Virus record (IMG/VR): IMGVR_UViG_3300008459_000031
Coordinates: 7,631-71,630 of that record
Strand: one strand, 5' to 3'
Length of the DNA: 64,000 bases
From: a virus
The notes under the pieces are model-generated. The model worked only from the letters and a program-made list of their open reading frames with translations, did not search any database and had not been told where the DNA came from. A program made the translations under genes and the position numbers. Shown piece by piece: positions 1 to 64,000 of this stretch. Position 1 is the first letter of the stretch. Every line of letters starts with the position of its first letter.

Positions 1-45
1 CGTTGACTGAAAGATTGAAAAAGTAAATTTAAAACTTGACAAAGA

Positions 46-750
46 ATGGAGTTAGTACTTCCTACTGAAAGAGTTGCTGCTCTTCGTAAGAGTCCGAGAC
101 ACATGATTATCTACGGACCACCAAAGATTGGTAAAACAACAGCACTAGCTAAACTCGACGGATGCTTAATCATAGACCTAGAGCAAGGGTCGGATATGGT
201 TGAAGCTCTTAAAGTTAAAGCCAATAACTTGAGTGAGTTAAGTCAAATCGGTAAAGCAATTATGAAAGCTGGAAAGCCTTACAAATATATTGCTATCGAT
301 ACTTTGACACAGCTAGAAGTCTGGGCAGAATCAGATGCAAAAGAACTCTATCGTCAAACTCCGATGGGGAAGAACTTCGATCCTGATAACAAAGGATTAT
401 CAGTACTTTCTCTTCCACAAGGTGCAGGCTATTTGTATTTACGAATGGCTATCAAGAAGTGGATGGATAGACTAGAGCAGTTATCTGATCACATTATCTA
501 CATCGGTCACTTAAAAGATAAGCAGATCGAGAAGAAAGGTAAAGAGGTATCAGCTAAAGATTTAGACTTGACTGGTAAGATCCGTAACATTGCTTGTGCT
601 AATTCAGATGCCATTGGGTATGTGTATAGACAAGAAGGAAAGACCATGATCTCGTTTAATTCTAACGATGATATCAATGCAGGTTCACGTTGTGAACATC
701 TAAAAGGTCAAGAGATGGAACTTGACTGGAGTAAAATTTATATTGATTAA
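46..750 (+). CDS. AAA-family (AAA_24/Sak4-like) ATPase, recombination/replication
   Basis: Walker A GPPKIGKT, IIDLEQG, Walker B-like IAIDTLT; upstream of SSB-like and primase genes. Confidence 0.8.
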   Translation: MELVLPTERVAALRKSPRHMIIYGPPKIGKTTALAKLDGCLIIDLEQGSDMVEALKVKANNLSELSQIGKAIMKAGKPYKYIAIDTLTQLEVWAESDAKELYRQTPMGKNFDPDNKGLSVLSLPQGAGYLYLRMAIKKWMDRLEQLSDHIIYIGHLKDKQIEKKGKEVSAKDLDLTGKIRNIACANSDAIGYVYRQEGKTMISFNSNDDINAGSRCEHLKGQEMELDWSKIYID

Positions 751-770
751 CCCCTTAAAAATTAAAGAAA

Positions 771-1082
771 ATGTCTATAGAGGCAAATGTTCAAAATTCA
801 CCAACAGTAGAATCAACTACTGAAAATACTGGTAAAGTTGTATTAACTGTTACTGGAATCATCAACGACTTAAACGACGGTATCGATCGTGATGGTATTG
901 CAACTAAGTATGGCTTGACTAAAGCTGAAGTAACTGAAATCTTTAAGCACCCTAAACTTGTAGGATTACGTGCTCGTAAGAAGATTCAAGTTAGATTCAC
1001 TCTAGTTGATGATACTATAGTTCCAACTTCAGCCGTAGTAGATCCTAATCAGATGTCTATATTAGATGCTGAAGGTGTATGA
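771..1082 (+). CDS. hypothetical protein, possible HTH
   Basis: A-rich start context; GIDRDGIATKYGLTKAEVTEIF resembles a helix-turn-helix. Confidence 0.5.
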   Translation: MSIEANVQNSPTVESTTENTGKVVLTVTGIINDLNDGIDRDGIATKYGLTKAEVTEIFKHPKLVGLRARKKIQVRFTLVDDTIVPTSAVVDPNQMSILDAEGV

Positions 1083-1171
1083 ATAGCAGAGTGGGAAAGC
1101 AGATTCTTAATGAGAGAAGATGCTGACCCTATTTACAAAATGTTTTATTAAATTTTAAAATCAAAATAAAA

Positions 1172-1942
1172 ATGGCAATTGCGTCAAACAATTCAGAAGA
1201 AGTAGTAGCAGGTGGTGGTATCACCTTGTACACAGGTATTGCACCAGTTAATGTAGTAGCAGTTAATCCTACATTAACAGAGTTGCAAGCTATTGGAATC
1301 AATGCTCAGAAAGATCCTGAGTATAATGTAGAAATCAATAACGAAGAGTACAATAAGATTGTATTTTATCTTCGTCATGAGTCCCCTAACTTCACAGTTA
1401 GATTTGAGATTCTTATGCAACCAAAGCATCGTGCATCTCAATCTGGGGAGAAGTTTATGTGGGTAAATAACATAGGTCAGATGACTTGGAGTGCAGACGT
1501 TCCAGCTTACGATTGGTGGAAGAATGCAGACAAGACTCGTAAGGCTTATGTTGGTGAGGATACTCTTATTAACTTCACTAAAGCTTGGGCTAACGTAGCT
1601 AATGGTGGAGAAGTATCATTCGATACTATCGATGCTATTGCTAAAGGTGATGTTAAAGAGCTAAAAGAGTATGTTAAAGTCTTAGCTGACAATAAGTTAC
1701 GTGTACTTATCGGTGTTAAAGATGAGAAGTATCAGACAGTTTATAACCGTCACTTCGGAAGATTAAAGCCGATGAGAGATGATTTGTTTATCAAAGCTTT
1801 AAATGAAGACTATGGCTCCTTCAATGCTGAGTATTCAAAAGATTTGAAATTAGGTATTTATAGTCCAGGCTTAATCACAGCTGACAAAGCAACTGAGAAT
1901 CAAGCAGTTGCAGTAGATGCAGGTGATGATTGGGATGCATAA
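1172..1942 (+). CDS. putative single-stranded DNA-binding protein
   Basis: Acidic/aromatic C-terminal tail (DAGDDWDA); lies between ATPase and primase; followed by terminator. Confidence 0.6.
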   Translation: MAIASNNSEEVVAGGGITLYTGIAPVNVVAVNPTLTELQAIGINAQKDPEYNVEINNEEYNKIVFYLRHESPNFTVRFEILMQPKHRASQSGEKFMWVNNIGQMTWSADVPAYDWWKNADKTRKAYVGEDTLINFTKAWANVANGGEVSFDTIDAIAKGDVKELKEYVKVLADNKLRVLIGVKDEKYQTVYNRHFGRLKPMRDDLFIKALNEDYGSFNAEYSKDLKLGIYSPGLITADKATENQAVAVDAGDDWDA

Positions 1943-1963
1943 ACCAACAACCAAAAAACAATT

Positions 1964-1990
1964 AGGGGGATTTATTCCCCCTTTTGTTTT
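1964..1990 (+). terminator. intrinsic terminator
   Basis: AGGGGGA-tttat-TCCCCCT stem followed by TTTGTTTT. Confidence 0.75.
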
Positions 1991-2005
1991 TAAATTAGCA
2001 GCTTT

Positions 2006-2989
2006 ATGATTGAGTCGAGAAGTAGTGAAGCATATTTGCATAAGGATGCTATCTTATGTCAAATCTCTGAGTATGATATATTCAGATACTATTGCCATAA
2101 TTTCAAGAACTTGAATGAGAAATTCTGCAGTGAGTTAAGATTAGACAATAATCCTACCTGTTCTATTGTGTATTGGAATAATAAGTTGTTGTATAAGGAC
2201 TTTGGTAGTGGGGAGAGTCATGATTGTTTCTCATACATTCAAAGAAAATATGGCTTGACATATTCAGAAGCTCTTAAAGTAATAGATACTGACTTTGGGT
2301 TGGGATTGCAACGTGGGGTGGTTAACAAAGTTGCTATTGAGCTTACTTATGGAGATCCTGTTTATGTTGAGAAGAGGCCAGTTAAAATTCAGAAGAGAGC
2401 AAGAGAGTGGAATCAAGAAGATAAAAATTTCTGGTCTCAATTTAACATCCCTCGTTCACTGTTAATTAAATTTAATGTTCAACCTATAGATTACTTTTGG
2501 ATAAATGAAGCACGTTATACATGTCACACTCCTAGTTATGTATATAATTTGGGTGGTCGTTATAAAATCTACAGACCATATGAAACTGATGGTAAGTGGT
2601 TTAGTAACACAACTAAAGAAGATATACAAGGATGGGATCAGTTGGTGGATAAAGGAGAGTTAGTTATACTTGCTTCATCTCTCAAAGATGTTATGTGTCT
2701 TAATGTATTGGGGTATCAAGCAATAGCTTTACAGAGTGAGATGCAGATGCCCAGTAAGACACTGATAGATAATCTAAAGGAAAGATTTAAAACTGTAGCT
2801 GTATTATATGATAATGATTATGAAAAAGAAAACAATCCAGGCCAAATGATGGCTAATAAAATTTGTTCAGAGTTTAATCTTATTAATGTAATTTTGCCAG
2901 CTCACTATAAATCTAAAGATATATCGGACTTCATTAAAAATAATGGACAAGATATAGCTTATATGATAGTTAAAATACAATTACCATGA
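2006..2989 (+). CDS. DNA primase (Toprim, crAss-like)
   Basis: N-terminal FCSELRLDNNPTCS..YKDFG..DCF; Toprim-like SSLKDVM, LYDND, KDISDF. Confidence 0.8.
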   Translation: MIESRSSEAYLHKDAILCQISEYDIFRYYCHNFKNLNEKFCSELRLDNNPTCSIVYWNNKLLYKDFGSGESHDCFSYIQRKYGLTYSEALKVIDTDFGLGLQRGVVNKVAIELTYGDPVYVEKRPVKIQKRAREWNQEDKNFWSQFNIPRSLLIKFNVQPIDYFWINEARYTCHTPSYVYNLGGRYKIYRPYETDGKWFSNTTKEDIQGWDQLVDKGELVILASSLKDVMCLNVLGYQAIALQSEMQMPSKTLIDNLKERFKTVAVLYDNDYEKENNPGQMMANKICSEFNLINVILPAHYKSKDISDFIKNNGQDIAYMIVKIQLP

Positions 2990-3195
2990 ACTCACCATAC
3001 TATACAGACCCTGCAGTTAGAGATAGAATAGATCAAATTCTACAAAAATGTGCAACTTTATTTTCTAATCTCGGAACTTCTACTAACTTTGACGTACAAA
3101 ACACAGTTACGGCAAAGCAAACAGAAAAACAATGGCTAAAAGAAATCCAGCTCCTCGATCCAGAGTTCTACGAAAAGGTAAAACCTCAGGATTAA
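2986..3195 (+). CDS. hypothetical protein
   Basis: ATGA overlap with the primase stop codon. Confidence 0.55.
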   Translation: MNSPYYTDPAVRDRIDQILQKCATLFSNLGTSTNFDVQNTVTAKQTEKQWLKEIQLLDPEFYEKVKPQD

Positions 3196-3623
3196 ATAAA
3201 GGCAAAATAAAATCTAGATCTAAAGAAGTCGATGGGATTAAGTTCAAATCGATGCTAGAAGTATTTTGCTATAAGAAGCTGAAAGAAGCCAAGTTAGATT
3301 TTGAATATGAAGAACATGTTTGGAATTTGATGGAAGGGTTTAACTACCCTGCTATGTCTTTTGAGAATAGGTCTACAGGAGTTTTTGAGGACAGGAGTAA
3401 GGATAAGGTTAGAGCCATTACCTACACTCCAGACTTTGTCTGCATGAAAGATGGTAAACCTGTATGGGTTATAGAGTGCAAAGGTTTTGCTAATGACCGT
3501 TTCCCTAATACTTGGAAAAACTTCAAGAGAAAACTTATAGAAGACGGTACACCTTGTCCACTCTTTGTCCCCAAAAATCAAAAACAAATTATAGAAGTAA
3601 TTAAGCTCATCTCAGAGCTTTAA
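3132..3623 (+). CDS. PD-(D/E)xK endonuclease (T7 endonuclease I/resolvase-like)
   Basis: FKSMLE, FEYE, YTPDF, IECKG motifs. Confidence 0.8.
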   Translation: MAKRNPAPRSRVLRKGKTSGLNKGKIKSRSKEVDGIKFKSMLEVFCYKKLKEAKLDFEYEEHVWNLMEGFNYPAMSFENRSTGVFEDRSKDKVRAITYTPDFVCMKDGKPVWVIECKGFANDRFPNTWKNFKRKLIEDGTPCPLFVPKNQKQIIEVIKLISEL

Positions 3624-3634
3624 ATTAAAAGATT

Positions 3635-4000
3635 ATGAGTCTTACAATTAATGAAGACTCTAAATATCTTAAGCCACATACATTTCAGAAGGGAGATTTA
3701 ATCTTCATTGCTATTGGGAATAGAATTGATATTGCTATTTACGATACAGCTGTTAGTGATGATAAGATTTATTATTTACACCTATGCAGCTGGTGGAATC
3801 GTTTAGATGATTACAACAAAGTATATCCTGATGGTAATAAGAGTTGGTTAAATAAAAAGGTTAATAATCCAGAAGCAGGAGCAAGAGATTTTACTAACAC
3901 TCATGCAAATAAGAGGATTATACCTATCCCAAGAGAAATGTGTACTAAGATGTTATTAGAGATTCAACACGATTACAAAAAAGCTAGAAACTTATTATGA
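3635..4000 (+). CDS. hypothetical protein
   Basis: In-operon ORF; stop overlaps rIIA start (ATGA). Confidence 0.55.
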   Translation: MSLTINEDSKYLKPHTFQKGDLIFIAIGNRIDIAIYDTAVSDDKIYYLHLCSWWNRLDDYNKVYPDGNKSWLNKKVNNPEAGARDFTNTHANKRIIPIPREMCTKMLLEIQHDYKKARNLL

Positions 4001-6819
4001 GTATCAAACAGATTGACAACGAGTTTGTCGGATCAGACACTGGTGTTGCTAAACGAATTAATCGTGGTGCAGAAAAGCTAGTGTTTGACATATTACAAGC
4101 CACACAGTATTCTACTCCAATCCCTTCAACCGTCAGAGAGCTGGTAACAAATGCCTGCGATTCTCAACGAGAGAAGGAAATTGCAATAGAGATATTGACT
4201 GGGCAGAAAACCGTGGAAGATTATTACATCAACCGAGAAGGAGAGCAGTACGAAGACAGTAACTTCGATCCAGACTATTATAGTCTTCCTCATTTTGATG
4301 TACAGAATCACCACGTTGACGTTTATTACAAGCACAATGCTGGAGTTGGATATTGTGACCAGTTCATAATTAAAGACTACGGTGTTGGTATCGGGGGTAG
4401 ACGTTTAGAAGGTATCCTAGAATTAGGTTATTCAACTAAACGTAATACCTCAGAGAATTTTGGTGCCTTCGGTTTGGGTGCTAAAGTTGCATTATCTACC
4501 GGTGTAGACTTCTACACTATTGAAACCATTTATCAAGGGAAACGATTCAAAGCAAACTGCTTTAATTACAAGACTGATTTCTTAATTCCACGATTCAATC
4601 TTAGTACAGGCCAAGAGAATCCATACATCACATTTTCTGATGGGACAAAAGTTTATTACGAGCCAACTACAGAGTTAAACAGAACTGAGATTTCATTTGG
4701 GGTAAAGAAGCATAATGCAGATCGTTTCATAGATGCAGTCAGTGAGCAATTAACTTACTTGAGTAATGTTAGATTTTATGTGGTTGAAGAGAATGGGTAT
4801 GAAAGAGAGATTGACTTCAAGCCTAGTATTATCTACAACTCAAAGCATTTGATTATCACTGAGAGTAACTACTATGCACGTCCACATATTGTCATTGTTA
4901 AAGCAGAAGGTGCAACCACTGGTATTAACTATGGTCACGTGGATTTCCGAGAGTTGGAGATGGAGCAGTTATATGGGGCAGTTGGTCTGAAGTGTCCTAT
5001 ACGACAAGTGTACAAGAATGAACAGGGGGAAGAAGTAGTTATTCAAGAGGGAGTCGATGTTACTCCGAGCCGTGAGAAAGTAATCTGGTCTGATCATACT
5101 AAACAGTTTGTTCAGAGCTTGATTATTAAAGCAGGTGAGGAAGCAACAGAGCTTGTGCAAGAGAGGCTGAACGAAACAGATTTCTTGAAGTGGGTAGATG
5201 CATGTAAGAATGTAGTATTCTCAGGAAGACTTGACAATGATTATTCTGCTAATGGTAAAGTACTACAGTCTATGAGTAGAATCATTGACACGAAATCTTT
5301 AAAGCCGGTATACCCAGTGAACAAACGAATTAAGTTTGAGCACATGGGGAAGGTATTTGAAGGATTCAATGTCAGACTTCATACTTTGTCTAACAAGCTT
5401 GAGAACGGAGAGTTTAAGATAGTATCTAATACTACTGATGTTGATACTTGGGAAAAGTTCGACATCTCTAAGGTGTATTTTAGAAAGGAAGGATTTACCA
5501 GACTCAAAGATGCATATCTTATGAAAGAGAATGGTGGTTCTTTTATATCTATCAGAAAGAAATCCACTCAGGATTTAGAGGACAAGTGTGATGATCCTGC
5601 TACACGACCAGAAGATTTAGTATTGTATGAAGCTGAGTTAGGGAAGATTAAGAGAAACCAATTAGAAATTGAGAAGTACCTATCAGAGTCAGAAAGCTAC
5701 AGAGTTTATGATGATGTGATAGTTCCTGATGACTTTGAGGCTAGTCTTAAACAAGAGGAAGATACTCTAGCTGCTACAGGTGGAGGAACAATTAAACTTA
5801 CTCCTGCTGAACTTCGTGAGTTGAACAAGCAGATTGTAGGTTACACTGTTCGTGAGTCTACTTCAAGACAAGGAATTCATTGGAATGATTCTGTGTGGGA
5901 TAAGGTAGAGCCAAAGTTATCTGAACTTAGAGCCACTGAAACTCTTATCTACTATGGTACAGATGAAGATGGGGAGAAGCTTAAGTTAGCTGCTGAGATA
6001 ATGAAAAGATTTGCTCCAAGTATTTCAGAGGTTTATCCTGGCTGTGTTCATACTCCTCCTTATTCTAATAGTAGACAGGATCCTATGCATTTCTACATGT
6101 GTACTCCTACAAGATTTACTAATAATAAAGGAGAGCTGTATGAATATACTATGGGATCTAAAGTCAATAGAGACTTTAAAACCCCACAGTTAATTAAGCT
6201 CAGTGAAGCCAATGTAAGACAAGTGAAGAATGTAGCAAATATCAGACATATCGATGAGTTTTTCTACACAGTGACTGAGAATGACTACATTACTTGTAGT
6301 CCTTATCTTAGAATATACTATGCTGCTCATCGTCTTGAAACTTGTGATCTTAAGCATTTCTTTAATCATCTGCAGTCTATCAATCCTTTGTTTGGTAAGA
6401 TGTATGATCAGATTATGGAAGTTACAGGCAAGATATCTATTAAAGTAAAGAATAGCACTCATCCATTAATTAATGAAGTGTTTACAAGACTGAATAAGAT
6501 GTATGCTTTAGAGTATGTATGCAAAACTTCTCCTGATGATAAGGAGACTATTGCTAATACAGCAAGCAGCTTGTTTATGCTAGCAGACATTCCAGGAGCT
6601 GAGATTCGTATTCCAGGGTTTGAGGCTGTATATTCTTTCTATAAAGATTTCATAGAGACTTCTCAACATATCCTAACTCAGATTTCTAGTTATAAGTTTG
6701 ATGAGGAAGATACGAAACGTGAGATTCAGCTGTATCTAAAAGCAAAAGGGTTACTCGAAATGACCATTCCTGTTGAAGAAATAAATGAGTTCGAGTCATT
6801 TGTTTCACTAAATTTGTAA
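3997..6819 (+). CDS. rIIA: rIIA-like protein with N-terminal GHKL (HSP90-like) ATPase
   Basis: RELVTNACDS, DYGVG, STKR, GAFGLGAK GHKL motifs; DVTPSRE; paired with rIIB-like gene. Confidence 0.8.
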   Translation: MSIKQIDNEFVGSDTGVAKRINRGAEKLVFDILQATQYSTPIPSTVRELVTNACDSQREKEIAIEILTGQKTVEDYYINREGEQYEDSNFDPDYYSLPHFDVQNHHVDVYYKHNAGVGYCDQFIIKDYGVGIGGRRLEGILELGYSTKRNTSENFGAFGLGAKVALSTGVDFYTIETIYQGKRFKANCFNYKTDFLIPRFNLSTGQENPYITFSDGTKVYYEPTTELNRTEISFGVKKHNADRFIDAVSEQLTYLSNVRFYVVEENGYEREIDFKPSIIYNSKHLIITESNYYARPHIVIVKAEGATTGINYGHVDFRELEMEQLYGAVGLKCPIRQVYKNEQGEEVVIQEGVDVTPSREKVIWSDHTKQFVQSLIIKAGEEATELVQERLNETDFLKWVDACKNVVFSGRLDNDYSANGKVLQSMSRIIDTKSLKPVYPVNKRIKFEHMGKVFEGFNVRLHTLSNKLENGEFKIVSNTTDVDTWEKFDISKVYFRKEGFTRLKDAYLMKENGGSFISIRKKSTQDLEDKCDDPATRPEDLVLYEAELGKIKRNQLEIEKYLSESESYRVYDDVIVPDDFEASLKQEEDTLAATGGGTIKLTPAELRELNKQIVGYTVRESTSRQGIHWNDSVWDKVEPKLSELRATETLIYYGTDEDGEKLKLAAEIMKRFAPSISEVYPGCVHTPPYSNSRQDPMHFYMCTPTRFTNNKGELYEYTMGSKVNRDFKTPQLIKLSEANVRQVKNVANIRHIDEFFYTVTENDYITCSPYLRIYYAAHRLETCDLKHFFNHLQSINPLFGKMYDQIMEVTGKISIKVKNSTHPLINEVFTRLNKMYALEYVCKTSPDDKETIANTASSLFMLADIPGAEIRIPGFEAVYSFYKDFIETSQHILTQISSYKFDEEDTKREIQLYLKAKGLLEMTIPVEEINEFESFVSLNL
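6809..6816 (+). promoter_or_regulatory. Bacteroidota-type -7 promoter box (TAAATTTG) upstream of rIIB
   Basis: Matches TAnnTTTG, 26 nt before the ATG at 6843. Confidence 0.45.
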
Positions 6820-6842
6820 TACAAATAATAACAAAATCTTAT

Positions 6843-8012
6843 ATGATTAGTTTAAATGTAATCGATGGAAACATCGTAGGATCTTACGGAGAGAAGTCAT
6901 TCTCTGTAACGTACACTGAAGAGTTGTACAAACAAATGCAAGAGTTAGCTAAAAAAGCTGATGAGGTAAACTCTATGGCTGATTTAAAAGTTATCTTAGA
7001 TACTTTTGATGGTTTAGCTGTTGAAGATTATACTAAGCTTATTCAAGATAAGTGTGAACACATTTATGTGAATAAAGCTACTGGTGAATTCTTCTTGAAG
7101 ACTGGAGATGTAATATCTAATATTCCAATGCCAGCAGCATTAGTAGAGAGAATCTACGAATCTATGGACATGGGGTTAGATTTCATGCCACTTATCAAGA
7201 TGTGGACTCGTTGGTTACGTAACCCGATTCTTTGGAAGAAGATGTATCATGGGAAAGGGGTTGAATTTTCTACAAGATTCTTTAACTTTATTAACTTGAA
7301 GTATGTTCACCCTGTTCTTTACAAAGAACTTACCGAAGAGAAAGGTTTGAGCCCTGACGTAGCAATAAAGAAAGCTACGATGTATCAAATGAAAATCACC
7401 AAGGAAGGTTTGCTCAATGGTTACAAGGTATCTACAGAAGTATTGCACAAGTTTGATGCAGAATCTGGAGAGATGGTAGACCGTTACAAACGTACATTCA
7501 ATGTAGACACTGGAGAAATTGAGTCAGAAGGCTTACCAGAGTTTGTTGAAGATCGTTTGTTTCAACCAGCTATCATGGGAACAAGTGGAGATGCATTCTA
7601 TTGTGAAGGACCAAATGGTTATGCTAACCCTGGCCACTTCATCAAAGTAGGATGTACTCATCGTCTTGCATCTTGGGATCAAGTTGATACTAATGACTAT
7701 AATTCTTGTGTACCTGGTTTACACTTCGGTGGTCTTGAGTATATCAACCGTATCTCAGGTGAGATTCATAACATCTTTGTAGACCCGATGCATATCGGAG
7801 CTGTTCCAGATGATTCAACTGGTGCTATTCGTTGTCTTCAGTATTTCGTGCATTCAAGTTTGGCAGGTGTAAATGGTTCTATTTATCACTCTTCAACTTA
7901 TGCATCTAAGACTGATGCTGAATGGGCAGAAGCTCGTAAAGAAGCAGTAGAGAAATGTTCTTCTAGTATTGAAGAAATAAAAGCAAAGATTGCTAGAATA
8001 AATAACATTTAA
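6843..8012 (+). CDS. rIIB: rIIB-like protein
   Basis: Follows rIIA; RWLRNP, ITKEGLLNGYK, CVPGLHFG, VDPMHIGAVP motifs. Confidence 0.75.
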   Translation: MISLNVIDGNIVGSYGEKSFSVTYTEELYKQMQELAKKADEVNSMADLKVILDTFDGLAVEDYTKLIQDKCEHIYVNKATGEFFLKTGDVISNIPMPAALVERIYESMDMGLDFMPLIKMWTRWLRNPILWKKMYHGKGVEFSTRFFNFINLKYVHPVLYKELTEEKGLSPDVAIKKATMYQMKITKEGLLNGYKVSTEVLHKFDAESGEMVDRYKRTFNVDTGEIESEGLPEFVEDRLFQPAIMGTSGDAFYCEGPNGYANPGHFIKVGCTHRLASWDQVDTNDYNSCVPGLHFGGLEYINRISGEIHNIFVDPMHIGAVPDDSTGAIRCLQYFVHSSLAGVNGSIYHSSTYASKTDAEWAEARKEAVEKCSSSIEEIKAKIARINNI

Positions 8013-8022
8013 ATTAAGTTCG

Positions 8023-8823
8023 ATGGAAGAAGTATTAGACCAGAGTGTAGGATCTGTGGAACCGATATGTCTAATTGATGGGGATAGCTTGATTTATTAT
8101 GAGATGGATAAACAGACTCTAGAGGAGGCCTTAAGAGGGCTAGACTCTAGGGTCTTAACCATCCTTGAGCAATGCAAAACTAGTCAGTACGTAGGATTTC
8201 TTACAGATTACAACTGCTTTAGATATAAAGTAGATGGTAATTATAAAGCTAATAGGAAACATAAACCTAAACCAGTCATATTCTATTCCCTTAGAGAGTA
8301 CCTTAAGCAGAAATGGGGATTCTATGGTATAGAAGGATTAGAGGCTGATGATCTTGTAAGCTATTATAGTAAGAATGAACCACGTAAAACAATCATCTGT
8401 TCTCCAGATAAAGATGTTCTTCATCAATGTTCAGGTATGCATTTTAATTATCGTACTGTAGAATTCCTTCACACATCTCCAGATGAAGCTAATCAGTTTC
8501 TTTGGAAGCAAGTGTTGATGGGAGATAGTACAGATAACATTACAGGTATACCAGGAGTTGGTGTTAAGACTGCTGAAAATTGGTTGAAGGGTAGGACTGC
8601 AGATGTCGAAGGATTTGTCTTGAGTCAATATATTAAAAAGTTTGGTAGTACTGAAGGTATTCATCAGTTCTATAGTAACTTTAGATTAGTATATTTACTA
8701 CAAGATGAGAATGATGTTAAACGGGAGTATGGGAAAAACCTACCTCCACTTAGTCCAATAACCTATTTAGAACCACAGCAAGATGAGTACATCGAGTCAA
8801 AGCATGATAACTACGAATGGTAG
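8023..8823 (+). CDS. 5'-3' exonuclease / flap endonuclease (T7 gp6/T4 RNase H-like)
   Basis: LIDGD, YKANR, LEADD, SPDKD, MGDSTDNITGIPGVG (H3TH) motifs. Confidence 0.9.
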   Translation: MEEVLDQSVGSVEPICLIDGDSLIYYEMDKQTLEEALRGLDSRVLTILEQCKTSQYVGFLTDYNCFRYKVDGNYKANRKHKPKPVIFYSLREYLKQKWGFYGIEGLEADDLVSYYSKNEPRKTIICSPDKDVLHQCSGMHFNYRTVEFLHTSPDEANQFLWKQVLMGDSTDNITGIPGVGVKTAENWLKGRTADVEGFVLSQYIKKFGSTEGIHQFYSNFRLVYLLQDENDVKREYGKNLPPLSPITYLEPQQDEYIESKHDNYEW

Positions 8824-9592
8824 TGTCACTTTTACACCAATAAATGGTAGAACAGTTCGAATGACTGGCAGCGTCATCGATTATAAACAAGAGATAGAGA
8901 ACGGAAATATAATAAAGCTATCTACAGATAATTTATTTGTAGAGATAGGATCTATAGTTAAAGCTAGAGCCAAGCTTTTATATAAAGTTAATCACATCAA
9001 TCCAGTTTATAATGCCGTGAATTTTTTAGTTGGTTATGATTTATCTATAGCTAAATCAAATAAGTCTAGTATATTTATCTGTCCAATGCTTGGAGGTAAT
9101 AGAGAATTATTTCTTTGGGATAAGTATCTAGTGAATACGTTTATAGGAACACCAGAAGAAGAGAATGTTATTTGTCTTCTTTATAGATGGAGTTCTGATA
9201 AATTATTTACTAAGTTTGAAGGAGCTTTACAAGCTTTTAAAACTTATAAATATCACGTAGATACAGATCCATTTCATGTTATGTATGTCTTTGATATACC
9301 AGACGGGATGAGAAATTCATTTGACTCTTTTGTTAAAGGTAAATATTCTGAAATAGATGATCTTGTTAAGCTAAAGATATTAGACTACCATAACTTTAAT
9401 ATGGACGGTACTACTGCAAAAATCCTTTTCAAGTCCCCTTCTCTAAAGAAACAATTAGAAGAAGAGTTAGACGTTTCAATTCCGATTGAGAATGAGTTAC
9501 ATTCTCCTCCAAAAATGATTGAAGAAAAATTTAATCCAGAGTACTATAAAATCGTTAAAAAGAATAAAGTAAATACAAAATTTTATGAGTAA
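8783..9592 (+). CDS. hypothetical protein
   Basis: 269-aa ORF overlapping both neighbours in the operon. Confidence 0.6.
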   Translation: MSTSSQSMITTNGSVTFTPINGRTVRMTGSVIDYKQEIENGNIIKLSTDNLFVEIGSIVKARAKLLYKVNHINPVYNAVNFLVGYDLSIAKSNKSSIFICPMLGGNRELFLWDKYLVNTFIGTPEEENVICLLYRWSSDKLFTKFEGALQAFKTYKYHVDTDPFHVMYVFDIPDGMRNSFDSFVKGKYSEIDDLVKLKILDYHNFNMDGTTAKILFKSPSLKKQLEEELDVSIPIENELHSPPKMIEEKFNPEYYKIVKKNKVNTKFYE

Positions 9593-10370
9593 AATGCTTA
9601 AACAACTTGGGGATTGGGTGTCTATTCGACAGGCAGTCATAGATGCTCATCCTCAAGAGTACAAGCAGCTCACAGACTTTGTTAAAACACAACGTTCAGA
9701 AGCCACTGTATATCCTGCTAGTCCAGAAGTATACAGGGCTTTTGAGTTGTGTCAACTTAAAGATCTGAGAGTTGTGATAATAGGACAAGATCCATATCAC
9801 AATGGAGCTGCTACAGGTTTAGCATTTGGTGTCAAGGTTGGTAATAAAATTAATCCTAGTCTGAGAGTTATCCGAGAAGAGATATACAATTCTCATGGTG
9901 TGGATAGCAAAGACAAGTCTATAGAATTTGATTACACTCTTGAACACCTAGCTAAACAAGGTGTGTTGTTATTAAATACTACTTTAACAGTGACTAAAGG
10001 AAGACCTAATTCTCATGAGCAATATTGGGGATGGTTTACTAAAGGTATTGTTAAAGAAATCTGTAAACAAGTAGACGGAGTTATATTCTTGCTATGGGGT
10101 AAGTTTGCTCAACAAGCATTTGGGGATATAATTAAAGAAGCAAATATGATGCATGATAAGCAGCATATAATGTTCAAAGCTTCTCATCCGGCTGCTGAGG
10201 TGTATGGAGGAAATGCTAAATTTATTGGGTGCAATCATTTTATTAAAGTAAATGAGATAGTTGCTACTCCTATTGACTGGTTTAAACTACCTGAAAAGTC
10301 AGATAGTTTAGACTTTGAAACTCAGTTAAATATTTATGAAAACCAAATTCATGGACAAGAACCATTTTGA
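9585..10370 (+). CDS. ung: uracil-DNA glycosylase (family 1)
   Basis: VVIIGQDPYH, GLAF, NPSL, QGVLLLN, FLLWG, SHPA motifs. Confidence 0.93.
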   Translation: MSKMLKQLGDWVSIRQAVIDAHPQEYKQLTDFVKTQRSEATVYPASPEVYRAFELCQLKDLRVVIIGQDPYHNGAATGLAFGVKVGNKINPSLRVIREEIYNSHGVDSKDKSIEFDYTLEHLAKQGVLLLNTTLTVTKGRPNSHEQYWGWFTKGIVKEICKQVDGVIFLLWGKFAQQAFGDIIKEANMMHDKQHIMFKASHPAAEVYGGNAKFIGCNHFIKVNEIVATPIDWFKLPEKSDSLDFETQLNIYENQIHGQEPF

Positions 10371-10668
10371 AGAATCTGTAATTAGTGAATTACGTAAGAT
10401 TCAAACTATGCTAGTTAGTAAGAACACTGCATATGGTAATGCTGCATTAAAGCCTATCAACATCTTTTCACAGAATACTCCTGTTGATGCTATTTGTTCT
10501 AGGATAGATGACAAACTATCTAGAATAAAGAATCAAGGTATAAATGATTTATCAGAAGATTCTGTATCAGATTTAATTGGGTATTTAGTACTGCTTAAAT
10601 TATCAATGAAGCCTAAAAGCACATATGATAAAATTACTTATACTTATTCTGATGGAAAAGGATACTAG
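10336..10668 (+). CDS. nucleotide-modification-associated domain protein (DUF1599-like)
   Basis: KNTAYG, RIDDKLSRI, DSVSDLIGYLVL motifs. Confidence 0.65.
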   Translation: MKTKFMDKNHFEESVISELRKIQTMLVSKNTAYGNAALKPINIFSQNTPVDAICSRIDDKLSRIKNQGINDLSEDSVSDLIGYLVLLKLSMKPKSTYDKITYTYSDGKGY

Positions 10669-10873
10669 GAATGATCTAATTGCTGATTGGATTATAGGAA
10701 TTCTTCTTGTGATAAGTACGATAGGGCTAATTAAATATTTAGCTGATCATAGAGTAAAATTAAAGCAACAGCATTACGAATTTAAGGCTATTAAACTTCC
10801 AGAAACTATTAATCAATATGATTCAGTGTATGTAGATCCTACTACGGTAGGAACTACTACTGATCCAAAATAA
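10625..10873 (+). CDS. small membrane protein
   Basis: One hydrophobic helix LIADWIIGILLVISTIGLI; true start may be the internal Met (MEKDTR). Confidence 0.5.
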   Translation: MIKLLILILMEKDTRNDLIADWIIGILLVISTIGLIKYLADHRVKLKQQHYEFKAIKLPETINQYDSVYVDPTTVGTTTDPK

Positions 10874-10878
10874 ATCTT

Positions 10879-11256
10879 ATGAAAAAATTATTAATTTTAT
10901 TTTTGCTGATACTAAGTTTAGCATCGTTTGGTCAAGTTACTTATAAAGCTACAACGTTAAAGATCGGGGTTAGAGAAAATTCTTCACAAGATCTTGAGTG
11001 GAAATCTTTTGATACTGGGTTAGAGATTCCTGTACATATATCTGATGATAATGTTATCACGATTTACTCTAAGATATTTCAGAAGTATTTCCCTATAACT
11101 GAAGTACCTGCATCAGATGGTGTATCAACTATTTGGACATGTATTGATAAAGATGGTAGAAGATGTAATGTATACTTTATTGTTGTATTAGGATCTAACT
11201 ATCTTCATGTAGAGTACGATGATATGGGTTGGTATTATAAACTTGAAGATTATTAA
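10879..11256 (+). CDS. secreted/periplasmic protein with Sec signal peptide
   Basis: MKKLLILFLLILSLASFG|Q signal peptide followed by a beta-rich domain. Confidence 0.65.
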   Translation: MKKLLILFLLILSLASFGQVTYKATTLKIGVRENSSQDLEWKSFDTGLEIPVHISDDNVITIYSKIFQKYFPITEVPASDGVSTIWTCIDKDGRRCNVYFIVVLGSNYLHVEYDDMGWYYKLEDY

Positions 11257-11267
11257 TACTAAAAAGA

Positions 11268-11296
11268 TAAAGAAGGGGCAGTAGCCCCTTTTTTAT
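11268..11296. terminator. intrinsic terminator (probably bidirectional) between the convergent modules
   Basis: AAGGGGC-agta-GCCCCTT with T-run on the right and A-rich run on the left. Confidence 0.8.
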
Positions 11297-11304
11297 TGCC
11301 TTTA

Positions 11305-14300
11305 TTATTTAGTTGATGTAGCAGGTAAGTCAAACCACTTAGCAGCTGTAGCTGGATCAGATGATTTTTCAATACCCCCTAATATTGGAATCATTGCTTC
11401 GAACTTAGCTAATAATTTGCTGTCCCCTTTTTGATGTATCCCAGACTTTCTTTGGTAGTATAACCCTTCTGTATCTCCTGTGAATATAGATGGGATAGCT
11501 TTGAATGCTACCATATCAACAAGCTCTATTGCTTTTGTAACAGGACGTACAGTTGCTGTAGGTGAGTTAGCAGCTTTTAAAAATTCTATAGGACGTACAA
11601 ACTGAGTTAATTCTGTCTGCATACGTAAAGCTTGATATATTGCAAAGCTTTCAAACCATGAATCATCTTCATCATCATCATCTGATAGTGACATTACAAT
11701 CAAAGCACATAGAGTCCAGAATGCAATAGATACTACAGATCTTCTCATGTTCTGCTTCTCCATGTCTGTCATCATCTTATAAACTTTAACACCATTACCA
11801 GCATTCTTATAAGTCTCTTTTATGAATCTCCATAGAGTTTCCATTGTACCTTCTGAGATAGTACCTAATTCTAAGTCACGATGAATACCACCACGAAGAC
11901 CGTTATGTCCATAATGTTTACGAAGAGATGGGATAAAGTAACGACGGAATAACATAATCAATTTACCATACCATCTTCTTTGAAGAATAGCATCATCGAA
12001 TTTAGTTTTAACCTGGTTGGTTCTTTTGTTTATCCCTGATATCTTAGCCATAAATCTACTTCTATTGAAGTTGGCTACTTTAGGATCTACTCCGTATCTA
12101 CCAGTTTTTTCATCTTTAACAAATACATCCCAAAGATTTGCATCTTCTCCTTTCTCATTTTTAATTACGTTTCCATCTTTGTCTTTAAGCTTTCCTCTAT
12201 AGCTATCCATTAAAGCAAGCATTCTAGTAACTGCTGTCTCATGTTCAGCAATAGTTTGTAATGCCATTGGACCTTCTTGTAAAAGCTTTAACATTCGTGG
12301 ACCAGTCTTGTCTTCTTTTGTAGATCCTAGTACTTCCCCTAATGCATCAAAGTATCTAATAGCTTGCACTATTTTAGTTTGTGGAGCAAAGGTTTTAAAG
12401 TCTTTCAATGATCCTAATCCACCTTCACTAGTTAAGTGGTAGATACCCTTAGCCCAAGTCATGTTCTTTTTATTAAAGAACTGTTGTGAGTGTGCTTCTT
12501 CCATCAAACGTACGTTATCGAGTAACATCTGATTAGTAGATTGAAGTAAGTTACCAGCTAAGTTTGCAAGAGCAGTATAAGATGCTACTTTATTTGATAA
12601 TTTATTTGATGATATTTGCTTACCAAATATGTTTAAAGCAGATTTAAGTTCTTCTTCCCCAAAGAATATTTTATCAATCCATTCTGATAAGTGCTTAAAG
12701 TTATTTCCACCTTTACCAGCAGTCTGCATTTTAGTTCCTTTTAAGATCTTTGACATTCTGTGTAAAAGTGGATTGTTGTCAGCTGTTACTGCTAATACTT
12801 CTCTTTCTTGTATGATGTCTCTCATTAACATAACAGAGCCGACAATTTCAGATTTACTCTTAAACATGTTGGCCATTCCTCCAAAGAGAATTAACGAGCT
12901 AGCTACGTCTTTACTTACTAGTTTAGAATCTACAGGATTTGTGTAGAAGATAGGAATTGTTTTATCTCTAGCTTCTTTGTTAGCATTAATAACATCTCCG
13001 TAGTTTACATCAGTAGATAGGAATTGAAACGAATCTTTAACAAAATCTTTAGCTGCTGTAAAAGCTCCATCTTTTTGTACTTTCTCTAATCCTTCTGATC
13101 TAACTGATGGTACTATATAACTAAACTTATCCCAAGAGTTTTTAGCAAGACTATTCTGCCCTAACATCTTCTGCTTTTTGTAGTAGAAGTTCATCATGGC
13201 TTTATAGTAAGTAAATGCAGGAGCATTATTTTTTAATGCCTCATATTTAGCATTTTTATACTTATCATTAGGACGTACTGCTGAAATCTTCCACTGCTCA
13301 TTTATAGGATCATACATCTTATCCATCAAAGATTTTAGTGAAGATTGTTCCCCTTCTAAATATTGAATCTTATCTGGATCTATAAGAGCTGCATCTTTTG
13401 ATTTCTCTTCTACTAATTTTTTACGTACATTTTTAAGCTTCTCTGATAGTACATTATACTTTTCTTGAGAATCTTTACTTGGTACAGAGTTTTCTTTATA
13501 CCATTTAGCAACTTCTTTATAGTATTCTCTTACAGTAGATTTATTTTTTAACCACTCTTGTATCTCTTCGTCACCCTTCTCTGGTTTATTATACTTTGTA
13601 GCTAAATCTGCATACATTTTAGATTCAGCATTCTTATATCTAGTGACATCAAATTCTTGTACAAATGAAAGAAGAGTTACTTTCTCTGACTTTTCTTTAT
13701 CAGGATTGTAAACCATGTATTCAACTTCTTCTAAAATATCTTCGTTGAATTTATTAGGATTTAAACCACTTCCTTTTGCTTTCTCAAATTCTTTATAAGC
13801 TGCAGCTAGTTCATAGATATCATTCTGTGTCTCATCATTTGCTTGATACATTTTATCTTTAAGCATAGATGCAAACATTTGTATCCCTACTTGAGAAGAA
13901 TAAATAATTGGATCTAGAAGATAACTAAATGCAGACTTATCTTTTTGAGCTTCAGTAAGTTCTTTGATTAATGTATCTCTTGTAATCAGCTTATTTTCTA
14001 ACTGCTTTATATTCAATGCTTTTAATGCAGCAAACTCATCAGCTTTATCTAGCTTTTGAGATTTTATTTTATTGTACTCCTCATCTCTTTCAATAGCTAC
14101 TAAACGATCATTGTCTTTGATATTTTGTATGAGTTTATTAATCTCATCATTTATATCATCGTTTGAATATTCCATTAGCAAGTCAGCCATAAGTGGGATA
14201 CCTACTTCTCTATAGGTTTCCTCCACCATATTCATTCTATGTATAGCTTCAGTAATTTTCTTTTCAAATAATGAAAGTGATTTAAATTTAGGGTCGTCTT

Positions 14301-15852
14301 GTAACTGTTCTACACTTAAACCTTTTTTAAGTCTTAACAAGTCTTTTGAAACTGCAAAACCAATTTTTTGCATTATACTATCTTTCCCATCTACTCCACC
14401 ATAAAAGCTTCTTACCCATTCACTTACTTTGTATAATTCATGAATAAGCTGTAATCTTTCTGTGGTAGGAAGAACTTCATTATATCTCTCATTAATTTTA
14501 TCTAAGTTTTCTTCAGCTCTGTCTGCAAGTCTAGATGCATAATTTACAAACTCTACTAATTCTTCTACATCTTGAATCTTATCAAGTCTTTTCTGCATGA
14601 GAGATAATCTTTCTATTGCAGTTTCATTTAAATCACCAGGAGTACTTTTAAGTTTGTTGATGCTCTCTTGTGTTGCAATACGAACATCATCTACAATCTT
14701 CATGAAGTCTTCTTCTCTCTTATTTACTTTACTATCAGCCATTAAGAAAGTAATAGAACCTTTTAAATCTGCAGCAGTATATCTTCTTTCTAGAAGCATA
14801 CGTGTCAGATCTTCAACTGCAGATGGTTTAGCCTCTGTACCAAATAACTTTGATAATGCTCTTACAACTCTATTAAATATTCTTTGGAAGAGATTAGGGT
14901 TTTCTCTTTTAATCTTAGCCCCACTTAATCCCATAGCAGATACTAGAACTTCTTTATTTAAAGCTTTCTCATCTAGTTCTGGGTATGCTTCTTTAACTTT
15001 TTGATAAAGATTAGTAGACTTCAATTCATTTATAGCTCTTACTACTACAGGATGATCTTCCCCTAAAAGTTCTACAAGAATATGACTGAATTCGTGGATA
15101 TGAGTATCCTCAGTCATAAGTAGTGGATTTAGAACAACTGTTAATATTTTACCTGGAGTGTTAATAACTCTACCTTTTACTTCTAGAGTAGGGTCAATTT
15201 TAACTTCTATGTTTATCCCAGCTTTAGCAAAGTCAGATATAAAATTGTTAATATCTTTTTGTATAGAAGGCATCTCTGCTCTTTCCATATCTTCAAGATC
15301 TAAACGACTATCTAAATCTTCGAATAAATCTAGTTGTTTTCCAGCTTCTCTAGATAATTTTTTTGTTAGTTCTTGTTCAGCTTTTGCTATGCTCAACTCT
15401 TCTTTACTTAATTCAATTACTCTTGGTCTAAGTATAGGGTTAAATTCATAAGCATTTAGAGCAAACTCATATGGATCTACTCTGTTAGGTAACTTAGTGG
15501 CTACATTTTTAGTCAGAGCTAGAGTTGCTTTTTGAGAAATTTGGACATCGTAATGAGTCTTACCTTTATCTTTATATGGGGTTATTACTGCAAGTGGAGT
15601 AGGAGAACCATAATATAAGGCTGCTACTGCATTTAAATCTGCTATCTCTTGAAATAGAACATCTTGCATAGTAACCGATATCCTATTCCCAAGACCTATA
15701 ACACCATCATTAAGAAGAATGTAATTGATCGTATAAGGATCTACTACATCGTTATTTGCTAACTGATTATCTATGTATTCAATAACCTTACTAGTCGTAG
15801 GAGATTTTCTTACATTTCCGTTTTCGTCTGTTTTAAAGTATCCACATGCCAT
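11305..15852 (-). CDS. giant virion/ejection protein with N-terminal zincin-like metallopeptidase motif
   Basis: HIHEFSH (HExxH) plus downstream KEVLV; hydrophobic segment near C-terminus; adjacent to virion RNAP. Confidence 0.7.
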   Translation of the reverse strand: MACGYFKTDENGNVRKSPTTSKVIEYIDNQLANNDVVDPYTINYILLNDGVIGLGNRISVTMQDVLFQEIADLNAVAALYYGSPTPLAVITPYKDKGKTHYDVQISQKATLALTKNVATKLPNRVDPYEFALNAYEFNPILRPRVIELSKEELSIAKAEQELTKKLSREAGKQLDLFEDLDSRLDLEDMERAEMPSIQKDINNFISDFAKAGINIEVKIDPTLEVKGRVINTPGKILTVVLNPLLMTEDTHIHEFSHILVELLGEDHPVVVRAINELKSTNLYQKVKEAYPELDEKALNKEVLVSAMGLSGAKIKRENPNLFQRIFNRVVRALSKLFGTEAKPSAVEDLTRMLLERRYTAADLKGSITFLMADSKVNKREEDFMKIVDDVRIATQESINKLKSTPGDLNETAIERLSLMQKRLDKIQDVEELVEFVNYASRLADRAEENLDKINERYNEVLPTTERLQLIHELYKVSEWVRSFYGGVDGKDSIMQKIGFAVSKDLLRLKKGLSVEQLQDDPKFKSLSLFEKKITEAIHRMNMVEETYREVGIPLMADLLMEYSNDDINDEINKLIQNIKDNDRLVAIERDEEYNKIKSQKLDKADEFAALKALNIKQLENKLITRDTLIKELTEAQKDKSAFSYLLDPIIYSSQVGIQMFASMLKDKMYQANDETQNDIYELAAAYKEFEKAKGSGLNPNKFNEDILEEVEYMVYNPDKEKSEKVTLLSFVQEFDVTRYKNAESKMYADLATKYNKPEKGDEEIQEWLKNKSTVREYYKEVAKWYKENSVPSKDSQEKYNVLSEKLKNVRKKLVEEKSKDAALIDPDKIQYLEGEQSSLKSLMDKMYDPINEQWKISAVRPNDKYKNAKYEALKNNAPAFTYYKAMMNFYYKKQKMLGQNSLAKNSWDKFSYIVPSVRSEGLEKVQKDGAFTAAKDFVKDSFQFLSTDVNYGDVINANKEARDKTIPIFYTNPVDSKLVSKDVASSLILFGGMANMFKSKSEIVGSVMLMRDIIQEREVLAVTADNNPLLHRMSKILKGTKMQTAGKGGNNFKHLSEWIDKIFFGEEELKSALNIFGKQISSNKLSNKVASYTALANLAGNLLQSTNQMLLDNVRLMEEAHSQQFFNKKNMTWAKGIYHLTSEGGLGSLKDFKTFAPQTKIVQAIRYFDALGEVLGSTKEDKTGPRMLKLLQEGPMALQTIAEHETAVTRMLALMDSYRGKLKDKDGNVIKNEKGEDANLWDVFVKDEKTGRYGVDPKVANFNRSRFMAKISGINKRTNQVKTKFDDAILQRRWYGKLIMLFRRYFIPSLRKHYGHNGLRGGIHRDLELGTISEGTMETLWRFIKETYKNAGNGVKVYKMMTDMEKQNMRRSVVSIAFWTLCALIVMSLSDDDDEDDSWFESFAIYQALRMQTELTQFVRPIEFLKAANSPTATVRPVTKAIELVDMVAFKAIPSIFTGDTEGLYYQRKSGIHQKGDSKLLAKFEAMIPILGGIEKSSDPATAAKWFDLPATSTK

Positions 15853-15856
15853 AGTA

Positions 15857-15864
15857 CAAATATA
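15857..15864 (-). promoter_or_regulatory. -7 promoter box TATATTTG
   Basis: TAnnTTTG 4 nt upstream of the ATG at 15852. Confidence 0.6.
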
Positions 15865-15869
15865 CGGTA

Positions 15870-18800
15870 TTATATTGAGCAGGACATATTTCCAGCTTCA
15901 ATTGGTAATTTTCCTCTGTCTAATAAATAAGTAGTGCTTCTTGCTATGTTGTTCTTTATTTGAGGAAGTACTTCTTTATTTTGAATCTTCATATAATTTA
16001 ACCCATAAAGCTTCACACTACCTTTAGTTGTATACGTACCTTCTAATCTTCCGTATTGAGTCATAATAGATCCATCTCCAGATTTTACTTGGTCTAACTT
16101 AGCAAATACTGCACTTGTACCAGTCTTACGATTTCTTACTACTATAAAGTTATCAGTGCTCTTATCTAAAATAGTCTCTGTTCCTGAAGAAAGTGTATCA
16201 TTACTAACCCTTTTAACTAAGTTACTTCCACCAGCTCTCATCTTTCCAAATGCAGCCATGTAGTTAATAATGTCTTGTGAATCAAAGTACTGAGATTGTC
16301 TAGCTTTAAATGCTTCTTGTCTGAAGAAATCTAAAATGCTTATTCTATCTTGTACTTCTACTCCAGGTTCTGATGGGCCTTGCTCAACCTTCATAGGAGT
16401 TGTGAAGAATTCTAGAGGAACAATATCAGCATATGAACTAGCTCCTTGTCTAAATCCATTTACAAAGAAGCTGTGCATTGCTAGTTTTATAGCAAAGAGT
16501 TTGACTTCTCTTATACCAGCAGCAACTGATGGATCAGTATAGTTACCTTCACTATCCATTGTTTTATCTCCTGGTACATAGAATTGTGGGTTATACAGTA
16601 GATTATACAATCCGTCTGTATAAGATTGCTTTTCAGTTGCAGTAGCTTTAAATGTATTATCAAACTTAATTCCATAGTATCTAGCTTCTGTATCTGTATC
16701 AGGTTCTAAGTTAGCTATGAATGGGTTTGTATTCAATGCACGATACTTTGTTTTTAAAGCTTGTAATTTTGTATAAATATTATTATCTGGCTTATTATAC
16801 AAGTTTGTCATGCTATCCATCAAAGAAGCAAATGGAGAGCCAGGTTTCATAAGCATCATGAACATCAAGTTGTAATCAATCAACTGATGCATTTCAGGAG
16901 TTAACTCTTCAGTACTTACATTCCCTAGTAGCCCTTTCTTAAATAGTTTAAAAGATTCAGATAATCTAGTAGGGAAGAATACTCCTGCAAAGTCAAGACC
17001 GTTTCTTAATAGATTATCGTAACCTCTTTCTAATCCATAATTAGACTTCTCACCGATAAATTGGTCAGTGACATTATCCATAGACCCTGGTTCAAAGAAT
17101 ATTGGAGTCTTTAGAGAATCTTCATTCTGATCAAATGTATTAGCTCTATCTAAATAAGATTGTATAGAACCTATCCTTCCCAATCCATCCATTGAATCTG
17201 GGGTTACTCTCTTCCCTAGTTTCATAAGAGTTTTACCAGCTTCATAGAACTTCATGAAGTTAGCAAGCATCTTTAATTGTTCATCTACATTTCTATTCTC
17301 TTTACTTAAGTTTTCTAATTCTTCTACATTCATGTTAAATGTACCGGGCTTATTTAGATTTAAGTAGCCATTTGGATCTTTTAGTTTAGAAGTAAAAATT
17401 TTATAAGCTGTTGTAAGATTCATCAAATTACCAGCTTCGGTGGTCTCAAAGTAATTTGTAAATTCTTTAACCAATGGTTGATTTAAGAACAAAGAACAAA
17501 GTCTTGAAGAATACTCTGGGAAGAATCCTGAGAATAAAATTCTGATACGAGATGTTAAAACTGTATCGTTAAGTTCATATTGTACGGGAAACTTAGCAGC
17601 ATCCACAGCAGCAGATAAGAATAATGATATGCTTTTATCTGTTGGATAAGATCTGCTTGTAGTATCAAATGGATTTTCATAAGAAGTCTTTATATAATCT
17701 CTATATTCCTCTCCATTAATTTTGATAGAGTAATCGTTATGTATTCTAACATTACCATGTTGTAATACGTTACGTGCAGCTAGTGCATTTGCATAGATAC
17801 CACGAAGCTTATTTCCAAGAGTACTACGACGAGCTGTAATAGCTTCTGTGTTATAATCACTCCAATCTAATTCTTTTCCAAGGTCTGGAGATTTAGATTT
17901 AATCTCATCTACAACAGTATTCAATGTAGTATCATCAAGTGGAGTAAACACTTCTTTGAAGTGAGCAGGGTTTGAATACACTGCCTCCATCAAATCTAAT
18001 ATTACATTATTAATCTGTTCATTAGACAACTTCGATAAGTTCTTTGATTTTATTATACTAGCATAATCTACAGATACTTTTTCTAGTTGTTTAGTTTCTT
18101 TATTAACTCTAACTTCTGGGAATAAGAGATTTAACTTATCGACGTCAAAGTCAGATCCCATCAATTTAGTTAGCTGTCCCGGTACAACAACTGCTTTTGC
18201 ATAGTTGTTCGGTAAGATTTTAGCAATCTTAAGCATGACTACAGAAGCTTTATCCTGATTAGGGATACGATAACCTACAATTCTTCTAAGTTCTTCTGGG
18301 ATAGAGTCTAAAGATTGTCCTGGTTGTATTCCAAACTTACGAGCTACATCCTCACGGATCATAACTTCTGCATGGATTACTCTTCTACCATCTTCAGATA
18401 TTTGTAAGAACTTTAATGCACCACTTCCATCAACTTCTGATCCACCTAATTGTGTAACCTGAACTGCTTCAAACCCTTTAACTTTCTGTTTGAATACTTC
18501 ATTGTTTATTACAGACATTATGATAGACTCATACTTCTTATTGTATAGAGGTATATCAAGTGGAGCTACAAATCTAGGAGTACCATCATTTTCAAATACA
18601 ATATCTAAAGCTCTTTCATAGTTAGAGTGAAGCTCTTTTGTTCTAGCTTGCTTGAGTACTTTTTCTCTTACAGTTTTTAATATATCTAACTTAGCTGCAT
18701 TTATCTTATTGATATCATTGCTTTCAGAAGCTTTATAAAGCTCAGTTAATCCAAATTCATCTTCAACCTTCTTTGTATCTCTAGCAAGTTTCTCTTCTAT

Positions 18801-21800
18801 TGAAGCATGATAAAGATCTTTTAAATCTTGACCTGAGATATTTATATCTAAAATTCCAGGAGAGATTTGGTACATGGTAGCATCTTCAACATTGGCCACC
18901 ATATTTTTTTTAATCTGACGGTTGAGAGCATTTTTTGGATCTTCTTTTGCAGAAGGGATAAATTGTGGGAATCTTAATCCTGATGAATTATGAGTATTAA
19001 CTCCTGCTTCTCCTAGCATTCCCAATCTACCTGTATGTCTATAGATATTTCTCTTAGATAGCTTTTTACCAGATACAAAGTTTACTACATGCACTGGCTC
19101 TAAACCTGTATATTCTTCTACAGATTCCATTCTTCTTCGTATATCTTCTAAGAATGGAGAATTTTTAGTATAAGATTTTAATAGTACGAAGTAAGAGTTC
19201 TTTTGAGAATCAACAGATAATGTTCTTCCAACATTGTTGTAAGACATTTTTTCGTAGTATCCTTTATGTCCTAATGTTGGAACAGGATCCCCAACTTTTT
19301 TACCATCAGGAACAAATCCTTTTTGATATACAAACTCTCCTGTTACCTTATATGCTTTATAAGCTTCTTCATCTTCTCTCTCCCACTTCCCTAAACCTTG
19401 CATAATGCTTCTATGCATATCTAAGCTAATGAAAGCCTGAGCATCTGTAGATTCGTATTTACCTGGCCTAAATGCATCAGAAATTGTTTTAGCCTCTTCT
19501 TCAGAAACACCACTTTTAACTAGCCCAATATATATGTTATCAGCTTGAGCATTTGTTTCTACAGTTTGTTCTGGAGTAAGATTCATTCTGATATCTCTCA
19601 TAGCAATCTCATTGAACTCTTTCATCATTCCATAAGATTCACTAATGTCTCCAACCATAACCATTTTGGTTCCAGGAGTAGTCAAGTGACCCATACGTTT
19701 GTAGAAGTCTTCTTGACTTTTATGTAGAGCTCTATTTCCACGGAATAGTTTTACTATTTCGTTTCTCATAATAGCATTCTCTACTACAAATCCTTTTAGC
19801 AAGCCTTTTAGATCTACTCCGATAGCTCCACTCATTCCAATCTCTCCTAATTTTTTTGCTTTCTTTAACTCTGCCTCTAAAGCTAAAGCTTGAGAAGAGA
19901 AGTATTCAAGCATCTCATTAGTCATTCTATCTAAACGAGCATCAAATAATTTCTGAGATTCTGCATCCATAGACTTATCTACATAATCCATGATCTTATC
20001 ACTCATCTGAGTTACTCCATTAATCCTTACTCCAGGATCATCTTGCAGAGTTTCATCTGTTACTATATATTTACCATCAGCATTCTTAGCTCTAAACTGG
20101 AAGAAAGATTCTTTGAATGCATTACCAAGGTATTGACCATTCTCTACTAATCTTGTTGGATCTCCAGAAGCTGTATGATAACCTTCTTCTAAATCTGCAT
20201 AATCTATTTTACCATTCAAGGCACTTTTTACAACTGCTTTAGCTTGGTTTACTCTCACTAAGTCTTGTACAATTTGAGCTTTAATCAAATCTTTATGAGA
20301 CATAAATTGTTTAGAGAAAGCATTCTTGCTAATTCTAGGTACTTTTACAAATGTAAATTTGTCACGGTCTGATTGAATTGGTACAGCAATATATGTATAT
20401 TCACTATCTGTTCTGTTATTTATAAAAGCATTTATAAGAGTAACCATTGTATCGACTTCTGAAAAGTCTTCATATGCAAGAGCCTCTTCATATTCTGACC
20501 CCATCTTACTTGCATCAAAGTCAAATACCCCAAACTCTTCTAAAAACTTGCCATCCATTAGATGCTTAAATAATACACTTGTAAACTCAGGTCTCCCTTT
20601 TACATTTATGAATTCATCTTTAAGATATTCTTTTAGAAGTTCTGCAGAGTTTTGAGATTTCTCTTTCAATATACTTACAATCTGAGCCATATGTGTCTCA
20701 GTGTTTGTACCGTAAATTGCTTTTCCCTTTCCATTAACAAAGCTGATACCTGCAATAGGCATAGTTGATTTGAATATCTTTGCAAAATCTATAGCTGCAG
20801 ATTTACGAGCAGTTATAAAATCTAAGTTTCTATCATTCTTTACAGATACAAATTCAGCAAGTTCTGAAGATTTGTCTCTAGTAAACTCTCCTACTTGACG
20901 AATGAATGACAGAAGTTGAGTTTTAATAGTTCTCATAGAATCTACTCCTGTCTTACCGTCTATTCCATTATCAGCAATAACTTGTAATATCTTTTGAGTA
21001 TCTCCTACATTAGTATTATCTCCTATGTATAATCCTAATTGAAACATAGTTTCTGCTAAATGAACTACAACAGGATTTACTTGTCCATTTATATTAGCCA
21101 CATTTACATTACCAAATTTTGGTAATAACTTCTCAGCTTCTTTCCAAGCTTTTGCAGCATCTAGTACTCTCTTTTTATTTGTAGTAAGGGTCTCTATAAC
21201 TGTCCCATCTTCTTTAGTGATGATGTCTTTTCTATATAAGGCCATTCCATCTACTTCAGAAATAAGTGTATTTTTCCACTTCTCTGCAATAGCTGTTGGA
21301 ATGTCTTTACGATTAGGATTGAAGACTTCAACATAGTTTACTTTATCATCTACCTTTTGTTTTAGCATTACAAATTCAGTATTGCTAAGTGCAAATGCAG
21401 AGAATATCATAGCCTTTTCAGACTCTGTTAATTCGTTTAAGAAGTTAAGAACATTTCTTAATTGAGGCTTTAACTTAACTTCTTGTACAAGAGCATTCCT
21501 CATTGCAGTATAAGTCTGCTTACCACTAAATATGTTTAATAACTCTTTGAATACAACATCTCTATTTAAGTATGTTTTAACACCTAAGCTATTATATTCA
21601 TTTGACATAATAGTAGATAGCAATTCTCTTACTCTTGCCGTAAGTCTTTTTGCAGGGCTAATCTCCATACTACTTTGTCCATATATTTTTCCTACTGCTT
21701 CATCTATGATTGCAAATTCATCGTTCAATTGATCTAATTCATCTTCAGCTTCTGAAGGAGTTTCTAGATCAGTATCGTATTTAAACTTAGAATCAATGTA

Positions 21801-22973
21801 TATACCAGCATCTGTAAGTCTGTTTACTAAAGCTGTTCTCCAACCTTCTTGAATAATATTTCCAGATTTAGATTGTACTACATCTTCCCAAGTGGTGTAT
21901 ATGTTTTTATAAACTGTTCTCTTACGTAGATTGTCCCCCATTGCAAAAACTAAATTGTTTTTAGCAAGTACATCTCTAAGAGCTTGCAGATTTTCTTGAG
22001 ATTTATTTTCTGTATAGGCTTCTTCAGCAGCTATAGTTTCAATCATTGCAGCATAGTCTGTTGACATGTTTAATTTAGAACCATCTGCTTTAGCATATAT
22101 TTTTGTTAAGAATGAGTTTGCTATTGCTCCTTTATTAGTTCCAGATCCTAAAGCAATTGTAGATTCAAAACTATTTTTATAGCTATTTCTCATCTTTAGA
22201 AAGTCTGTATACAGAACATCGATAGCATCTGTAATAGTCTTATCTCCTAATCCAGGACGACTTAAGTATGCTTTTTTAGTTCCTTTAAACTTTTCTGCAT
22301 TTCTGAATACTCCTCTACCAAGAATAGAAGAGTTCATTTTATTACTTTCAATTAAAGAATAAACCTGCTTTAATCCAACACTGTCACTAAACATTGCTTT
22401 AATGAAGTTCCACAAATCTCTAAAGAACTTAGCAATCTTACCAGGAATAGACTTTTCAGTAGCTTGATCAGTAAGAACATACTCTCTGAATTCCTCAGAC
22501 ATTTTTTCTTCAAGAACTAACTTATAAGCATCTTCATCAGAAATTTCTGGGAATTGATTTTTAATAGCAGCTATTTCAGAGTCAGTAGGTTTTCCAAAAC
22601 TTTTCTCAGCTTCTGCATATAACCCTTGTCTTTGCTCTTCACTAAGCATTGTTCTAAATACTAAGTGATAAGCTTCGTGATACTCTGTACCAACTTCAGC
22701 AGCAGACCAAAGGTATATCGATGCATTCTCTACATATCCGTGAACTTCTTCATTTCCAACAGATTGTGCAGTCTCAAAGATATTTACAGCATCTTCTCCA
22801 AATCTTTCTGCTAACCAAGACTTTGCTTTATTAGATCTATCAGAATTATTTACATAAAACATTGAAGGAACATTCCCCATGTATTTATCCCAAAGGAAAT
22901 ATGCTAAGTTTTCACCTTGAACACTTACAAGGTCTTTCCATTCTTTAGATGATGTGTTTGGACAAAATGCCAT
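15870..22973 (-). CDS. virion-packaged RNA polymerase (crAss-like, phi14:2 gp66-type) with N-terminal zincin domain
   Basis: Catalytic GSDFDVDK, GYRIPNQ, TDAQAFI, KRMGHLTTPG; N-terminal HEAYH..EE. Confidence 0.9.
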   Translation of the reverse strand: MAFCPNTSSKEWKDLVSVQGENLAYFLWDKYMGNVPSMFYVNNSDRSNKAKSWLAERFGEDAVNIFETAQSVGNEEVHGYVENASIYLWSAAEVGTEYHEAYHLVFRTMLSEEQRQGLYAEAEKSFGKPTDSEIAAIKNQFPEISDEDAYKLVLEEKMSEEFREYVLTDQATEKSIPGKIAKFFRDLWNFIKAMFSDSVGLKQVYSLIESNKMNSSILGRGVFRNAEKFKGTKKAYLSRPGLGDKTITDAIDVLYTDFLKMRNSYKNSFESTIALGSGTNKGAIANSFLTKIYAKADGSKLNMSTDYAAMIETIAAEEAYTENKSQENLQALRDVLAKNNLVFAMGDNLRKRTVYKNIYTTWEDVVQSKSGNIIQEGWRTALVNRLTDAGIYIDSKFKYDTDLETPSEAEDELDQLNDEFAIIDEAVGKIYGQSSMEISPAKRLTARVRELLSTIMSNEYNSLGVKTYLNRDVVFKELLNIFSGKQTYTAMRNALVQEVKLKPQLRNVLNFLNELTESEKAMIFSAFALSNTEFVMLKQKVDDKVNYVEVFNPNRKDIPTAIAEKWKNTLISEVDGMALYRKDIITKEDGTVIETLTTNKKRVLDAAKAWKEAEKLLPKFGNVNVANINGQVNPVVVHLAETMFQLGLYIGDNTNVGDTQKILQVIADNGIDGKTGVDSMRTIKTQLLSFIRQVGEFTRDKSSELAEFVSVKNDRNLDFITARKSAAIDFAKIFKSTMPIAGISFVNGKGKAIYGTNTETHMAQIVSILKEKSQNSAELLKEYLKDEFINVKGRPEFTSVLFKHLMDGKFLEEFGVFDFDASKMGSEYEEALAYEDFSEVDTMVTLINAFINNRTDSEYTYIAVPIQSDRDKFTFVKVPRISKNAFSKQFMSHKDLIKAQIVQDLVRVNQAKAVVKSALNGKIDYADLEEGYHTASGDPTRLVENGQYLGNAFKESFFQFRAKNADGKYIVTDETLQDDPGVRINGVTQMSDKIMDYVDKSMDAESQKLFDARLDRMTNEMLEYFSSQALALEAELKKAKKLGEIGMSGAIGVDLKGLLKGFVVENAIMRNEIVKLFRGNRALHKSQEDFYKRMGHLTTPGTKMVMVGDISESYGMMKEFNEIAMRDIRMNLTPEQTVETNAQADNIYIGLVKSGVSEEEAKTISDAFRPGKYESTDAQAFISLDMHRSIMQGLGKWEREDEEAYKAYKVTGEFVYQKGFVPDGKKVGDPVPTLGHKGYYEKMSYNNVGRTLSVDSQKNSYFVLLKSYTKNSPFLEDIRRRMESVEEYTGLEPVHVVNFVSGKKLSKRNIYRHTGRLGMLGEAGVNTHNSSGLRFPQFIPSAKEDPKNALNRQIKKNMVANVEDATMYQISPGILDINISGQDLKDLYHASIEEKLARDTKKVEDEFGLTELYKASESNDINKINAAKLDILKTVREKVLKQARTKELHSNYERALDIVFENDGTPRFVAPLDIPLYNKKYESIIMSVINNEVFKQKVKGFEAVQVTQLGGSEVDGSGALKFLQISEDGRRVIHAEVMIREDVARKFGIQPGQSLDSIPEELRRIVGYRIPNQDKASVVMLKIAKILPNNYAKAVVVPGQLTKLMGSDFDVDKLNLLFPEVRVNKETKQLEKVSVDYASIIKSKNLSKLSNEQINNVILDLMEAVYSNPAHFKEVFTPLDDTTLNTVVDEIKSKSPDLGKELDWSDYNTEAITARRSTLGNKLRGIYANALAARNVLQHGNVRIHNDYSIKINGEEYRDYIKTSYENPFDTTSRSYPTDKSISLFLSAAVDAAKFPVQYELNDTVLTSRIRILFSGFFPEYSSRLCSLFLNQPLVKEFTNYFETTEAGNLMNLTTAYKIFTSKLKDPNGYLNLNKPGTFNMNVEELENLSKENRNVDEQLKMLANFMKFYEAGKTLMKLGKRVTPDSMDGLGRIGSIQSYLDRANTFDQNEDSLKTPIFFEPGSMDNVTDQFIGEKSNYGLERGYDNLLRNGLDFAGVFFPTRLSESFKLFKKGLLGNVSTEELTPEMHQLIDYNLMFMMLMKPGSPFASLMDSMTNLYNKPDNNIYTKLQALKTKYRALNTNPFIANLEPDTDTEARYYGIKFDNTFKATATEKQSYTDGLYNLLYNPQFYVPGDKTMDSEGNYTDPSVAAGIREVKLFAIKLAMHSFFVNGFRQGASSYADIVPLEFFTTPMKVEQGPSEPGVEVQDRISILDFFRQEAFKARQSQYFDSQDIINYMAAFGKMRAGGSNLVKRVSNDTLSSGTETILDKSTDNFIVVRNRKTGTSAVFAKLDQVKSGDGSIMTQYGRLEGTYTTKGSVKLYGLNYMKIQNKEVLPQIKNNIARSTTYLLDRGKLPIEAGNMSCSI

Positions 22974-22976
22974 TGG

Positions 22977-25900
22977 TTATTTATTTGTAATACATTTATT
23001 TTTCTTTCTCTCCCCTTCTTCAGCAGATTCTTTTATTACGTCTGATAAGCTTTGCATAGCTCCACCCATTGGATTCAAGCCTCTTAGTTCTGCTTCCATC
23101 TCTGCTTTAAGAGCTTTTTGCATTTCTGCATTAGGCTTTAAGTGTGCAAAAGGGTTAGAAGGGTCCATCAAAGGTACAGATTTTTGTTCAGTTTTTGGAG
23201 CAGCACCAAATAAATCTGCAGGTAATTCATCAACAACTACATCTAAAGTAGATTGTGCAACTGGGGCAGGAGCTGCCGGTGTAACAACAGCTGGTGTTGT
23301 GGGTTGAGTTTGAGTTTTAGAAAGTGATCCAGGTCCGTAGAAAGATTTAGCATTGTATATCACATAAAAAGGATCTACTTTTTGTTTACCAATTATATGA
23401 TTTAAAACTTTAACTCCTTTTACTTCAGGGTTTGATTTCTGAAAATCATTGAATAGGTTTATAATTGCAGGACTTTGATTTGCTTTTTCTGTATCATTGT
23501 ACTCAGCATCAGGATTGTCAGATATGTAAGATCCTGTAGCTGGATTGCTAAATTTATAACCTTTTGCTTTTAGCTCTTCATAAATTTCTTTCTCAGATTT
23601 ATTAGCATCTATAACTATAAACTCAGATTCATTTATCTCACCTGCAATTGGCTGACCATATCTTTGAACAAGGAATGGAGTAGTAGTAGAAGATGCATTT
23701 AAGCCATCTCCAAACTGGCTGATTTGATCTTTACCTCTTTGGAAATTACCAAAATCAAAGTTTTGTGGAGCAACACTTGTGTGATGATACACAGTAACTA
23801 CATTTTCTGGTGTTGTAGTTGCAGGTATTGCATTATCAGCAAGCCTAACAATTCTTAATATTCCATATTTAGAATCATTAGGTTCTTCAAAAACACCATT
23901 TTCATCTATAGCATCGATAGTTTGAATACCTCCAGCTTGATTTTTGTAATCCAAACTTGTAGAAGCCCCATCATATCTTATACCTTCAATTTTTGTAGTT
24001 GCCTCAGAAGTTCTTTTGCTGCTACTTGCTGTAATAATTATAGTATCACCTACTTTCCAAGTAGAAGGTGAGGCTTTTTGAGCAGGAGCTAGTGTTGCAG
24101 GAGCAGTAGGGGCTTCGATGCTATCTAATACTTTTACAGCATTTGATACTTCTAATTGAGCTTGAGTTGCAATTCCTCCTCCAACACCTGTTAATGGTGT
24201 GAATTCAATTCCAACATCATAGAATGGGGATTTGTTAACACTGCCTGGAGAGTCAGTAGTTAAGATTACATTAGCCCCTAGTCCTTCAGTTCTAGGTTCT
24301 GTGAATTCTTTATCACTATTTAAGTAATCAAAGTATGAAGGATACTCAATACCAGTAAGAGCACTAATATAAGGTTCTGTGTTATTAATTCTATTGATAT
24401 CAACTTGATACTTCTTATCCATAATAATGTCTAAGAATTCTTGTTTTAAGTTTGGAGTTACTCTTGCATACTCAGCTTTCTCTCCTTTTATTGTAACTAG
24501 AGATTTCCATCCTTTTTCGTTAGTACCTAGCTCAGAGAATGTGAACTTAAATGGTTGCCCTAGTAAAGCTTTCTTAAGTTCATCTTCATTTATTCTGACA
24601 AGTTTGTTTGCAGATTTAGAGTAGAAAGTAAATAATACTTTACCATCTGTAAGAGTAACTTGAGACATGTATTTCTTAAAGTCTTCTGTAGATATGTCTT
24701 CCCCTTCATTTAAATCTATTGCATCGTTTTCATCTGCAACTTCTACAGGAAGTTTATTTAATCCTACAATCTCCCCGAATAGTTGAGCCTCAGGGTTTTC
24801 CTTAATTAAATGATTAACTGCAATTGTTCTTCCTTCTTCAGTCATAGACTTTGTAGAAGCCATTACAAGAGCAGGATTACCATTAGGATCTTTTACTATA
24901 ATTGCTACTTGTCCAAGTGCAACATTGCTTGTATCGAATGGTAGATCATTTCCATTCTGATCCATGAAGACTCGAATACCATCTTGAATTCTTACTACAG
25001 CAATATTTGAAGAACCTTTTACAATGTTTGAAGATGGATAGAAGAATATCTGACCATTAGATGTTCTAGCATTAGCTATATTCGTAGAGTTAAAAAGCTT
25101 TCTACTAATAGTAGAAGATGCAGTAATTCCTTGCTTATAAAGATTATATATGTCTTGTCTAGATAATCCAGTATTCTCATCTGCTTTATAAGCAGCTAAC
25201 ATTCCTACTCTAACTGATTGACCATTAGGAAGTTGGGCAACTACGTAGATAGGAACTTGTTCCCAATATCTATCTTCTGTTAAATCTTTTTTGTTATTTT
25301 TTGTTTCAGGATTTTCAGAATTCCACCAATCACTAGATTCATCTACTTCAAATGTAATGACTGTACCTGCAGGAGTTATGTCACTATCTGTTAGCATTTC
25401 TGGATAAATAGAGACAGTCTCTCCACCTACCTTTTGCTCTATCATATTAGATACAGGATCTCCAGATTCAGTTACAGTTTGCTCTGTAAAATTAGAGTTA
25501 GATTTAATTTCCCCTTTAGCAAGTGGAGCATCTACAGGACCTTCTGCAACTACAGCAGTTACTTGTGGTTCTTCAGGATCTTTTTGATCATCGTCGAATG
25601 GAGATGGAGTCTCATTAAATGTTCTTTCTATCTGCTCCCACTGCTCTCTTTTCTGACGGATTATTTCAAGTTCTTCTGCTGTGGTTGTGCCATCCACCCC
25701 TTCCTCCGTAGATCCTGCTCTAGAATCGATATTCGTTGCTTCAGGCTCTTGCCCTTCAGTTGCAATGTCAGTTCCTTCGGTAGCGTTACTTGCTTGACGA
25801 AGTTTTTCAGATTCACGTTCTTCATTTATTCTTTGTATTAGTTCTTTAGATTTACGAATACTCTCTTCCCTTCTCTTAATCTTATTCTGAGTATTTCTAA

Positions 25901-28900
25901 TTTCTTTCTTAGCAGCCTCTACATCTTGTCCAGGATAAGTTCCATCTGCTATCTTTTTAAGTTCAGTTTCTACAAGTTTTAACTGAGCTATTTCATCCTC
26001 TAATCTGCTAATTTTAGATTCTTCCCCTTTAGTTATTTCATCAACCTCTTCTTCTAGTGGGGCTTGTTCGATTTCTTCTGCAACAACTTCTTCATCAGTA
26101 TTTTCTTGAATATTAGAAGCTTTCTTTCTTTTAGCAAGTTCTTTAATTTTCTTAGTTAATAAAGCTTTGTGAGACTTTTTAATAGCCTTTAAAGTTTTAA
26201 CATTTCCATCAGCATTAAACTCTGCTTCTGTAAATCCGGCTTCCATAGCTACTTGTCTTTCAGCAGCTAGAATCTCATCTATCTCAATTAAGTCTTGTTT
26301 AATTACTTCAATCTGAGCTCTTATCTGACCATCTGTTAGACCAGCAGTTTTACCAATGTCAGTAGTAGCTACTAATTTTTCAAGTTCCTCTTCCATTTCA
26401 ACAATGGTATCTGGATCTTCTACAGAGTCTAATACTTCAAATTGTTTAGCCTTACCTTTTAACGTATCTTCTTGAGCTGCTACCTCTTTCTTATGTTTCT
26501 TAAGTACATCTTCTGTAATAACTTCTCCACGAACTCTTTGAATTTCTTTAAACTCTTCTGCAGACATGTTAGCTATAGCTTCTACATCTCTAATAGAAGA
26601 TGCCTGTACAAGAATAGCATAAGTAATTGTATCAGCTATTGCTGAATCTTCTTCATTCTGATCATCTAGCATCCAAGTAACTTCGTTACCTGTAGCAGCA
26701 TCAGTTAATCTAACTCCTATTCTATTACCTTCTTCATCATAGATAATAGCATCAGTTGGAGTTTCATTTAGATTTAAATATGTTCTTCCATTTATAGTAA
26801 ATATAAATCCACCAGAAGATACTGATATATTTCCTAAAGCTGCGGCTTCTGCATCTGATAGTTCTTGTGCATATTCTGTATAACTTGCTGTTGGAGCAAA
26901 TTCATCTCTTCTTTGCAGTTGTCCATTCTGATATTCTACAGTTCTTTCAGCAGTTCTTTTCTTATCTCTTGCATCTTTCTCCTTTGCTAATGCTGCTGCA
27001 GCAATTGGGGGAAGAGATTCTTCATCAATAGCTTCTAACATATCGTCAGTCATGCTACTAAATTTAGCTCTTTCTTCTTTTTCTAATTGCTCTAATTCTT
27101 CTACTTTTGCCTCAGCTGCTGCTATTATTTCTGCAGGAGCATCTTCAGGCATATTCTCTCTAACTTCATCAGCTGTTTCTGCATTCTGAACTACTTGAGC
27201 AGCTCTATCTGCAGAAGCCTTCTTCTCTTCCTGCTGTCTACGGGCATATTCAGCTTCTACATATAAATCCATGTTTTCTGGATTACGACGTAAGTTATCA
27301 AAAGATGTTACAATACCTTCTCTTCTTTTTACTAAGTTCTGCAGGGCCCATGTGGCAGTTTGAAACTCTTCAGCATCTGCAGGGTTTAATGCATACTTAG
27401 CTTGAAATATCTCATTAAATTTTTCAAATAGTTTAGCTTCAGGAGATATTGTAGATTTAAATGCAAAGCTTAGTTTACCCTCTTCATCTATATTTACTTG
27501 ACCTATTTTTACTCTGTAAGTAAAATCTTCTTTTGATATTGCCCCTAACTCTGGAGCAATTTTAACTAAGTGGTCATATACATCATCTATCTGTTCGTCT
27601 ATAACATCTATGTCCATTAAGCCTGCATGCAGTACTTGAGAATATTGATTTCTAACTAACCTTTGAAGTTCTTTGTTATTTTTAGTTTCTTCGTTTTGAA
27701 AAGAATCTAAAAGTTTTGGGAGTAAAGTATTTTTAGGTTGGTATTTAGCTAAGATATCTTGTACTTGCTTAGATCTTTTTATAGATAATTCTACTTTATT
27801 TTTAACATCTTGTACAAGTTCAGATTGAGTTTTACCAGTCTGAGTTTTTAGACTAGAATTCATTCTATATCCAAATGCTTTTTTAAACTCATCTTCTGAC
27901 ATAGATGCAGCATCATCTAACTGCTCCAACATGTAATCAGTAGCACCCATAGCATTCATTCTTGCTGCTTCTGATCTAATTAGTTGAACACGAGCTCTTT
28001 CTGCATCTTGTTTTGCAACAGCTTTTTGAACTGGTGTAGCTTCTTCTGATTCTAAAACTTTATTATTCTTTTCTATTATGTTTACCAATGCTGTATTATA
28101 AGCATTAGATTCCATATTTTCTATAACTTTTGTTAAGCCACCACTGTTTATATATTGTAAAACTTTAGCTGTATTAGCTGTACGAGCTTTTGCTAGTTTA
28201 GAATCTGCTCCAGCTATACGACTTACAGCTCCTGTTCCTCCCCCTACAATAGCTCCAATCAATATATTTTCTAAACCTTCTTTACTTCCTAATGTTTTAC
28301 TTAAGGATTCAGACAATGATTTAGACATGTCTCCAATACCATCACTAAATTTATCTCCATAATAATCTCTTGAAAACTCAGATGCAGCAAATTGAGAACC
28401 TTCTTGGAATCCTTCTGTAGCCATATTTTTAACAGGGCCTCCAAATATTCTAGATGATTTTGTCCAAGCTTTTGCAAACTTACCATCCATTCCAGCTTCA
28501 ACTAATTTTCCAGAAGCATCTTTGGTAGCTTTATACATCTGACCTTCTCCAATAGCTGCTCCCTTAAACATTTTACCAAACATAATAATGTTAGATGTAG
28601 CTAGGATTGGAAGGTTAATAGCAAAAGCAGCATTACCAGCAGCATCAGCAGATTCCTCTATCCCGTTCATTACATCAGTTGGGACTTCTTGGCCAGGATT
28701 TTCTTCTTGCCATTTAGCTACCTGTTCTTCTATAAATCTAGTTCTAGTCTCACGAGCTTCAACAGATGCTTCTGCTAATGACATTTGAGTAGCTACTCCT
28801 AATCTTTGAGTAGCAGTAGATATCCTAGCCATTCTAGCAGCTTTTTCTAGATCTTCTCCAGTCTGTATAGCTTTACCAGCTCTGTATAATGCTAGCTGTC

Positions 28901-29645
28901 TACTACCTAATGTCGAAGCATCTTCTACAACATTAGCAGCTCTTGCACCTTTTTCAGCTAATCCTGCAATATCTAATGCAGTATCCCCAGCTTTTAAGGC
29001 TTTACCAGCTCCAGCAATTCTGCTAGCTAACCCTAGTTCTCCTGTTCCAAGCCACATTGTAGCAATAGAACCTAATGTATAACCAAGACCGTTAGCTACT
29101 TTGTCTGCCCAAAAGTTTGCAGTACCTAGATTAGATAGTAAGCTTCCGTTTATTTCTTCTTGTGTATAATAGTTTGGTAGCTTCTCTTGAGCCCAGTCAT
29201 TTACTGCATCTACTTGTTTACCTACAAAGTTGTCATAGTATTCACCACCAGTAGCTAATGAACCTAGACCTGCTAATACTCCTACTGTGTTTTCATAGAT
29301 AGCTCCTAAAGTAGTAATACCAGCTTTAGTTAATCCATTTACCCACTTATCATATGTGGTTTGCCTTTGAGCTCTTTCTTCATTTAAATCTGCAAATGGA
29401 TTAAGTGGTACCCCATATTCTCTGTAGCTTTCTAATGGATCTGTATAAATAGCAGATACATTTTGAACCCTAGAAGCAATATCAAAAGGGTTTATATTTC
29501 CTGTATTCGGAGCTACAACTGGTTTACCAAAAAAATCTTCTACAAAACTTTTTTTTGGGTCTGCATTATCTCCAGAGGGAGATACTATATTTGTTTTAGG
29601 TAATCCTGTGATCTCACTTATAAAGCTTGTAGATTCTTCTGACAT
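22977..29645 (-). CDS. giant virion/ejection protein with Gly-rich hydrophobic segments, coiled coils and C-terminal accessory modules
   Basis: 2222 aa; next to virion RNAP; N-terminal GxxxG-type hydrophobic stretches; single Cys. Confidence 0.7.
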   Translation of the reverse strand: MSEESTSFISEITGLPKTNIVSPSGDNADPKKSFVEDFFGKPVVAPNTGNINPFDIASRVQNVSAIYTDPLESYREYGVPLNPFADLNEERAQRQTTYDKWVNGLTKAGITTLGAIYENTVGVLAGLGSLATGGEYYDNFVGKQVDAVNDWAQEKLPNYYTQEEINGSLLSNLGTANFWADKVANGLGYTLGSIATMWLGTGELGLASRIAGAGKALKAGDTALDIAGLAEKGARAANVVEDASTLGSRQLALYRAGKAIQTGEDLEKAARMARISTATQRLGVATQMSLAEASVEARETRTRFIEEQVAKWQEENPGQEVPTDVMNGIEESADAAGNAAFAINLPILATSNIIMFGKMFKGAAIGEGQMYKATKDASGKLVEAGMDGKFAKAWTKSSRIFGGPVKNMATEGFQEGSQFAASEFSRDYYGDKFSDGIGDMSKSLSESLSKTLGSKEGLENILIGAIVGGGTGAVSRIAGADSKLAKARTANTAKVLQYINSGGLTKVIENMESNAYNTALVNIIEKNNKVLESEEATPVQKAVAKQDAERARVQLIRSEAARMNAMGATDYMLEQLDDAASMSEDEFKKAFGYRMNSSLKTQTGKTQSELVQDVKNKVELSIKRSKQVQDILAKYQPKNTLLPKLLDSFQNEETKNNKELQRLVRNQYSQVLHAGLMDIDVIDEQIDDVYDHLVKIAPELGAISKEDFTYRVKIGQVNIDEEGKLSFAFKSTISPEAKLFEKFNEIFQAKYALNPADAEEFQTATWALQNLVKRREGIVTSFDNLRRNPENMDLYVEAEYARRQQEEKKASADRAAQVVQNAETADEVRENMPEDAPAEIIAAAEAKVEELEQLEKEERAKFSSMTDDMLEAIDEESLPPIAAAALAKEKDARDKKRTAERTVEYQNGQLQRRDEFAPTASYTEYAQELSDAEAAALGNISVSSGGFIFTINGRTYLNLNETPTDAIIYDEEGNRIGVRLTDAATGNEVTWMLDDQNEEDSAIADTITYAILVQASSIRDVEAIANMSAEEFKEIQRVRGEVITEDVLKKHKKEVAAQEDTLKGKAKQFEVLDSVEDPDTIVEMEEELEKLVATTDIGKTAGLTDGQIRAQIEVIKQDLIEIDEILAAERQVAMEAGFTEAEFNADGNVKTLKAIKKSHKALLTKKIKELAKRKKASNIQENTDEEVVAEEIEQAPLEEEVDEITKGEESKISRLEDEIAQLKLVETELKKIADGTYPGQDVEAAKKEIRNTQNKIKRREESIRKSKELIQRINEERESEKLRQASNATEGTDIATEGQEPEATNIDSRAGSTEEGVDGTTTAEELEIIRQKREQWEQIERTFNETPSPFDDDQKDPEEPQVTAVVAEGPVDAPLAKGEIKSNSNFTEQTVTESGDPVSNMIEQKVGGETVSIYPEMLTDSDITPAGTVITFEVDESSDWWNSENPETKNNKKDLTEDRYWEQVPIYVVAQLPNGQSVRVGMLAAYKADENTGLSRQDIYNLYKQGITASSTISRKLFNSTNIANARTSNGQIFFYPSSNIVKGSSNIAVVRIQDGIRVFMDQNGNDLPFDTSNVALGQVAIIVKDPNGNPALVMASTKSMTEEGRTIAVNHLIKENPEAQLFGEIVGLNKLPVEVADENDAIDLNEGEDISTEDFKKYMSQVTLTDGKVLFTFYSKSANKLVRINEDELKKALLGQPFKFTFSELGTNEKGWKSLVTIKGEKAEYARVTPNLKQEFLDIIMDKKYQVDINRINNTEPYISALTGIEYPSYFDYLNSDKEFTEPRTEGLGANVILTTDSPGSVNKSPFYDVGIEFTPLTGVGGGIATQAQLEVSNAVKVLDSIEAPTAPATLAPAQKASPSTWKVGDTIIITASSSKRTSEATTKIEGIRYDGASTSLDYKNQAGGIQTIDAIDENGVFEEPNDSKYGILRIVRLADNAIPATTTPENVVTVYHHTSVAPQNFDFGNFQRGKDQISQFGDGLNASSTTTPFLVQRYGQPIAGEINESEFIVIDANKSEKEIYEELKAKGYKFSNPATGSYISDNPDAEYNDTEKANQSPAIINLFNDFQKSNPEVKGVKVLNHIIGKQKVDPFYVIYNAKSFYGPGSLSKTQTQPTTPAVVTPAAPAPVAQSTLDVVVDELPADLFGAAPKTEQKSVPLMDPSNPFAHLKPNAEMQKALKAEMEAELRGLNPMGGAMQSLSDVIKESAEEGERKKNKCITNK

Positions 29646-29649
29646 TTTA

Positions 29650-29657
29650 CAAATATA
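29650..29657 (-). promoter_or_regulatory. -7 promoter box TATATTTG
   Basis: TAnnTTTG 4 nt upstream of the ATG at 29645. Confidence 0.6.
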
Positions 29658-29665
29658 ATAAATTA

Positions 29666-32041
29666 TTATTCAAATAGTGGCATACCTGTTACTCTATCAA
29701 ATCCTGCAATTTCTAATACTTGAGGATCCGTAGCTCTCATTTTTTCAGAAGTTTTTCCGGTTTGAGGATTGTACAATTGAACTAATGGAGGTGAACCAGG
29801 ACCTTCAGATTGTACTCTAACAATTACTTGATTACCAGTTCTATTTCCATCTTTATCAACTGCATTCTTACTAAACTCTCTTATATCTCCTTTTTTGCCA
29901 GTATCATGATTAATGATATCTAAACTTAATTGAGTAGCTGAAGAGTTCTGCCAGTTAGATATAATAGGATTAGAAACTTGATTTCCAGAAAGTCTTACTG
30001 TTTTGATATCTTTAACACCTGCTACGTTTGCTTCTAATGTAAGTACCCAATCTCCAGTTCTTGTATCATACCCATATCTCTTAGTAGAGTATTGTTCTAG
30101 ATCTTTACCTGACTGTGTTTCTCCAGATTCCTGATCTACGACAGTCATGCTAGCTGTAAGTGATTTGTCTTTAAAGTAAGCATCAGCTGCTTTAGTTACA
30201 ATTCTAGATTGCTCATTAGTTAGTCCAGGAAGAACTCCGTATATTATAGGAGAAGCTATTTTAATTTCTTTAAGTTTATCACTAACATTTTGAGCATTAA
30301 CTCCAAGCCTATCTTTAATCATACTAAATCCTGATACCATATCTGTATAATGGTAAAAATCATCTCCATAAATATTCTCTCCAGGGCCTTCAACCTTTCC
30401 ACCTGCGGCTCTCCACTCTGCTTCTGCTAAAGTTTCTGAAGTTCCTCCAGCCCCATATTTAGTAGCAACATATTTATCCCAATCTGCAGACATAACTCTA
30501 TCTGCTGCTCCTGATGATACATTTACTTGCCAGCCACTTCCAGCTTTTTTGTTCCAAGCATTTTTAAAGTCTATATAATCTTGGTCATTTGTATTATCAA
30601 ATATTCTATTAATTATAGCAGCATATTCCCCAGCTGATTTGTTTGGGTACATTTCTTTAACTACTGACATGATGTTACCATCAGCCTTTTCAAGTTGAGC
30701 TGTAGTAAGTGACATATCTCCAGCCTTGATAATATTCTGCTCAATTAAACTAGCTTGTTTCTTTAAGTTAGCTGCTTGCTTAAGTTTCTCTTGCCTAACT
30801 TGTAAAGATAACCCCATATCAGTAGCTTCTTTTTCTAATTCTGCAGCTAATGCTAGTTTATCTCTAGCATTTGTCATTTGATCTTCAATAGTCTTACCAT
30901 TTAAATCAGCAGTGATTTCTGACATCTCCTCCATTGGAGTTCCATAAGCCTCTTCAAAGTCTTTTTGACGTTTATATTCATCCATCCAAAGTGCATCATA
31001 ACTTTCTTTGTAAACAGAAGTTTGTTCATAAACCCCAGCCTTAAGGCCTGCATACTCTTCTATAGGTTTAATTATCTCATCAGCAGCTTTTGATTTAATA
31101 TAAGCATACATACTTGCTTCATCCCCACTAGCTTTATTTAGAGTAGCTAATTCTTTATTTAAAGTTGCTAATTGTGATTTAACTTGAAGTCTCTCATTAG
31201 AATTTAAAGATCCAGAAGAGAGCATATTATTAAGTTGATTAATAGCACTCTTGTATCCTGTAATTTGATTTTCGAATACAGCAGGTAATTGACCAGAAGC
31301 TTGGAAAGAATATGTTTTCATATCCGATAATTGATCTACATATGCTTTTACATCTGGTTCAGCCATAACAGCTTTCATTACTGCATCTACTTTACTTTGT
31401 GGTATTACACTCATAGTACCACCTTGCTCAATTACATACATTCCACCAGGACCTTGACCTACTTTTTGTACAGTACTTCCTGTCTTTTCTTCATGTAGAA
31501 TTTTAAGACGTTCAGTAACTCTATCCATAATCTTAGGATCTTTATAGATAGTAGGACCAGTAAATAAAGATCCTTCTTTAACTCTTCCAGTCTCAGGGTC
31601 TATCTCAAAACCTTTGTACTGACCTTGAGCTGTTCTAAGCATATACTGTGAGAGATACTTTTGCTGCTCAGCATTATAGTCTCCCTTTTTTAAAGCTTCG
31701 TTGAATTCATTAACATAGTTAGAATATCTCTGATAGTTTTCCTTTATAGGAGCATATTGTTCAGAAAAATCTTTTGCCCCTTTACGAATAGACATTCCTA
31801 GATTTTCATAATCTCCTCTTTCAGATAATAGAGCTAGAGTATTATCCATCTCTCTTTGTAACTCTCTTTTCCTTTGAACATCGTTTTCAAAAGGAAGAGC
31901 AGCCTGCATCTGATCTACAGCCATAGCAAGTTGATCATTTACCTGCATATTCTCCATGAAACGATTTCTTAATGTTTCAGATATTCTTGCTGATTGAGGA
32001 TCTACATATGTGCTTACGTATTCTCCAAATTTATATGCCAT
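29666..32041 (-). CDS. putative virion cargo/ejection protein
   Basis: 791 aa, helical, no Cys; lies between tail and RNAP genes. Confidence 0.6.
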   Translation of the reverse strand: MAYKFGEYVSTYVDPQSARISETLRNRFMENMQVNDQLAMAVDQMQAALPFENDVQRKRELQREMDNTLALLSERGDYENLGMSIRKGAKDFSEQYAPIKENYQRYSNYVNEFNEALKKGDYNAEQQKYLSQYMLRTAQGQYKGFEIDPETGRVKEGSLFTGPTIYKDPKIMDRVTERLKILHEEKTGSTVQKVGQGPGGMYVIEQGGTMSVIPQSKVDAVMKAVMAEPDVKAYVDQLSDMKTYSFQASGQLPAVFENQITGYKSAINQLNNMLSSGSLNSNERLQVKSQLATLNKELATLNKASGDEASMYAYIKSKAADEIIKPIEEYAGLKAGVYEQTSVYKESYDALWMDEYKRQKDFEEAYGTPMEEMSEITADLNGKTIEDQMTNARDKLALAAELEKEATDMGLSLQVRQEKLKQAANLKKQASLIEQNIIKAGDMSLTTAQLEKADGNIMSVVKEMYPNKSAGEYAAIINRIFDNTNDQDYIDFKNAWNKKAGSGWQVNVSSGAADRVMSADWDKYVATKYGAGGTSETLAEAEWRAAGGKVEGPGENIYGDDFYHYTDMVSGFSMIKDRLGVNAQNVSDKLKEIKIASPIIYGVLPGLTNEQSRIVTKAADAYFKDKSLTASMTVVDQESGETQSGKDLEQYSTKRYGYDTRTGDWVLTLEANVAGVKDIKTVRLSGNQVSNPIISNWQNSSATQLSLDIINHDTGKKGDIREFSKNAVDKDGNRTGNQVIVRVQSEGPGSPPLVQLYNPQTGKTSEKMRATDPQVLEIAGFDRVTGMPLFE

Positions 32042-32046
32042 ACAAC

Positions 32047-35000
32047 TTAAATGTTAAATTTTGGTTTGGTGCTTCTTACTTTATTCAACTCCCCTAGTCT
32101 AGATACATACTGTCTAACTCCACCTAATTTTGCTTCTTGTTTATCTTTCTTCTCTTTCTTCTCTTCTTCCTCTAGGAATTTTTTATATTTAGTGCTAGAT
32201 ACATATAAATCTGGGTTCAAATCTTTTGCTAAAGCAGCTGCAATACGACGTAATTCTGAATCATTCATATTAGCATATGGTGAGTTCTTACGTTTAGACT
32301 CTCTTTGTAATTGTTCTAATATTGTAAAACGATCGTAAGAGCCAGTTTCATCAAGAGCTTTAGCTAAACGTTCTTGTGCTTTATAAGCTCTATCATCTTT
32401 AACTATTCCAGCTATTCTTGAAGCAGCTGTATCTATAGCTCCTAGAATAGTTTCGTATCTATCTTTAATTTGATTGTCTCTAGCTTCTTTATTAAACATC
32501 TGCCTTCTCATTTCATTCTCAATGTTAGAAGTGCTAGCTTGTAATCCTAATCTTCCTTCTTCAGCTGCTAATTGCTTGTTTGCATCTTGCTCTTGTTTAG
32601 CAATTTTAAGCATGTTAGTATTAGCATTATTCAAACCAGCCTGCAGTGCTGCAATAGCACCAGGCCCTGCATTCTGACTTCCGATAAAGTTTTTCATTGC
32701 AGTTAGTCCTTGAATAGTAGAAGCTCTTTCTTGGTTTAAATTCATTCTAGGTAGAAGTGGTCCACTAACACCACCAACAGAAGACACTCCAGGAGTAATT
32801 TTTGGTGGATTCATTAAAGCATATCCTACAGGAAGTAACTGACCTAATCCTGCTAAGATAGAATTATTTATATCTCCTTTCTGCTTAAAACCCGGTATTG
32901 GCTTACAACTTCCATCAGTACTTCTATACATACCAGGAGGACAAGGAGTAACTCTATCTTCTAAAGGTTTCTTTTCTTCTATCTTTTCTTTCTCTTCAAT
33001 TTTTATTTTACCAGCCCCACCTTCAGCTGTATAACTTCCTAATGCATTGTGAATAGGACCAACAGCAGAGTTAGTAGCTTGTTTTTCTAAATAGTCAGAT
33101 AAAGCCTCTTCTTTGCCTGCTATTATATTTCCATCTTTATCAATAAATCCTTTAGTTTTAAGATTATCTCTAATCTGCTTTGCATCTTCCCCTAAATACG
33201 AACTAGTGTTGTTAGGATCTCCCCCATCAATAATATATTTAAAATAGCCTAATATTTCTTCAGGGTTGTTAGCAAATAAAGAGTGTACATCTGCTTCGAA
33301 CTTACCGTGAGCAACTTTAGCTTCTTCTGCAGACATTCCTTTTTTATACCCATACTTTTTCCCCCAGTTACTTTCAGCAATTTTATCTCTGTCTGCTATA
33401 TAGTCAGAGTAGCTTAACTTACCACTTTCAGTTGACTTCTTTGCATATAAAGCATCAGATTTATTTTCCCAAGCTGCATCATATCTATTAGTAAGAATAC
33501 CTTCTAATGCTTTTTCATCTCCTGTTGTAGTTCCTAATCTAGAACCTTCCATAGCTCCTACCCCCATTAAAGGTCTAGATTTATTTATAGTAACTTCTCC
33601 AGTATCAGGATTAACTGTTCTTTGAAAGCCCATAAAATATCTAGGAAGCCCTGCTAATCTAGCTGCTTCTTTTTCTTCTGCAGTTTGTGGAACTTGAGTA
33701 AGATCTTCGTCAGTTATATAAGTAGTCTTAGGATCTGTGTAACCACTAGCATCTCCAGGATTTGGTCCAGTCTGAGTAACTGTACCTGCACCTGTTGTTG
33801 TAGTATTTACTGTACTATTAGCTGTAACATTATCATTTGTTGTATTACCACCTGTAGTAGTATTAGAGGCAAATCTTTCAGTATCAGCTTTTCTTTTTTC
33901 TTCCAATTTTTTAGCAAACTCCTCATCATCATATGCTTCATTTTTTGGAACGTCATATCCTAACTTTTCTGCAAAAGCTGGGTTATCTTTAAAGTCTATC
34001 CAATTACCTTTTTCGTCATCCCAACCCTCTCTTCTCCAATCTGAAGTTGTACCCTCTGGATTTTTCTTTTTATAAAAACCTGCTTTGTGGAATGCAGCAA
34101 TATCTTCTGGGTTCTCTCTATAGGCTATTTCTCCAGTTGGCTTTCCGTCTTTGTATAGTATTCTAACTGGAGTGCTATTCTCTGGATTTGTAGAAGTTCT
34201 TACATCATTATAGTACCCAGTAAATGGATCGTAGTTATAAGGATAAACAGTACCATCAGAAGTCGACATATTAGCATCCATTGCTTTTTTCTTCTCAGCA
34301 TCGTATGCATCTGATGCAGCTAAAGCTTCAGCTAATCTTTTCTTTTGATCCTCTCTAAAAGATGTAGTTATTTGATTTAACCCTGGTAATCTTTGGGTAC
34401 TTTGATCTAATGGTAGTGTAACATCTGATTTAGAGGCTACAGTTTGATCTGTTACGGCACCTTCATTTTTAGCTTTCTCATCATTAATGGCAGCAATTTT
34501 CTGCTCATTATTCTTTTGCCGTATATAGTAGTCGTAATCAGATTGACTTATTCTTTTTCCTTTTGGCTTATCCTCAACTTTAACCTCTGGTTGAGTTTGT
34601 GGATTTTGTGTATAATACATCACATCTGAAATTGGGATACAATTACCAAATTCATCCATTATATATCCTTCTGGACAAGGAGCTCCACCTTCTGCATATT
34701 TACCTAATCCACCGTATCTAGCTATTTTCTTTGGATTACGTCCAGCAACTTCTTCTTGCTTTGTAGCTAAGTCTTGAATATCTTTTTGAGAAGCACCAGA
34801 TTTAACCATCTCTTCATGCCTTTTAGCAAATGATTTTCCACCAAGCTTTAAGTACTCAGAGAAAAAGTAATCTCTCTTACCACCATTTTTCATTTCTACT
34901 TTGTCTTTAGTTTCGTTATTCTCAACTTCTACATTACTGCTTTCTTGTATTCCTCCCTCTTCATGTGTCTGTCCGATATATTTTTTAGCTCCACCTGGTA

Positions 35001-35949
35001 GAGAGATTTCTACTCCTCCAGGAAGTGGCTTTATTCCACCTTTCTTAGCTAAGTATGAACCAGTAAATTGATTATTCATATTTGTAGAAGAATTTAAACC
35101 AAATCCAGTATCTGCTCCAGTTAATCTAGATTGTACATATGAGTTTTGAAATGCAGCTCTTCTAGCTGACTGCTCTCTTTGAAGCTCCTCTGCAAGATCT
35201 TGATTCTCTCTATTCTCTTTTATTCCTTTATAAACTCCAATACCTCCACCTATTATTGCACCACCTATTCCACCTACAACATTTCCTACACCTGGAAAGA
35301 GGCTTCCTAGTGTAGCACCTGTTGTAAATCCAGTTCCAGCACCTTTAAATCCTTCTGCAACTATATTTCCAGTATTCTCTTTATTACTTGTTTCATACTG
35401 TGATTTGTCATCAGTCAATTTTTCAGTAACCATTCCTGCGGCTGTTGCACCTGCTCCTATACCTGCTACTGCTAAGTTCGACATCTGTGATCCCATAAGT
35501 CCACCTGATGGAGCCACAGGAGCAGCACCTGATTGTGACATTTTAGAGAACATAACTCCTTGATTTCCACCAGTAGTCTTTCCCATAGTCATCTGTAAAG
35601 GTTGACCTGTTTGAGGATTTATTAGACCAGTATTTAGAACTGTTGGAGTGGTATCTGTTAGTGCTGTAGTAGTTAAGTCTTTTGATAGAGATTTAACTAA
35701 ATCTACTCCTGCTTTCTTTGCAAATTCTCTCTCTTGCTGTTTTCTTGCTAATTCTTGTTCTTTAGCATTTTGCATAGCTGTGTTAGCAGCCTGAGTTAAT
35801 TCCCTCTGTGTAGATGCAAAATTAGATTGAGCATCTTCTGCTATCGATTTATCTAGATAATATGGGTTCTGTCTAGTCTGTGATACAGAAGACATGTTGT
35901 ATCCACCTGCTGCATATTTCTTTGTAAGTTTCTTAAGTTTTTTAGCCAT
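32047..35949 (-). CDS. putative virion cargo protein with Gly-rich hydrophobic helices
   Basis: GVGNVVGGIGGAIIGGGIG segment, GQTHEEGGI motif, repeated xxGG motifs; directly after tail stabilization gene. Confidence 0.6.
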   Translation of the reverse strand: MAKKLKKLTKKYAAGGYNMSSVSQTRQNPYYLDKSIAEDAQSNFASTQRELTQAANTAMQNAKEQELARKQQEREFAKKAGVDLVKSLSKDLTTTALTDTTPTVLNTGLINPQTGQPLQMTMGKTTGGNQGVMFSKMSQSGAAPVAPSGGLMGSQMSNLAVAGIGAGATAAGMVTEKLTDDKSQYETSNKENTGNIVAEGFKGAGTGFTTGATLGSLFPGVGNVVGGIGGAIIGGGIGVYKGIKENRENQDLAEELQREQSARRAAFQNSYVQSRLTGADTGFGLNSSTNMNNQFTGSYLAKKGGIKPLPGGVEISLPGGAKKYIGQTHEEGGIQESSNVEVENNETKDKVEMKNGGKRDYFFSEYLKLGGKSFAKRHEEMVKSGASQKDIQDLATKQEEVAGRNPKKIARYGGLGKYAEGGAPCPEGYIMDEFGNCIPISDVMYYTQNPQTQPEVKVEDKPKGKRISQSDYDYYIRQKNNEQKIAAINDEKAKNEGAVTDQTVASKSDVTLPLDQSTQRLPGLNQITTSFREDQKKRLAEALAASDAYDAEKKKAMDANMSTSDGTVYPYNYDPFTGYYNDVRTSTNPENSTPVRILYKDGKPTGEIAYRENPEDIAAFHKAGFYKKKNPEGTTSDWRREGWDDEKGNWIDFKDNPAFAEKLGYDVPKNEAYDDEEFAKKLEEKRKADTERFASNTTTGGNTTNDNVTANSTVNTTTTGAGTVTQTGPNPGDASGYTDPKTTYITDEDLTQVPQTAEEKEAARLAGLPRYFMGFQRTVNPDTGEVTINKSRPLMGVGAMEGSRLGTTTGDEKALEGILTNRYDAAWENKSDALYAKKSTESGKLSYSDYIADRDKIAESNWGKKYGYKKGMSAEEAKVAHGKFEADVHSLFANNPEEILGYFKYIIDGGDPNNTSSYLGEDAKQIRDNLKTKGFIDKDGNIIAGKEEALSDYLEKQATNSAVGPIHNALGSYTAEGGAGKIKIEEKEKIEEKKPLEDRVTPCPPGMYRSTDGSCKPIPGFKQKGDINNSILAGLGQLLPVGYALMNPPKITPGVSSVGGVSGPLLPRMNLNQERASTIQGLTAMKNFIGSQNAGPGAIAALQAGLNNANTNMLKIAKQEQDANKQLAAEEGRLGLQASTSNIENEMRRQMFNKEARDNQIKDRYETILGAIDTAASRIAGIVKDDRAYKAQERLAKALDETGSYDRFTILEQLQRESKRKNSPYANMNDSELRRIAAALAKDLNPDLYVSSTKYKKFLEEEEKKEKKDKQEAKLGGVRQYVSRLGELNKVRSTKPKFNI

Positions 35950-35954
35950 GTTAA

Positions 35955-38900
35955 TTATCTATTAGATATTCGATAAGCAGCTTTTGCTGTATACAAATTT
36001 ATTAAATTTCCAGCCTTATTGTTAGAAATTAATCTAATTGCTATAAATTTATCCACAAACTTTCTTTGCTCATACCAAGGTTTAGTTAAGTCTAGATAGT
36101 CTGAGTTTATAATACCTTCTGAGGTAAACATAAATTCTGTATTAGTGGGAGTGTATGTTCCACTATAGATGTCACCCTGAACAGTTATCTGATTTTGATC
36201 CATAGAAGTATTAAACTCTATCTTTGATAAGTCTCTAAAATCATTTGTAACCCAGGAATTATCTACTTTTCTGATGTTCTGTAGATATGTAATATCCTTA
36301 TAACCAGATATTTGTGTTGTATTGTAGACATAGAATTCTGTAAATCCTGTACTGAATTGCTGTTTAACTTCTGGGAGAGTCTCTCTTTTTTTAGTTACCA
36401 CATCTGCTACATAAGATAAAGATGTGAATATTTTATTTAAGGCTTTGGTAGTTGATACAACTCCCGAAGTACTTGTAGTACTCTCTCCAGTATATACAAA
36501 CTCAAATTCAAAGTTATAAATATTATTATAAAAACTGCCAGGTGTACTAGGGTTATTATGAACGAAGAAGTTCGAAGGACTTTCTTGATCAAAGCTGTAT
36601 AAATATTTTGAGTTAAAGGCATACAATGGAGGAGTGTAAGAATGTCTACTTGCCCATACAGAAAAGTCAGTTGAAAAAGATATTGTCCATCCACCTTTTT
36701 TAAACCAGATTCCCTCCTCAATTACAATAGGGTGACCTGTTGGTGGATTTACTGTACCATTTATAAATTGATTATTTGCTTGGTCAAACTGAACTTTATC
36801 TAATTCCCACTCAGTTAAGAATTTATCTGTAGGTATAAGTTCTTGTTTTGTAATGATAATCCTCTTAAACAATGGATCGTATGTAGTTATAAACCCAAAG
36901 TTGCCTGTTGGGGCATCTAGGTTGAAATCTAATCCATCTAGATTTATCCCATAGTTCTCTAGTACAAATGGTATATTCTCTCTACTCCACACATCCATCC
37001 CTAGGTCAGATAGGTCATTAACCTTTTGCTGAATTAAAAATATTTTTCGAGTTTTTCTAGAGATAAATACATACCCATCTTTAGTAACAAGAGATGATAA
37101 TAAGTTATAATTCCCTAAGAACCCTTCTGAAGATTGTACGATTTCATCTGGCTCTTGAGCAAACAAGTCACCAGAACCTATATATGCTTGACTTGCATCT
37201 GCCAGTTCTACATTCTGCTTACCTTTAGTTCTAAAAAGACTTCTTTGTGTATGTATGTAAAGTAAGCTGTCTAAAGCAAATATATTATTTATCTCTCCTT
37301 TGCTTTGTGCAAAGTCTTTATAATCTAATCCTAAGAAATACCTATAAGCATCTGAGAAATTACCATCTTGAACATTAGATCTTATTACACGATTTGGATA
37401 AAGATTTGTAGACCTTTCTTTTTTAGGGAATGGGACTGTAACTCTTTTATCCTGTTGAGCAGAATACTGATCTTCATATAGAAGATTATCCATCTTAGTT
37501 AAATCATAAAGAGGAGATTTATATAATACATCTGCTGCAGTAAACTTATCAAAGTAAGCTGAATTTGCTGGACTTACTCCTTTTTCAACATCTCCACAAT
37601 GACGGAAGTTAATATTATCATCAGATTCTACTATGAATTGGTATAGTGTAGTATAAGGATTAACATCTCCATTATACCAGTTACTACTATTATCTATTGT
37701 AGCAAGCCTCTGTAATTCATTACCTGCAGACCATAATACATGATAATCTCCAGTATATCCTGTTGGTATATCAAATGGTATATCCCCATATATCTGATCA
37801 TCTGGACCTGCAGATCCTTCAGCATTATCCCCTTTCTTAAAGTAAGCTAATGCAAAACTTTGTGCAGTAGTTCTATAACCATATCTAACTATGTAAGTAT
37901 CTCCACCAAATATTGTATCTGATTCTGTACCTAAATAATAGTTTAATTTTGAGTTAGCTGTATCTTCTCCTGTGACTGTGTCGACAGTTAAAGTTGATTT
38001 ATAATAGCCAGTTGATACTAATAGTTGTTGGTCAAATGGTTCAAATACATCTGTTTTAGCTGAGCATAAGTTTACTAGATAAACATTAGGTCTACCTTTA
38101 GCTGTTAATCCAGCTATAAAAGGCATTTTATTTATGTAGTCATACTCAACATTATCACTCCAATTATCCCCACCATATCCATATAATGCAGGTAATCCAG
38201 AGTCTAACCCTATTGCTATCCCACTTTCCCCAACGTTGTTAACTATATAACTTGCACCTTTAAATCCTGTGGCTGATATATTCTTTAAGAAAGTTAATCC
38301 AGATATATATGTAGCACTCTCAGGAGCTATTGTAAATACTGTTTGAAGATTTGTTAGATATTGTGCAGGATTTCTAACATCACTAACATTCGTAGGGGCC
38401 CAATATTTTGCTCCTATGAATACATTTCCAAGCATGCTAGTTGGACCTATTACGTCGTAAGCTGGGTCGTCTTCATTTACATCAAAGTTGTTTGTATTCC
38501 CTAAATCTGGGTGAACCCATGCATACTCGTCATCTCCATGTCCTGCTCTAAATGTAGGGTAGTAACCATCATCATCTTTTTGAGCACCTTTATAGTTACC
38601 CTGCCAGTTCTGCATTGTTACTATATATTGTATATCAACGTGAGTTGCAGTTGCTAATGTATGCTTCTTTCTTAAAAGATTGAAATCGTGGAATTTAAAT
38701 ACTGAATAACCTTCATAATCATTTGGTGCCCAAGCAGTATCTCTTTGAGTTATACCCTCTTTTAATAAATCTCCTCTGCTATACCATACATTAAAGTAAG
38801 GTCCTTTCTTAGCATCATTTATCTCTAATGATAAGTTAGCAGCAAGTATAGGATTAGATGGGTGAACTCCACTCTGACCTATAATGGTTTTATTTCCTTG

Positions 38901-40826
38901 AGTTCTTTTAGCATAATAAACTTTATATCCCTGTATCTGTTCTAAAATAAATTTAGGGATACGTATATTTCCAAGCTTTATCCCTAATATTCTTACCTCT
39001 TCTTCGAATCTAACACCACCATCATTGAATGTATTTGAATTTATATTCGGGGTAGAGAAGTCTTCATTCTGCTTAATGTAAGAATAAGTTGCATTTTTAT
39101 TAGATGGTAACTTATGGTGACGAACCTTTTGACCTCTTAATGTTCCAGCTATGACTGGATTACCTGATACATCAGTAGTCCATACATCAAAGTCATCGGT
39201 ATTTGGGTAGAATTCATTTTGATTTTCCCAGAATGCAGTACTTTGAAATGGTGCAATTATACTAGTATCTAGATATTGAAATACTCTAGAATCTGGATTT
39301 GATGCAATAACCTCTCCTGGTCTAAAATTAACTTGAGCTCCAGGAGCCACATTTGGAGATGTCATTAAATCTCTTTCATATTCTGCTACTACATTTCTAC
39401 CTGGGATATGGTAAGCATATGACTCTGATCCATCTTTTAGTATGAACGATATGTAGAAAGCATATACTTCCCCTCTTCTATATGTCTTCTTTTTGAATAA
39501 TAACTCTTCTACATCTCTGTAACCTTTGCTTGTCCCTAACTGCACTGGCTTAATTACATCATGTATGTATGGGAATATTTCAGCCCTAGCTGCATAATCC
39601 TGATGCACTAGTCTAGTATATCCTTCATTTATATTGAAGATGTCATACAGTCTAGGATCAAACTTTTCAATAGTCTCAACCTGTGCAGTAAGCTGAATAC
39701 TGTTTGCAAATCTTTGATACCCTAAATCTTTTCTAGCAGTTAGGTTAGCTGCATATAATCTATTGTCTAATTGAGTTATAGATTTAGCAGTTAAGTATCT
39801 AACTTTATCTATTACAGCTTCTTCCAATGAAGACTGAGCTGCATTTTCTATTCCACTATAAACTATTTCAACTTCGTTTGGTAGTAAATTACCTACTGCA
39901 ATTTTGTTTATTTCAACAGGTTCTAGTTTGTATACAAATTCGGCTTCTCCGATTCTCTGTACTATATAAGGAACTACGTACTTATAATCTGTATTTAGAT
40001 TATTGAGAATCCATTTAATTGACTTATTAGTTTGAGACTCATTAGGGGAACCACTGATAATTTCTCTTGGGATGGTATCCTCATTAGATTGCACAATGTA
40101 CACAGGATTTGATAATGTGAGTACATTAGTTTCAGTAAAATCTTTGTCTGCATAAGCTACCCCTAAAAAATAAGTTCCACTTTCTACTCCACCACCTTGT
40201 AATATTTCAAGAGTTTTAAACTCTGGAATTCTACCTGAATCTAAGAATAGGTTTAGTGATGATATATTAACTGGATTTAAGTTATCGTATAATGCACTTT
40301 CGGAACCTCCGTTATTTATATGTAACAGTTGCCTTGTAACATCTAAAACTCTTACAGGATTATATTCGTTTATATAGGATATACCTGTATTTGGTTCTTC
40401 TATTTCTGAATATTTGTTATCAGTAAAATATATAATATTGTTTCCAGTTGGGGAAACTCTAAAATCTCCAGTAACTGGATGTTCTTTATCAAAATTAAGA
40501 TGTCCTCTAGCTGATGTAGGGGTTGTTAATAATAGAAGTGTAGATACATGAGTAGATGTGTTTATATGGAATATAGCCGAATCGTCTCCATTAACAGCAA
40601 ATATTATAAAGTTATCATCTGACAAAGCAATTTGCCCTACTGGCTCATATAAGTCATCTTTAAATTTTAAAGAAGAAACAAAGCTATTACCATACTCTGA
40701 AGTTATTGAACCCTTTTGGTTTTCAAGTATTGCATTCAAAGCATCTCTGTACGTATTATCGATTTGATCGATACGTCCAGTATCTTTGTTCATTCCTTTT
40801 ATAAACTTAATATCTTGTCCAGCCAT
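35955..40826 (-). CDS. tail stabilization / nozzle (muzzle) protein (P22 gp10-like)
   Basis: N-terminal FIKGMNKD..YRDALN, LYAANL, YRRGEVYAFYI, FGGDTYI; beta-rich, 1623 aa. Confidence 0.75.
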   Translation of the reverse strand: MAGQDIKFIKGMNKDTGRIDQIDNTYRDALNAILENQKGSITSEYGNSFVSSLKFKDDLYEPVGQIALSDDNFIIFAVNGDDSAIFHINTSTHVSTLLLLTTPTSARGHLNFDKEHPVTGDFRVSPTGNNIIYFTDNKYSEIEEPNTGISYINEYNPVRVLDVTRQLLHINNGGSESALYDNLNPVNISSLNLFLDSGRIPEFKTLEILQGGGVESGTYFLGVAYADKDFTETNVLTLSNPVYIVQSNEDTIPREIISGSPNESQTNKSIKWILNNLNTDYKYVVPYIVQRIGEAEFVYKLEPVEINKIAVGNLLPNEVEIVYSGIENAAQSSLEEAVIDKVRYLTAKSITQLDNRLYAANLTARKDLGYQRFANSIQLTAQVETIEKFDPRLYDIFNINEGYTRLVHQDYAARAEIFPYIHDVIKPVQLGTSKGYRDVEELLFKKKTYRRGEVYAFYISFILKDGSESYAYHIPGRNVVAEYERDLMTSPNVAPGAQVNFRPGEVIASNPDSRVFQYLDTSIIAPFQSTAFWENQNEFYPNTDDFDVWTTDVSGNPVIAGTLRGQKVRHHKLPSNKNATYSYIKQNEDFSTPNINSNTFNDGGVRFEEEVRILGIKLGNIRIPKFILEQIQGYKVYYAKRTQGNKTIIGQSGVHPSNPILAANLSLEINDAKKGPYFNVWYSRGDLLKEGITQRDTAWAPNDYEGYSVFKFHDFNLLRKKHTLATATHVDIQYIVTMQNWQGNYKGAQKDDDGYYPTFRAGHGDDEYAWVHPDLGNTNNFDVNEDDPAYDVIGPTSMLGNVFIGAKYWAPTNVSDVRNPAQYLTNLQTVFTIAPESATYISGLTFLKNISATGFKGASYIVNNVGESGIAIGLDSGLPALYGYGGDNWSDNVEYDYINKMPFIAGLTAKGRPNVYLVNLCSAKTDVFEPFDQQLLVSTGYYKSTLTVDTVTGEDTANSKLNYYLGTESDTIFGGDTYIVRYGYRTTAQSFALAYFKKGDNAEGSAGPDDQIYGDIPFDIPTGYTGDYHVLWSAGNELQRLATIDNSSNWYNGDVNPYTTLYQFIVESDDNINFRHCGDVEKGVSPANSAYFDKFTAADVLYKSPLYDLTKMDNLLYEDQYSAQQDKRVTVPFPKKERSTNLYPNRVIRSNVQDGNFSDAYRYFLGLDYKDFAQSKGEINNIFALDSLLYIHTQRSLFRTKGKQNVELADASQAYIGSGDLFAQEPDEIVQSSEGFLGNYNLLSSLVTKDGYVFISRKTRKIFLIQQKVNDLSDLGMDVWSRENIPFVLENYGINLDGLDFNLDAPTGNFGFITTYDPLFKRIIITKQELIPTDKFLTEWELDKVQFDQANNQFINGTVNPPTGHPIVIEEGIWFKKGGWTISFSTDFSVWASRHSYTPPLYAFNSKYLYSFDQESPSNFFVHNNPSTPGSFYNNIYNFEFEFVYTGESTTSTSGVVSTTKALNKIFTSLSYVADVVTKKRETLPEVKQQFSTGFTEFYVYNTTQISGYKDITYLQNIRKVDNSWVTNDFRDLSKIEFNTSMDQNQITVQGDIYSGTYTPTNTEFMFTSEGIINSDYLDLTKPWYEQRKFVDKFIAIRLISNNKAGNLINLYTAKAAYRISNR

Positions 40827-40836
40827 TACTTATATA

Positions 40837-41730
40837 TTAATAGTACCCTCTACCGTATGATCCCCTGTTTAATTCTTCTCTTGTTCCTAAGTTTTCAAAG
40901 AAGTTTGCATGTCTATTTAAGTTAGGGATAAGTCTAACCCATTGATTCATAAACGATTCATACTTATCGATACTTGGGAAGTTAGCTTGATTACGAGCTT
41001 GAGTGCAATAGAATTTCCATTTAGCATCTGCAAAGTCATATCCAATTCCATTCATAGATGGGGTATATCCCCCTAATAGCATTTGTTTGTATATATACCA
41101 GAACATAGCTTCTTTATAGCTAATATCGTCTGGAACCATTGGATAACAATCTTCATCTACTGGAAATGCTGTATAGCTCAAACAAATCTGCCCATCTTGA
41201 AAAGATGTCTTGATATAATCCCCATCTACAGTATAAGTTTCTTTAGCCTTAGCAAATTGATTTACACATTCTTCACAGTGGATATGTGCAGGGAATGTAC
41301 TTGTACCATATTGCAATGGAGTTAGTGGTTGGCTAGAGTTTAAGTATAGATTTTCAAGAACAGCCATTCTTGCATTTAGCTGTCTTAACTCATAATTATA
41401 TCCTATTGCATCATTTGGATTAGCTACAATAAGTGCATTCAGCTCATCTATCTTTTCAGATATAGCTGTGAATTCTGTGGATATCTCAGGAGTTACAGCA
41501 TTATTAATAGCTATCTGATTTATGTAATATAAGTCAGTAGGCATTAATGCTTTAAAGTTAGCTATTGTTAAAACACATCCTTTTGTAAGCAATTGTGGAG
41601 CTGCCCCGATATGTTCTAAAGCTTCCCCAATCCACTCAATTGAATCATCAAGCCAGTTATCTCCAGGAGGTTTTAAGTCCCTCATAACCTTCCTTACGAT
41701 TGCTTTACTAGATATTGTTTTCTGTATCAT
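40837..41730 (-). CDS. tail tubular / ring protein
   Basis: IEWIGEAL, DGDYIKTSF..G.I.LSY.AFPVDE..YPMVPD pattern; immediately upstream of nozzle gene. Confidence 0.7.
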   Translation of the reverse strand: MIQKTISSKAIVRKVMRDLKPPGDNWLDDSIEWIGEALEHIGAAPQLLTKGCVLTIANFKALMPTDLYYINQIAINNAVTPEISTEFTAISEKIDELNALIVANPNDAIGYNYELRQLNARMAVLENLYLNSSQPLTPLQYGTSTFPAHIHCEECVNQFAKAKETYTVDGDYIKTSFQDGQICLSYTAFPVDEDCYPMVPDDISYKEAMFWYIYKQMLLGGYTPSMNGIGYDFADAKWKFYCTQARNQANFPSIDKYESFMNQWVRLIPNLNRHANFFENLGTREELNRGSYGRGYY

Positions 41731-42242
41731 GATCTATACTTAGGTGTTCTTTTCTTAAATTTTAAATAAGCTATATCATCAGATTTCAACAATGCTGTTA
41801 ATTTTTCTTTATTCCCTTTAAGTCCACGAGTTGGATCAAATCTATATGCTGACTTGTTTTTAAGCAAGCATTTATACTTTGCCCAGTGGTATTTACAGTA
41901 ATACTTGTCAGTATAGTAAATCTGCCACTTTTCTCCTTCTCCTGTTAAAGAGTCATAAAGCTTAACACCTTTGTCAATTAGCTCCTTTTTATATCGGTTG
42001 GTCTCAGCCCAATCTACTGATTTGTTTCTTGGGTCTCGATCCACTTTTCTAATTGACAAAGTTCCGAGGTTATTTTGCATATTGAACTCATAACCGTCAA
42101 GTATAGTATCAATAATGCCAAGGTTAAACTCGGAACAAATGTCATAGAAAGTTTTGAAACTTATTTGTTCCTCTGCTTTCTCATTATAATCTTTATGTAT
42201 AGTTCTTAACGTGTGTGATTTGGTTTGCATTCTAATCAACAC
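41727..42242 (-). CDS. HU/IHF-like DNA-binding protein
   Basis: ICSEFNLGIIDTILDGYEFNMQNNLGTLSIRK resembles the HU/IHF core; typical crAss-like position; start may be MQTKSH. Confidence 0.6.
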   Translation of the reverse strand: MLIRMQTKSHTLRTIHKDYNEKAEEQISFKTFYDICSEFNLGIIDTILDGYEFNMQNNLGTLSIRKVDRDPRNKSVDWAETNRYKKELIDKGVKLYDSLTGEGEKWQIYYTDKYYCKYHWAKYKCLLKNKSAYRFDPTRGLKGNKEKLTALLKSDDIAYLKFKKRTPKYRS

Positions 42243-43042
42243 TTTTTACCACCCATCTTTTTCTTACCTGCAGCAGCCATTTCTTGAAAACGTGATTTAC
42301 CGTATTTCTTACGACCTACACTAGCAGCAATAGCTTTAGCAGACTCTTCAGATTTACCTTTGCTTTTTAGTTTCCCAACTAAAGCAGCAAATCTTCCACC
42401 ACCACCTGGCTCCATAGATTTAGCTCCACCCTTTTTCTTTTTACCTAATGCCTCTTCTGCTGCTTTTCTCATATCATAGTCATAGTCAAATGTTACAGGT
42501 CCATAAGACATTGGGTCGTTACTATTAGCAAAAGGATCAGATAGAATTCCTTCTACACCAGATGATACTCTCCAATCATTAATTTTTTCCTTGGTCTTTT
42601 CTTTTACTAAATTTCTTGCTCGTTCTCGATTAGCTTTTTCAGTCACCTGCTGTTTAGTAGAAGGTTTTTTAGCTCTTTCTTTCATATCAGCCCTTACCTC
42701 TGCAGCAGATAGTTTTTTATCTTTATTAGTGTCGGGATTACCTCCTTGCTCATATTTCATCATACCACCTTTTTTCATTTGTGGTGCTCCGAAAGATAGT
42801 TCTTTGTTTTCTTGGATAAAAGATTCACCTTCCATTTTGGCTTCTTTCATCACTTTTTTCTTAGAGGTCTTCTTGCCTCCTTTTTTATACATTGAGTTCA
42901 TGTTTTCTTCTTTTTTAATTTTAGATTCTTGCTTAAGCATATCTTTAGTAGGTTCTTTACCAGATCCTTTATTGGCACGAATATTATCCCAAAGTCCTCT
43001 TTGAGAGTATGACCCATCTTTTCTTTTAATCATTTTCTTCAT
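42236..43042 (-). CDS. very basic modular protein (putative internal virion/DNA-condensing protein)
   Basis: K-rich; GLWDNIRA and GGGGRFAAL..AIAASVGRKKYG modules; multiple KxGG motifs. Confidence 0.55.
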   Translation of the reverse strand: MKKMIKRKDGSYSQRGLWDNIRANKGSGKEPTKDMLKQESKIKKEENMNSMYKKGGKKTSKKKVMKEAKMEGESFIQENKELSFGAPQMKKGGMMKYEQGGNPDTNKDKKLSAAEVRADMKERAKKPSTKQQVTEKANRERARNLVKEKTKEKINDWRVSSGVEGILSDPFANSNDPMSYGPVTFDYDYDMRKAAEEALGKKKKGGAKSMEPGGGGRFAALVGKLKSKGKSEESAKAIAASVGRKKYGKSRFQEMAAAGKKKMGGKKC

Positions 43043-43253
43043 CTTTCGAAGTATTAAGCATTTGACGTTCTTTTCTAGCTTTTAAAGCTCTTTCTATATT
43101 GAACCATATAAGAGTTCCTCCACCTACTATTCCTATAATCCAACTGATACTATTGGTTAACATAGCCCAGGAGAAAGTTCCCCAGATTATATTAAGTCCT
43201 ATCCATTCTCCGTATTCAGTCAATTTCTGTGTATCTAAATTAAAGTTTGTCAT
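43026..43253 (-). CDS. small membrane protein (holin-like)
   Basis: Hydrophobic N-terminal two-thirds and charged C-terminal tail. Confidence 0.45.
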   Translation of the reverse strand: MTNFNLDTQKLTEYGEWIGLNIIWGTFSWAMLTNSISWIIGIVGGGTLIWFNIERALKARKERQMLNTSKDEEND

Positions 43254-43264
43254 TTGATTAAAAG

Positions 43265-43528
43265 TTAAGACCAGTTGCTACAACTGCCACAGTTCCAGAT
43301 TCTTAGTGATTTATTAATTCTTGATTGAGGATCATTAGCAGTCTTTGCAGAAGTAAGACGACGTTTCATTCCACACATTCTAGAGCAGAATGAGTTTCTC
43401 CTTTTACCACCTTTAGGTTGAGGGGCTTTTAGGTTAGAGCCAGGGTTCTCTCTTTCGTAAGATTTTCTACCTTTTTCGTTTAATCCTCCTTTGGGATTTT
43501 TACCTGCTTTATTTTGCCAAGCTGCCAT
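43265..43528 (-). CDS. small basic phage protein (DUF6321-like)
   Basis: GKNPKGGLNEKGR, RRNSFCSRM, SRINKSLRIWNC; ATG at 43528 preferred over GTG at 43534. Confidence 0.65.
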   Translation of the reverse strand: MAAWQNKAGKNPKGGLNEKGRKSYERENPGSNLKAPQPKGGKRRNSFCSRMCGMKRRLTSAKTANDPQSRINKSLRIWNCGSCSNWS

Positions 43529-43533
43529 AGTCA

Positions 43534-43541
43534 CAAAGTTA
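43534..43541 (-). promoter_or_regulatory. -7 promoter box TAACTTTG
   Basis: TAnnTTTG 5 nt upstream of the ATG at 43528. Confidence 0.55.
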
Positions 43542-43546
43542 TAAAA

Positions 43547-44260
43547 TTATTCTGGTTGTACGTTAGGATTTTGTTGAATTTGTGGAGCATTAGGTGTTAA
43601 ATCTTGCATACGGTCCGTAGACGTGTCTGCAAATGTTCCAGCTAATAGTCTTAATTCTCCAGCCATCATACCTTGTGTAATAGCTTGAACCATATCCATA
43701 GGCATAGGAAAGTCGGTATTGTCTGTATAACAAGCATTACCGTTACAATCAGTAAAATTAGAAACGTCCTCAGGATTTTCAAAAATACCTCTGAGATTAA
43801 CATACTTAGCTCCTTTAGGGTTTAAGATATAAAGATAATCCTCAATCATATAAGCTTTAGGATTATTTTTAGTGTGCTTGTCATATCCAATATAAGCTAC
43901 TTCATAAGGCTTAATCATCTGATATCTTCCAATACCTGTTACATCCCCTACATATGTAATAGCTTCTTCAAAGTTAAATCTTACAGTTCTTGGAATTTTA
44001 TTTACACTACGATATGCAGGACATTCTATATCTATGTTACAACATTTTGATAAATCAACTTGCTTAAGTTCTACACATCTTAAATCTTGTTCTAAATGTC
44101 TAGTAACCAATCCATTACGTGCATAGTCACGACGTATGAATACAGCACGATAGTGCTTAATATTAAATTTTATTTGGTCGATAGATATATTCTCATCTTG
44201 AGAACTTCTACCACCTCTAAAAGAGTTAAGCAGGTTGTATGCAATTTCGTCTAAAGTCAT
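43547..44260 (-). CDS. tail ring / structural protein
   Basis: MTLDEIAYNL, YLYI, RGIFENPEDV, DFPMP pattern resembling crAss-like ring proteins. Confidence 0.6.
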   Translation of the reverse strand: MTLDEIAYNLLNSFRGGRSSQDENISIDQIKFNIKHYRAVFIRRDYARNGLVTRHLEQDLRCVELKQVDLSKCCNIDIECPAYRSVNKIPRTVRFNFEEAITYVGDVTGIGRYQMIKPYEVAYIGYDKHTKNNPKAYMIEDYLYILNPKGAKYVNLRGIFENPEDVSNFTDCNGNACYTDNTDFPMPMDMVQAITQGMMAGELRLLAGTFADTSTDRMQDLTPNAPQIQQNPNVQPE

Positions 44261-44262
44261 CT

Positions 44263-45441
44263 TTATTTAACGTTACTTTGTAAATATCCATCTAATCCTT
44301 CGTCGTAGTTATAAATAAATCCTTGTGCTGATCTTAGAGATTCGTATCCCATCATTTTATGCCAATCATCTGATGCACATATTGATGGTACTACTCTCAC
44401 TTTTACTCCCCTAAATTCATTTACTTGTTCTTTATGAAAATGCCCAACATGAGCTTCTCTATAAGAACATCTAGCAAACATTTCAGGCTGTTCTGTAGCC
44501 ATTATTAGTGGTAGGTCTGCAAACTTTTCTTTATCTCCATGAGTATATAAAATCATATTTTTACCATACTCAAAATACTTACGTGAGGCAGGAGTATTAT
44601 CAACAGTTACGTTATCATCATTTCTGTACCACCCAGCTAAAACATCTCCTGCATAAAACATTCTCTCGAAATCGTGGTTTCCTGGTACAACAATAATTTG
44701 GACTGGAGCATACTGCTTTAAATAATCGACAGCTTTTACAATTAGTTGCCAATATCCTCTAAAGGTTGATCTCCAGTGAAGTACATCTTGCTGTGGAGTT
44801 CCTTTAGTTGTAGCCATTCTCATACCTTCAGAATTCATTCCATCATTACCGATAGGAAGTACAATCTTTTGTATGTTTAATCCTGTGGCTTTATCCATTA
44901 AATCTTGGATAGTATCTAAAAATTGATTCTCCATTGCTTCTACAGAAAGTTCTGTTAACTTGCCGTAATGGATATCTGGAAGAGATATTTCGTAAGCAAT
45001 ATGCCCATGTTTTGGTTTAGTGCTATTATGATAAGCATGTATACCTATGTACTGTGTTGGACTGTATGTTGCTGCAAACTCTTCAATCTCTTTCTTTATA
45101 TCTTCAGAGTTTCTATCATTTTTAGTTACTACTGAGAACCTTTGTTCCCCTTTCATATTCTGCCAGTATTTGACAGAATTAATATTTGCTGGGTCTATCC
45201 CATTGTTTTTGATATACTCTTCAAATTCTGTAATTGTATTAGAGTTATCATTTGATAATTCAATCTTAATTAACTTATCTGCAGTGATATTACTAACTTT
45301 ATTAAGAGTAATCTTCACTGCTCTTATAGCTGCTACAGCTGTTTGTAATGAAACGTTAAACTTTTTCGATACTCTAGCAGGCCCAGCTTTTAAGTAGCCA
45401 GGCTTGCTTTCAAGTATCGATATTAGTTTTTGAAGTTTCAT
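44263..45441 (-). CDS. calcineurin-like metallophosphoesterase with N-terminal HTH-like region
   Basis: DIHYG, GND, GNHD, HGD, GHFH metal-binding motifs. Confidence 0.85.
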   Translation of the reverse strand: MKLQKLISILESKPGYLKAGPARVSKKFNVSLQTAVAAIRAVKITLNKVSNITADKLIKIELSNDNSNTITEFEEYIKNNGIDPANINSVKYWQNMKGEQRFSVVTKNDRNSEDIKKEIEEFAATYSPTQYIGIHAYHNSTKPKHGHIAYEISLPDIHYGKLTELSVEAMENQFLDTIQDLMDKATGLNIQKIVLPIGNDGMNSEGMRMATTKGTPQQDVLHWRSTFRGYWQLIVKAVDYLKQYAPVQIIVVPGNHDFERMFYAGDVLAGWYRNDDNVTVDNTPASRKYFEYGKNMILYTHGDKEKFADLPLIMATEQPEMFARCSYREAHVGHFHKEQVNEFRGVKVRVVPSICASDDWHKMMGYESLRSAQGFIYNYDEGLDGYLQSNVK

Positions 45442-45881
45442 TATTCTGAAATCCAGATATTAGCTATTACTCTTACCTTTTGAATATTTTTAACAATAGC
45501 TCCTAAAGAGTCATGAGTATACTCAGAATCTATTTTTATATCAATTACTTCAGCTAACACTGTAGCTAACGAAGTTGAAAAAGCCGCATCTATGTCACCT
45601 AGAATTGTACCTAATTGTGATGGAAGATTATCATTCAAAATAGCAGATGAGTAAAAAGTTACACCTCTAGTTCCAGGAGCATCTATTCCTATTTCTATAA
45701 CCATTTGATCATATACTACAGGAATACTAGCTCCAAATTCTGAAGGTTTTTTAAAACTTCTAAAATCCCCAGCTGCAGGTTTTCCGTAGTTACTGCCATT
45801 ATCTACCCAAAAAGGAATAATAGGAGTTGCTGTATTAGATACGATATTGCTGAGCAATATTTCTTCGTTAGTTTGTGCCAT
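45441..45881 (-). CDS. hypothetical protein
   Basis: TAATG coupling to the next gene. Confidence 0.55.
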   Translation of the reverse strand: MAQTNEEILLSNIVSNTATPIIPFWVDNGSNYGKPAAGDFRSFKKPSEFGASIPVVYDQMVIEIGIDAPGTRGVTFYSSAILNDNLPSQLGTILGDIDAAFSTSLATVLAEVIDIKIDSEYTHDSLGAIVKNIQKVRVIANIWISE

Positions 45882-45886
45882 TTTAT

Positions 45887-46315
45887 CTAGTTTATTAATT
45901 TTATTATAGTTTCTATTTGAGTAGCAGAAAGAGATTCTGGCAAAATCTTTTCATTAATCATTTTAAGTTCAAGAGTAGCCTCTTTATCTAACTCTGCATT
46001 TACAGCAGCTAGTTGTTCTTTTCTTTTCTCTACTACTTCTTTGTTCTGTTCTTCAAAAGCTTTTAATCCAGCTTCGTCTTCTGCATCAATAAACTTTTTA
46101 GCTTCAATAGCTACTTGCACAAATTCTTCTGACGGCTTAGCTAATTCTTCTAAAGCATCTAAATGTGTTTTAATAACTTCACAATTTTTAAGTACTATTA
46201 AAGCATATTTTACTCCCTTCTCTCCACGAGTTTCATGTAACACTTGATACATGTTTAGAAACTCTCTGTTAGTTGCAGTAATCATTACTCCGTACTTTTC
46301 TGTTTGGTTTTGCAT
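45887..46315 (-). CDS. hypothetical helical protein (possible tail fibre chaperone)
   Basis: Acidic helical ORF directly after the fibre gene. Confidence 0.45.
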   Translation of the reverse strand: MQNQTEKYGVMITATNREFLNMYQVLHETRGEKGVKYALIVLKNCEVIKTHLDALEELAKPSEEFVQVAIEAKKFIDAEDEAGLKAFEEQNKEVVEKRKEQLAAVNAELDKEATLELKMINEKILPESLSATQIETIIKLIN

Positions 46316-46333
46316 ATATATTTATTTTTGGTT

Positions 46334-47512
46334 TTACTCTCCACTTGCATACACTCGAATCCAAGCATCAACTCCGTTGATTTGAATTCTAATAGCTCCA
46401 GTTTTACTTGAAGCTGACGCAGTTGAACTTGATACAGAATTTGCAGATGCAGCTCCTGAAGTTCCTACAAAGTTGATTAATGGTCCTGCTGTTCCAGTTG
46501 CATTAACTACTGTTTTACCACCTGTTCCTGAACCACTAGTTCCTGGACCAAGTACTACGTCACCTCCAGTTCCAGAACCTGCAGCATCACCACCTGCAAC
46601 AGTAGTAGTACCACCATTACCTGTTCCTGAAGCTCCACCACCTTCAATTGACATTGCTCCACCATTAACATTAGATACAGAAGCAGTCGATGCTGCTACA
46701 CCCAATGAACCCGGAGTAGAAGATGTTGTTAATTCTATTCTCTGAGCTAATGCTCCATTTAAAGCTATACTTTGATTTACGTTAAAGTCATATGTATAGA
46801 ATGCTGTTGGGGTAGAGCTACCTGCAAACACTCTACCTGCAGAGTTAATTGCAATGCCTTCATTGTTACCATCACCACTTAACCATGCAAATCCATAAAC
46901 GTTATAAGAACTTGCATTTAAGTTTGCAGCTAGTGTAGATAAGCTAGCAGCAATTGTAATAGAACCAGAACCATTCGTAATAGTTACGTTAGCACCAGCT
47001 GTTAGACTAGCAAGAGCAGGAGATAATCCAGTTCTTCCTATAACTAATTGCCCATTAGTGGCAGCACCTAAAGCAGTAAATGCAGAAGTACCATTCCCTA
47101 ATAAAAGAGAATTAGCTGTTAAACTCGTAGCCCCTGTACCTCCATTAGCAACAGGGAGTGTTCCTGTAACATCAGAGGCTAAAGCTACTGATGATAAGAA
47201 TGCCGAAGTTGAATTATCACAATTAGATAAATCTATTAGAGACTCATTTACTTGTAAAGTAATATTATTACTAGCTGTGGCAACTGTCAATAAAGAGTTT
47301 AATGATTTAATCCCTTTAAAGTTTAAAGTGTTCTTATTAGTCACACTTACAAATAATGCTTCACTCGATGTCCCAAGTGTAGTCATAGCTGGGAAAAAAT
47401 CTGATGCTAAAAACTTATAGTTAGTAGGTACAGATGAATTTGCAATTAACAAGTAATCATTTGCTGATACACTGGTTTTTGCTAAAGTTGATAATGAAGT
47501 AATAGTTGCCAT
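46334..47512 (-). CDS. tail fibre/spike-like protein
   Basis: VTGTLPVANGGTGA fibre motif; Gly/Ser/Thr-rich quasi-repeats GGxxxIxGG in C-terminal part. Confidence 0.7.
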   Translation of the reverse strand: MATITSLSTLAKTSVSANDYLLIANSSVPTNYKFLASDFFPAMTTLGTSSEALFVSVTNKNTLNFKGIKSLNSLLTVATASNNITLQVNESLIDLSNCDNSTSAFLSSVALASDVTGTLPVANGGTGATSLTANSLLLGNGTSAFTALGAATNGQLVIGRTGLSPALASLTAGANVTITNGSGSITIAASLSTLAANLNASSYNVYGFAWLSGDGNNEGIAINSAGRVFAGSSTPTAFYTYDFNVNQSIALNGALAQRIELTTSSTPGSLGVAASTASVSNVNGGAMSIEGGGASGTGNGGTTTVAGGDAAGSGTGGDVVLGPGTSGSGTGGKTVVNATGTAGPLINFVGTSGAASANSVSSSTASASSKTGAIRIQINGVDAWIRVYASGE

Positions 47513-47947
47513 TTATTGTAAGTTTATGTGTCCCCCTGATTCTAAAGTAATTTCTGTTGTACCATTCTCTGCATATAAATAATATGTAGCTGCTGGAGGA
47601 ACAACAGCGGCAGGAGGATCTGATACAATGCAATCTTTGCAGAATCTTAAGGCATGATCTACAAAGACATTTAAGTAAGTCGTAGTATCTGTTGGAGTAG
47701 TCGTAGTACCATATATTACTCCAGGCATAGGTTGTCCTGAGAATATACAATCTAACGAAGCTCTATTATCGTATTTATTTAGTAAATAGATTATTAAATC
47801 TAATTTAGATAGCTCTAGATTAGAGCATTTAACACCTCCTGATATTTTATTATAGTAGGAAGTGCCCTTAGATGCCATACAAGCTTGTAGATCTGATACC
47901 AGTTCTGCAAAGTCTTGACCATTTATTGTACTTGGAACGTAACCCAT
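47513..47947 (-). CDS. putative tail hub/fibre-attachment protein
   Basis: Cys-containing; C-terminal YLYAENG..ITLESGGHINLQ fibre-type motif. Confidence 0.5.
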   Translation of the reverse strand: MGYVPSTINGQDFAELVSDLQACMASKGTSYYNKISGGVKCSNLELSKLDLIIYLLNKYDNRASLDCIFSGQPMPGVIYGTTTTPTDTTTYLNVFVDHALRFCKDCIVSDPPAAVVPPAATYYLYAENGTTEITLESGGHINLQ

Positions 47948-48421
47948 TTAGCATCCACATGCACATGAAGCTGTGCAAAATTCTTTAGCTTTGTTATACT
48001 TATTTATAGCATCAGTGAGGTTGAGCTCAACAGCACTGTAGATAGCAGATTGAGAAAGTAATCTAACCTTCTCAGCTGTACGTAAATCCTCATCACATTT
48101 ATCACATTCACAAGTACAGTTAATAGCAGAAGTGACTAGTCCAGCAATACAACAATCTAATTCACAAGTTCCAACAGCATATTTCTCTATATCCCCGTCT
48201 GGATATGATATAGTGATAACACCATTAAATGTTTCCCCAGCTGTAGTAGAAGATAAGGTCCATGTCCCACTTCCTCCTACATTTGTGACAGTAGCAGTTA
48301 CTTCTGTCTCTGTCATATTGTTGTAATAAGTTGCATCAATATTTCCAGTTAATCCTGAAAATGTTGTTGATATAGATTTACAATCTGGTGAGATTGTTAT
48401 TGTTCCTATTGATACTGGCAT
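47948..48421 (-). CDS. Cys-rich structural protein (putative tail hub)
   Basis: CELDCC, CTCECDKC and C-terminal CTASCACGC. Confidence 0.55.
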   Translation of the reverse strand: MPVSIGTITISPDCKSISTTFSGLTGNIDATYYNNMTETEVTATVTNVGGSGTWTLSSTTAGETFNGVITISYPDGDIEKYAVGTCELDCCIAGLVTSAINCTCECDKCDEDLRTAEKVRLLSQSAIYSAVELNLTDAINKYNKAKEFCTASCACGC

Positions 48422-48449
48422 GTCTACTTAATTGATTGTAAAGATATTA

Positions 48450-48479
48450 AAAAGTAGGGGATTTGACTCCCCTACTTTT
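48450..48479 (-). terminator. intrinsic terminator
   Basis: Perfect 12-bp stem AAAAGTAGGGGA-tttgac-TCCCCTACTTTT downstream of the 48495..49505 gene. Confidence 0.85.
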
Positions 48480-48494
48480 AAAATTAATTTAAGA

Positions 48495-49505
48495 TTAGAA
48501 CAATCTTTCAGTGTTAGTACTTCCCCAGTTAACTGCATCTGCTCCAAGGAATACTGTATCAGCAACTGTGCTACCAGCAGCAGTATCTACAAAGTAGATT
48601 TTAACAGTATTTAATTCTGCAGCACGAGCAATACCAGTATCAGCAGCGTGAGAGTGAGCATACTGAATCTCAACAACATCGTAAGCTGTTCCACTAACTG
48701 CAAACTCAGGGAATGCAAATGGGAAATACATACGGTTGAAGTTGCCATAACGAGAACGTTGAGATTTCTCATCAGACAAAGCTTGCCAGTAGTTACCGCA
48801 ACCTGCGTCAAATCCGGTAGTAGAAGTAGTAATCACACTAGCATCAGTAGAAGAGTTGAAAGCAACTACATCAAATACAACTCCAGCATGACGAGCTACT
48901 ATAGTAACAACTCCAGCTCCGTTATCAGATACTGTGAATAGCTTGCTTAGAGCAGTGCTATTTGTAATAGCACTAGTTACAGCAATACCACAGTTAGCAG
49001 CAGATGTACCAGCAGCAATTTCTACAACTTGTAGGATATTACGACCAGCTGAGAAATTTCCTAAGATTGGGAACTCATAACCAGCTCCAGATAAATCTAC
49101 TGCTGCATTATTGGTGTAGTTAGCATAAGCAGTAGGTGCAGTACGAAGTGCAATTTTTACTAAGTAAGAATTACCAGTTGGTACAGCAGCTGAAAAAGTA
49201 GCAGCCACAGTATGACGTTGTGAAGCAACATACTGAGTATACTTAATTCTTTTGATATCTTTTACATCAATGATAGGAGATGCAATAGGATTACCAGAAG
49301 GCATAGCCTGTACAAGCTGAATTCTTTTTAAGCTTGCGATATCAACTGGAGATGCAATATCGATAAATGCAGGAGTAGCTGCATCTAGATTCCATACTCC
49401 AATTTTAGATGCAGATGCGGCAGCAGTTGTGTTAAATGCTTGAGCATCGTCTAGTAATGTAGCATTGTTAGCTACAAATACTTGGTTTAGGTTTTGAGGT
49501 GCCAT
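48495..49505 (-). CDS. abundant structural protein (auxiliary capsid/decoration-like)
   Basis: Ala/Thr-rich; followed by a strong terminator; three genes downstream of the MCP. Confidence 0.6.
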   Translation of the reverse strand: MAPQNLNQVFVANNATLLDDAQAFNTTAAASASKIGVWNLDAATPAFIDIASPVDIASLKRIQLVQAMPSGNPIASPIIDVKDIKRIKYTQYVASQRHTVAATFSAAVPTGNSYLVKIALRTAPTAYANYTNNAAVDLSGAGYEFPILGNFSAGRNILQVVEIAAGTSAANCGIAVTSAITNSTALSKLFTVSDNGAGVVTIVARHAGVVFDVVAFNSSTDASVITTSTTGFDAGCGNYWQALSDEKSQRSRYGNFNRMYFPFAFPEFAVSGTAYDVVEIQYAHSHAADTGIARAAELNTVKIYFVDTAAGSTVADTVFLGADAVNWGSTNTERLF

Positions 49506-49542
49506 TTTAATTTAAGTTTTAGGCAGTTAAACATTTATTTAA

Positions 49543-50661
49543 TTATTCACTCTCGAATGTTTCCATTGTTTGAGTTTGATACCTAGGGTCTTGTATTCCC
49601 TCAAGTATGCTTTTTATAGTCATCTCTACAATTTCTGTATGAGTGTGTTCTGGAAGTTCACACCCAATACCATTAATTATTGAGATGCTATCAGGTCTAC
49701 GAATATACTTAATAGTAACTTCGGGGACCACAAATTCATCGTCTGTGTGTATGTCAACATAATTCTCTTCTATCGTGTATAGAGGAGTTTTATAATCAGT
49801 TCTATTAAATGGATCATCAAGCATAATGATGATGTCATCGTGTTGTGCAAATTTACATAAACTTATTCTTTCTGTAGCATTTGCATCTCGAACATTTTTG
49901 ATAATAGTTTTGATATAATCATGTTCAACATACTGAGCTGTAGACATTCCATTATTAATCCAAATAGCTCTTATATAGCTATTAGAAGTACTTGGACTCC
50001 AGCTTGTACTGCTTAGATATAAGTGATTGCTATTCAATACTGGACTAATATGCACTGTATTTCCTAAAGAAGCTTGATTAGGGAATGATGTTGATGGGGC
50101 TATACCAAAATTATAATTATTATTATCTAGTAAAGATTCTGTGGTAATCTCTTCCCCTAGTGGAGAATTAGTTATTAATTCCCAAACAGAACCAGCTGCA
50201 TCCCATCTTTCTATTCCTGTAAGAACATATCCTTCTGCAGGAGGAGTTAATTCCAATCTAACCATGCTATATGTGATTGGTGTTAACGTTATCCCAGTTA
50301 GTGGAGTATTGCATGCATATTTAACTTTTCCTCTAACTGATACTAAAAATAAGTAATCTAGTGGAAATGTATATCTATCTACACTAATATCAGAATAGTT
50401 AGATGTAAACTCTACTCCTTCAAAATTTGTATATCCTGTATGCTCTACTACAAGAGTTCTTAAATCATCAATACGTTTCTGTGACTGTTCGAAGCCTCTA
50501 CCATATCTATTAGACATAGCACTATATCTCTGCTTTATAAATCTCAGCATAGATAAGTTTAACTCATGATCTATCTCTTGAGGTAAAAGGTTATCAACCT
50601 GAAAGGATGCAATTTTTTGCACCCCCAGGTTGACAGCTATATGCATTTCGTTAACAGTCAT
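49543..50661 (-). CDS. head-tail adaptor / ring protein
   Basis: PQEIDHELN, GFEQSQKRIDDLRTLV, YIRRP, CELPEHTHTEIV motifs. Confidence 0.7.
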   Translation of the reverse strand: MTVNEMHIAVNLGVQKIASFQVDNLLPQEIDHELNLSMLRFIKQRYSAMSNRYGRGFEQSQKRIDDLRTLVVEHTGYTNFEGVEFTSNYSDISVDRYTFPLDYLFLVSVRGKVKYACNTPLTGITLTPITYSMVRLELTPPAEGYVLTGIERWDAAGSVWELITNSPLGEEITTESLLDNNNYNFGIAPSTSFPNQASLGNTVHISPVLNSNHLYLSSTSWSPSTSNSYIRAIWINNGMSTAQYVEHDYIKTIIKNVRDANATERISLCKFAQHDDIIIMLDDPFNRTDYKTPLYTIEENYVDIHTDDEFVVPEVTIKYIRRPDSISIINGIGCELPEHTHTEIVEMTIKSILEGIQDPRYQTQTMETFESE

Positions 50662-50672
50662 TAACAGTTAGT

Positions 50673-51476
50673 TTAGTATTGTAAGTCTTTAAGTTTAGCT
50701 CTCATTACATTAACAGCACCAGAATTTTTCTTGTTCTTGAAGTAAACGATTGTGTCTTTAATATCTTCTCCGATTGTCTCATCTTCATGGATATGTTGAT
50801 TACCAATCTTACGAATTACTCCTCTCTCAACCATTTCTTCAATTTCTGCTCTGATTTCTAAATTGTCATCTTTACAGTATTTCAAGAATCTTTCTGCATT
50901 ATCTTCTTTATAGTCGTATAAGCTGTTTTCAAGTTCTAAGTCTGAAAGACGTTCTGGATCTGCATTCATCAATACTCTTACAAGCATCTTCATCTTATCC
51001 TTATTGTCTCCAAGCTTAATAAATTCTTTGTCAGCTTCTTTCTTAACTTGAACTCTAGTGTTCTTCTTAATCAAGTCTTTTTGAGGATCGTAAATGTAGA
51101 ATCTTTTAGATCCATCACTTTTCATCTCCTCTTCTGACATAGCAACTTGTCTATGCTTTTTACACCAGCTGTAATAGATATAATCCATTACATTATACGG
51201 CATCCCATTATCATCTTTGCTAAGATCAAGTTCTACTCCTTCGAAAGGAACTTTTAAACTTAAACTTGCCCAGAAGTCTTTGGTTTTCTCTGGCCACTTT
51301 TCATGTCCAGGTGGTACGTCAATTACTTTAGAGAGTACTTTGTTTTCCTCTTCTCCATCCAATCCTTTGAGTGGAAGACGATTCACAAATAGTGAACCGA
51401 TTTTTACCTTGGCTCCTGCACGGATTTCCTTAGGAAGGTGATTCAACACCTCTTTTCTTCTAATAATTACTTTCAT
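50673..51476 (-). CDS. conserved hypothetical protein downstream of MCP
   Basis: 267-aa ORF in the head operon. Confidence 0.6.
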   Translation of the reverse strand: MKVIIRRKEVLNHLPKEIRAGAKVKIGSLFVNRLPLKGLDGEEENKVLSKVIDVPPGHEKWPEKTKDFWASLSLKVPFEGVELDLSKDDNGMPYNVMDYIYYSWCKKHRQVAMSEEEMKSDGSKRFYIYDPQKDLIKKNTRVQVKKEADKEFIKLGDNKDKMKMLVRVLMNADPERLSDLELENSLYDYKEDNAERFLKYCKDDNLEIRAEIEEMVERGVIRKIGNQHIHEDETIGEDIKDTIVYFKNKKNSGAVNVMRAKLKDLQY

Positions 51477-51530
51477 TTTATTGTTCTTTTTCTTATCCTT
51501 AGGAAGAATAACCTAAGTTTTTTATAGTTT

Positions 51531-51564
51531 AAAAAAGGGAGGCAGGCTTTCCTGCCCCCTTTTT
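51531..51564 (-). terminator. intrinsic terminator after MCP
   Basis: Minus strand GGGGGCAGG-aaag-CCTGCCTCCC-TTTTTT. Confidence 0.85.
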
Positions 51565-51585
51565 ATATGCAAACCAAAAACACAA

Positions 51586-53001
51586 TTACGATGCAACACA
51601 TTGTAAATCCAAACTAGTATCGAAACGACGAAGTAAGATACCAGCAGTCTTTAACATGTGAACAGATGCACCGTCAATATCACTTGCACGAGTGTCGTTT
51701 CCAGTAAATCCTTTTGGAACTACTGAACCAGCAACACACCAACGAAGCATTTCACGGCCTTTCTTGTTGATCATTTGAAGGTTGTTTTCACCATCATAAG
51801 TAGATTGGTCAACAAATACCATACGGTAAGACTCAAGTGGCAATCCAGAAACTGGGTGTTTCTTAGAAGCTTGAGCAACAGGACCGTGATCAAATAAAGG
51901 AGATTTAACTACGTTAACTCTATGTCCATCAACGTGCTCATAAGTAGTGAAGTAACCAGTGATACCTAAGTTACGACCAGAACCTGTGATGAAGGTAGGC
52001 TGAGTAGTTTGTAAGTAAGTGTTTGTAGTATAGTAAGATTTAAGAGCACGGTCAAATTCACGAGCTCCACCTACACCAGTGTACAAAGTAACTTGCTTGT
52101 CAGTAGCGTCAGTCATACCATAGAACAAGTCACCGATAGTTTCTTCAATCTTAGCTTGAGTAAGAGTTGAGTAAGTATCTTTATTGATGATTTGCTCAAG
52201 AAGTCCAGGACCTGAAATAACTGGCTGACCATTCTCATCAAGCATGGTAGAAGTACCATTTGCATCGTGAGTTTTTTGACCGTACCAGTAGTACATTTCA
52301 CACTCTTCTTTGAACTTCAACATGTGACGGTACTCTTCGTAATCCATCCACAATTTAGTTTTGCTACCTTCTTTTAATGGAAGCTCGAATTGAGCAACAT
52401 AATCTTTAGCATTACCAGCAAAGTGATAAGATTTACGGATAGTTCCGATTTTAGAACGAACTAGACCAGGTGCAGTCCAGTTAGAAGCATTACCACGAGA
52501 GAAATCTATTCCCACGTTAGCAAACAACTGACCCCACAAAGCTCCATCAGCTACATCAGCAGCAGGAACTGCAGATACATCTGGAGAAACTAATTTTAAG
52601 GTATATTTCCAACCAGCTCCGTCAGCAATTGGCTCATTCATAATACGAGCTAAAACACCAGACTGAGAAACCAAAGTGTAAGGGAAAATAAACCATTTGT
52701 CTGGGAAGGTAAGAGTGAAAGGTGCTCCACCAGTTCCTACACCAGAGCTTGCGATAACAGGACGAACATTGATTTCGTGAGTTTTAACACGATATTCATA
52801 TTCGTAGCGGTCGATAGATTTAGTGTTACCAACACCTTCTGTTAAGAAAGATAGTGGGAACTTCTTCTCTTCACGACCAGCCAAGTGAGTGATAATAGGA
52901 GATAACTCCTCAGGACGTTCCATAAGAGCATTAACCAACGAGTTTGTGTCGGTCATTTGTGCATCGTTATAGTACGTTTTAAGTACTTGCATTAGTGCCA
53001 T
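51586..53001 (-). CDS. major capsid protein
   Basis: 471 aa; after scaffold and followed by terminator; TDTNSLVNA, GPGLLEQI, LYTGVGG, FTTYEHVDGH motifs like crAss-like MCP. Confidence 0.85.
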   Translation of the reverse strand: MALMQVLKTYYNDAQMTDTNSLVNALMERPEELSPIITHLAGREEKKFPLSFLTEGVGNTKSIDRYEYEYRVKTHEINVRPVIASSGVGTGGAPFTLTFPDKWFIFPYTLVSQSGVLARIMNEPIADGAGWKYTLKLVSPDVSAVPAADVADGALWGQLFANVGIDFSRGNASNWTAPGLVRSKIGTIRKSYHFAGNAKDYVAQFELPLKEGSKTKLWMDYEEYRHMLKFKEECEMYYWYGQKTHDANGTSTMLDENGQPVISGPGLLEQIINKDTYSTLTQAKIEETIGDLFYGMTDATDKQVTLYTGVGGAREFDRALKSYYTTNTYLQTTQPTFITGSGRNLGITGYFTTYEHVDGHRVNVVKSPLFDHGPVAQASKKHPVSGLPLESYRMVFVDQSTYDGENNLQMINKKGREMLRWCVAGSVVPKGFTGNDTRASDIDGASVHMLKTAGILLRRFDTSLDLQCVAS

Positions 53002-53033
53002 GATTCTTTATTTTTTAAAAGTTAAATTGCGTT

Positions 53034-54131
53034 TTATTCAAACAGCTTCTTCATGTCCAGTTGGTCTGGATCAAATGTTTTTATTTTTCTATCGGCTTTA
53101 CCGTAGTTCTTAATTTTTTCTTGGTTAGACTGAATCTTATCTCTTAAACTCTTTGCACTTTCAGTTCTAACTTTAGCAGTAATAATATCTTGTAAGTTTA
53201 GCTTTTTATACATTAAGTAGTCAATTGCTAACTTTACTTCAAGTTCTGCATTAGAATAATCAATGTCTCTTTGAGTCTTACCTGACTTATCTCTTGGTTC
53301 AGATATATAATCAAAGAATTTAGATTTTTCTTTATCTGGGATACGAATTCCTGCAAATTCTTTTCCTGATTCAATAGTAGATGCAATATTTTCCCAGAAC
53401 TCTTCTTGTTGTTTCTGCTGCATAACTTGTTCTTGCTTTTGACGTGCTACAATTTCTTCACGTTCTCTAGCTTGAATACCTGCTAATTGCTTTTGAGCAT
53501 TTACAGCTCTATCATACAACTTTCCAGAGTCTTCGTAATCTTCTACCATATCTCTAATGAACTCTTCGTCGTGTCCTTTAGTTCTTAAGTATTCTACTAC
53601 AAATCCTTGTTGAGTTCTAACATCACTTTTTTCAATTTGGATATTAGCATAATCTAAACTTGGATTATAAGTTTCAAAGAACTTCTCTGGATCACCACCA
53701 GCTAGTACAAAATCTAAATGCTTCTGCACTGTGGGGAACTGTTCGAATAAAGATTGAATCTGATCTTCTGCAATCTCTTTAGCAATATCTTTAGTAAATT
53801 CTATCAAACCTTCTTCAGTGTCTGCATATTCATTTTCTAATTCGTATCCTAAAGCTTTTGCAATTGATGCTGCTACTGAACCTTCTAAGTCTTCATCAGA
53901 TTCTTCTAACTCATCGTCATCGTCATCTTCTAAATTGTTTTCAGATTCTTTATCATCAAAGTCTTCTTGATCATCATCTTGGTCTTCTAGATCATCTTGA
54001 TCTTCTAACTCGTCTTGATTGTCAATGTTTTCATCTTTCAGATCTTTATCTGTAGATGTCTCAATTCCATCACCTATTACGTCGTCGAATGTGATGTCTG
54101 AGAAATTTAGTTTTGTGTCTTGTTTTGCCAT
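53034..54131 (-). CDS. capsid scaffolding-like protein
   Basis: Highly acidic N-terminal region, coiled coil, directly upstream of MCP. Confidence 0.65.
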   Translation of the reverse strand: MAKQDTKLNFSDITFDDVIGDGIETSTDKDLKDENIDNQDELEDQDDLEDQDDDQEDFDDKESENNLEDDDDDELEESDEDLEGSVAASIAKALGYELENEYADTEEGLIEFTKDIAKEIAEDQIQSLFEQFPTVQKHLDFVLAGGDPEKFFETYNPSLDYANIQIEKSDVRTQQGFVVEYLRTKGHDEEFIRDMVEDYEDSGKLYDRAVNAQKQLAGIQAREREEIVARQKQEQVMQQKQQEEFWENIASTIESGKEFAGIRIPDKEKSKFFDYISEPRDKSGKTQRDIDYSNAELEVKLAIDYLMYKKLNLQDIITAKVRTESAKSLRDKIQSNQEKIKNYGKADRKIKTFDPDQLDMKKLFE

Positions 54132-54136
54132 ATATA

Positions 54137-54144
54137 CAAAGGTA
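54137..54144 (-). promoter_or_regulatory. -7 promoter box TACCTTTG
   Basis: TAnnTTTG 5 nt upstream of the ATG at 54131. Confidence 0.6.
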
Positions 54145-54162
54145 TTGGTTTACTTTATACGT

Positions 54163-54191
54163 AAAACTATAAATTTATTTTTTATAGTTTT
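54163..54191. repeat. AT-rich perfect 11-bp inverted repeat
   Basis: AAAACTATAAA-tttattt-TTTATAGTTTT. Confidence 0.7.
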
Positions 54192-54210
54192 GATTAATAT
54201 ATAACACTTG

Positions 54211-55965
54211 CTATTTTTTCACTTTATGTATTTTTTGACAAGTGTAACATTTATCTTTAACTCCACCTAGTTTCTTTTTCTTTTTATTATCTAAGAAACC
54301 AGTTTTAATAGCACCAGTCACTGGTACAGCTTCTTCCATATCTGGGGAATACTTTGTAAGAATTGGGTTTTTACTTTCATAGGGTAGTGCTGGTGGTATA
54401 ATAGTATATTTAGTATTAATATACTGTTTGTAACTATCTTGTCCTATTGTATTAATAACTTTTTGCTTAGCTTCTTCAGATATATTCGGATCAGATAGGA
54501 ATTCATCAAGATATCCTTCAGACACTTTATTAAGATCTTCATAAGATAAAATAGGCTGTTCCCCATACTCAGAAAATTTATAAAAGTTACTTACATTGTT
54601 TACAAATCTATCTTCAAGCCTAGTATAGAAATCTTTACGAACTTTATCAGGATTTACTGTTTTAGCTCTTTCTTTTCTTTCTTCGTCTGTCTCTATATTA
54701 ATAGTCGACCCGAAGAACGGTCCTGGTACGTTTTTCGTAGGATCAGATGATTGTTCTACATACTTATTTCTAAGTATCTCATCATCATCAGATGGTTTAT
54801 AGGATTTTACGTAGTCTTTACTATTAGCAATACCTGAACCAGCATAAGCAAGTTGTGTACTTAAATGCATAGGATTTTTTTGATATCCTGTTTTACCTGC
54901 TTCATAATTAAAGCATCCTGGTTCTTTACATAACCTATTTTGTGCTGGAAAAGATCTATAGTATTGTGCTAAATCTTGACCTTCAAAACCGTCTACTCCT
55001 TCTTCTATTGGCTTTAATAATGGAATGCAATTACCATTAATATCTTTAAAATATCCATCAGGACAACCTGGACCCATTCCTTTAAATCCACCTTCCTTTT
55101 TATTTTCATTAGAATGCTCTGACATATCCTTACCGAGTCCTATAGCATTTAATATCTGCTGCCAAGGGATATATTTATTTACAGGTTTTACACCTTGTTT
55201 TACATACTTAATTTTTCCAAACTTACCTAAAGCAGGAACAGCACCAAACATTTCTAAACCTTCTTCAGGAGTTGGATCTTTTCTTCCAGATTCTTTCCAA
55301 CTTCTATATGCTCTTTTAGCATCATCATGAGATAAAACCCCTGTTGGATCTATAAATTCTAAAACATCTTCGGTTATATCATCTTTACCCCATTGTTTAT
55401 AAAAGTCGGGTACTTGATTCCAATATATTTCTTCTTGCAATGTAGAGTTTCTTATTGGTCTAAAGTTAGGAAGGGATTGAGTAATTCCTAAATTTGGATA
55501 ACTAGTTGTATCAAATCTATTACGTTTAACTTCTACCGGATTTAAAGTATTCATAGGTGGAAGTAGTGGAGGATCTGTCTTGAATCCCCCTTTAGCAAAT
55601 ATGGCTCTCCCCTTGTAAGACCCAGTTTGATTAGGTACTATCCCTACATTAGTTTGTTTAGATGAATCTACTAATTCAGTATTTGCAGGTTGTACGTTTA
55701 ACGGTACATTAGCTTGTACAGATGGGGGACTAGACGGAACCTGAGGTACTTGAGGTTGAAATTGAGGTTGAGCCTGTGGCTGTTGTAAAGTTTGAGCCCC
55801 TACAAAATCTGACATTTGCTGGGCTTGTTGCATTCTTTGTTCTTGTTGATATTCTGCTATTAAATCTTTACCTTGGCTATAAGCTGCAAACACATCTAAG
55901 ATGCTTCCAGGATAACCTGCAGCTCTTGCTTTATATAGTAATTCTTTTCTAGTATTATTATCCAT
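54211..55965 (-). CDS. modular putative virion cargo protein
   Basis: Q/P-rich linker; FAKGG, KKEGG, KKLGG motifs; DPTG..GAVPALGK helical module; CPDGY..GNCIP loop. Confidence 0.55.
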   Translation of the reverse strand: MDNNTRKELLYKARAAGYPGSILDVFAAYSQGKDLIAEYQQEQRMQQAQQMSDFVGAQTLQQPQAQPQFQPQVPQVPSSPPSVQANVPLNVQPANTELVDSSKQTNVGIVPNQTGSYKGRAIFAKGGFKTDPPLLPPMNTLNPVEVKRNRFDTTSYPNLGITQSLPNFRPIRNSTLQEEIYWNQVPDFYKQWGKDDITEDVLEFIDPTGVLSHDDAKRAYRSWKESGRKDPTPEEGLEMFGAVPALGKFGKIKYVKQGVKPVNKYIPWQQILNAIGLGKDMSEHSNENKKEGGFKGMGPGCPDGYFKDINGNCIPLLKPIEEGVDGFEGQDLAQYYRSFPAQNRLCKEPGCFNYEAGKTGYQKNPMHLSTQLAYAGSGIANSKDYVKSYKPSDDDEILRNKYVEQSSDPTKNVPGPFFGSTINIETDEERKERAKTVNPDKVRKDFYTRLEDRFVNNVSNFYKFSEYGEQPILSYEDLNKVSEGYLDEFLSDPNISEEAKQKVINTIGQDSYKQYINTKYTIIPPALPYESKNPILTKYSPDMEEAVPVTGAIKTGFLDNKKKKKLGGVKDKCYTCQKIHKVKK

Positions 55966-55971
55966 ATAAGA

Positions 55972-56379
55972 TTACGATAAAAACTTAAGTTTATATTTAG
56001 CAGAATTTAGACTAGATTTTATAGCATCTAAATCATTTACAATTTCCGTGTATGTAATTGTGTCTTGCAGTTTACTTATTTTATCGTGAAGCTCCTCTAT
56101 ATAACTTATAGCTTCTTTAACTGATTTTAACTTTGGGGCAGATACTTCTGGGTAATCTAAGATTTCCCCAGTTACTCCTTGGTAACCTTCAGCAATTGTA
56201 TCTGCTTGTCCTGGTAAAGATTCATATAATTCATTAAGAGCTTTGTGAGCTGAGTAACTTCCAGGCCCAGTAACTGTTAAATGTAGGATATGAAATTTAT
56301 TAGCTGCATCTAACATCTCTACTACTACAGATCCAACATTTATTTTAGATGCTTTTTGCATCTTATCTATATATTTCAT
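55972..56379 (-). CDS. ferritin/Dps-like four-helix-bundle protein
   Basis: FHILHL..GSYSAHKALNELYE..DTIAEGYQG..KYKL. Confidence 0.75.
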   Translation of the reverse strand: MKYIDKMQKASKINVGSVVVEMLDAANKFHILHLTVTGPGSYSAHKALNELYESLPGQADTIAEGYQGVTGEILDYPEVSAPKLKSVKEAISYIEELHDKISKLQDTITYTEIVNDLDAIKSSLNSAKYKLKFLS

Positions 56380-58577
56380 TGTGCTGATTGTTGAGCTTTA
56401 ATATCTAATTCACGTTGTTTTAGTTCTAGTTGCTGTTGCTTAATTTGAAAATCTTGCATCATCTTTTCAAGAGTAGCACTAGAAGATTTATCAGATGCCT
56501 CTGCTGCAATTAAAGCTTTTTCGATCTCTAATTGACGATCTTTTTCTTTTTCAATAGCCATCTGCTGAATCTGCTGTTTTTGAACTTCAAGTTTTTGCTG
56601 TTCTTGTTCTTGCATAGCAGCGTCTTGAGCTTTCTTCAATTCTTCTTGAGCTTTCTCTGCTTGAACAATTTTATCTTTAATTTGAGATAAACTGTCTGTT
56701 TCAAACATGGCTATAGCTGAAGAAAGAGGCATACCGTTCTGAACGGCTGCTTGAGCTAAGCTTTCTATCTTTTGCTTTTTATCTAAGTCTTTACCAGAGT
56801 CAGATACAAATATACCGTATTCACTCTCCATATGAGTTAATGGCTCAACATCTAGTTGATCAAGAGATCCATCTGGCATTACAAACATAGCTTTCTTTCC
56901 AGTTAACCATGCTTCTTTCGAATAATCCAAAAGACCTTGTAACTCTCTTTGCTCGAAGTGTGAGAATTTACGGAATAAATCTTCAGTAATATGAGAAGAT
57001 TGTACAATGGATTGCTGTGATGTGGCTTTTCCTTCATATGTCCCCATTTGCCCTTGTCTCTGTCTTGTCACACCACTAAGCTTTTCCCATTCAAGCATTA
57101 TAGATTCAAGGAGTGTTAAGTATTGTGAGATTGTCTTAATAGACATATCTAATACTGATTGATGCTGTGGAGATAGTTGAATACCTTCTTTATTGTAGTC
57201 CACCCAAGCAATACCTGTACCTTCTACAAAGTACATAAACTTATCCATGTCCCAGTTTTTAGGGATCATGTTAATATCGAATTGAGCAATGATGTCTTTA
57301 CTTCGAGCTATTGCTAATTCAAGACGGTATTTATAAATATTGTAGTTTAATTGATATGGAATCCCTAAACTTACCAATGATACGTTTTGAGAATTAATAT
57401 CAGAATACTTTCTTCCGTTAATTGGGAGTTTGCAAATAGATGGGTTATCTAAACTATTTCTTTGATTGGCAACTGGTTGCATTTTTATATAATACAAACC
57501 ATCTACTCTTGTTCCTTCCCATGCTTCGTTAACCCATTCCCATTCTAACTTAGCCCCTAACTCTTTCATATCTGCAGTTAGTTTGTAAGTCTCATCTACC
57601 TCCATCATTTCTTCACTTCCAGTGTTTGGGTCAGTATATCGTACAAACCCAATTCTTTTACGTGACTTCCAATATACCGTTACAACTTCAATCAGTCTAT
57701 TCCGATAGATGTTATCATCTGCTCCTGATGCTTCTGATCTGTATAAAAGATATGCTTCAGCTGATGTATGTGTAGGGTTTTCTAAATTTAAGATTTGCTC
57801 ATCTGTTAAGTAATCCCCTAAGTTATCTATAATAGTAGATGCATGTGAGTATTTACGAATAATGGCCCAGTCTGCATCTTCTACAAAGTCAATGTCTGGA
57901 TCTTTATCATAGTCTACATCTAATGGGTTAACTACTTCATAAAATGGTTCGTTACGTCTTACACCTTTATGTGAATAGCATTCTCCTGCTACTAAGAAAT
58001 GAAAGAACTGCTTTTGAAGCTTATCATATATTTCATTAAAGTACATTATGTAGTTAAGAGCTGCTTGTCCTTTTATTGCCCTCCCGTCTACATAAGTTCT
58101 ATTAAATTCTTCTTGAACCTGTTTTGGGAGTGGAACATCTTGCTCTTCTCCTGTAATTGTACCTTGCTTTATTAACTCGTTTACAAATTGAGACTTTAAG
58201 TTAGCTAGTATAAGATTCTTTAATGTCTCTTCTTTTAAACTTACAGAATCAGCATTTTGTACTGTAACTGTATATTCTAATGGACGTTTAGATTTCTCCC
58301 CAAGTAATAAGTCAATGATTGGCTTAATGATAGGATAGTTTCTAAGCTTAGATGGGAAGTTCTTTCTAGTTTTCCCATAAGGTTTTAGTACGTAGTTATA
58401 ATCCTCCTCATCAATAATTCCTTGATAGTAATCGTATAGTGATTTTAAGTAGCTACGACGTTCACTAATACCGAATTTTGATAGGTTAATGAATGCATCT
58501 ACACATTCTTTTTTCCACTTCTCATCCTTCTGATTTAGTGGAATTCTTTGCTTTGGGATATGGGCTTGTCCGTACAT
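56376..58577 (-). CDS. portal protein
   Basis: 733 aa after terminase; NYPIIKPIIDLLLGE, PYQLNYNI, SGVTRQRQG, C-terminal coiled coil. Confidence 0.88.
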   Translation of the reverse strand: MYGQAHIPKQRIPLNQKDEKWKKECVDAFINLSKFGISERRSYLKSLYDYYQGIIDEEDYNYVLKPYGKTRKNFPSKLRNYPIIKPIIDLLLGEKSKRPLEYTVTVQNADSVSLKEETLKNLILANLKSQFVNELIKQGTITGEEQDVPLPKQVQEEFNRTYVDGRAIKGQAALNYIMYFNEIYDKLQKQFFHFLVAGECYSHKGVRRNEPFYEVVNPLDVDYDKDPDIDFVEDADWAIIRKYSHASTIIDNLGDYLTDEQILNLENPTHTSAEAYLLYRSEASGADDNIYRNRLIEVVTVYWKSRKRIGFVRYTDPNTGSEEMMEVDETYKLTADMKELGAKLEWEWVNEAWEGTRVDGLYYIKMQPVANQRNSLDNPSICKLPINGRKYSDINSQNVSLVSLGIPYQLNYNIYKYRLELAIARSKDIIAQFDINMIPKNWDMDKFMYFVEGTGIAWVDYNKEGIQLSPQHQSVLDMSIKTISQYLTLLESIMLEWEKLSGVTRQRQGQMGTYEGKATSQQSIVQSSHITEDLFRKFSHFEQRELQGLLDYSKEAWLTGKKAMFVMPDGSLDQLDVEPLTHMESEYGIFVSDSGKDLDKKQKIESLAQAAVQNGMPLSSAIAMFETDSLSQIKDKIVQAEKAQEELKKAQDAAMQEQEQQKLEVQKQQIQQMAIEKEKDRQLEIEKALIAAEASDKSSSATLEKMMQDFQIKQQQLELKQRELDIKAQQSAQ

Positions 58578-58582
58578 TATTA

Positions 58583-58590
58583 CAAAATTA
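58583..58590 (-). promoter_or_regulatory. -7 promoter box TAATTTTG
   Basis: TAnnTTTG 5 nt upstream of the portal ATG at 58577. Confidence 0.6.
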
Positions 58591-58651
58591 GCTTCCTTTT
58601 AGGGAATGTTTTTAAAAATAAGGTTTTTATATTAATGTTTATTATATAGCA

Positions 58652-60619
58652 CTAACTATAAACCTTGTCAAACCAGTCATTTGTGGAATTGTCTGAGTCG
58701 TCTAGTTTTAACTCTTTATTGTACAATTCTCTAGTGTGGTACATCCCAATCATTAAAGCCATAGCCCGGTCAAAGTTTCCATTTCTGTTAAACTTAATTA
58801 ACTCTAACAATAATGCTGGGTCATAAATTTTATGCAAGTTCAAAGTTACAACTTCTTCTTCATCTACTCCTCTACCACTAACTAACCAGTCTCTGATGTA
58901 TAATTCTCCTTGAGCTTTACGTTGCTCAGTCATGTGCATACCGTACTGTCTTTTTACAGTCTTACTCCTAAGTTCACGTTTATCCAGCATTTCAAACTCT
59001 TCTTGCAGTAAATGCATCTTCCTAAATCGTTTTGCATACGGAATTACTTCTCCTCTATCGTTCTCAAAGCCTATCTTTGCATTGTAGTATTCTGCAAGCA
59101 TGAAGAGATTACGGTTGTATTCATCCTGTGATTGTGGACGACCTACATAAGAGGCCACAATAATATCATCTGGTTTAGAGATATTGTTAGGGACTTTTAT
59201 AACATATGCAGCACCAAGAGAACTTGCAGAGGCTGATTTACCTTGAGCATAAGGGTCATGACATATTATGTACAGATTCTTCGGGGTAAATCCTTCTTTC
59301 TCAGTTTTGAATGGTGGTTCATATACAACAACACAACCAGTTAAATCGTCGTCCTTTCTATGTGGAAATTTTGTAATAGGTTTAAGATTGCCATTAGGCC
59401 TGAAGTTAGTTTTGCCGTTGGTGTCATAATACATCTCACCACAAACTCCTATACTTTGGAGATTGTTGGCAATTACTTTATTGTACTGCTCTTTCAAAGA
59501 AGCTACATCAAATACGTTGGCCGTTACTTGGAGAGTAGCCTCTTGTGGAGTAAAGGGGTGTTCAGCAATATATTGATCGAAAGCTTTTGGGTCATTACCT
59601 TTTTTCTTTTTTTCTCTTTGAGTTTCCTCATAGGCCATAGCTTCGTTTACGAGACTATTACCGTTTTCATCTATAAAGCCATCCAAGTTTTTATAGATTG
59701 GTACAAAGAATCCACAGTAAGTTCCCATAGCACCTGCATCCCAATCGTTTTCAAATCCTAAACAGTCGTAAGCTTCTGGGTGATAGAATAGTTCTTCCAT
59801 ACCGTCAAACCCAACTCCTTCTTCTCCACCTGTACCAAATGCTATCATTGTTCCAAGTGTTTTAGAACCTTGTCTCATTGTAGGCATTGCTACCTCCCAA
59901 GCTTTTAATAATCCTGAGAAAGATCCTGCCTCTTCGAAGAAGATTAACTCTCCTGCTTTACCACGGATTTTATCTGGGTCATCTTTTAAGCTGACACCAA
60001 TAATCTGAGACTTAAATCCAAGAGTTACATCGGCCCCATTTACATTCTTTTTGTATCCAGATTGCTTGTGCATTTCTCTATCGATAAGACGTGGTTGAGT
60101 CCAAGCTGTATTATCATCTACAAATGAGACAATATCCCAAGCTTTTGATAACATACCATCTCCAACTAAGTATTGCTTATCAGATGCAAATACAAAGTTT
60201 TTAGAATTCCTAATATGAAAGTAATTTCTACATAGCATAGCTGCAGCTTTGTAAGAAAACCCTTTACGTCTAGCTTTTAAGACTATCATATGTTTGTTCT
60301 CTCTTCTAGCTTTATCTATTGCTAAGAAGTATTCATAGTCCCCATCGTAAAATGCAGGGAAGCTTCTATCACGACGAGAGATTATCTCCCCGTCAGGTTG
60401 TTCTTCATCTATAATCCTATCTATCGGACAATAGTTTAGATAGAAGTAATGAAAGCCAGATATTCTAACCCCATTAACTTCGTATCCATGAAGACATCTT
60501 CTCTGCTCTTCATCCCAATATTCATAGTATTGTTTAGTACCAGGTAGTGAATCAGTATAAAAACCATATTCTTTATACTGGTTTGCAGCTGGACTAAATA
60601 AATGAGTATTACTTAACAT
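58652..60619 (-). CDS. terL: terminase large subunit
   Basis: KARRKGFSY (Walker A), IFFEEAG (Walker B), FGTGG, CHDPY and FDRAMA nuclease motifs. Confidence 0.93.
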   Translation of the reverse strand: MLSNTHLFSPAANQYKEYGFYTDSLPGTKQYYEYWDEEQRRCLHGYEVNGVRISGFHYFYLNYCPIDRIIDEEQPDGEIISRRDRSFPAFYDGDYEYFLAIDKARRENKHMIVLKARRKGFSYKAAAMLCRNYFHIRNSKNFVFASDKQYLVGDGMLSKAWDIVSFVDDNTAWTQPRLIDREMHKQSGYKKNVNGADVTLGFKSQIIGVSLKDDPDKIRGKAGELIFFEEAGSFSGLLKAWEVAMPTMRQGSKTLGTMIAFGTGGEEGVGFDGMEELFYHPEAYDCLGFENDWDAGAMGTYCGFFVPIYKNLDGFIDENGNSLVNEAMAYEETQREKKKKGNDPKAFDQYIAEHPFTPQEATLQVTANVFDVASLKEQYNKVIANNLQSIGVCGEMYYDTNGKTNFRPNGNLKPITKFPHRKDDDLTGCVVVYEPPFKTEKEGFTPKNLYIICHDPYAQGKSASASSLGAAYVIKVPNNISKPDDIIVASYVGRPQSQDEYNRNLFMLAEYYNAKIGFENDRGEVIPYAKRFRKMHLLQEEFEMLDKRELRSKTVKRQYGMHMTEQRKAQGELYIRDWLVSGRGVDEEEVVTLNLHKIYDPALLLELIKFNRNGNFDRAMALMIGMYHTRELYNKELKLDDSDNSTNDWFDKVYS

Positions 60620-60851
60620 TTTCTATTTTATCTCTAACAGCTCTTAATTTCATAGGGCATTGCAATACTTTGCCTCCTGCCCATATTTCAGTCATCTCTG
60701 AACTTACAGAAGATACAGCAACAGCGTCGATATTATAAAATATCATCTCTTCTGAGTCATAGTTGTAGTCGTCCCCTATTAGCCCTAACTTTTTTAGTCT
60801 GAATGTTTCTTCATTCATTACTAGTACTGGGAGTATAATTGGTTTATTCAT
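60609..60851 (-). CDS. hypothetical protein
   Basis: Overlaps both neighbouring genes. Confidence 0.5.
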   Translation of the reverse strand: MNKPIILPVLVMNEETFRLKKLGLIGDDYNYDSEEMIFYNIDAVAVSSVSSEMTEIWAGGKVLQCPMKLRAVRDKIENVK

Positions 60852-61348
60852 TATTCACTATATTTATTTGTTTTTACACCTGCTCTGTTAGGGTTGTCCT
60901 TGGCCTGTTGCTTTTGTACGAGTTCTTCAAGTCTATCTAGTCCCTCAATTACCTCTCCAATCTTAGATAGATTAGCAACTAGGTCCTTGGCTTGATAAAG
61001 AAGCTTCCCATTTTCATCCATAGCTGTTAGGTCAATATTTTTAAAGTATTGTTCTAACTTATTTACAGCTAATCTTCCAGATTTAAGAAGTTTAATTGCA
61101 TGAGTATCAGATAGTTCCTTGTATTTATCTACTGCTGTTGCAATTTTAGGGTTTACTTTTATCTGCAAATCTTTTGATAATACTTCTCTTCTTTCATCTT
61201 CTTCATAAGCTGCATAGTTAGACCTATGATCAGTATAGAAGTAAACAAAGCTGAGTTCTTTTACAGATAACTTCTCAAATTCAGGGATAGTCAATGCATA
61301 TGGTGAAGGTATAACTACGTTATTATTTACCGTTAGCAAGTCTTTCAT
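60851..61348 (-). CDS. conserved hypothetical protein (candidate terminase small subunit)
   Basis: Helical 165-aa ORF two genes upstream of terL; candidate function from position only. Confidence 0.45.
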   Translation of the reverse strand: MKDLLTVNNNVVIPSPYALTIPEFEKLSVKELSFVYFYTDHRSNYAAYEEDERREVLSKDLQIKVNPKIATAVDKYKELSDTHAIKLLKSGRLAVNKLEQYFKNIDLTAMDENGKLLYQAKDLVANLSKIGEVIEGLDRLEELVQKQQAKDNPNRAGVKTNKYSE

Positions 61349-61559
61349 TCTTCTTTCTTTTTAGTTCGTTTATGTGAGCAATTCTAGACTTTTTTGCATG
61401 AAATTTTCCAAAATATGGTAGTCTAACTGTCTCAAAATCACCTTGTTTGATAATTCTAGCTGCATACTTGAATTGAAAGTAAACTATCTCCTCTATTTTA
61501 TTCAGAGGTAGGTTGTACTTCGTTGCTAGCTTCTGTATTATTATCTTTTCCTTTTGCAT
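61323..61559 (-). CDS. HU/IHF-like DNA-binding protein
   Basis: IIQKLATKYNL..IEEIV..QF....I..G....VRLPYFGKF. Confidence 0.7.
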   Translation of the reverse strand: MQKEKIIIQKLATKYNLPLNKIEEIVYFQFKYAARIIKQGDFETVRLPYFGKFHAKKSRIAHINELKRKKNERLANGK

Positions 61560-61827
61560 TTCGTAGGTCTATCTTTTTACCATTCTTTCCTATAATCTCT
61601 TTATCCCATCTTCTTGGGGAATCTACACAAAATGATGTAGCCCATCCAGCTTTTCTAGGCATAAAGCACCCACATAGGTTGCAGGTATTGTCTTCTGCAA
61701 GATTAGGGCACTCTAAACAGGCCTTCATTCTTTTATTGTACACAGCTTCTTCTACAATTGGCTGCCCTTCTTTTAAGAATTCAGCCGCTGCTTTAGTAAA
61801 GTTCCATGCTTTCTTAAAAATGTTCAT
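61498..61827 (-). CDS. small Cys-rich Zn-binding protein (DUF6171-like)
   Basis: RMKACLECP..CNLCGCF..KA..C...RW. Confidence 0.65.
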   Translation of the reverse strand: MNIFKKAWNFTKAAAEFLKEGQPIVEEAVYNKRMKACLECPNLAEDNTCNLCGCFMPRKAGWATSFCVDSPRRWDKEIIGKNGKKIDLRNAKGKDNNTEASNEVQPTSE

Positions 61828-62147
61828 AGATCTGTAGGTGTTATGATTATTTGTGCAGCTTCTTTATTTAAAAGTTTAGATAACTCATACCCATTCTTAG
61901 TCATTACAATAGCCCCCTTATCTTTCAGTCTTTTGACATAGTTATTAAGTGTATTGTGGTCTTTAATGTTTAAAGTTTCTGCTACTTTTCTCTTATTAGC
62001 TGGAGAGCATAGGTTTACTGTCTCTCTATTATCAATTAGAGAAGATAGAACTTGCATCTCCGTGTCCGTTAACTCTAGTATGCCGTTGAATACTTGTATG
62101 AACTTTAGAGTTGAGTCTGTGTTAATGTTAATCTTCCTCATTTTCAA
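61824..62147 (-). CDS. winged-HTH DNA-binding protein
   Basis: LTDTEMQVL..KRKVAETLNI..NTLNNYVKRLKDKGAI. Confidence 0.7.
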   Translation of the reverse strand: MKMRKININTDSTLKFIQVFNGILELTDTEMQVLSSLIDNRETVNLCSPANKRKVAETLNIKDHNTLNNYVKRLKDKGAIVMTKNGYELSKLLNKEAAQIIITPTDL

Positions 62148-62391
62148 AAGTTGTTTTATCTATAAACTTTATTTTAGCTCTTCCCCCAATTATTTCTATT
62201 TTACAAGTCTTTGAGTAGGAGTTAAATTCGTTTACATGCTCTTCAATATTTTCTCTTGTGACTAGGAATGTTAGGAATACCTCTATTTCTTTTGCAGCCT
62301 TTACAACATCTGATGCTGTTTGCTTTCCTGCAGAAGATTGATTTTTCAATAACTCATAGTCACTTAAACTAATTGTTACTGTTCCGTTCAT
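62128..62391 (-). CDS. hypothetical protein
   Basis: TAATG coupling to groES; TVTISLSDYELL N-terminus. Confidence 0.55.
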   Translation of the reverse strand: MNGTVTISLSDYELLKNQSSAGKQTASDVVKAAKEIEVFLTFLVTRENIEEHVNEFNSYSKTCKIEIIGGRAKIKFIDKTTFENEED

Positions 62392-62678
62392 TACTTAGAT
62401 GCTTTAGATACTCTACCTACTACAGCCATTGATTCATTAACCATGATGTATTCTGATCCATCGATTTCTATAATCAATCCTTCAGAAGCTGGGTGAATAT
62501 ATACAATATCCCCAACACTGTATTTACAGTCAGGACCTGCAGCTAATACTTCTAAAATGTTAGACCTTAAAGAATCTGCAGATTTTCCAGTTAAGATAAT
62601 ACCTGCATCAGTTGTTGTTTTTGTAGGGATTGGAAGAACTATCCAATCACGGCTAGGTTCGAAATTAATCTTGTTCAT
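62391..62678 (-). CDS. groES: GroES-like co-chaperonin
   Basis: FEPSRDWIVL..TTDAGIIL..EVLAAGPD...VGDIV..EYIMVNE; ATG at 62678 preferred over TTG at 62696. Confidence 0.8.
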   Translation of the reverse strand: MNKINFEPSRDWIVLPIPTKTTTDAGIILTGKSADSLRSNILEVLAAGPDCKYSVGDIVYIHPASEGLIIEIDGSEYIMVNESMAVVGRVSKASK

Positions 62679-62693
62679 TTGATTTGCTTTTTG

Positions 62694-62701
62694 CAAATGT
62701 A
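62694..62701 (-). promoter_or_regulatory. -7 promoter box TACATTTG
   Basis: TAnnTTTG 15 nt upstream of the groES ATG. Confidence 0.5.
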
Positions 62702-62730
62702 TAACAAGATCTCTTATATAACCAAATTTT

Positions 62731-63177
62731 TTATTTAATTAGAGCTAATACAGTTGTAGTAATGAATAGAGTAGTAGTAAACACAAATACCCCAGTAGAG
62801 ATTTTGTATGTAGTTAAATCTTCTTGTGTATTGGCAAGGTCAATATTTATGTTGTCTATTTCTACTTGTAATTCCCCAATCTTCTCAAGATTTGCTTTAC
62901 TTGAGTCTTGACATTTAACATATGAGTCAGTTAACGTCTTGATAGCCAAGTCTTTATCTGCTAATCTTGTCTCGTATGATTTAACATTTTGGTTAAGTAG
63001 GAATTCACTTTTCTTACAAGCATCAAATTCTACCAATGTTTTTAATAGAATCTCTTCTTGTTTACTTGTAAAAAATACCCCAGCTTGATTATTATAGTTA
63101 ATTCTTTGGGGAGTAAGTTGCCCATAGCCGATCACGTTCATCATTATCAGCAGTAGAAATACGACCAATGACTTCAT
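62731..63177 (-). CDS. spanin-like lysis protein (signal peptide, coiled coil, C-terminal TM)
   Basis: MKSLVVFLLLIMMNVIGYG|Q, coiled coil, C-terminal hydrophobic tail; overlaps the upstream gene by 80 nt. Confidence 0.5.
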   Translation of the reverse strand: MKSLVVFLLLIMMNVIGYGQLTPQRINYNNQAGVFFTSKQEEILLKTLVEFDACKKSEFLLNQNVKSYETRLADKDLAIKTLTDSYVKCQDSSKANLEKIGELQVEIDNINIDLANTQEDLTTYKISTGVFVFTTTLFITTTVLALIK

Positions 63178-63478
63178 CTCTATCTTTTTTGATTGTTATT
63201 ATTAGATTTGCATTTGCTAGTATCTTGTATTTGTTGATACTATCATTAAAGGCTAGACTGTCTATAATATGCATAGTTTTTATAGAGTCAATTTTGAGCT
63301 CATACAAATCTGATATTACTTTTAGTTTAGCATCTACTTTAGCCTTGGCTTCTTTACTTTTTTGTAATTCAGAAATCTTCCCAATTAAAAATACAGCTAA
63401 CACTCCACATACTACAAGCAGTATAGTTTGCAAAGAAGGTTTTTTATTGCTCTTGCTCATTTGGTTTTTGTTTTCCAA
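63098..63478 (-). CDS. i-spanin-like protein
   Basis: N-terminal TM (ILLVVCGVLAVFLIG) plus helical domain; follows holin. Confidence 0.55.
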   Translation of the reverse strand: MENKNQMSKSNKKPSLQTILLVVCGVLAVFLIGKISELQKSKEAKAKVDAKLKVISDLYELKIDSIKTMHIIDSLAFNDSINKYKILANANLIITIKKDRDEVIGRISTADNDERDRLWATYSPKN

Positions 63479-63689
63479 GTATTTTTGATACGTTTTCTAC
63501 AGCTGTGAATCCCATCCCTGCCCCAGACAGTAAGAGTAGCCCATCAAAAATAAACTCAGGGCAAATGTATATTGTGAATGTGCCTACATAAGCAATTACT
63601 AAGCATGTTAAAAGAGCTAGAAATGATCCAACTCTTTTATAACTTACATCACCTTCAGCAGAGAACATTGACTTTAACCATTTTTTCAT
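63444..63689 (-). CDS. holin
   Basis: 81 aa, two TM helices after SYKR; TAATG-coupled to the upstream endolysin candidate. Confidence 0.65.
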   Translation of the reverse strand: MKKWLKSMFSAEGDVSYKRVGSFLALLTCLVIAYVGTFTIYICPEFIFDGLLLLSGAGMGFTAVENVSKILGKQKPNEQEQ

Positions 63690-64000
63690 TAGAATTCTCT
63701 TAATAGGGTGTAAGTAAATGTCTTTTTACCAGAAGCTTTACAAGTTGCAATTAATGTAGCAAAATCTTTTGGATCATTAAGTACTTGACAACCTGCACTC
63801 CACTTTTCTATAAGGCTTGAGATAGCATTAGGGTTAGCACGGTGAATATTTATCCCAAATAGACCGGTATCTTCTTTACCTTGCTCTTCTGCAGTCTCGT
63901 CTTTATCATTATCTCTATAAACTGTAACAGGTTTACGTTGTACTAATGCTTCATACTGTCCTTTGTGTAATCCTAATTGGTAAGCATCAACATACTGCCC
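63689..64000 (-). CDS. putative endolysin, L,D-transpeptidase (YkuD)-like Cys peptidase, 5'-truncated by the window edge
   Basis: Not in the ORF track; my translation gives GQYVDAYQLGLHKGQYEALVQ..VYRDNDKD..GLFGINIHRA..KWSAGCQV..FTYTLLREF*. Confidence 0.7.
   Translation of the reverse strand, partial: GQYVDAYQLGLHKGQYEALVQRKPVTVYRDNDKDETAEEQGKEDTGLFGINIHRANPNAISSLIEKWSAGCQVLNDPKDFATLIATCKASGKKTFTYTLLREF

What the first reader, a model, noticed from the sequence alone, without database searches (positions are those of the whole stretch)
15844..22994. Three giant ejection proteins carry Cys at their facing ends: possible head-to-tail disulfide-linked ejection chain
Seen in sequence: by my count the 2222-, 2367- and 1515-aa proteins (6104 aa in total) contain only 6 Cys, and four are at the gene junctions. 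The only Cys of the 2222-aa protein is 5 residues from its C-terminus (KNKCITNK*, codon 22992-22994). The RNAP begins MAFCP (22962-22964) and ends MSCSI* (15879-15881). The 1515-aa protein begins MACG (15844-15846). The free ends (N-terminus of the first protein, C-terminus of the last) have no Cys, and the neighbouring 791-aa cargo protein has none at all. Established: crAss-like virions package these proteins and are thought to eject them unfolded through the tail. Inference: terminal Cys pairs join the separately translated proteins (disulfide or metal bridge) into an ordered P1-RNAP-P3 train that is threaded out in sequence and released in the reducing host cytoplasm. I do not know of this being described.
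Basis: partly seen in the sequence, partly recalled or inferred. Interest (0 to 1): 0.85.

Follow-up and report, generated by a model that had tools for sequence, protein, structure and literature searches.

The report
Terminal cysteines chain crAss RNAP proteins
Three giant proteins of this crAss-like phage, with its particle-borne RNA polymerase in the middle, are almost free of cysteine except for one at each end that faces the next protein, and relatives keep such a pair at every gene break, which points to untested disulfide links joining the proteins end to end.

Summary
The three proteins hold 6 Cys in 6104 aa, against 1.16% Cys in 36 other window ORFs. Four of the six lie 2-4 residues from the facing ends. 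The chance that random placement puts a Cys in all four ends is about 1e-9.

The pattern is a rule across crAss-like phages. In 54 non-redundant lineages, 56 of 56 junctions between adjacent giant genes carry one Cys on each side. Free chain ends lack it, and single-polypeptide forms have none. It holds in phi14:2, crAss001 and DAC15. In the last two, P1 is encoded on the other strand.

The break lies at different places, before or after the zincin motif. Split or fused state changes at least 6 and 4 times on a quick tree.

Best reading: tail-to-head disulfide staples linking P1, RNAP and P3 in the virion. This is inferred, not shown. Cryo-EM of cyanopodophage A4 shows such a bond, gp27 Cys1715 to gp26 Cys5, and its genes have the same sequence signature.

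I found nothing in print for crassviruses. This scan has noted the same pattern on other genomes: the words search listed 128 notes holding my search words, and the 8 shown all described it.

The parts
22977..29645 (-). P1, 2222 aa. It is a homologue of crAss001 gp47, a virion cargo protein. Its only Cys is residue 2218.
   Evidence: BLASTP against crAss001 gp47, E 1e-24
22992..22994 (-). Cys2218 codon of P1, 4 residues before the C-terminus
15870..22973 (-). Virion RNA polymerase protein, 2367 aa: N-terminal junction module, zincin-like region, then a two-barrel RNAP core
   Evidence: profile A1 hits PDB 6vr4_A, E 1.1e-17; tblastn hits crAss001 gp50, E 2e-23
22962..22964 (-). Cys4 codon of the RNAP protein
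   Evidence: invariant column in alignments A1 and A4
22854..22973 (-). N-terminal 'CPN' junction module, residues 1-40. The model gives an extended tail that carries Cys4, followed by two short helices.
   Evidence: HMM of the module: 49 N-terminal and 0 internal hits in all ORFs of 81 loci plus the window; AF2 blocks 1-40 have pLDDT 74-81; the same module heads the last protein in L033, L036 and L056
22665..22679 (-). HEAYH motif (residues 99-103) of the zincin-like region
   Evidence: no Pfam hit
18138..18152 (-). DFDVD catalytic motif (residues 1608-1612) of the RNAP
15879..15881 (-). Cys2365 codon of the RNAP protein, 2 residues before the C-terminus
   Evidence: the only invariant column in the last ~50 columns of alignment A2
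11305..15852 (-). P3, 1515 aa. It is a homologue of crAss001 gp49.
   Evidence: BLASTP E 5e-30; 577 relatives in the representative library
15844..15846 (-). Cys3 codon of P3
   Evidence: invariant in alignment A3
29666..32041 (-). Upstream 791-aa protein with no Cys. It is not part of the Cys-linked chain. Its position matches that of cargo protein 2, but homology is not shown.
   Evidence: BLASTP against crAss001 gp46, E 0.077; the homologous upstream ORFs in relatives have 0 Cys

Best explanation
P1 (gp47-like), the virion RNA polymerase (gp50/gp66-like) and P3 (gp49-like) are cargo proteins that have been purged of cysteine, like other ejected phage proteins. Each keeps exactly one Cys within a few residues of every end that faces the next protein.

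In the assembled, oxidised virion these Cys form inter-chain disulfides: P1 Cys2218 with RNAP Cys4, and RNAP Cys2365 with P3 Cys3. The three polypeptides then behave as one near-linear chain, the covalent equivalent of the single polyprotein that other crAss-like phages encode.

Because each link sits at the extreme ends, the joint stays thin. That would let the chain stay together during packing and passage through the tail. The reducing host cytoplasm could then separate the parts.

Shown here: the sequence rule, its conservation, and its co-variation with gene breaks. Inferred: the bond itself, when it forms, ordered threading, and reductive release.
For: 1. Window: 4 of 6 Cys in 6104 aa lie at the four facing ends, and none at the free ends.

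2. In 54 non-redundant lineages (clusters of 81 loci plus the window), 56 of 56 junctions between adjacent giant ORFs have a Cys on both sides.
- C-side: 0-7 residues from the end. N-side: position 3-6. No side has more than one Cys in its 8 residues.
- The chains hold 192 Cys in 294,310 aa, and 111 of them are at facing ends.
- Controls: 13 of 232 other ORFs have a Cys in the first 8 residues and 13 of 232 in the last 8.

3. Free chain ends: 2 of 53 N-termini and 2 of 47 C-termini have a Cys. All four have a non-adjacent partner: link proteins in L019 and L066, the next ORF in L065, and inserted genes in L050.

4. Fused forms lack the pair.
- P1-RNAP fusions such as L018 (3970 aa) or L041 (5131 aa) have one Cys, at the C-terminus.
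- All-in-one forms L035, L042 and L069 have no terminal Cys.
- 19 of 32 giants of 3000 aa or more in an independent library have no Cys at all.

5. Extra breaks bring extra pairs. Small link proteins of 289, 167 and 131 aa each have exactly two Cys, one at each end.

6. The break lies 84-646 residues before the HExxH motif in the window's clade and 185-256 residues after it in crAss001, ZA, crAss002 and cr8_1. On a FastTree of the RNAP core the split or fused state changes at least 6 times (J1) and at least 4 times (J2).

7. The signal is at the protein level.
- crAss001 and DAC15 encode P1 on the opposite strand and keep the Cys.
- Both TGT and TGC are used, and the spacing between genes ranges from -26 to +45 nt.

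8. Independent gene calls: 78 of 81 stand-alone P3 homologues have a Cys in the first 8 residues, and 0 of 81 in the last 8.

9. phi14:2 has only 4 Cys in 5398 aa, all at the facing ends.

10. Precedent: cryo-EM of cyanopodophage A4 shows a disulfide between gp27 Cys1715 and gp26 Cys5 (PMC12002296, passages read). In the A-4L genome these are the only Cys of the 1717-aa and 1114-aa products of adjacent genes.

11. crAss001 virions do contain structural disulfides, in the tail and in gp57 (PMC10172136, passages).
Against: - No biochemical or structural observation of the bond exists in any crassvirus. The three proteins gave no clear density in the crAss001 map (PMC10172136, section 10).
- Sequence alone cannot exclude homodimers or links to a third protein.
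- The host cytoplasm and the gut lumen are reducing, so the time and place of oxidation are unknown.
- One exception: in L073 the 131-aa link protein has an N-terminal Cys with no C-terminal partner upstream.
- In crAss001 gp50 the C-side Cys lies 8 residues from the end, just outside my 8-residue window.
- Three of 81 stand-alone-size P3 homologues have no Cys. They are 35-63% identical to the C-terminal parts of all-in-one polyproteins and may be fragments, but their context could not be fetched.
- The lineages are related, so the 56 junctions are not 56 independent events. Independence rests on the 10 or more state changes of a quick tree with some long branches.
- Drobysheva et al. expect fused polyproteins to be cleaved into parts (preprint, section 8). 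If so, covalent continuity may not be needed after assembly.
Confidence: 0.72

Rival explanations
1. The facing Cys do bridge the proteins, but through a shared metal ion (Zn, Fe or Cu) rather than an S-S bond.
For: The pairing rule fits any two-thiol bridge.
Against: - Each side has exactly one Cys: 0 of 56 N-sides and 0 of 56 C-sides have a second Cys within 8 residues.
- No conserved His, Asp or Cys lies next to it in alignments A2 or A3. Tetrahedral sites normally need four ligands.
- Lineages with a single junction have only two Cys in the whole chain.
- The A4 precedent is a disulfide.
Confidence: 0.07
2. The terminal Cys do not pair across the junction. Instead each forms a disulfide with another copy of the same protein (homodimers) or with a different virion component such as the portal-bound cargo protein or the capsid interior.
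For: crAss001 virions hold several copies of each protein by volume estimate (PMC10172136, section 10). Sequence cannot tell partners apart.
Against: - The Cys always come in twos, one on each side of a break, and vanish together on fusion.
- Truly free ends of the chain never carry one.
- Link proteins carry one at each end.
- A third-party partner would need a matching number of free Cys, and that number varies from 0 to 3 pairs among lineages.
Confidence: 0.1
3. The Cys serve a role without any cross-link, for example thiol modification, redox sensing, or a signal read during packaging or ejection.
For: The ~40-residue N-terminal 'CPN' module that carries the Cys is conserved and occurs only at N-termini. 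It may have a function of its own.
Against: - This does not explain why a C-terminal Cys on the upstream protein always accompanies the N-terminal one.
- It does not explain why the C-side tails share nothing but the Cys.
- The Cys position floats (0-7 from the C-end, position 3-6 from the N-end), which is unlike an enzyme recognition site.
Confidence: 0.06
4. The pattern has no function. It is inherited chance, a scar of how the genes were split (for instance decayed inteins, which begin with Cys and are followed by Cys), a nucleotide-level signal at gene junctions, or mis-called starts.
For: - A decayed intein would leave Cys plus a few residues upstream and a few residues plus Cys downstream.
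- A GIY-YIG homing endonuclease gene sits in one junction (L019).
- crAss-like genomes are rich in inteins and introns (PMC7886860, section 11).
Against: - The Cys survive at 22-25% identity in proteins from which nearly every other Cys was removed.
- Both codons are used, and spacing and frame vary.
- The pair persists when the genes are on opposite strands.
- Pfam found no families at all, and so no Hint or intein family, in the five large proteins scanned.
- Independent gene calls give the same N-termini.
- In A4 the N-terminal Cys5 is seen in the mature protein.
Confidence: 0.03

Closest known systems
Cyanopodophage A4 (Anabaena phage A-4L) ejection proteins gp27 and gp26: Cys1715-Cys5 disulfide in the pre-ejectosome (PNAS 2025, PMC12002296; passages read)
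   Same: - The genes of large internal or ejection proteins are adjacent.
- The upstream protein's only Cys lies 2 residues from its C-terminus, and the downstream protein's only Cys is at position 5. This is the same signature as at both window junctions.
- The neighbouring gp29 has no Cys.
- The bond is seen inside the capsid.
   Different: - No credible sequence similarity to the crAss proteins: one phmmer hit of 11.8 bits.
- There is one link, not a chain of two or more, and no RNA polymerase is involved.
- The partners are folded in a five-fold ring, with a gp27 helix lying in a gp26 cleft. That is not necessarily a thread.
- In the passages I read, the paper does not state a rule that ties the Cys to gene breaks.
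RNA-polymerase cargo block of cultured crassviruses: phi14:2 (GenBank tags gp078-gp077-gp076; gp077 = the gp66 of PDB 6VR4) and crAss001 gp47, gp50, gp49
   Same: - The proteins are homologous.
- They were found in virions by mass spectrometry (PMC10172136, section 10; phi14:2 annotation).
- The terminal Cys pattern is the same.
   Different: - In these phages the P1/RNAP break lies after the zincin motif, not before it.
- crAss001 encodes gp47 on the other strand.
- The papers I could read do not mention these cysteines: 0 occurrences of 'cysteine' in PMC10172136 and in the Drobysheva preprint.
Cysteine suppression in ejection proteins of Schitoviridae (N4 gp50, DEV gp71-gp73; PMC11445570, passages read)
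   Same: A giant virion RNA polymerase and its operon partners are almost free of Cys. The authors relate this to passage through the oxidising periplasm.
   Different: - In Schitoviridae the proteins have essentially no Cys at all, and the RNAP is one polypeptide.
- Here single Cys are kept precisely at the facing ends of split proteins.
- The all-in-one crAss polyproteins with zero Cys are the true parallel.

Membership tests
crAss-like virion RNA polymerase module (phi14:2 gp66 / crAss001 gp50 with gp47-like and gp49-like partners) | DFDxD catalytic motif of a two-barrel RNAP in a giant virion protein | tested here: met
   DFDVD at residues 1608-1612, window 18138-18152
crAss-like virion RNA polymerase module (phi14:2 gp66 / crAss001 gp50 with gp47-like and gp49-like partners) | Sequence similarity to the solved gp66 and to crAss001 gp50 | tested here: met
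   Profile A1 against PDB: 6vr4_A, E 1.1e-17, the only hit. The single sequence found nothing. tblastn against crAss001 gp50: 24.3% identity, E 2e-23.
crAss-like virion RNA polymerase module (phi14:2 gp66 / crAss001 gp50 with gp47-like and gp49-like partners) | Flanking proteins homologous to gp47 and gp49 | tested here: met
   P1 against gp47, E 1e-24. P3 against gp49, E 5e-30.
crAss-like virion RNA polymerase module (phi14:2 gp66 / crAss001 gp50 with gp47-like and gp49-like partners) | Proteins packaged in the virion and delivered to the host | not testable with these tools
   Known for phi14:2 and crAss001 only. Inferred here by homology.
Tail-to-head disulfide between consecutive ejection proteins (A4 gp27-gp26 type) | A Cys within a few residues of the C-terminus of one protein and of the N-terminus of the next, in otherwise Cys-poor proteins | tested here: met
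   Window. A-4L. The window proteins also have two internal Cys (1826 and 1382).
Tail-to-head disulfide between consecutive ejection proteins (A4 gp27-gp26 type) | S-S bond observed in the virion | not testable with these tools
   Needs non-reducing gels, disulfide mapping or cryo-EM.
Tail-to-head disulfide between consecutive ejection proteins (A4 gp27-gp26 type) | Homology to gp27 and gp26 | tested here: not met
   phmmer of A-4L gp26, gp27 and gp28 against all giants and 150 P3 relatives gave one hit of 11.8 bits. The resemblance is in mechanism, not in family.
Cys-suppressed ejection proteins (Schitoviridae type) | Cys frequency far below that of the phage proteome | tested here: met
   0.098% against 1.16%. 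Chains of 54 lineages: 0.065%.
Cys-suppressed ejection proteins (Schitoviridae type) | Cys essentially absent throughout | tested here: not met
   One Cys is retained at each facing end, at 56 of 56 junctions.
Zincin-like metalloprotease domain | HExxH motif within a recognisable zincin domain | tested here: inconclusive
   HEAYH is invariant in A1 and A4. There is no Pfam hit. The AF2 model is only moderately confident (mean pLDDT 59) and was not searched against structures.
Split intein / protein trans-splicing | Hint-domain halves flanking the junction | tested here: not met
   Only 0-7 residues follow the C-side Cys, and 2-5 residues (Met included) precede the N-side Cys. No Pfam family was found.

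The most novel reading that the evidence does not exclude
Paired terminal cysteines are a general, evolvable substitute for a peptide bond in phage cargo.
- Whenever a giant ejection polyprotein is cut, at any position and sometimes beside a homing-endonuclease gene, a Cys pair restores covalent continuity in the virion. Modules such as the ART-like link, the zincin region, the RNAP and P3 can then be shuffled as beads on a disulfide string.
- Reduction in the host cytoplasm then works as the release or activation switch for the RNA polymerase.
- The same device arose independently in cyanopodophage A4.
- It could also explain how the heavily fragmented RNAP genes of zeta-group crassviruses yield a working enzyme. 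I could not test that here.
Probability: 0.3. Interest if true: 0.85.

Novelty: new variant of a known kind. Interest (0 to 1): 0.72.

Why it matters
Crassviruses are the most abundant viruses of the human gut. How they pack, order and deliver about 0.7 MDa of RNA-polymerase-associated cargo per copy is open. Bayfield et al. state that the order of extrusion probably depends on how the proteins are packed and interact (PMC10172136, section 11).

A covalent tail-to-head chain would give a simple physical answer for stoichiometry and order. It would explain why these genes can be split or fused freely in evolution. It would also suggest a redox-controlled release of the polymerase.

The hypothesis can be tested directly with existing cultured phages (phi14:2, crAss001, DAC15), using non-reducing gels and disulfide mapping.

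The rule also has a practical use for annotation. It predicts true start codons, for example in crAssphage ZA and crAss002. It also flags which neighbouring giant ORFs belong to one functional chain.

Tried and rejected
Structure prediction of the RNAP C-terminal 200 aa with the P3 N-terminal 200 aa (alignments A2 and A3, complex prediction) gave no verdict: scores 0.08 and 0.26 against a mark of 0.32. I take it as no evidence either way.

An AF2 model of RNAP residues 1-250 had mean pLDDT 59. I used only the better N-terminal part and ran no fold search on it.

Pfam found nothing in the five large proteins. PHROGs gave only families of unknown function for P1 and none for the RNAP or P3.

Readthrough at junction 1. 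In the window, the P1 stop and the RNAP start are in one frame, separated by TAA CCA. I rejected readthrough because relatives have gaps of 1-15 nt in other frames.

Nucleotide-level signal: rejected (and the opposite-strand genes).

Split intein or scar: rejected (see the rival explanations).

Context of the three Cys-less P3-size proteins (P0049, P0053, P0148).
- The search for related loci found no relative in viral contigs or in metagenome contigs.
- Local BLAST showed P0049 and P0148 to be 63% and 44% identical, over nearly their full length, to the C-terminal parts of all-in-one polyproteins. P0053 is 43% identical over most of its length and 35% over its full length. Whether they are fragments or true Cys-less splits stays open.

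Zeta-group test. The Lera genome (PV725988, named in PMC12386605) is not in the phage collection, so fragmented zeta RNAP genes were not examined.

Rows dropped from counts.
- 37 of 150 representatives were set aside because they were shorter than 1000 aa or did not start with M.
- junctions were counted only between ORFs of 1000 aa or more that lie less than 60 nt apart. L071's start was moved to the first ATG after the upstream stop.
- only 57 rows with a findable DFDxD motif and enough flank were used. The J2 state of 5 truncated loci was left uncounted.

Papers.
- PMC10172136: passages and sections 10 and 11 read.
- Drobysheva preprint (10.1101/2020.03.07.982082): term search and section 8. 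The journal version (PMC12127119) is not held.
- PMC11445570 and PMC13434306: passages.
- PMC12002296: passages.
- PMC7886860: term search and section 11.
- PMC10136315, 10.1101/295642 and PMC8042965: term search only.
- PMC12386605: passages.
- Of the 7 papers, four were seen only as a listing.
- Supplements were closed. The mass-spectrometry tables of PMC10172136 (reduced against unreduced samples) may bear on the claim, and I could not see them.

Full report
**Observation.**

The minus strand carries three consecutive giant ORFs:
- P1: 22977-29645, 2222 aa.
- RNA-polymerase protein: 15870-22973, 2367 aa.
- P3: 11305-15852, 1515 aa.

Together they hold six Cys: P1 2218; RNAP 4, 1826 and 2365; P3 3 and 1382. 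The free ends and the upstream 791-aa protein have no Cys.

Thirty-six other ORFs of the window average 1.16% Cys, so about 71 Cys would be expected in 6104 aa. With six Cys placed at random, the chance that all four facing ends receive one is 1.6e-10 for 5-residue ends and 1.1e-9 for 8-residue ends. This test is post hoc.

**Identity of the proteins.**

- Pfam finds nothing, and PHROGs only families of unknown function.
- A profile of the middle protein and four relatives (A1) hits one PDB chain, 6vr4_A, the virion RNA polymerase of crAss-like phage phi14:2 (E 1.1e-17). The single sequence found none.
- The DFDVD motif lies at residues 1608-1612 and an HEAYH motif at 99-103.
- tblastn finds 88 phage records, all below 60% identity. 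They include crAss001 gp50 (E 2e-23), crAss002, DAC15 and phi14:2.
- P1 matches crAss001 gp47 (E 1e-24) and P3 matches gp49 (E 5e-30).
- The 791-aa protein has no significant BLAST match to gp46.
- gp47, gp49 and gp50 were detected in crAss001 virions. They are thought to leave through the tail partly unfolded (PMC10172136, sections 10 and 11).

**Conservation.**

Two scans of IMG/VR gave 81 loci. In the second scan, 143 stretches encoded a relative and the best 80 were kept. Together with the window they fall into 54 clusters.

Among cluster representatives there are 56 junctions between adjacent ORFs of 1000 aa or more. All 56 have a Cys within 8 residues on both sides:
- C-side distance from the end: 0 to 7 residues, with counts 14, 14, 13, 6, 5, 3, 0, 1.
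- N-side position: 3 (25 junctions), 4 (23), 5 (5), 6 (3).
- No side has a second Cys in its 8 residues.

The chains hold 192 Cys in 294,310 aa (0.065%), of which 111 sit at facing ends. Of 232 uncurated control ORFs from the same loci, 13 have a Cys in the first 8 residues and 13 in the last 8.

Free chain ends carry a Cys in 2 of 53 N-termini and 2 of 47 C-termini. All four are explained:
- L065: the next, truncated ORF starts with a Cys at position 3.
- L066: a 167-aa link protein follows.
- L019: a 289-aa link protein precedes.
- L050: P1 is separated from its partner by inserted genes.

The link proteins of 289, 167 and 131 aa each have exactly two Cys, one at each end.

One exception remains. 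In L073, the N-terminal Cys of the 131-aa link has no C-terminal partner upstream.

**Fusion test.**

- Where P1 and the RNAP are one ORF (for example L018 with 3970 aa, L020 with 3743 aa, L033 with 4512 aa, L041 with 5131 aa), the fused protein has a single Cys, at its C-terminus. That Cys faces the Cys of the next protein.
- Where everything is one ORF and no same-strand gene follows (L035, L042 and L069), there is no terminal Cys. L042 has no Cys in 5286 aa.

**Independent sample.**

A search of 1.84 billion representatives with P3 residues 1-1200 gave 577 hits, of which I examined the best 150. I set aside 37 that were shorter than 1000 aa or did not start with M.
- 81 are of stand-alone size (1000-2600 aa). 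Of these, 78 have a Cys in the first 8 residues and none has one in the last 8. The median is one Cys per protein.
- 32 are giants of 3000 aa or more. Of these, 19 have no Cys at all, and 7 begin with a Cys at position 3-5.
- The 3 exceptions have no Cys. They are 35-63% identical to the C-terminal parts of all-in-one polyproteins: P0049 and P0148 over nearly their full length, P0053 over its full length at 35%. They are probably fragments, but their context could not be fetched.

**Cultured phages.**

- phi14:2 has only four Cys in 5398 aa: the last residue of gp078, residues 3 and 2179 (of 2180) of gp077, and residue 3 of gp076.
- crAss001: gp47 has Cys 2339 of 2341; gp50 has Cys 5, 1334 and 2404 of 2412; gp49 has Cys 5.
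- DAC15 shows the same pattern.
- In crAss001 and DAC15, P1 is encoded on the opposite strand from the other two genes. The signal therefore belongs to the proteins, not to a gene junction.
- In crAssphage ZA, crAss002 and cr8_1, P1 ends with a Cys 1 residue from the end, and the RNAP-P3 fusion has no C-terminal Cys.
- For ZA and crAss002 the annotated starts put the first Cys at positions 24 and 35. An in-frame ATG two codons before it gives the usual Met-Ser-Cys start.

**Independent breaks.**

- Relative to the HExxH motif, the P1/RNAP break lies 84-106 residues before it in most of the window's clade. It lies 268, 455, 630 and 646 residues before it in L062, L078, L015 and L009.
- It lies 185-256 residues after the motif in crAss001, ZA, crAss002 and cr8_1.
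- The RNAP/P3 break lies 710 to 1737 residues after the DFDxD motif.
- On a FastTree of 57 RNAP cores (611 columns) the split or fused state changes at least 6 times for the first break and at least 4 times for the second. This tree is quick, has some long branches and has no bootstrap.
- Cys codons are TGT in 98 cases and TGC in 14. Intergenic distances run from -26 to +45 nt.

**The N-terminal module.**

- 28 of 63 downstream N-termini share a ~40-residue module that begins with Met, 0-3 residues, then Cys-Pro-Asn.
- An HMM of the module hits 49 N-termini and no internal site in all ORFs of the 81 loci and the window.
- The same module heads the RNAP protein in the window and heads the last protein in L033, L036 and L056. 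It therefore goes with the break, not with a particular protein.
- An AF2 model places Cys4 in an extended tail (residues 1-9) before two short helices. pLDDT is 74-81 for residues 1-40 and 59 overall.
- In the C-terminal tails nothing but the Cys is conserved.

**Mechanism.**

The simplest reading is one disulfide per break, which joins the C-terminal tail of one protein to the N-terminal tail of the next. That makes the split proteins the covalent equivalent of the polyprotein found in other lineages.

- Having exactly one Cys per side fits a 1:1 bond better than a metal site.
- Placement at the extreme ends keeps the joint thin.
- crAss001 virions do contain disulfides, in the tail and at the portal vertex (PMC10172136).
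- Suppression of Cys in ejected proteins is known from N4-like phages and is ascribed to passage through the periplasm (PMC11445570).

A lead from earlier notes of this scan took me to PMC12002296, which I read in passages. In cyanopodophage A4, cryo-EM shows a disulfide between Cys1715 of gp27 and Cys5 of gp26 inside the capsid.

I then checked the A-4L genome:
- gp27 (1717 aa) and gp26 (1114 aa) are adjacent genes.
- These two Cys are their only Cys.
- gp29 has no Cys.

So the sequence signature seen here corresponds to a real bond in one solved virion. The A4 proteins show no credible sequence similarity to the crAss proteins.

What remains inferred for crassviruses: the bond itself, when it forms, ordered threading, and release by reduction.

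**Novelty.**

- 'Crassvirales, disulfide, ejection' found only Bayfield et al.. That paper has no occurrence of 'cysteine', and it mentions disulfides only for the tail and gp57.
- The Drobysheva preprint has no 'cysteine', 'disulfide' or 'Cys'. It notes that the three proteins are fused in some phages.
- Yutin et al. 2021 and a 2023 review have neither word.
- Of the 7 papers from 'crAss-like, cysteine, RNA polymerase, virion', two use the word only for culture media, one is the DEV paper, and four I saw only as a listing.
- Supplements were closed.

The principle is therefore published for one unrelated phage. The order-wide rule in crassviruses, with the RNA polymerase in the chain and one pair per gene break, is not in print as far as these searches show.

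The scan itself has noted the same pattern on other genomes. The words search listed 128 notes, in at least 120 genomes, that hold all my search words. The 8 shown all described this pattern.

**Verdict.**

- I class it as a new variant of a known kind.

Noticed in passing
window 22854-22973 (-); also the N-termini of the last protein in L033, L036 and L056: A ~40-residue N-terminal module (Met, 0-3 residues, Cys-Pro-Asn, then two short helices) occurs only at the N-termini of proteins that follow a break. The HMM gives 49 N-terminal and 0 internal hits. It heads different proteins in different lineages. It matches no Pfam family.
   Followed up: partly
L085:15286-27561 (crAssphage ZA, MK238400) and L086:15139-27876 (crAss002 gp33): The annotated starts (a non-ATG codon in ZA) put the first Cys at positions 24 and 35. 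An in-frame ATG at L085:15349 and at L086:15235 gives the usual Met-Ser-Cys start, so the annotated starts are probably too far upstream.
   Followed up: partly
L019:8255-8920: A free-standing GIY-YIG/NUMOD3 homing endonuclease gene sits exactly in a junction, between the C-terminal Cys of one chain protein and the next link protein. Mobile elements may create breaks in these genes, or may simply exploit them.
   Followed up: partly
L019:8917-9786; compare window 23330-24115: The 289-aa link protein, which has a Cys at each end, gives a weak ART-PolyVal Pfam match (E 0.0022, below the cut-off). The module may be a separate bead in L019.
   Followed up: partly
window 17496-17498 (RNAP Cys1826) and 11707-11709 (P3 Cys1382): The two internal Cys are conserved in the near clade. 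RNAP Cys1826 is invariant in A1. The P3 Cys lies 131-134 residues from the C-terminus in WIN, L003, L005, L007, L008 and L012. They do not always co-occur (L012 lacks the RNAP one), and L009 and L017 lack both. Their role is unknown.
   Followed up: partly
window 22971-22979: The P1 stop (TAA) and the RNAP start are in the same frame, separated by one codon. Relatives have other spacings and frames, so readthrough is unlikely.
   Followed up: yes
window 32047-35949 (-): The 1300-aa protein upstream has four Cys arranged as two Cys-x11-Cys pairs (425/437 and 1003/1015). crAss001 gp45 has Cys390/398, and DAC15 gp59 has 211/219 and 273/281. This is a different, internal Cys pattern in the putative first cargo protein.
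   Followed up: no
L073:3641-23990: This locus is the exception to the rule. A 5323-aa protein and a 766-aa protein have no terminal Cys. They are followed by a 131-aa link with a Cys at both ends and then a protein with Cys4. The partner of the link's N-terminal Cys is not evident.
   Followed up: partly
L085:29733-31012 and L088:28354-28623: Thioredoxin genes are annotated a few kb from the RNAP block in crAssphage ZA and cr8_1. Whether phage thioredoxin bears on reduction of the proposed links was not examined.
   Followed up: no
L089:25321-28497 (A-4L gp28): The A-4L ejection protein gp28 has only two Cys, 1036 and 1039, 22 and 19 residues from its C-terminus. gp29 has none. The whole A-4L ejection operon is Cys-poor.
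   Followed up: no
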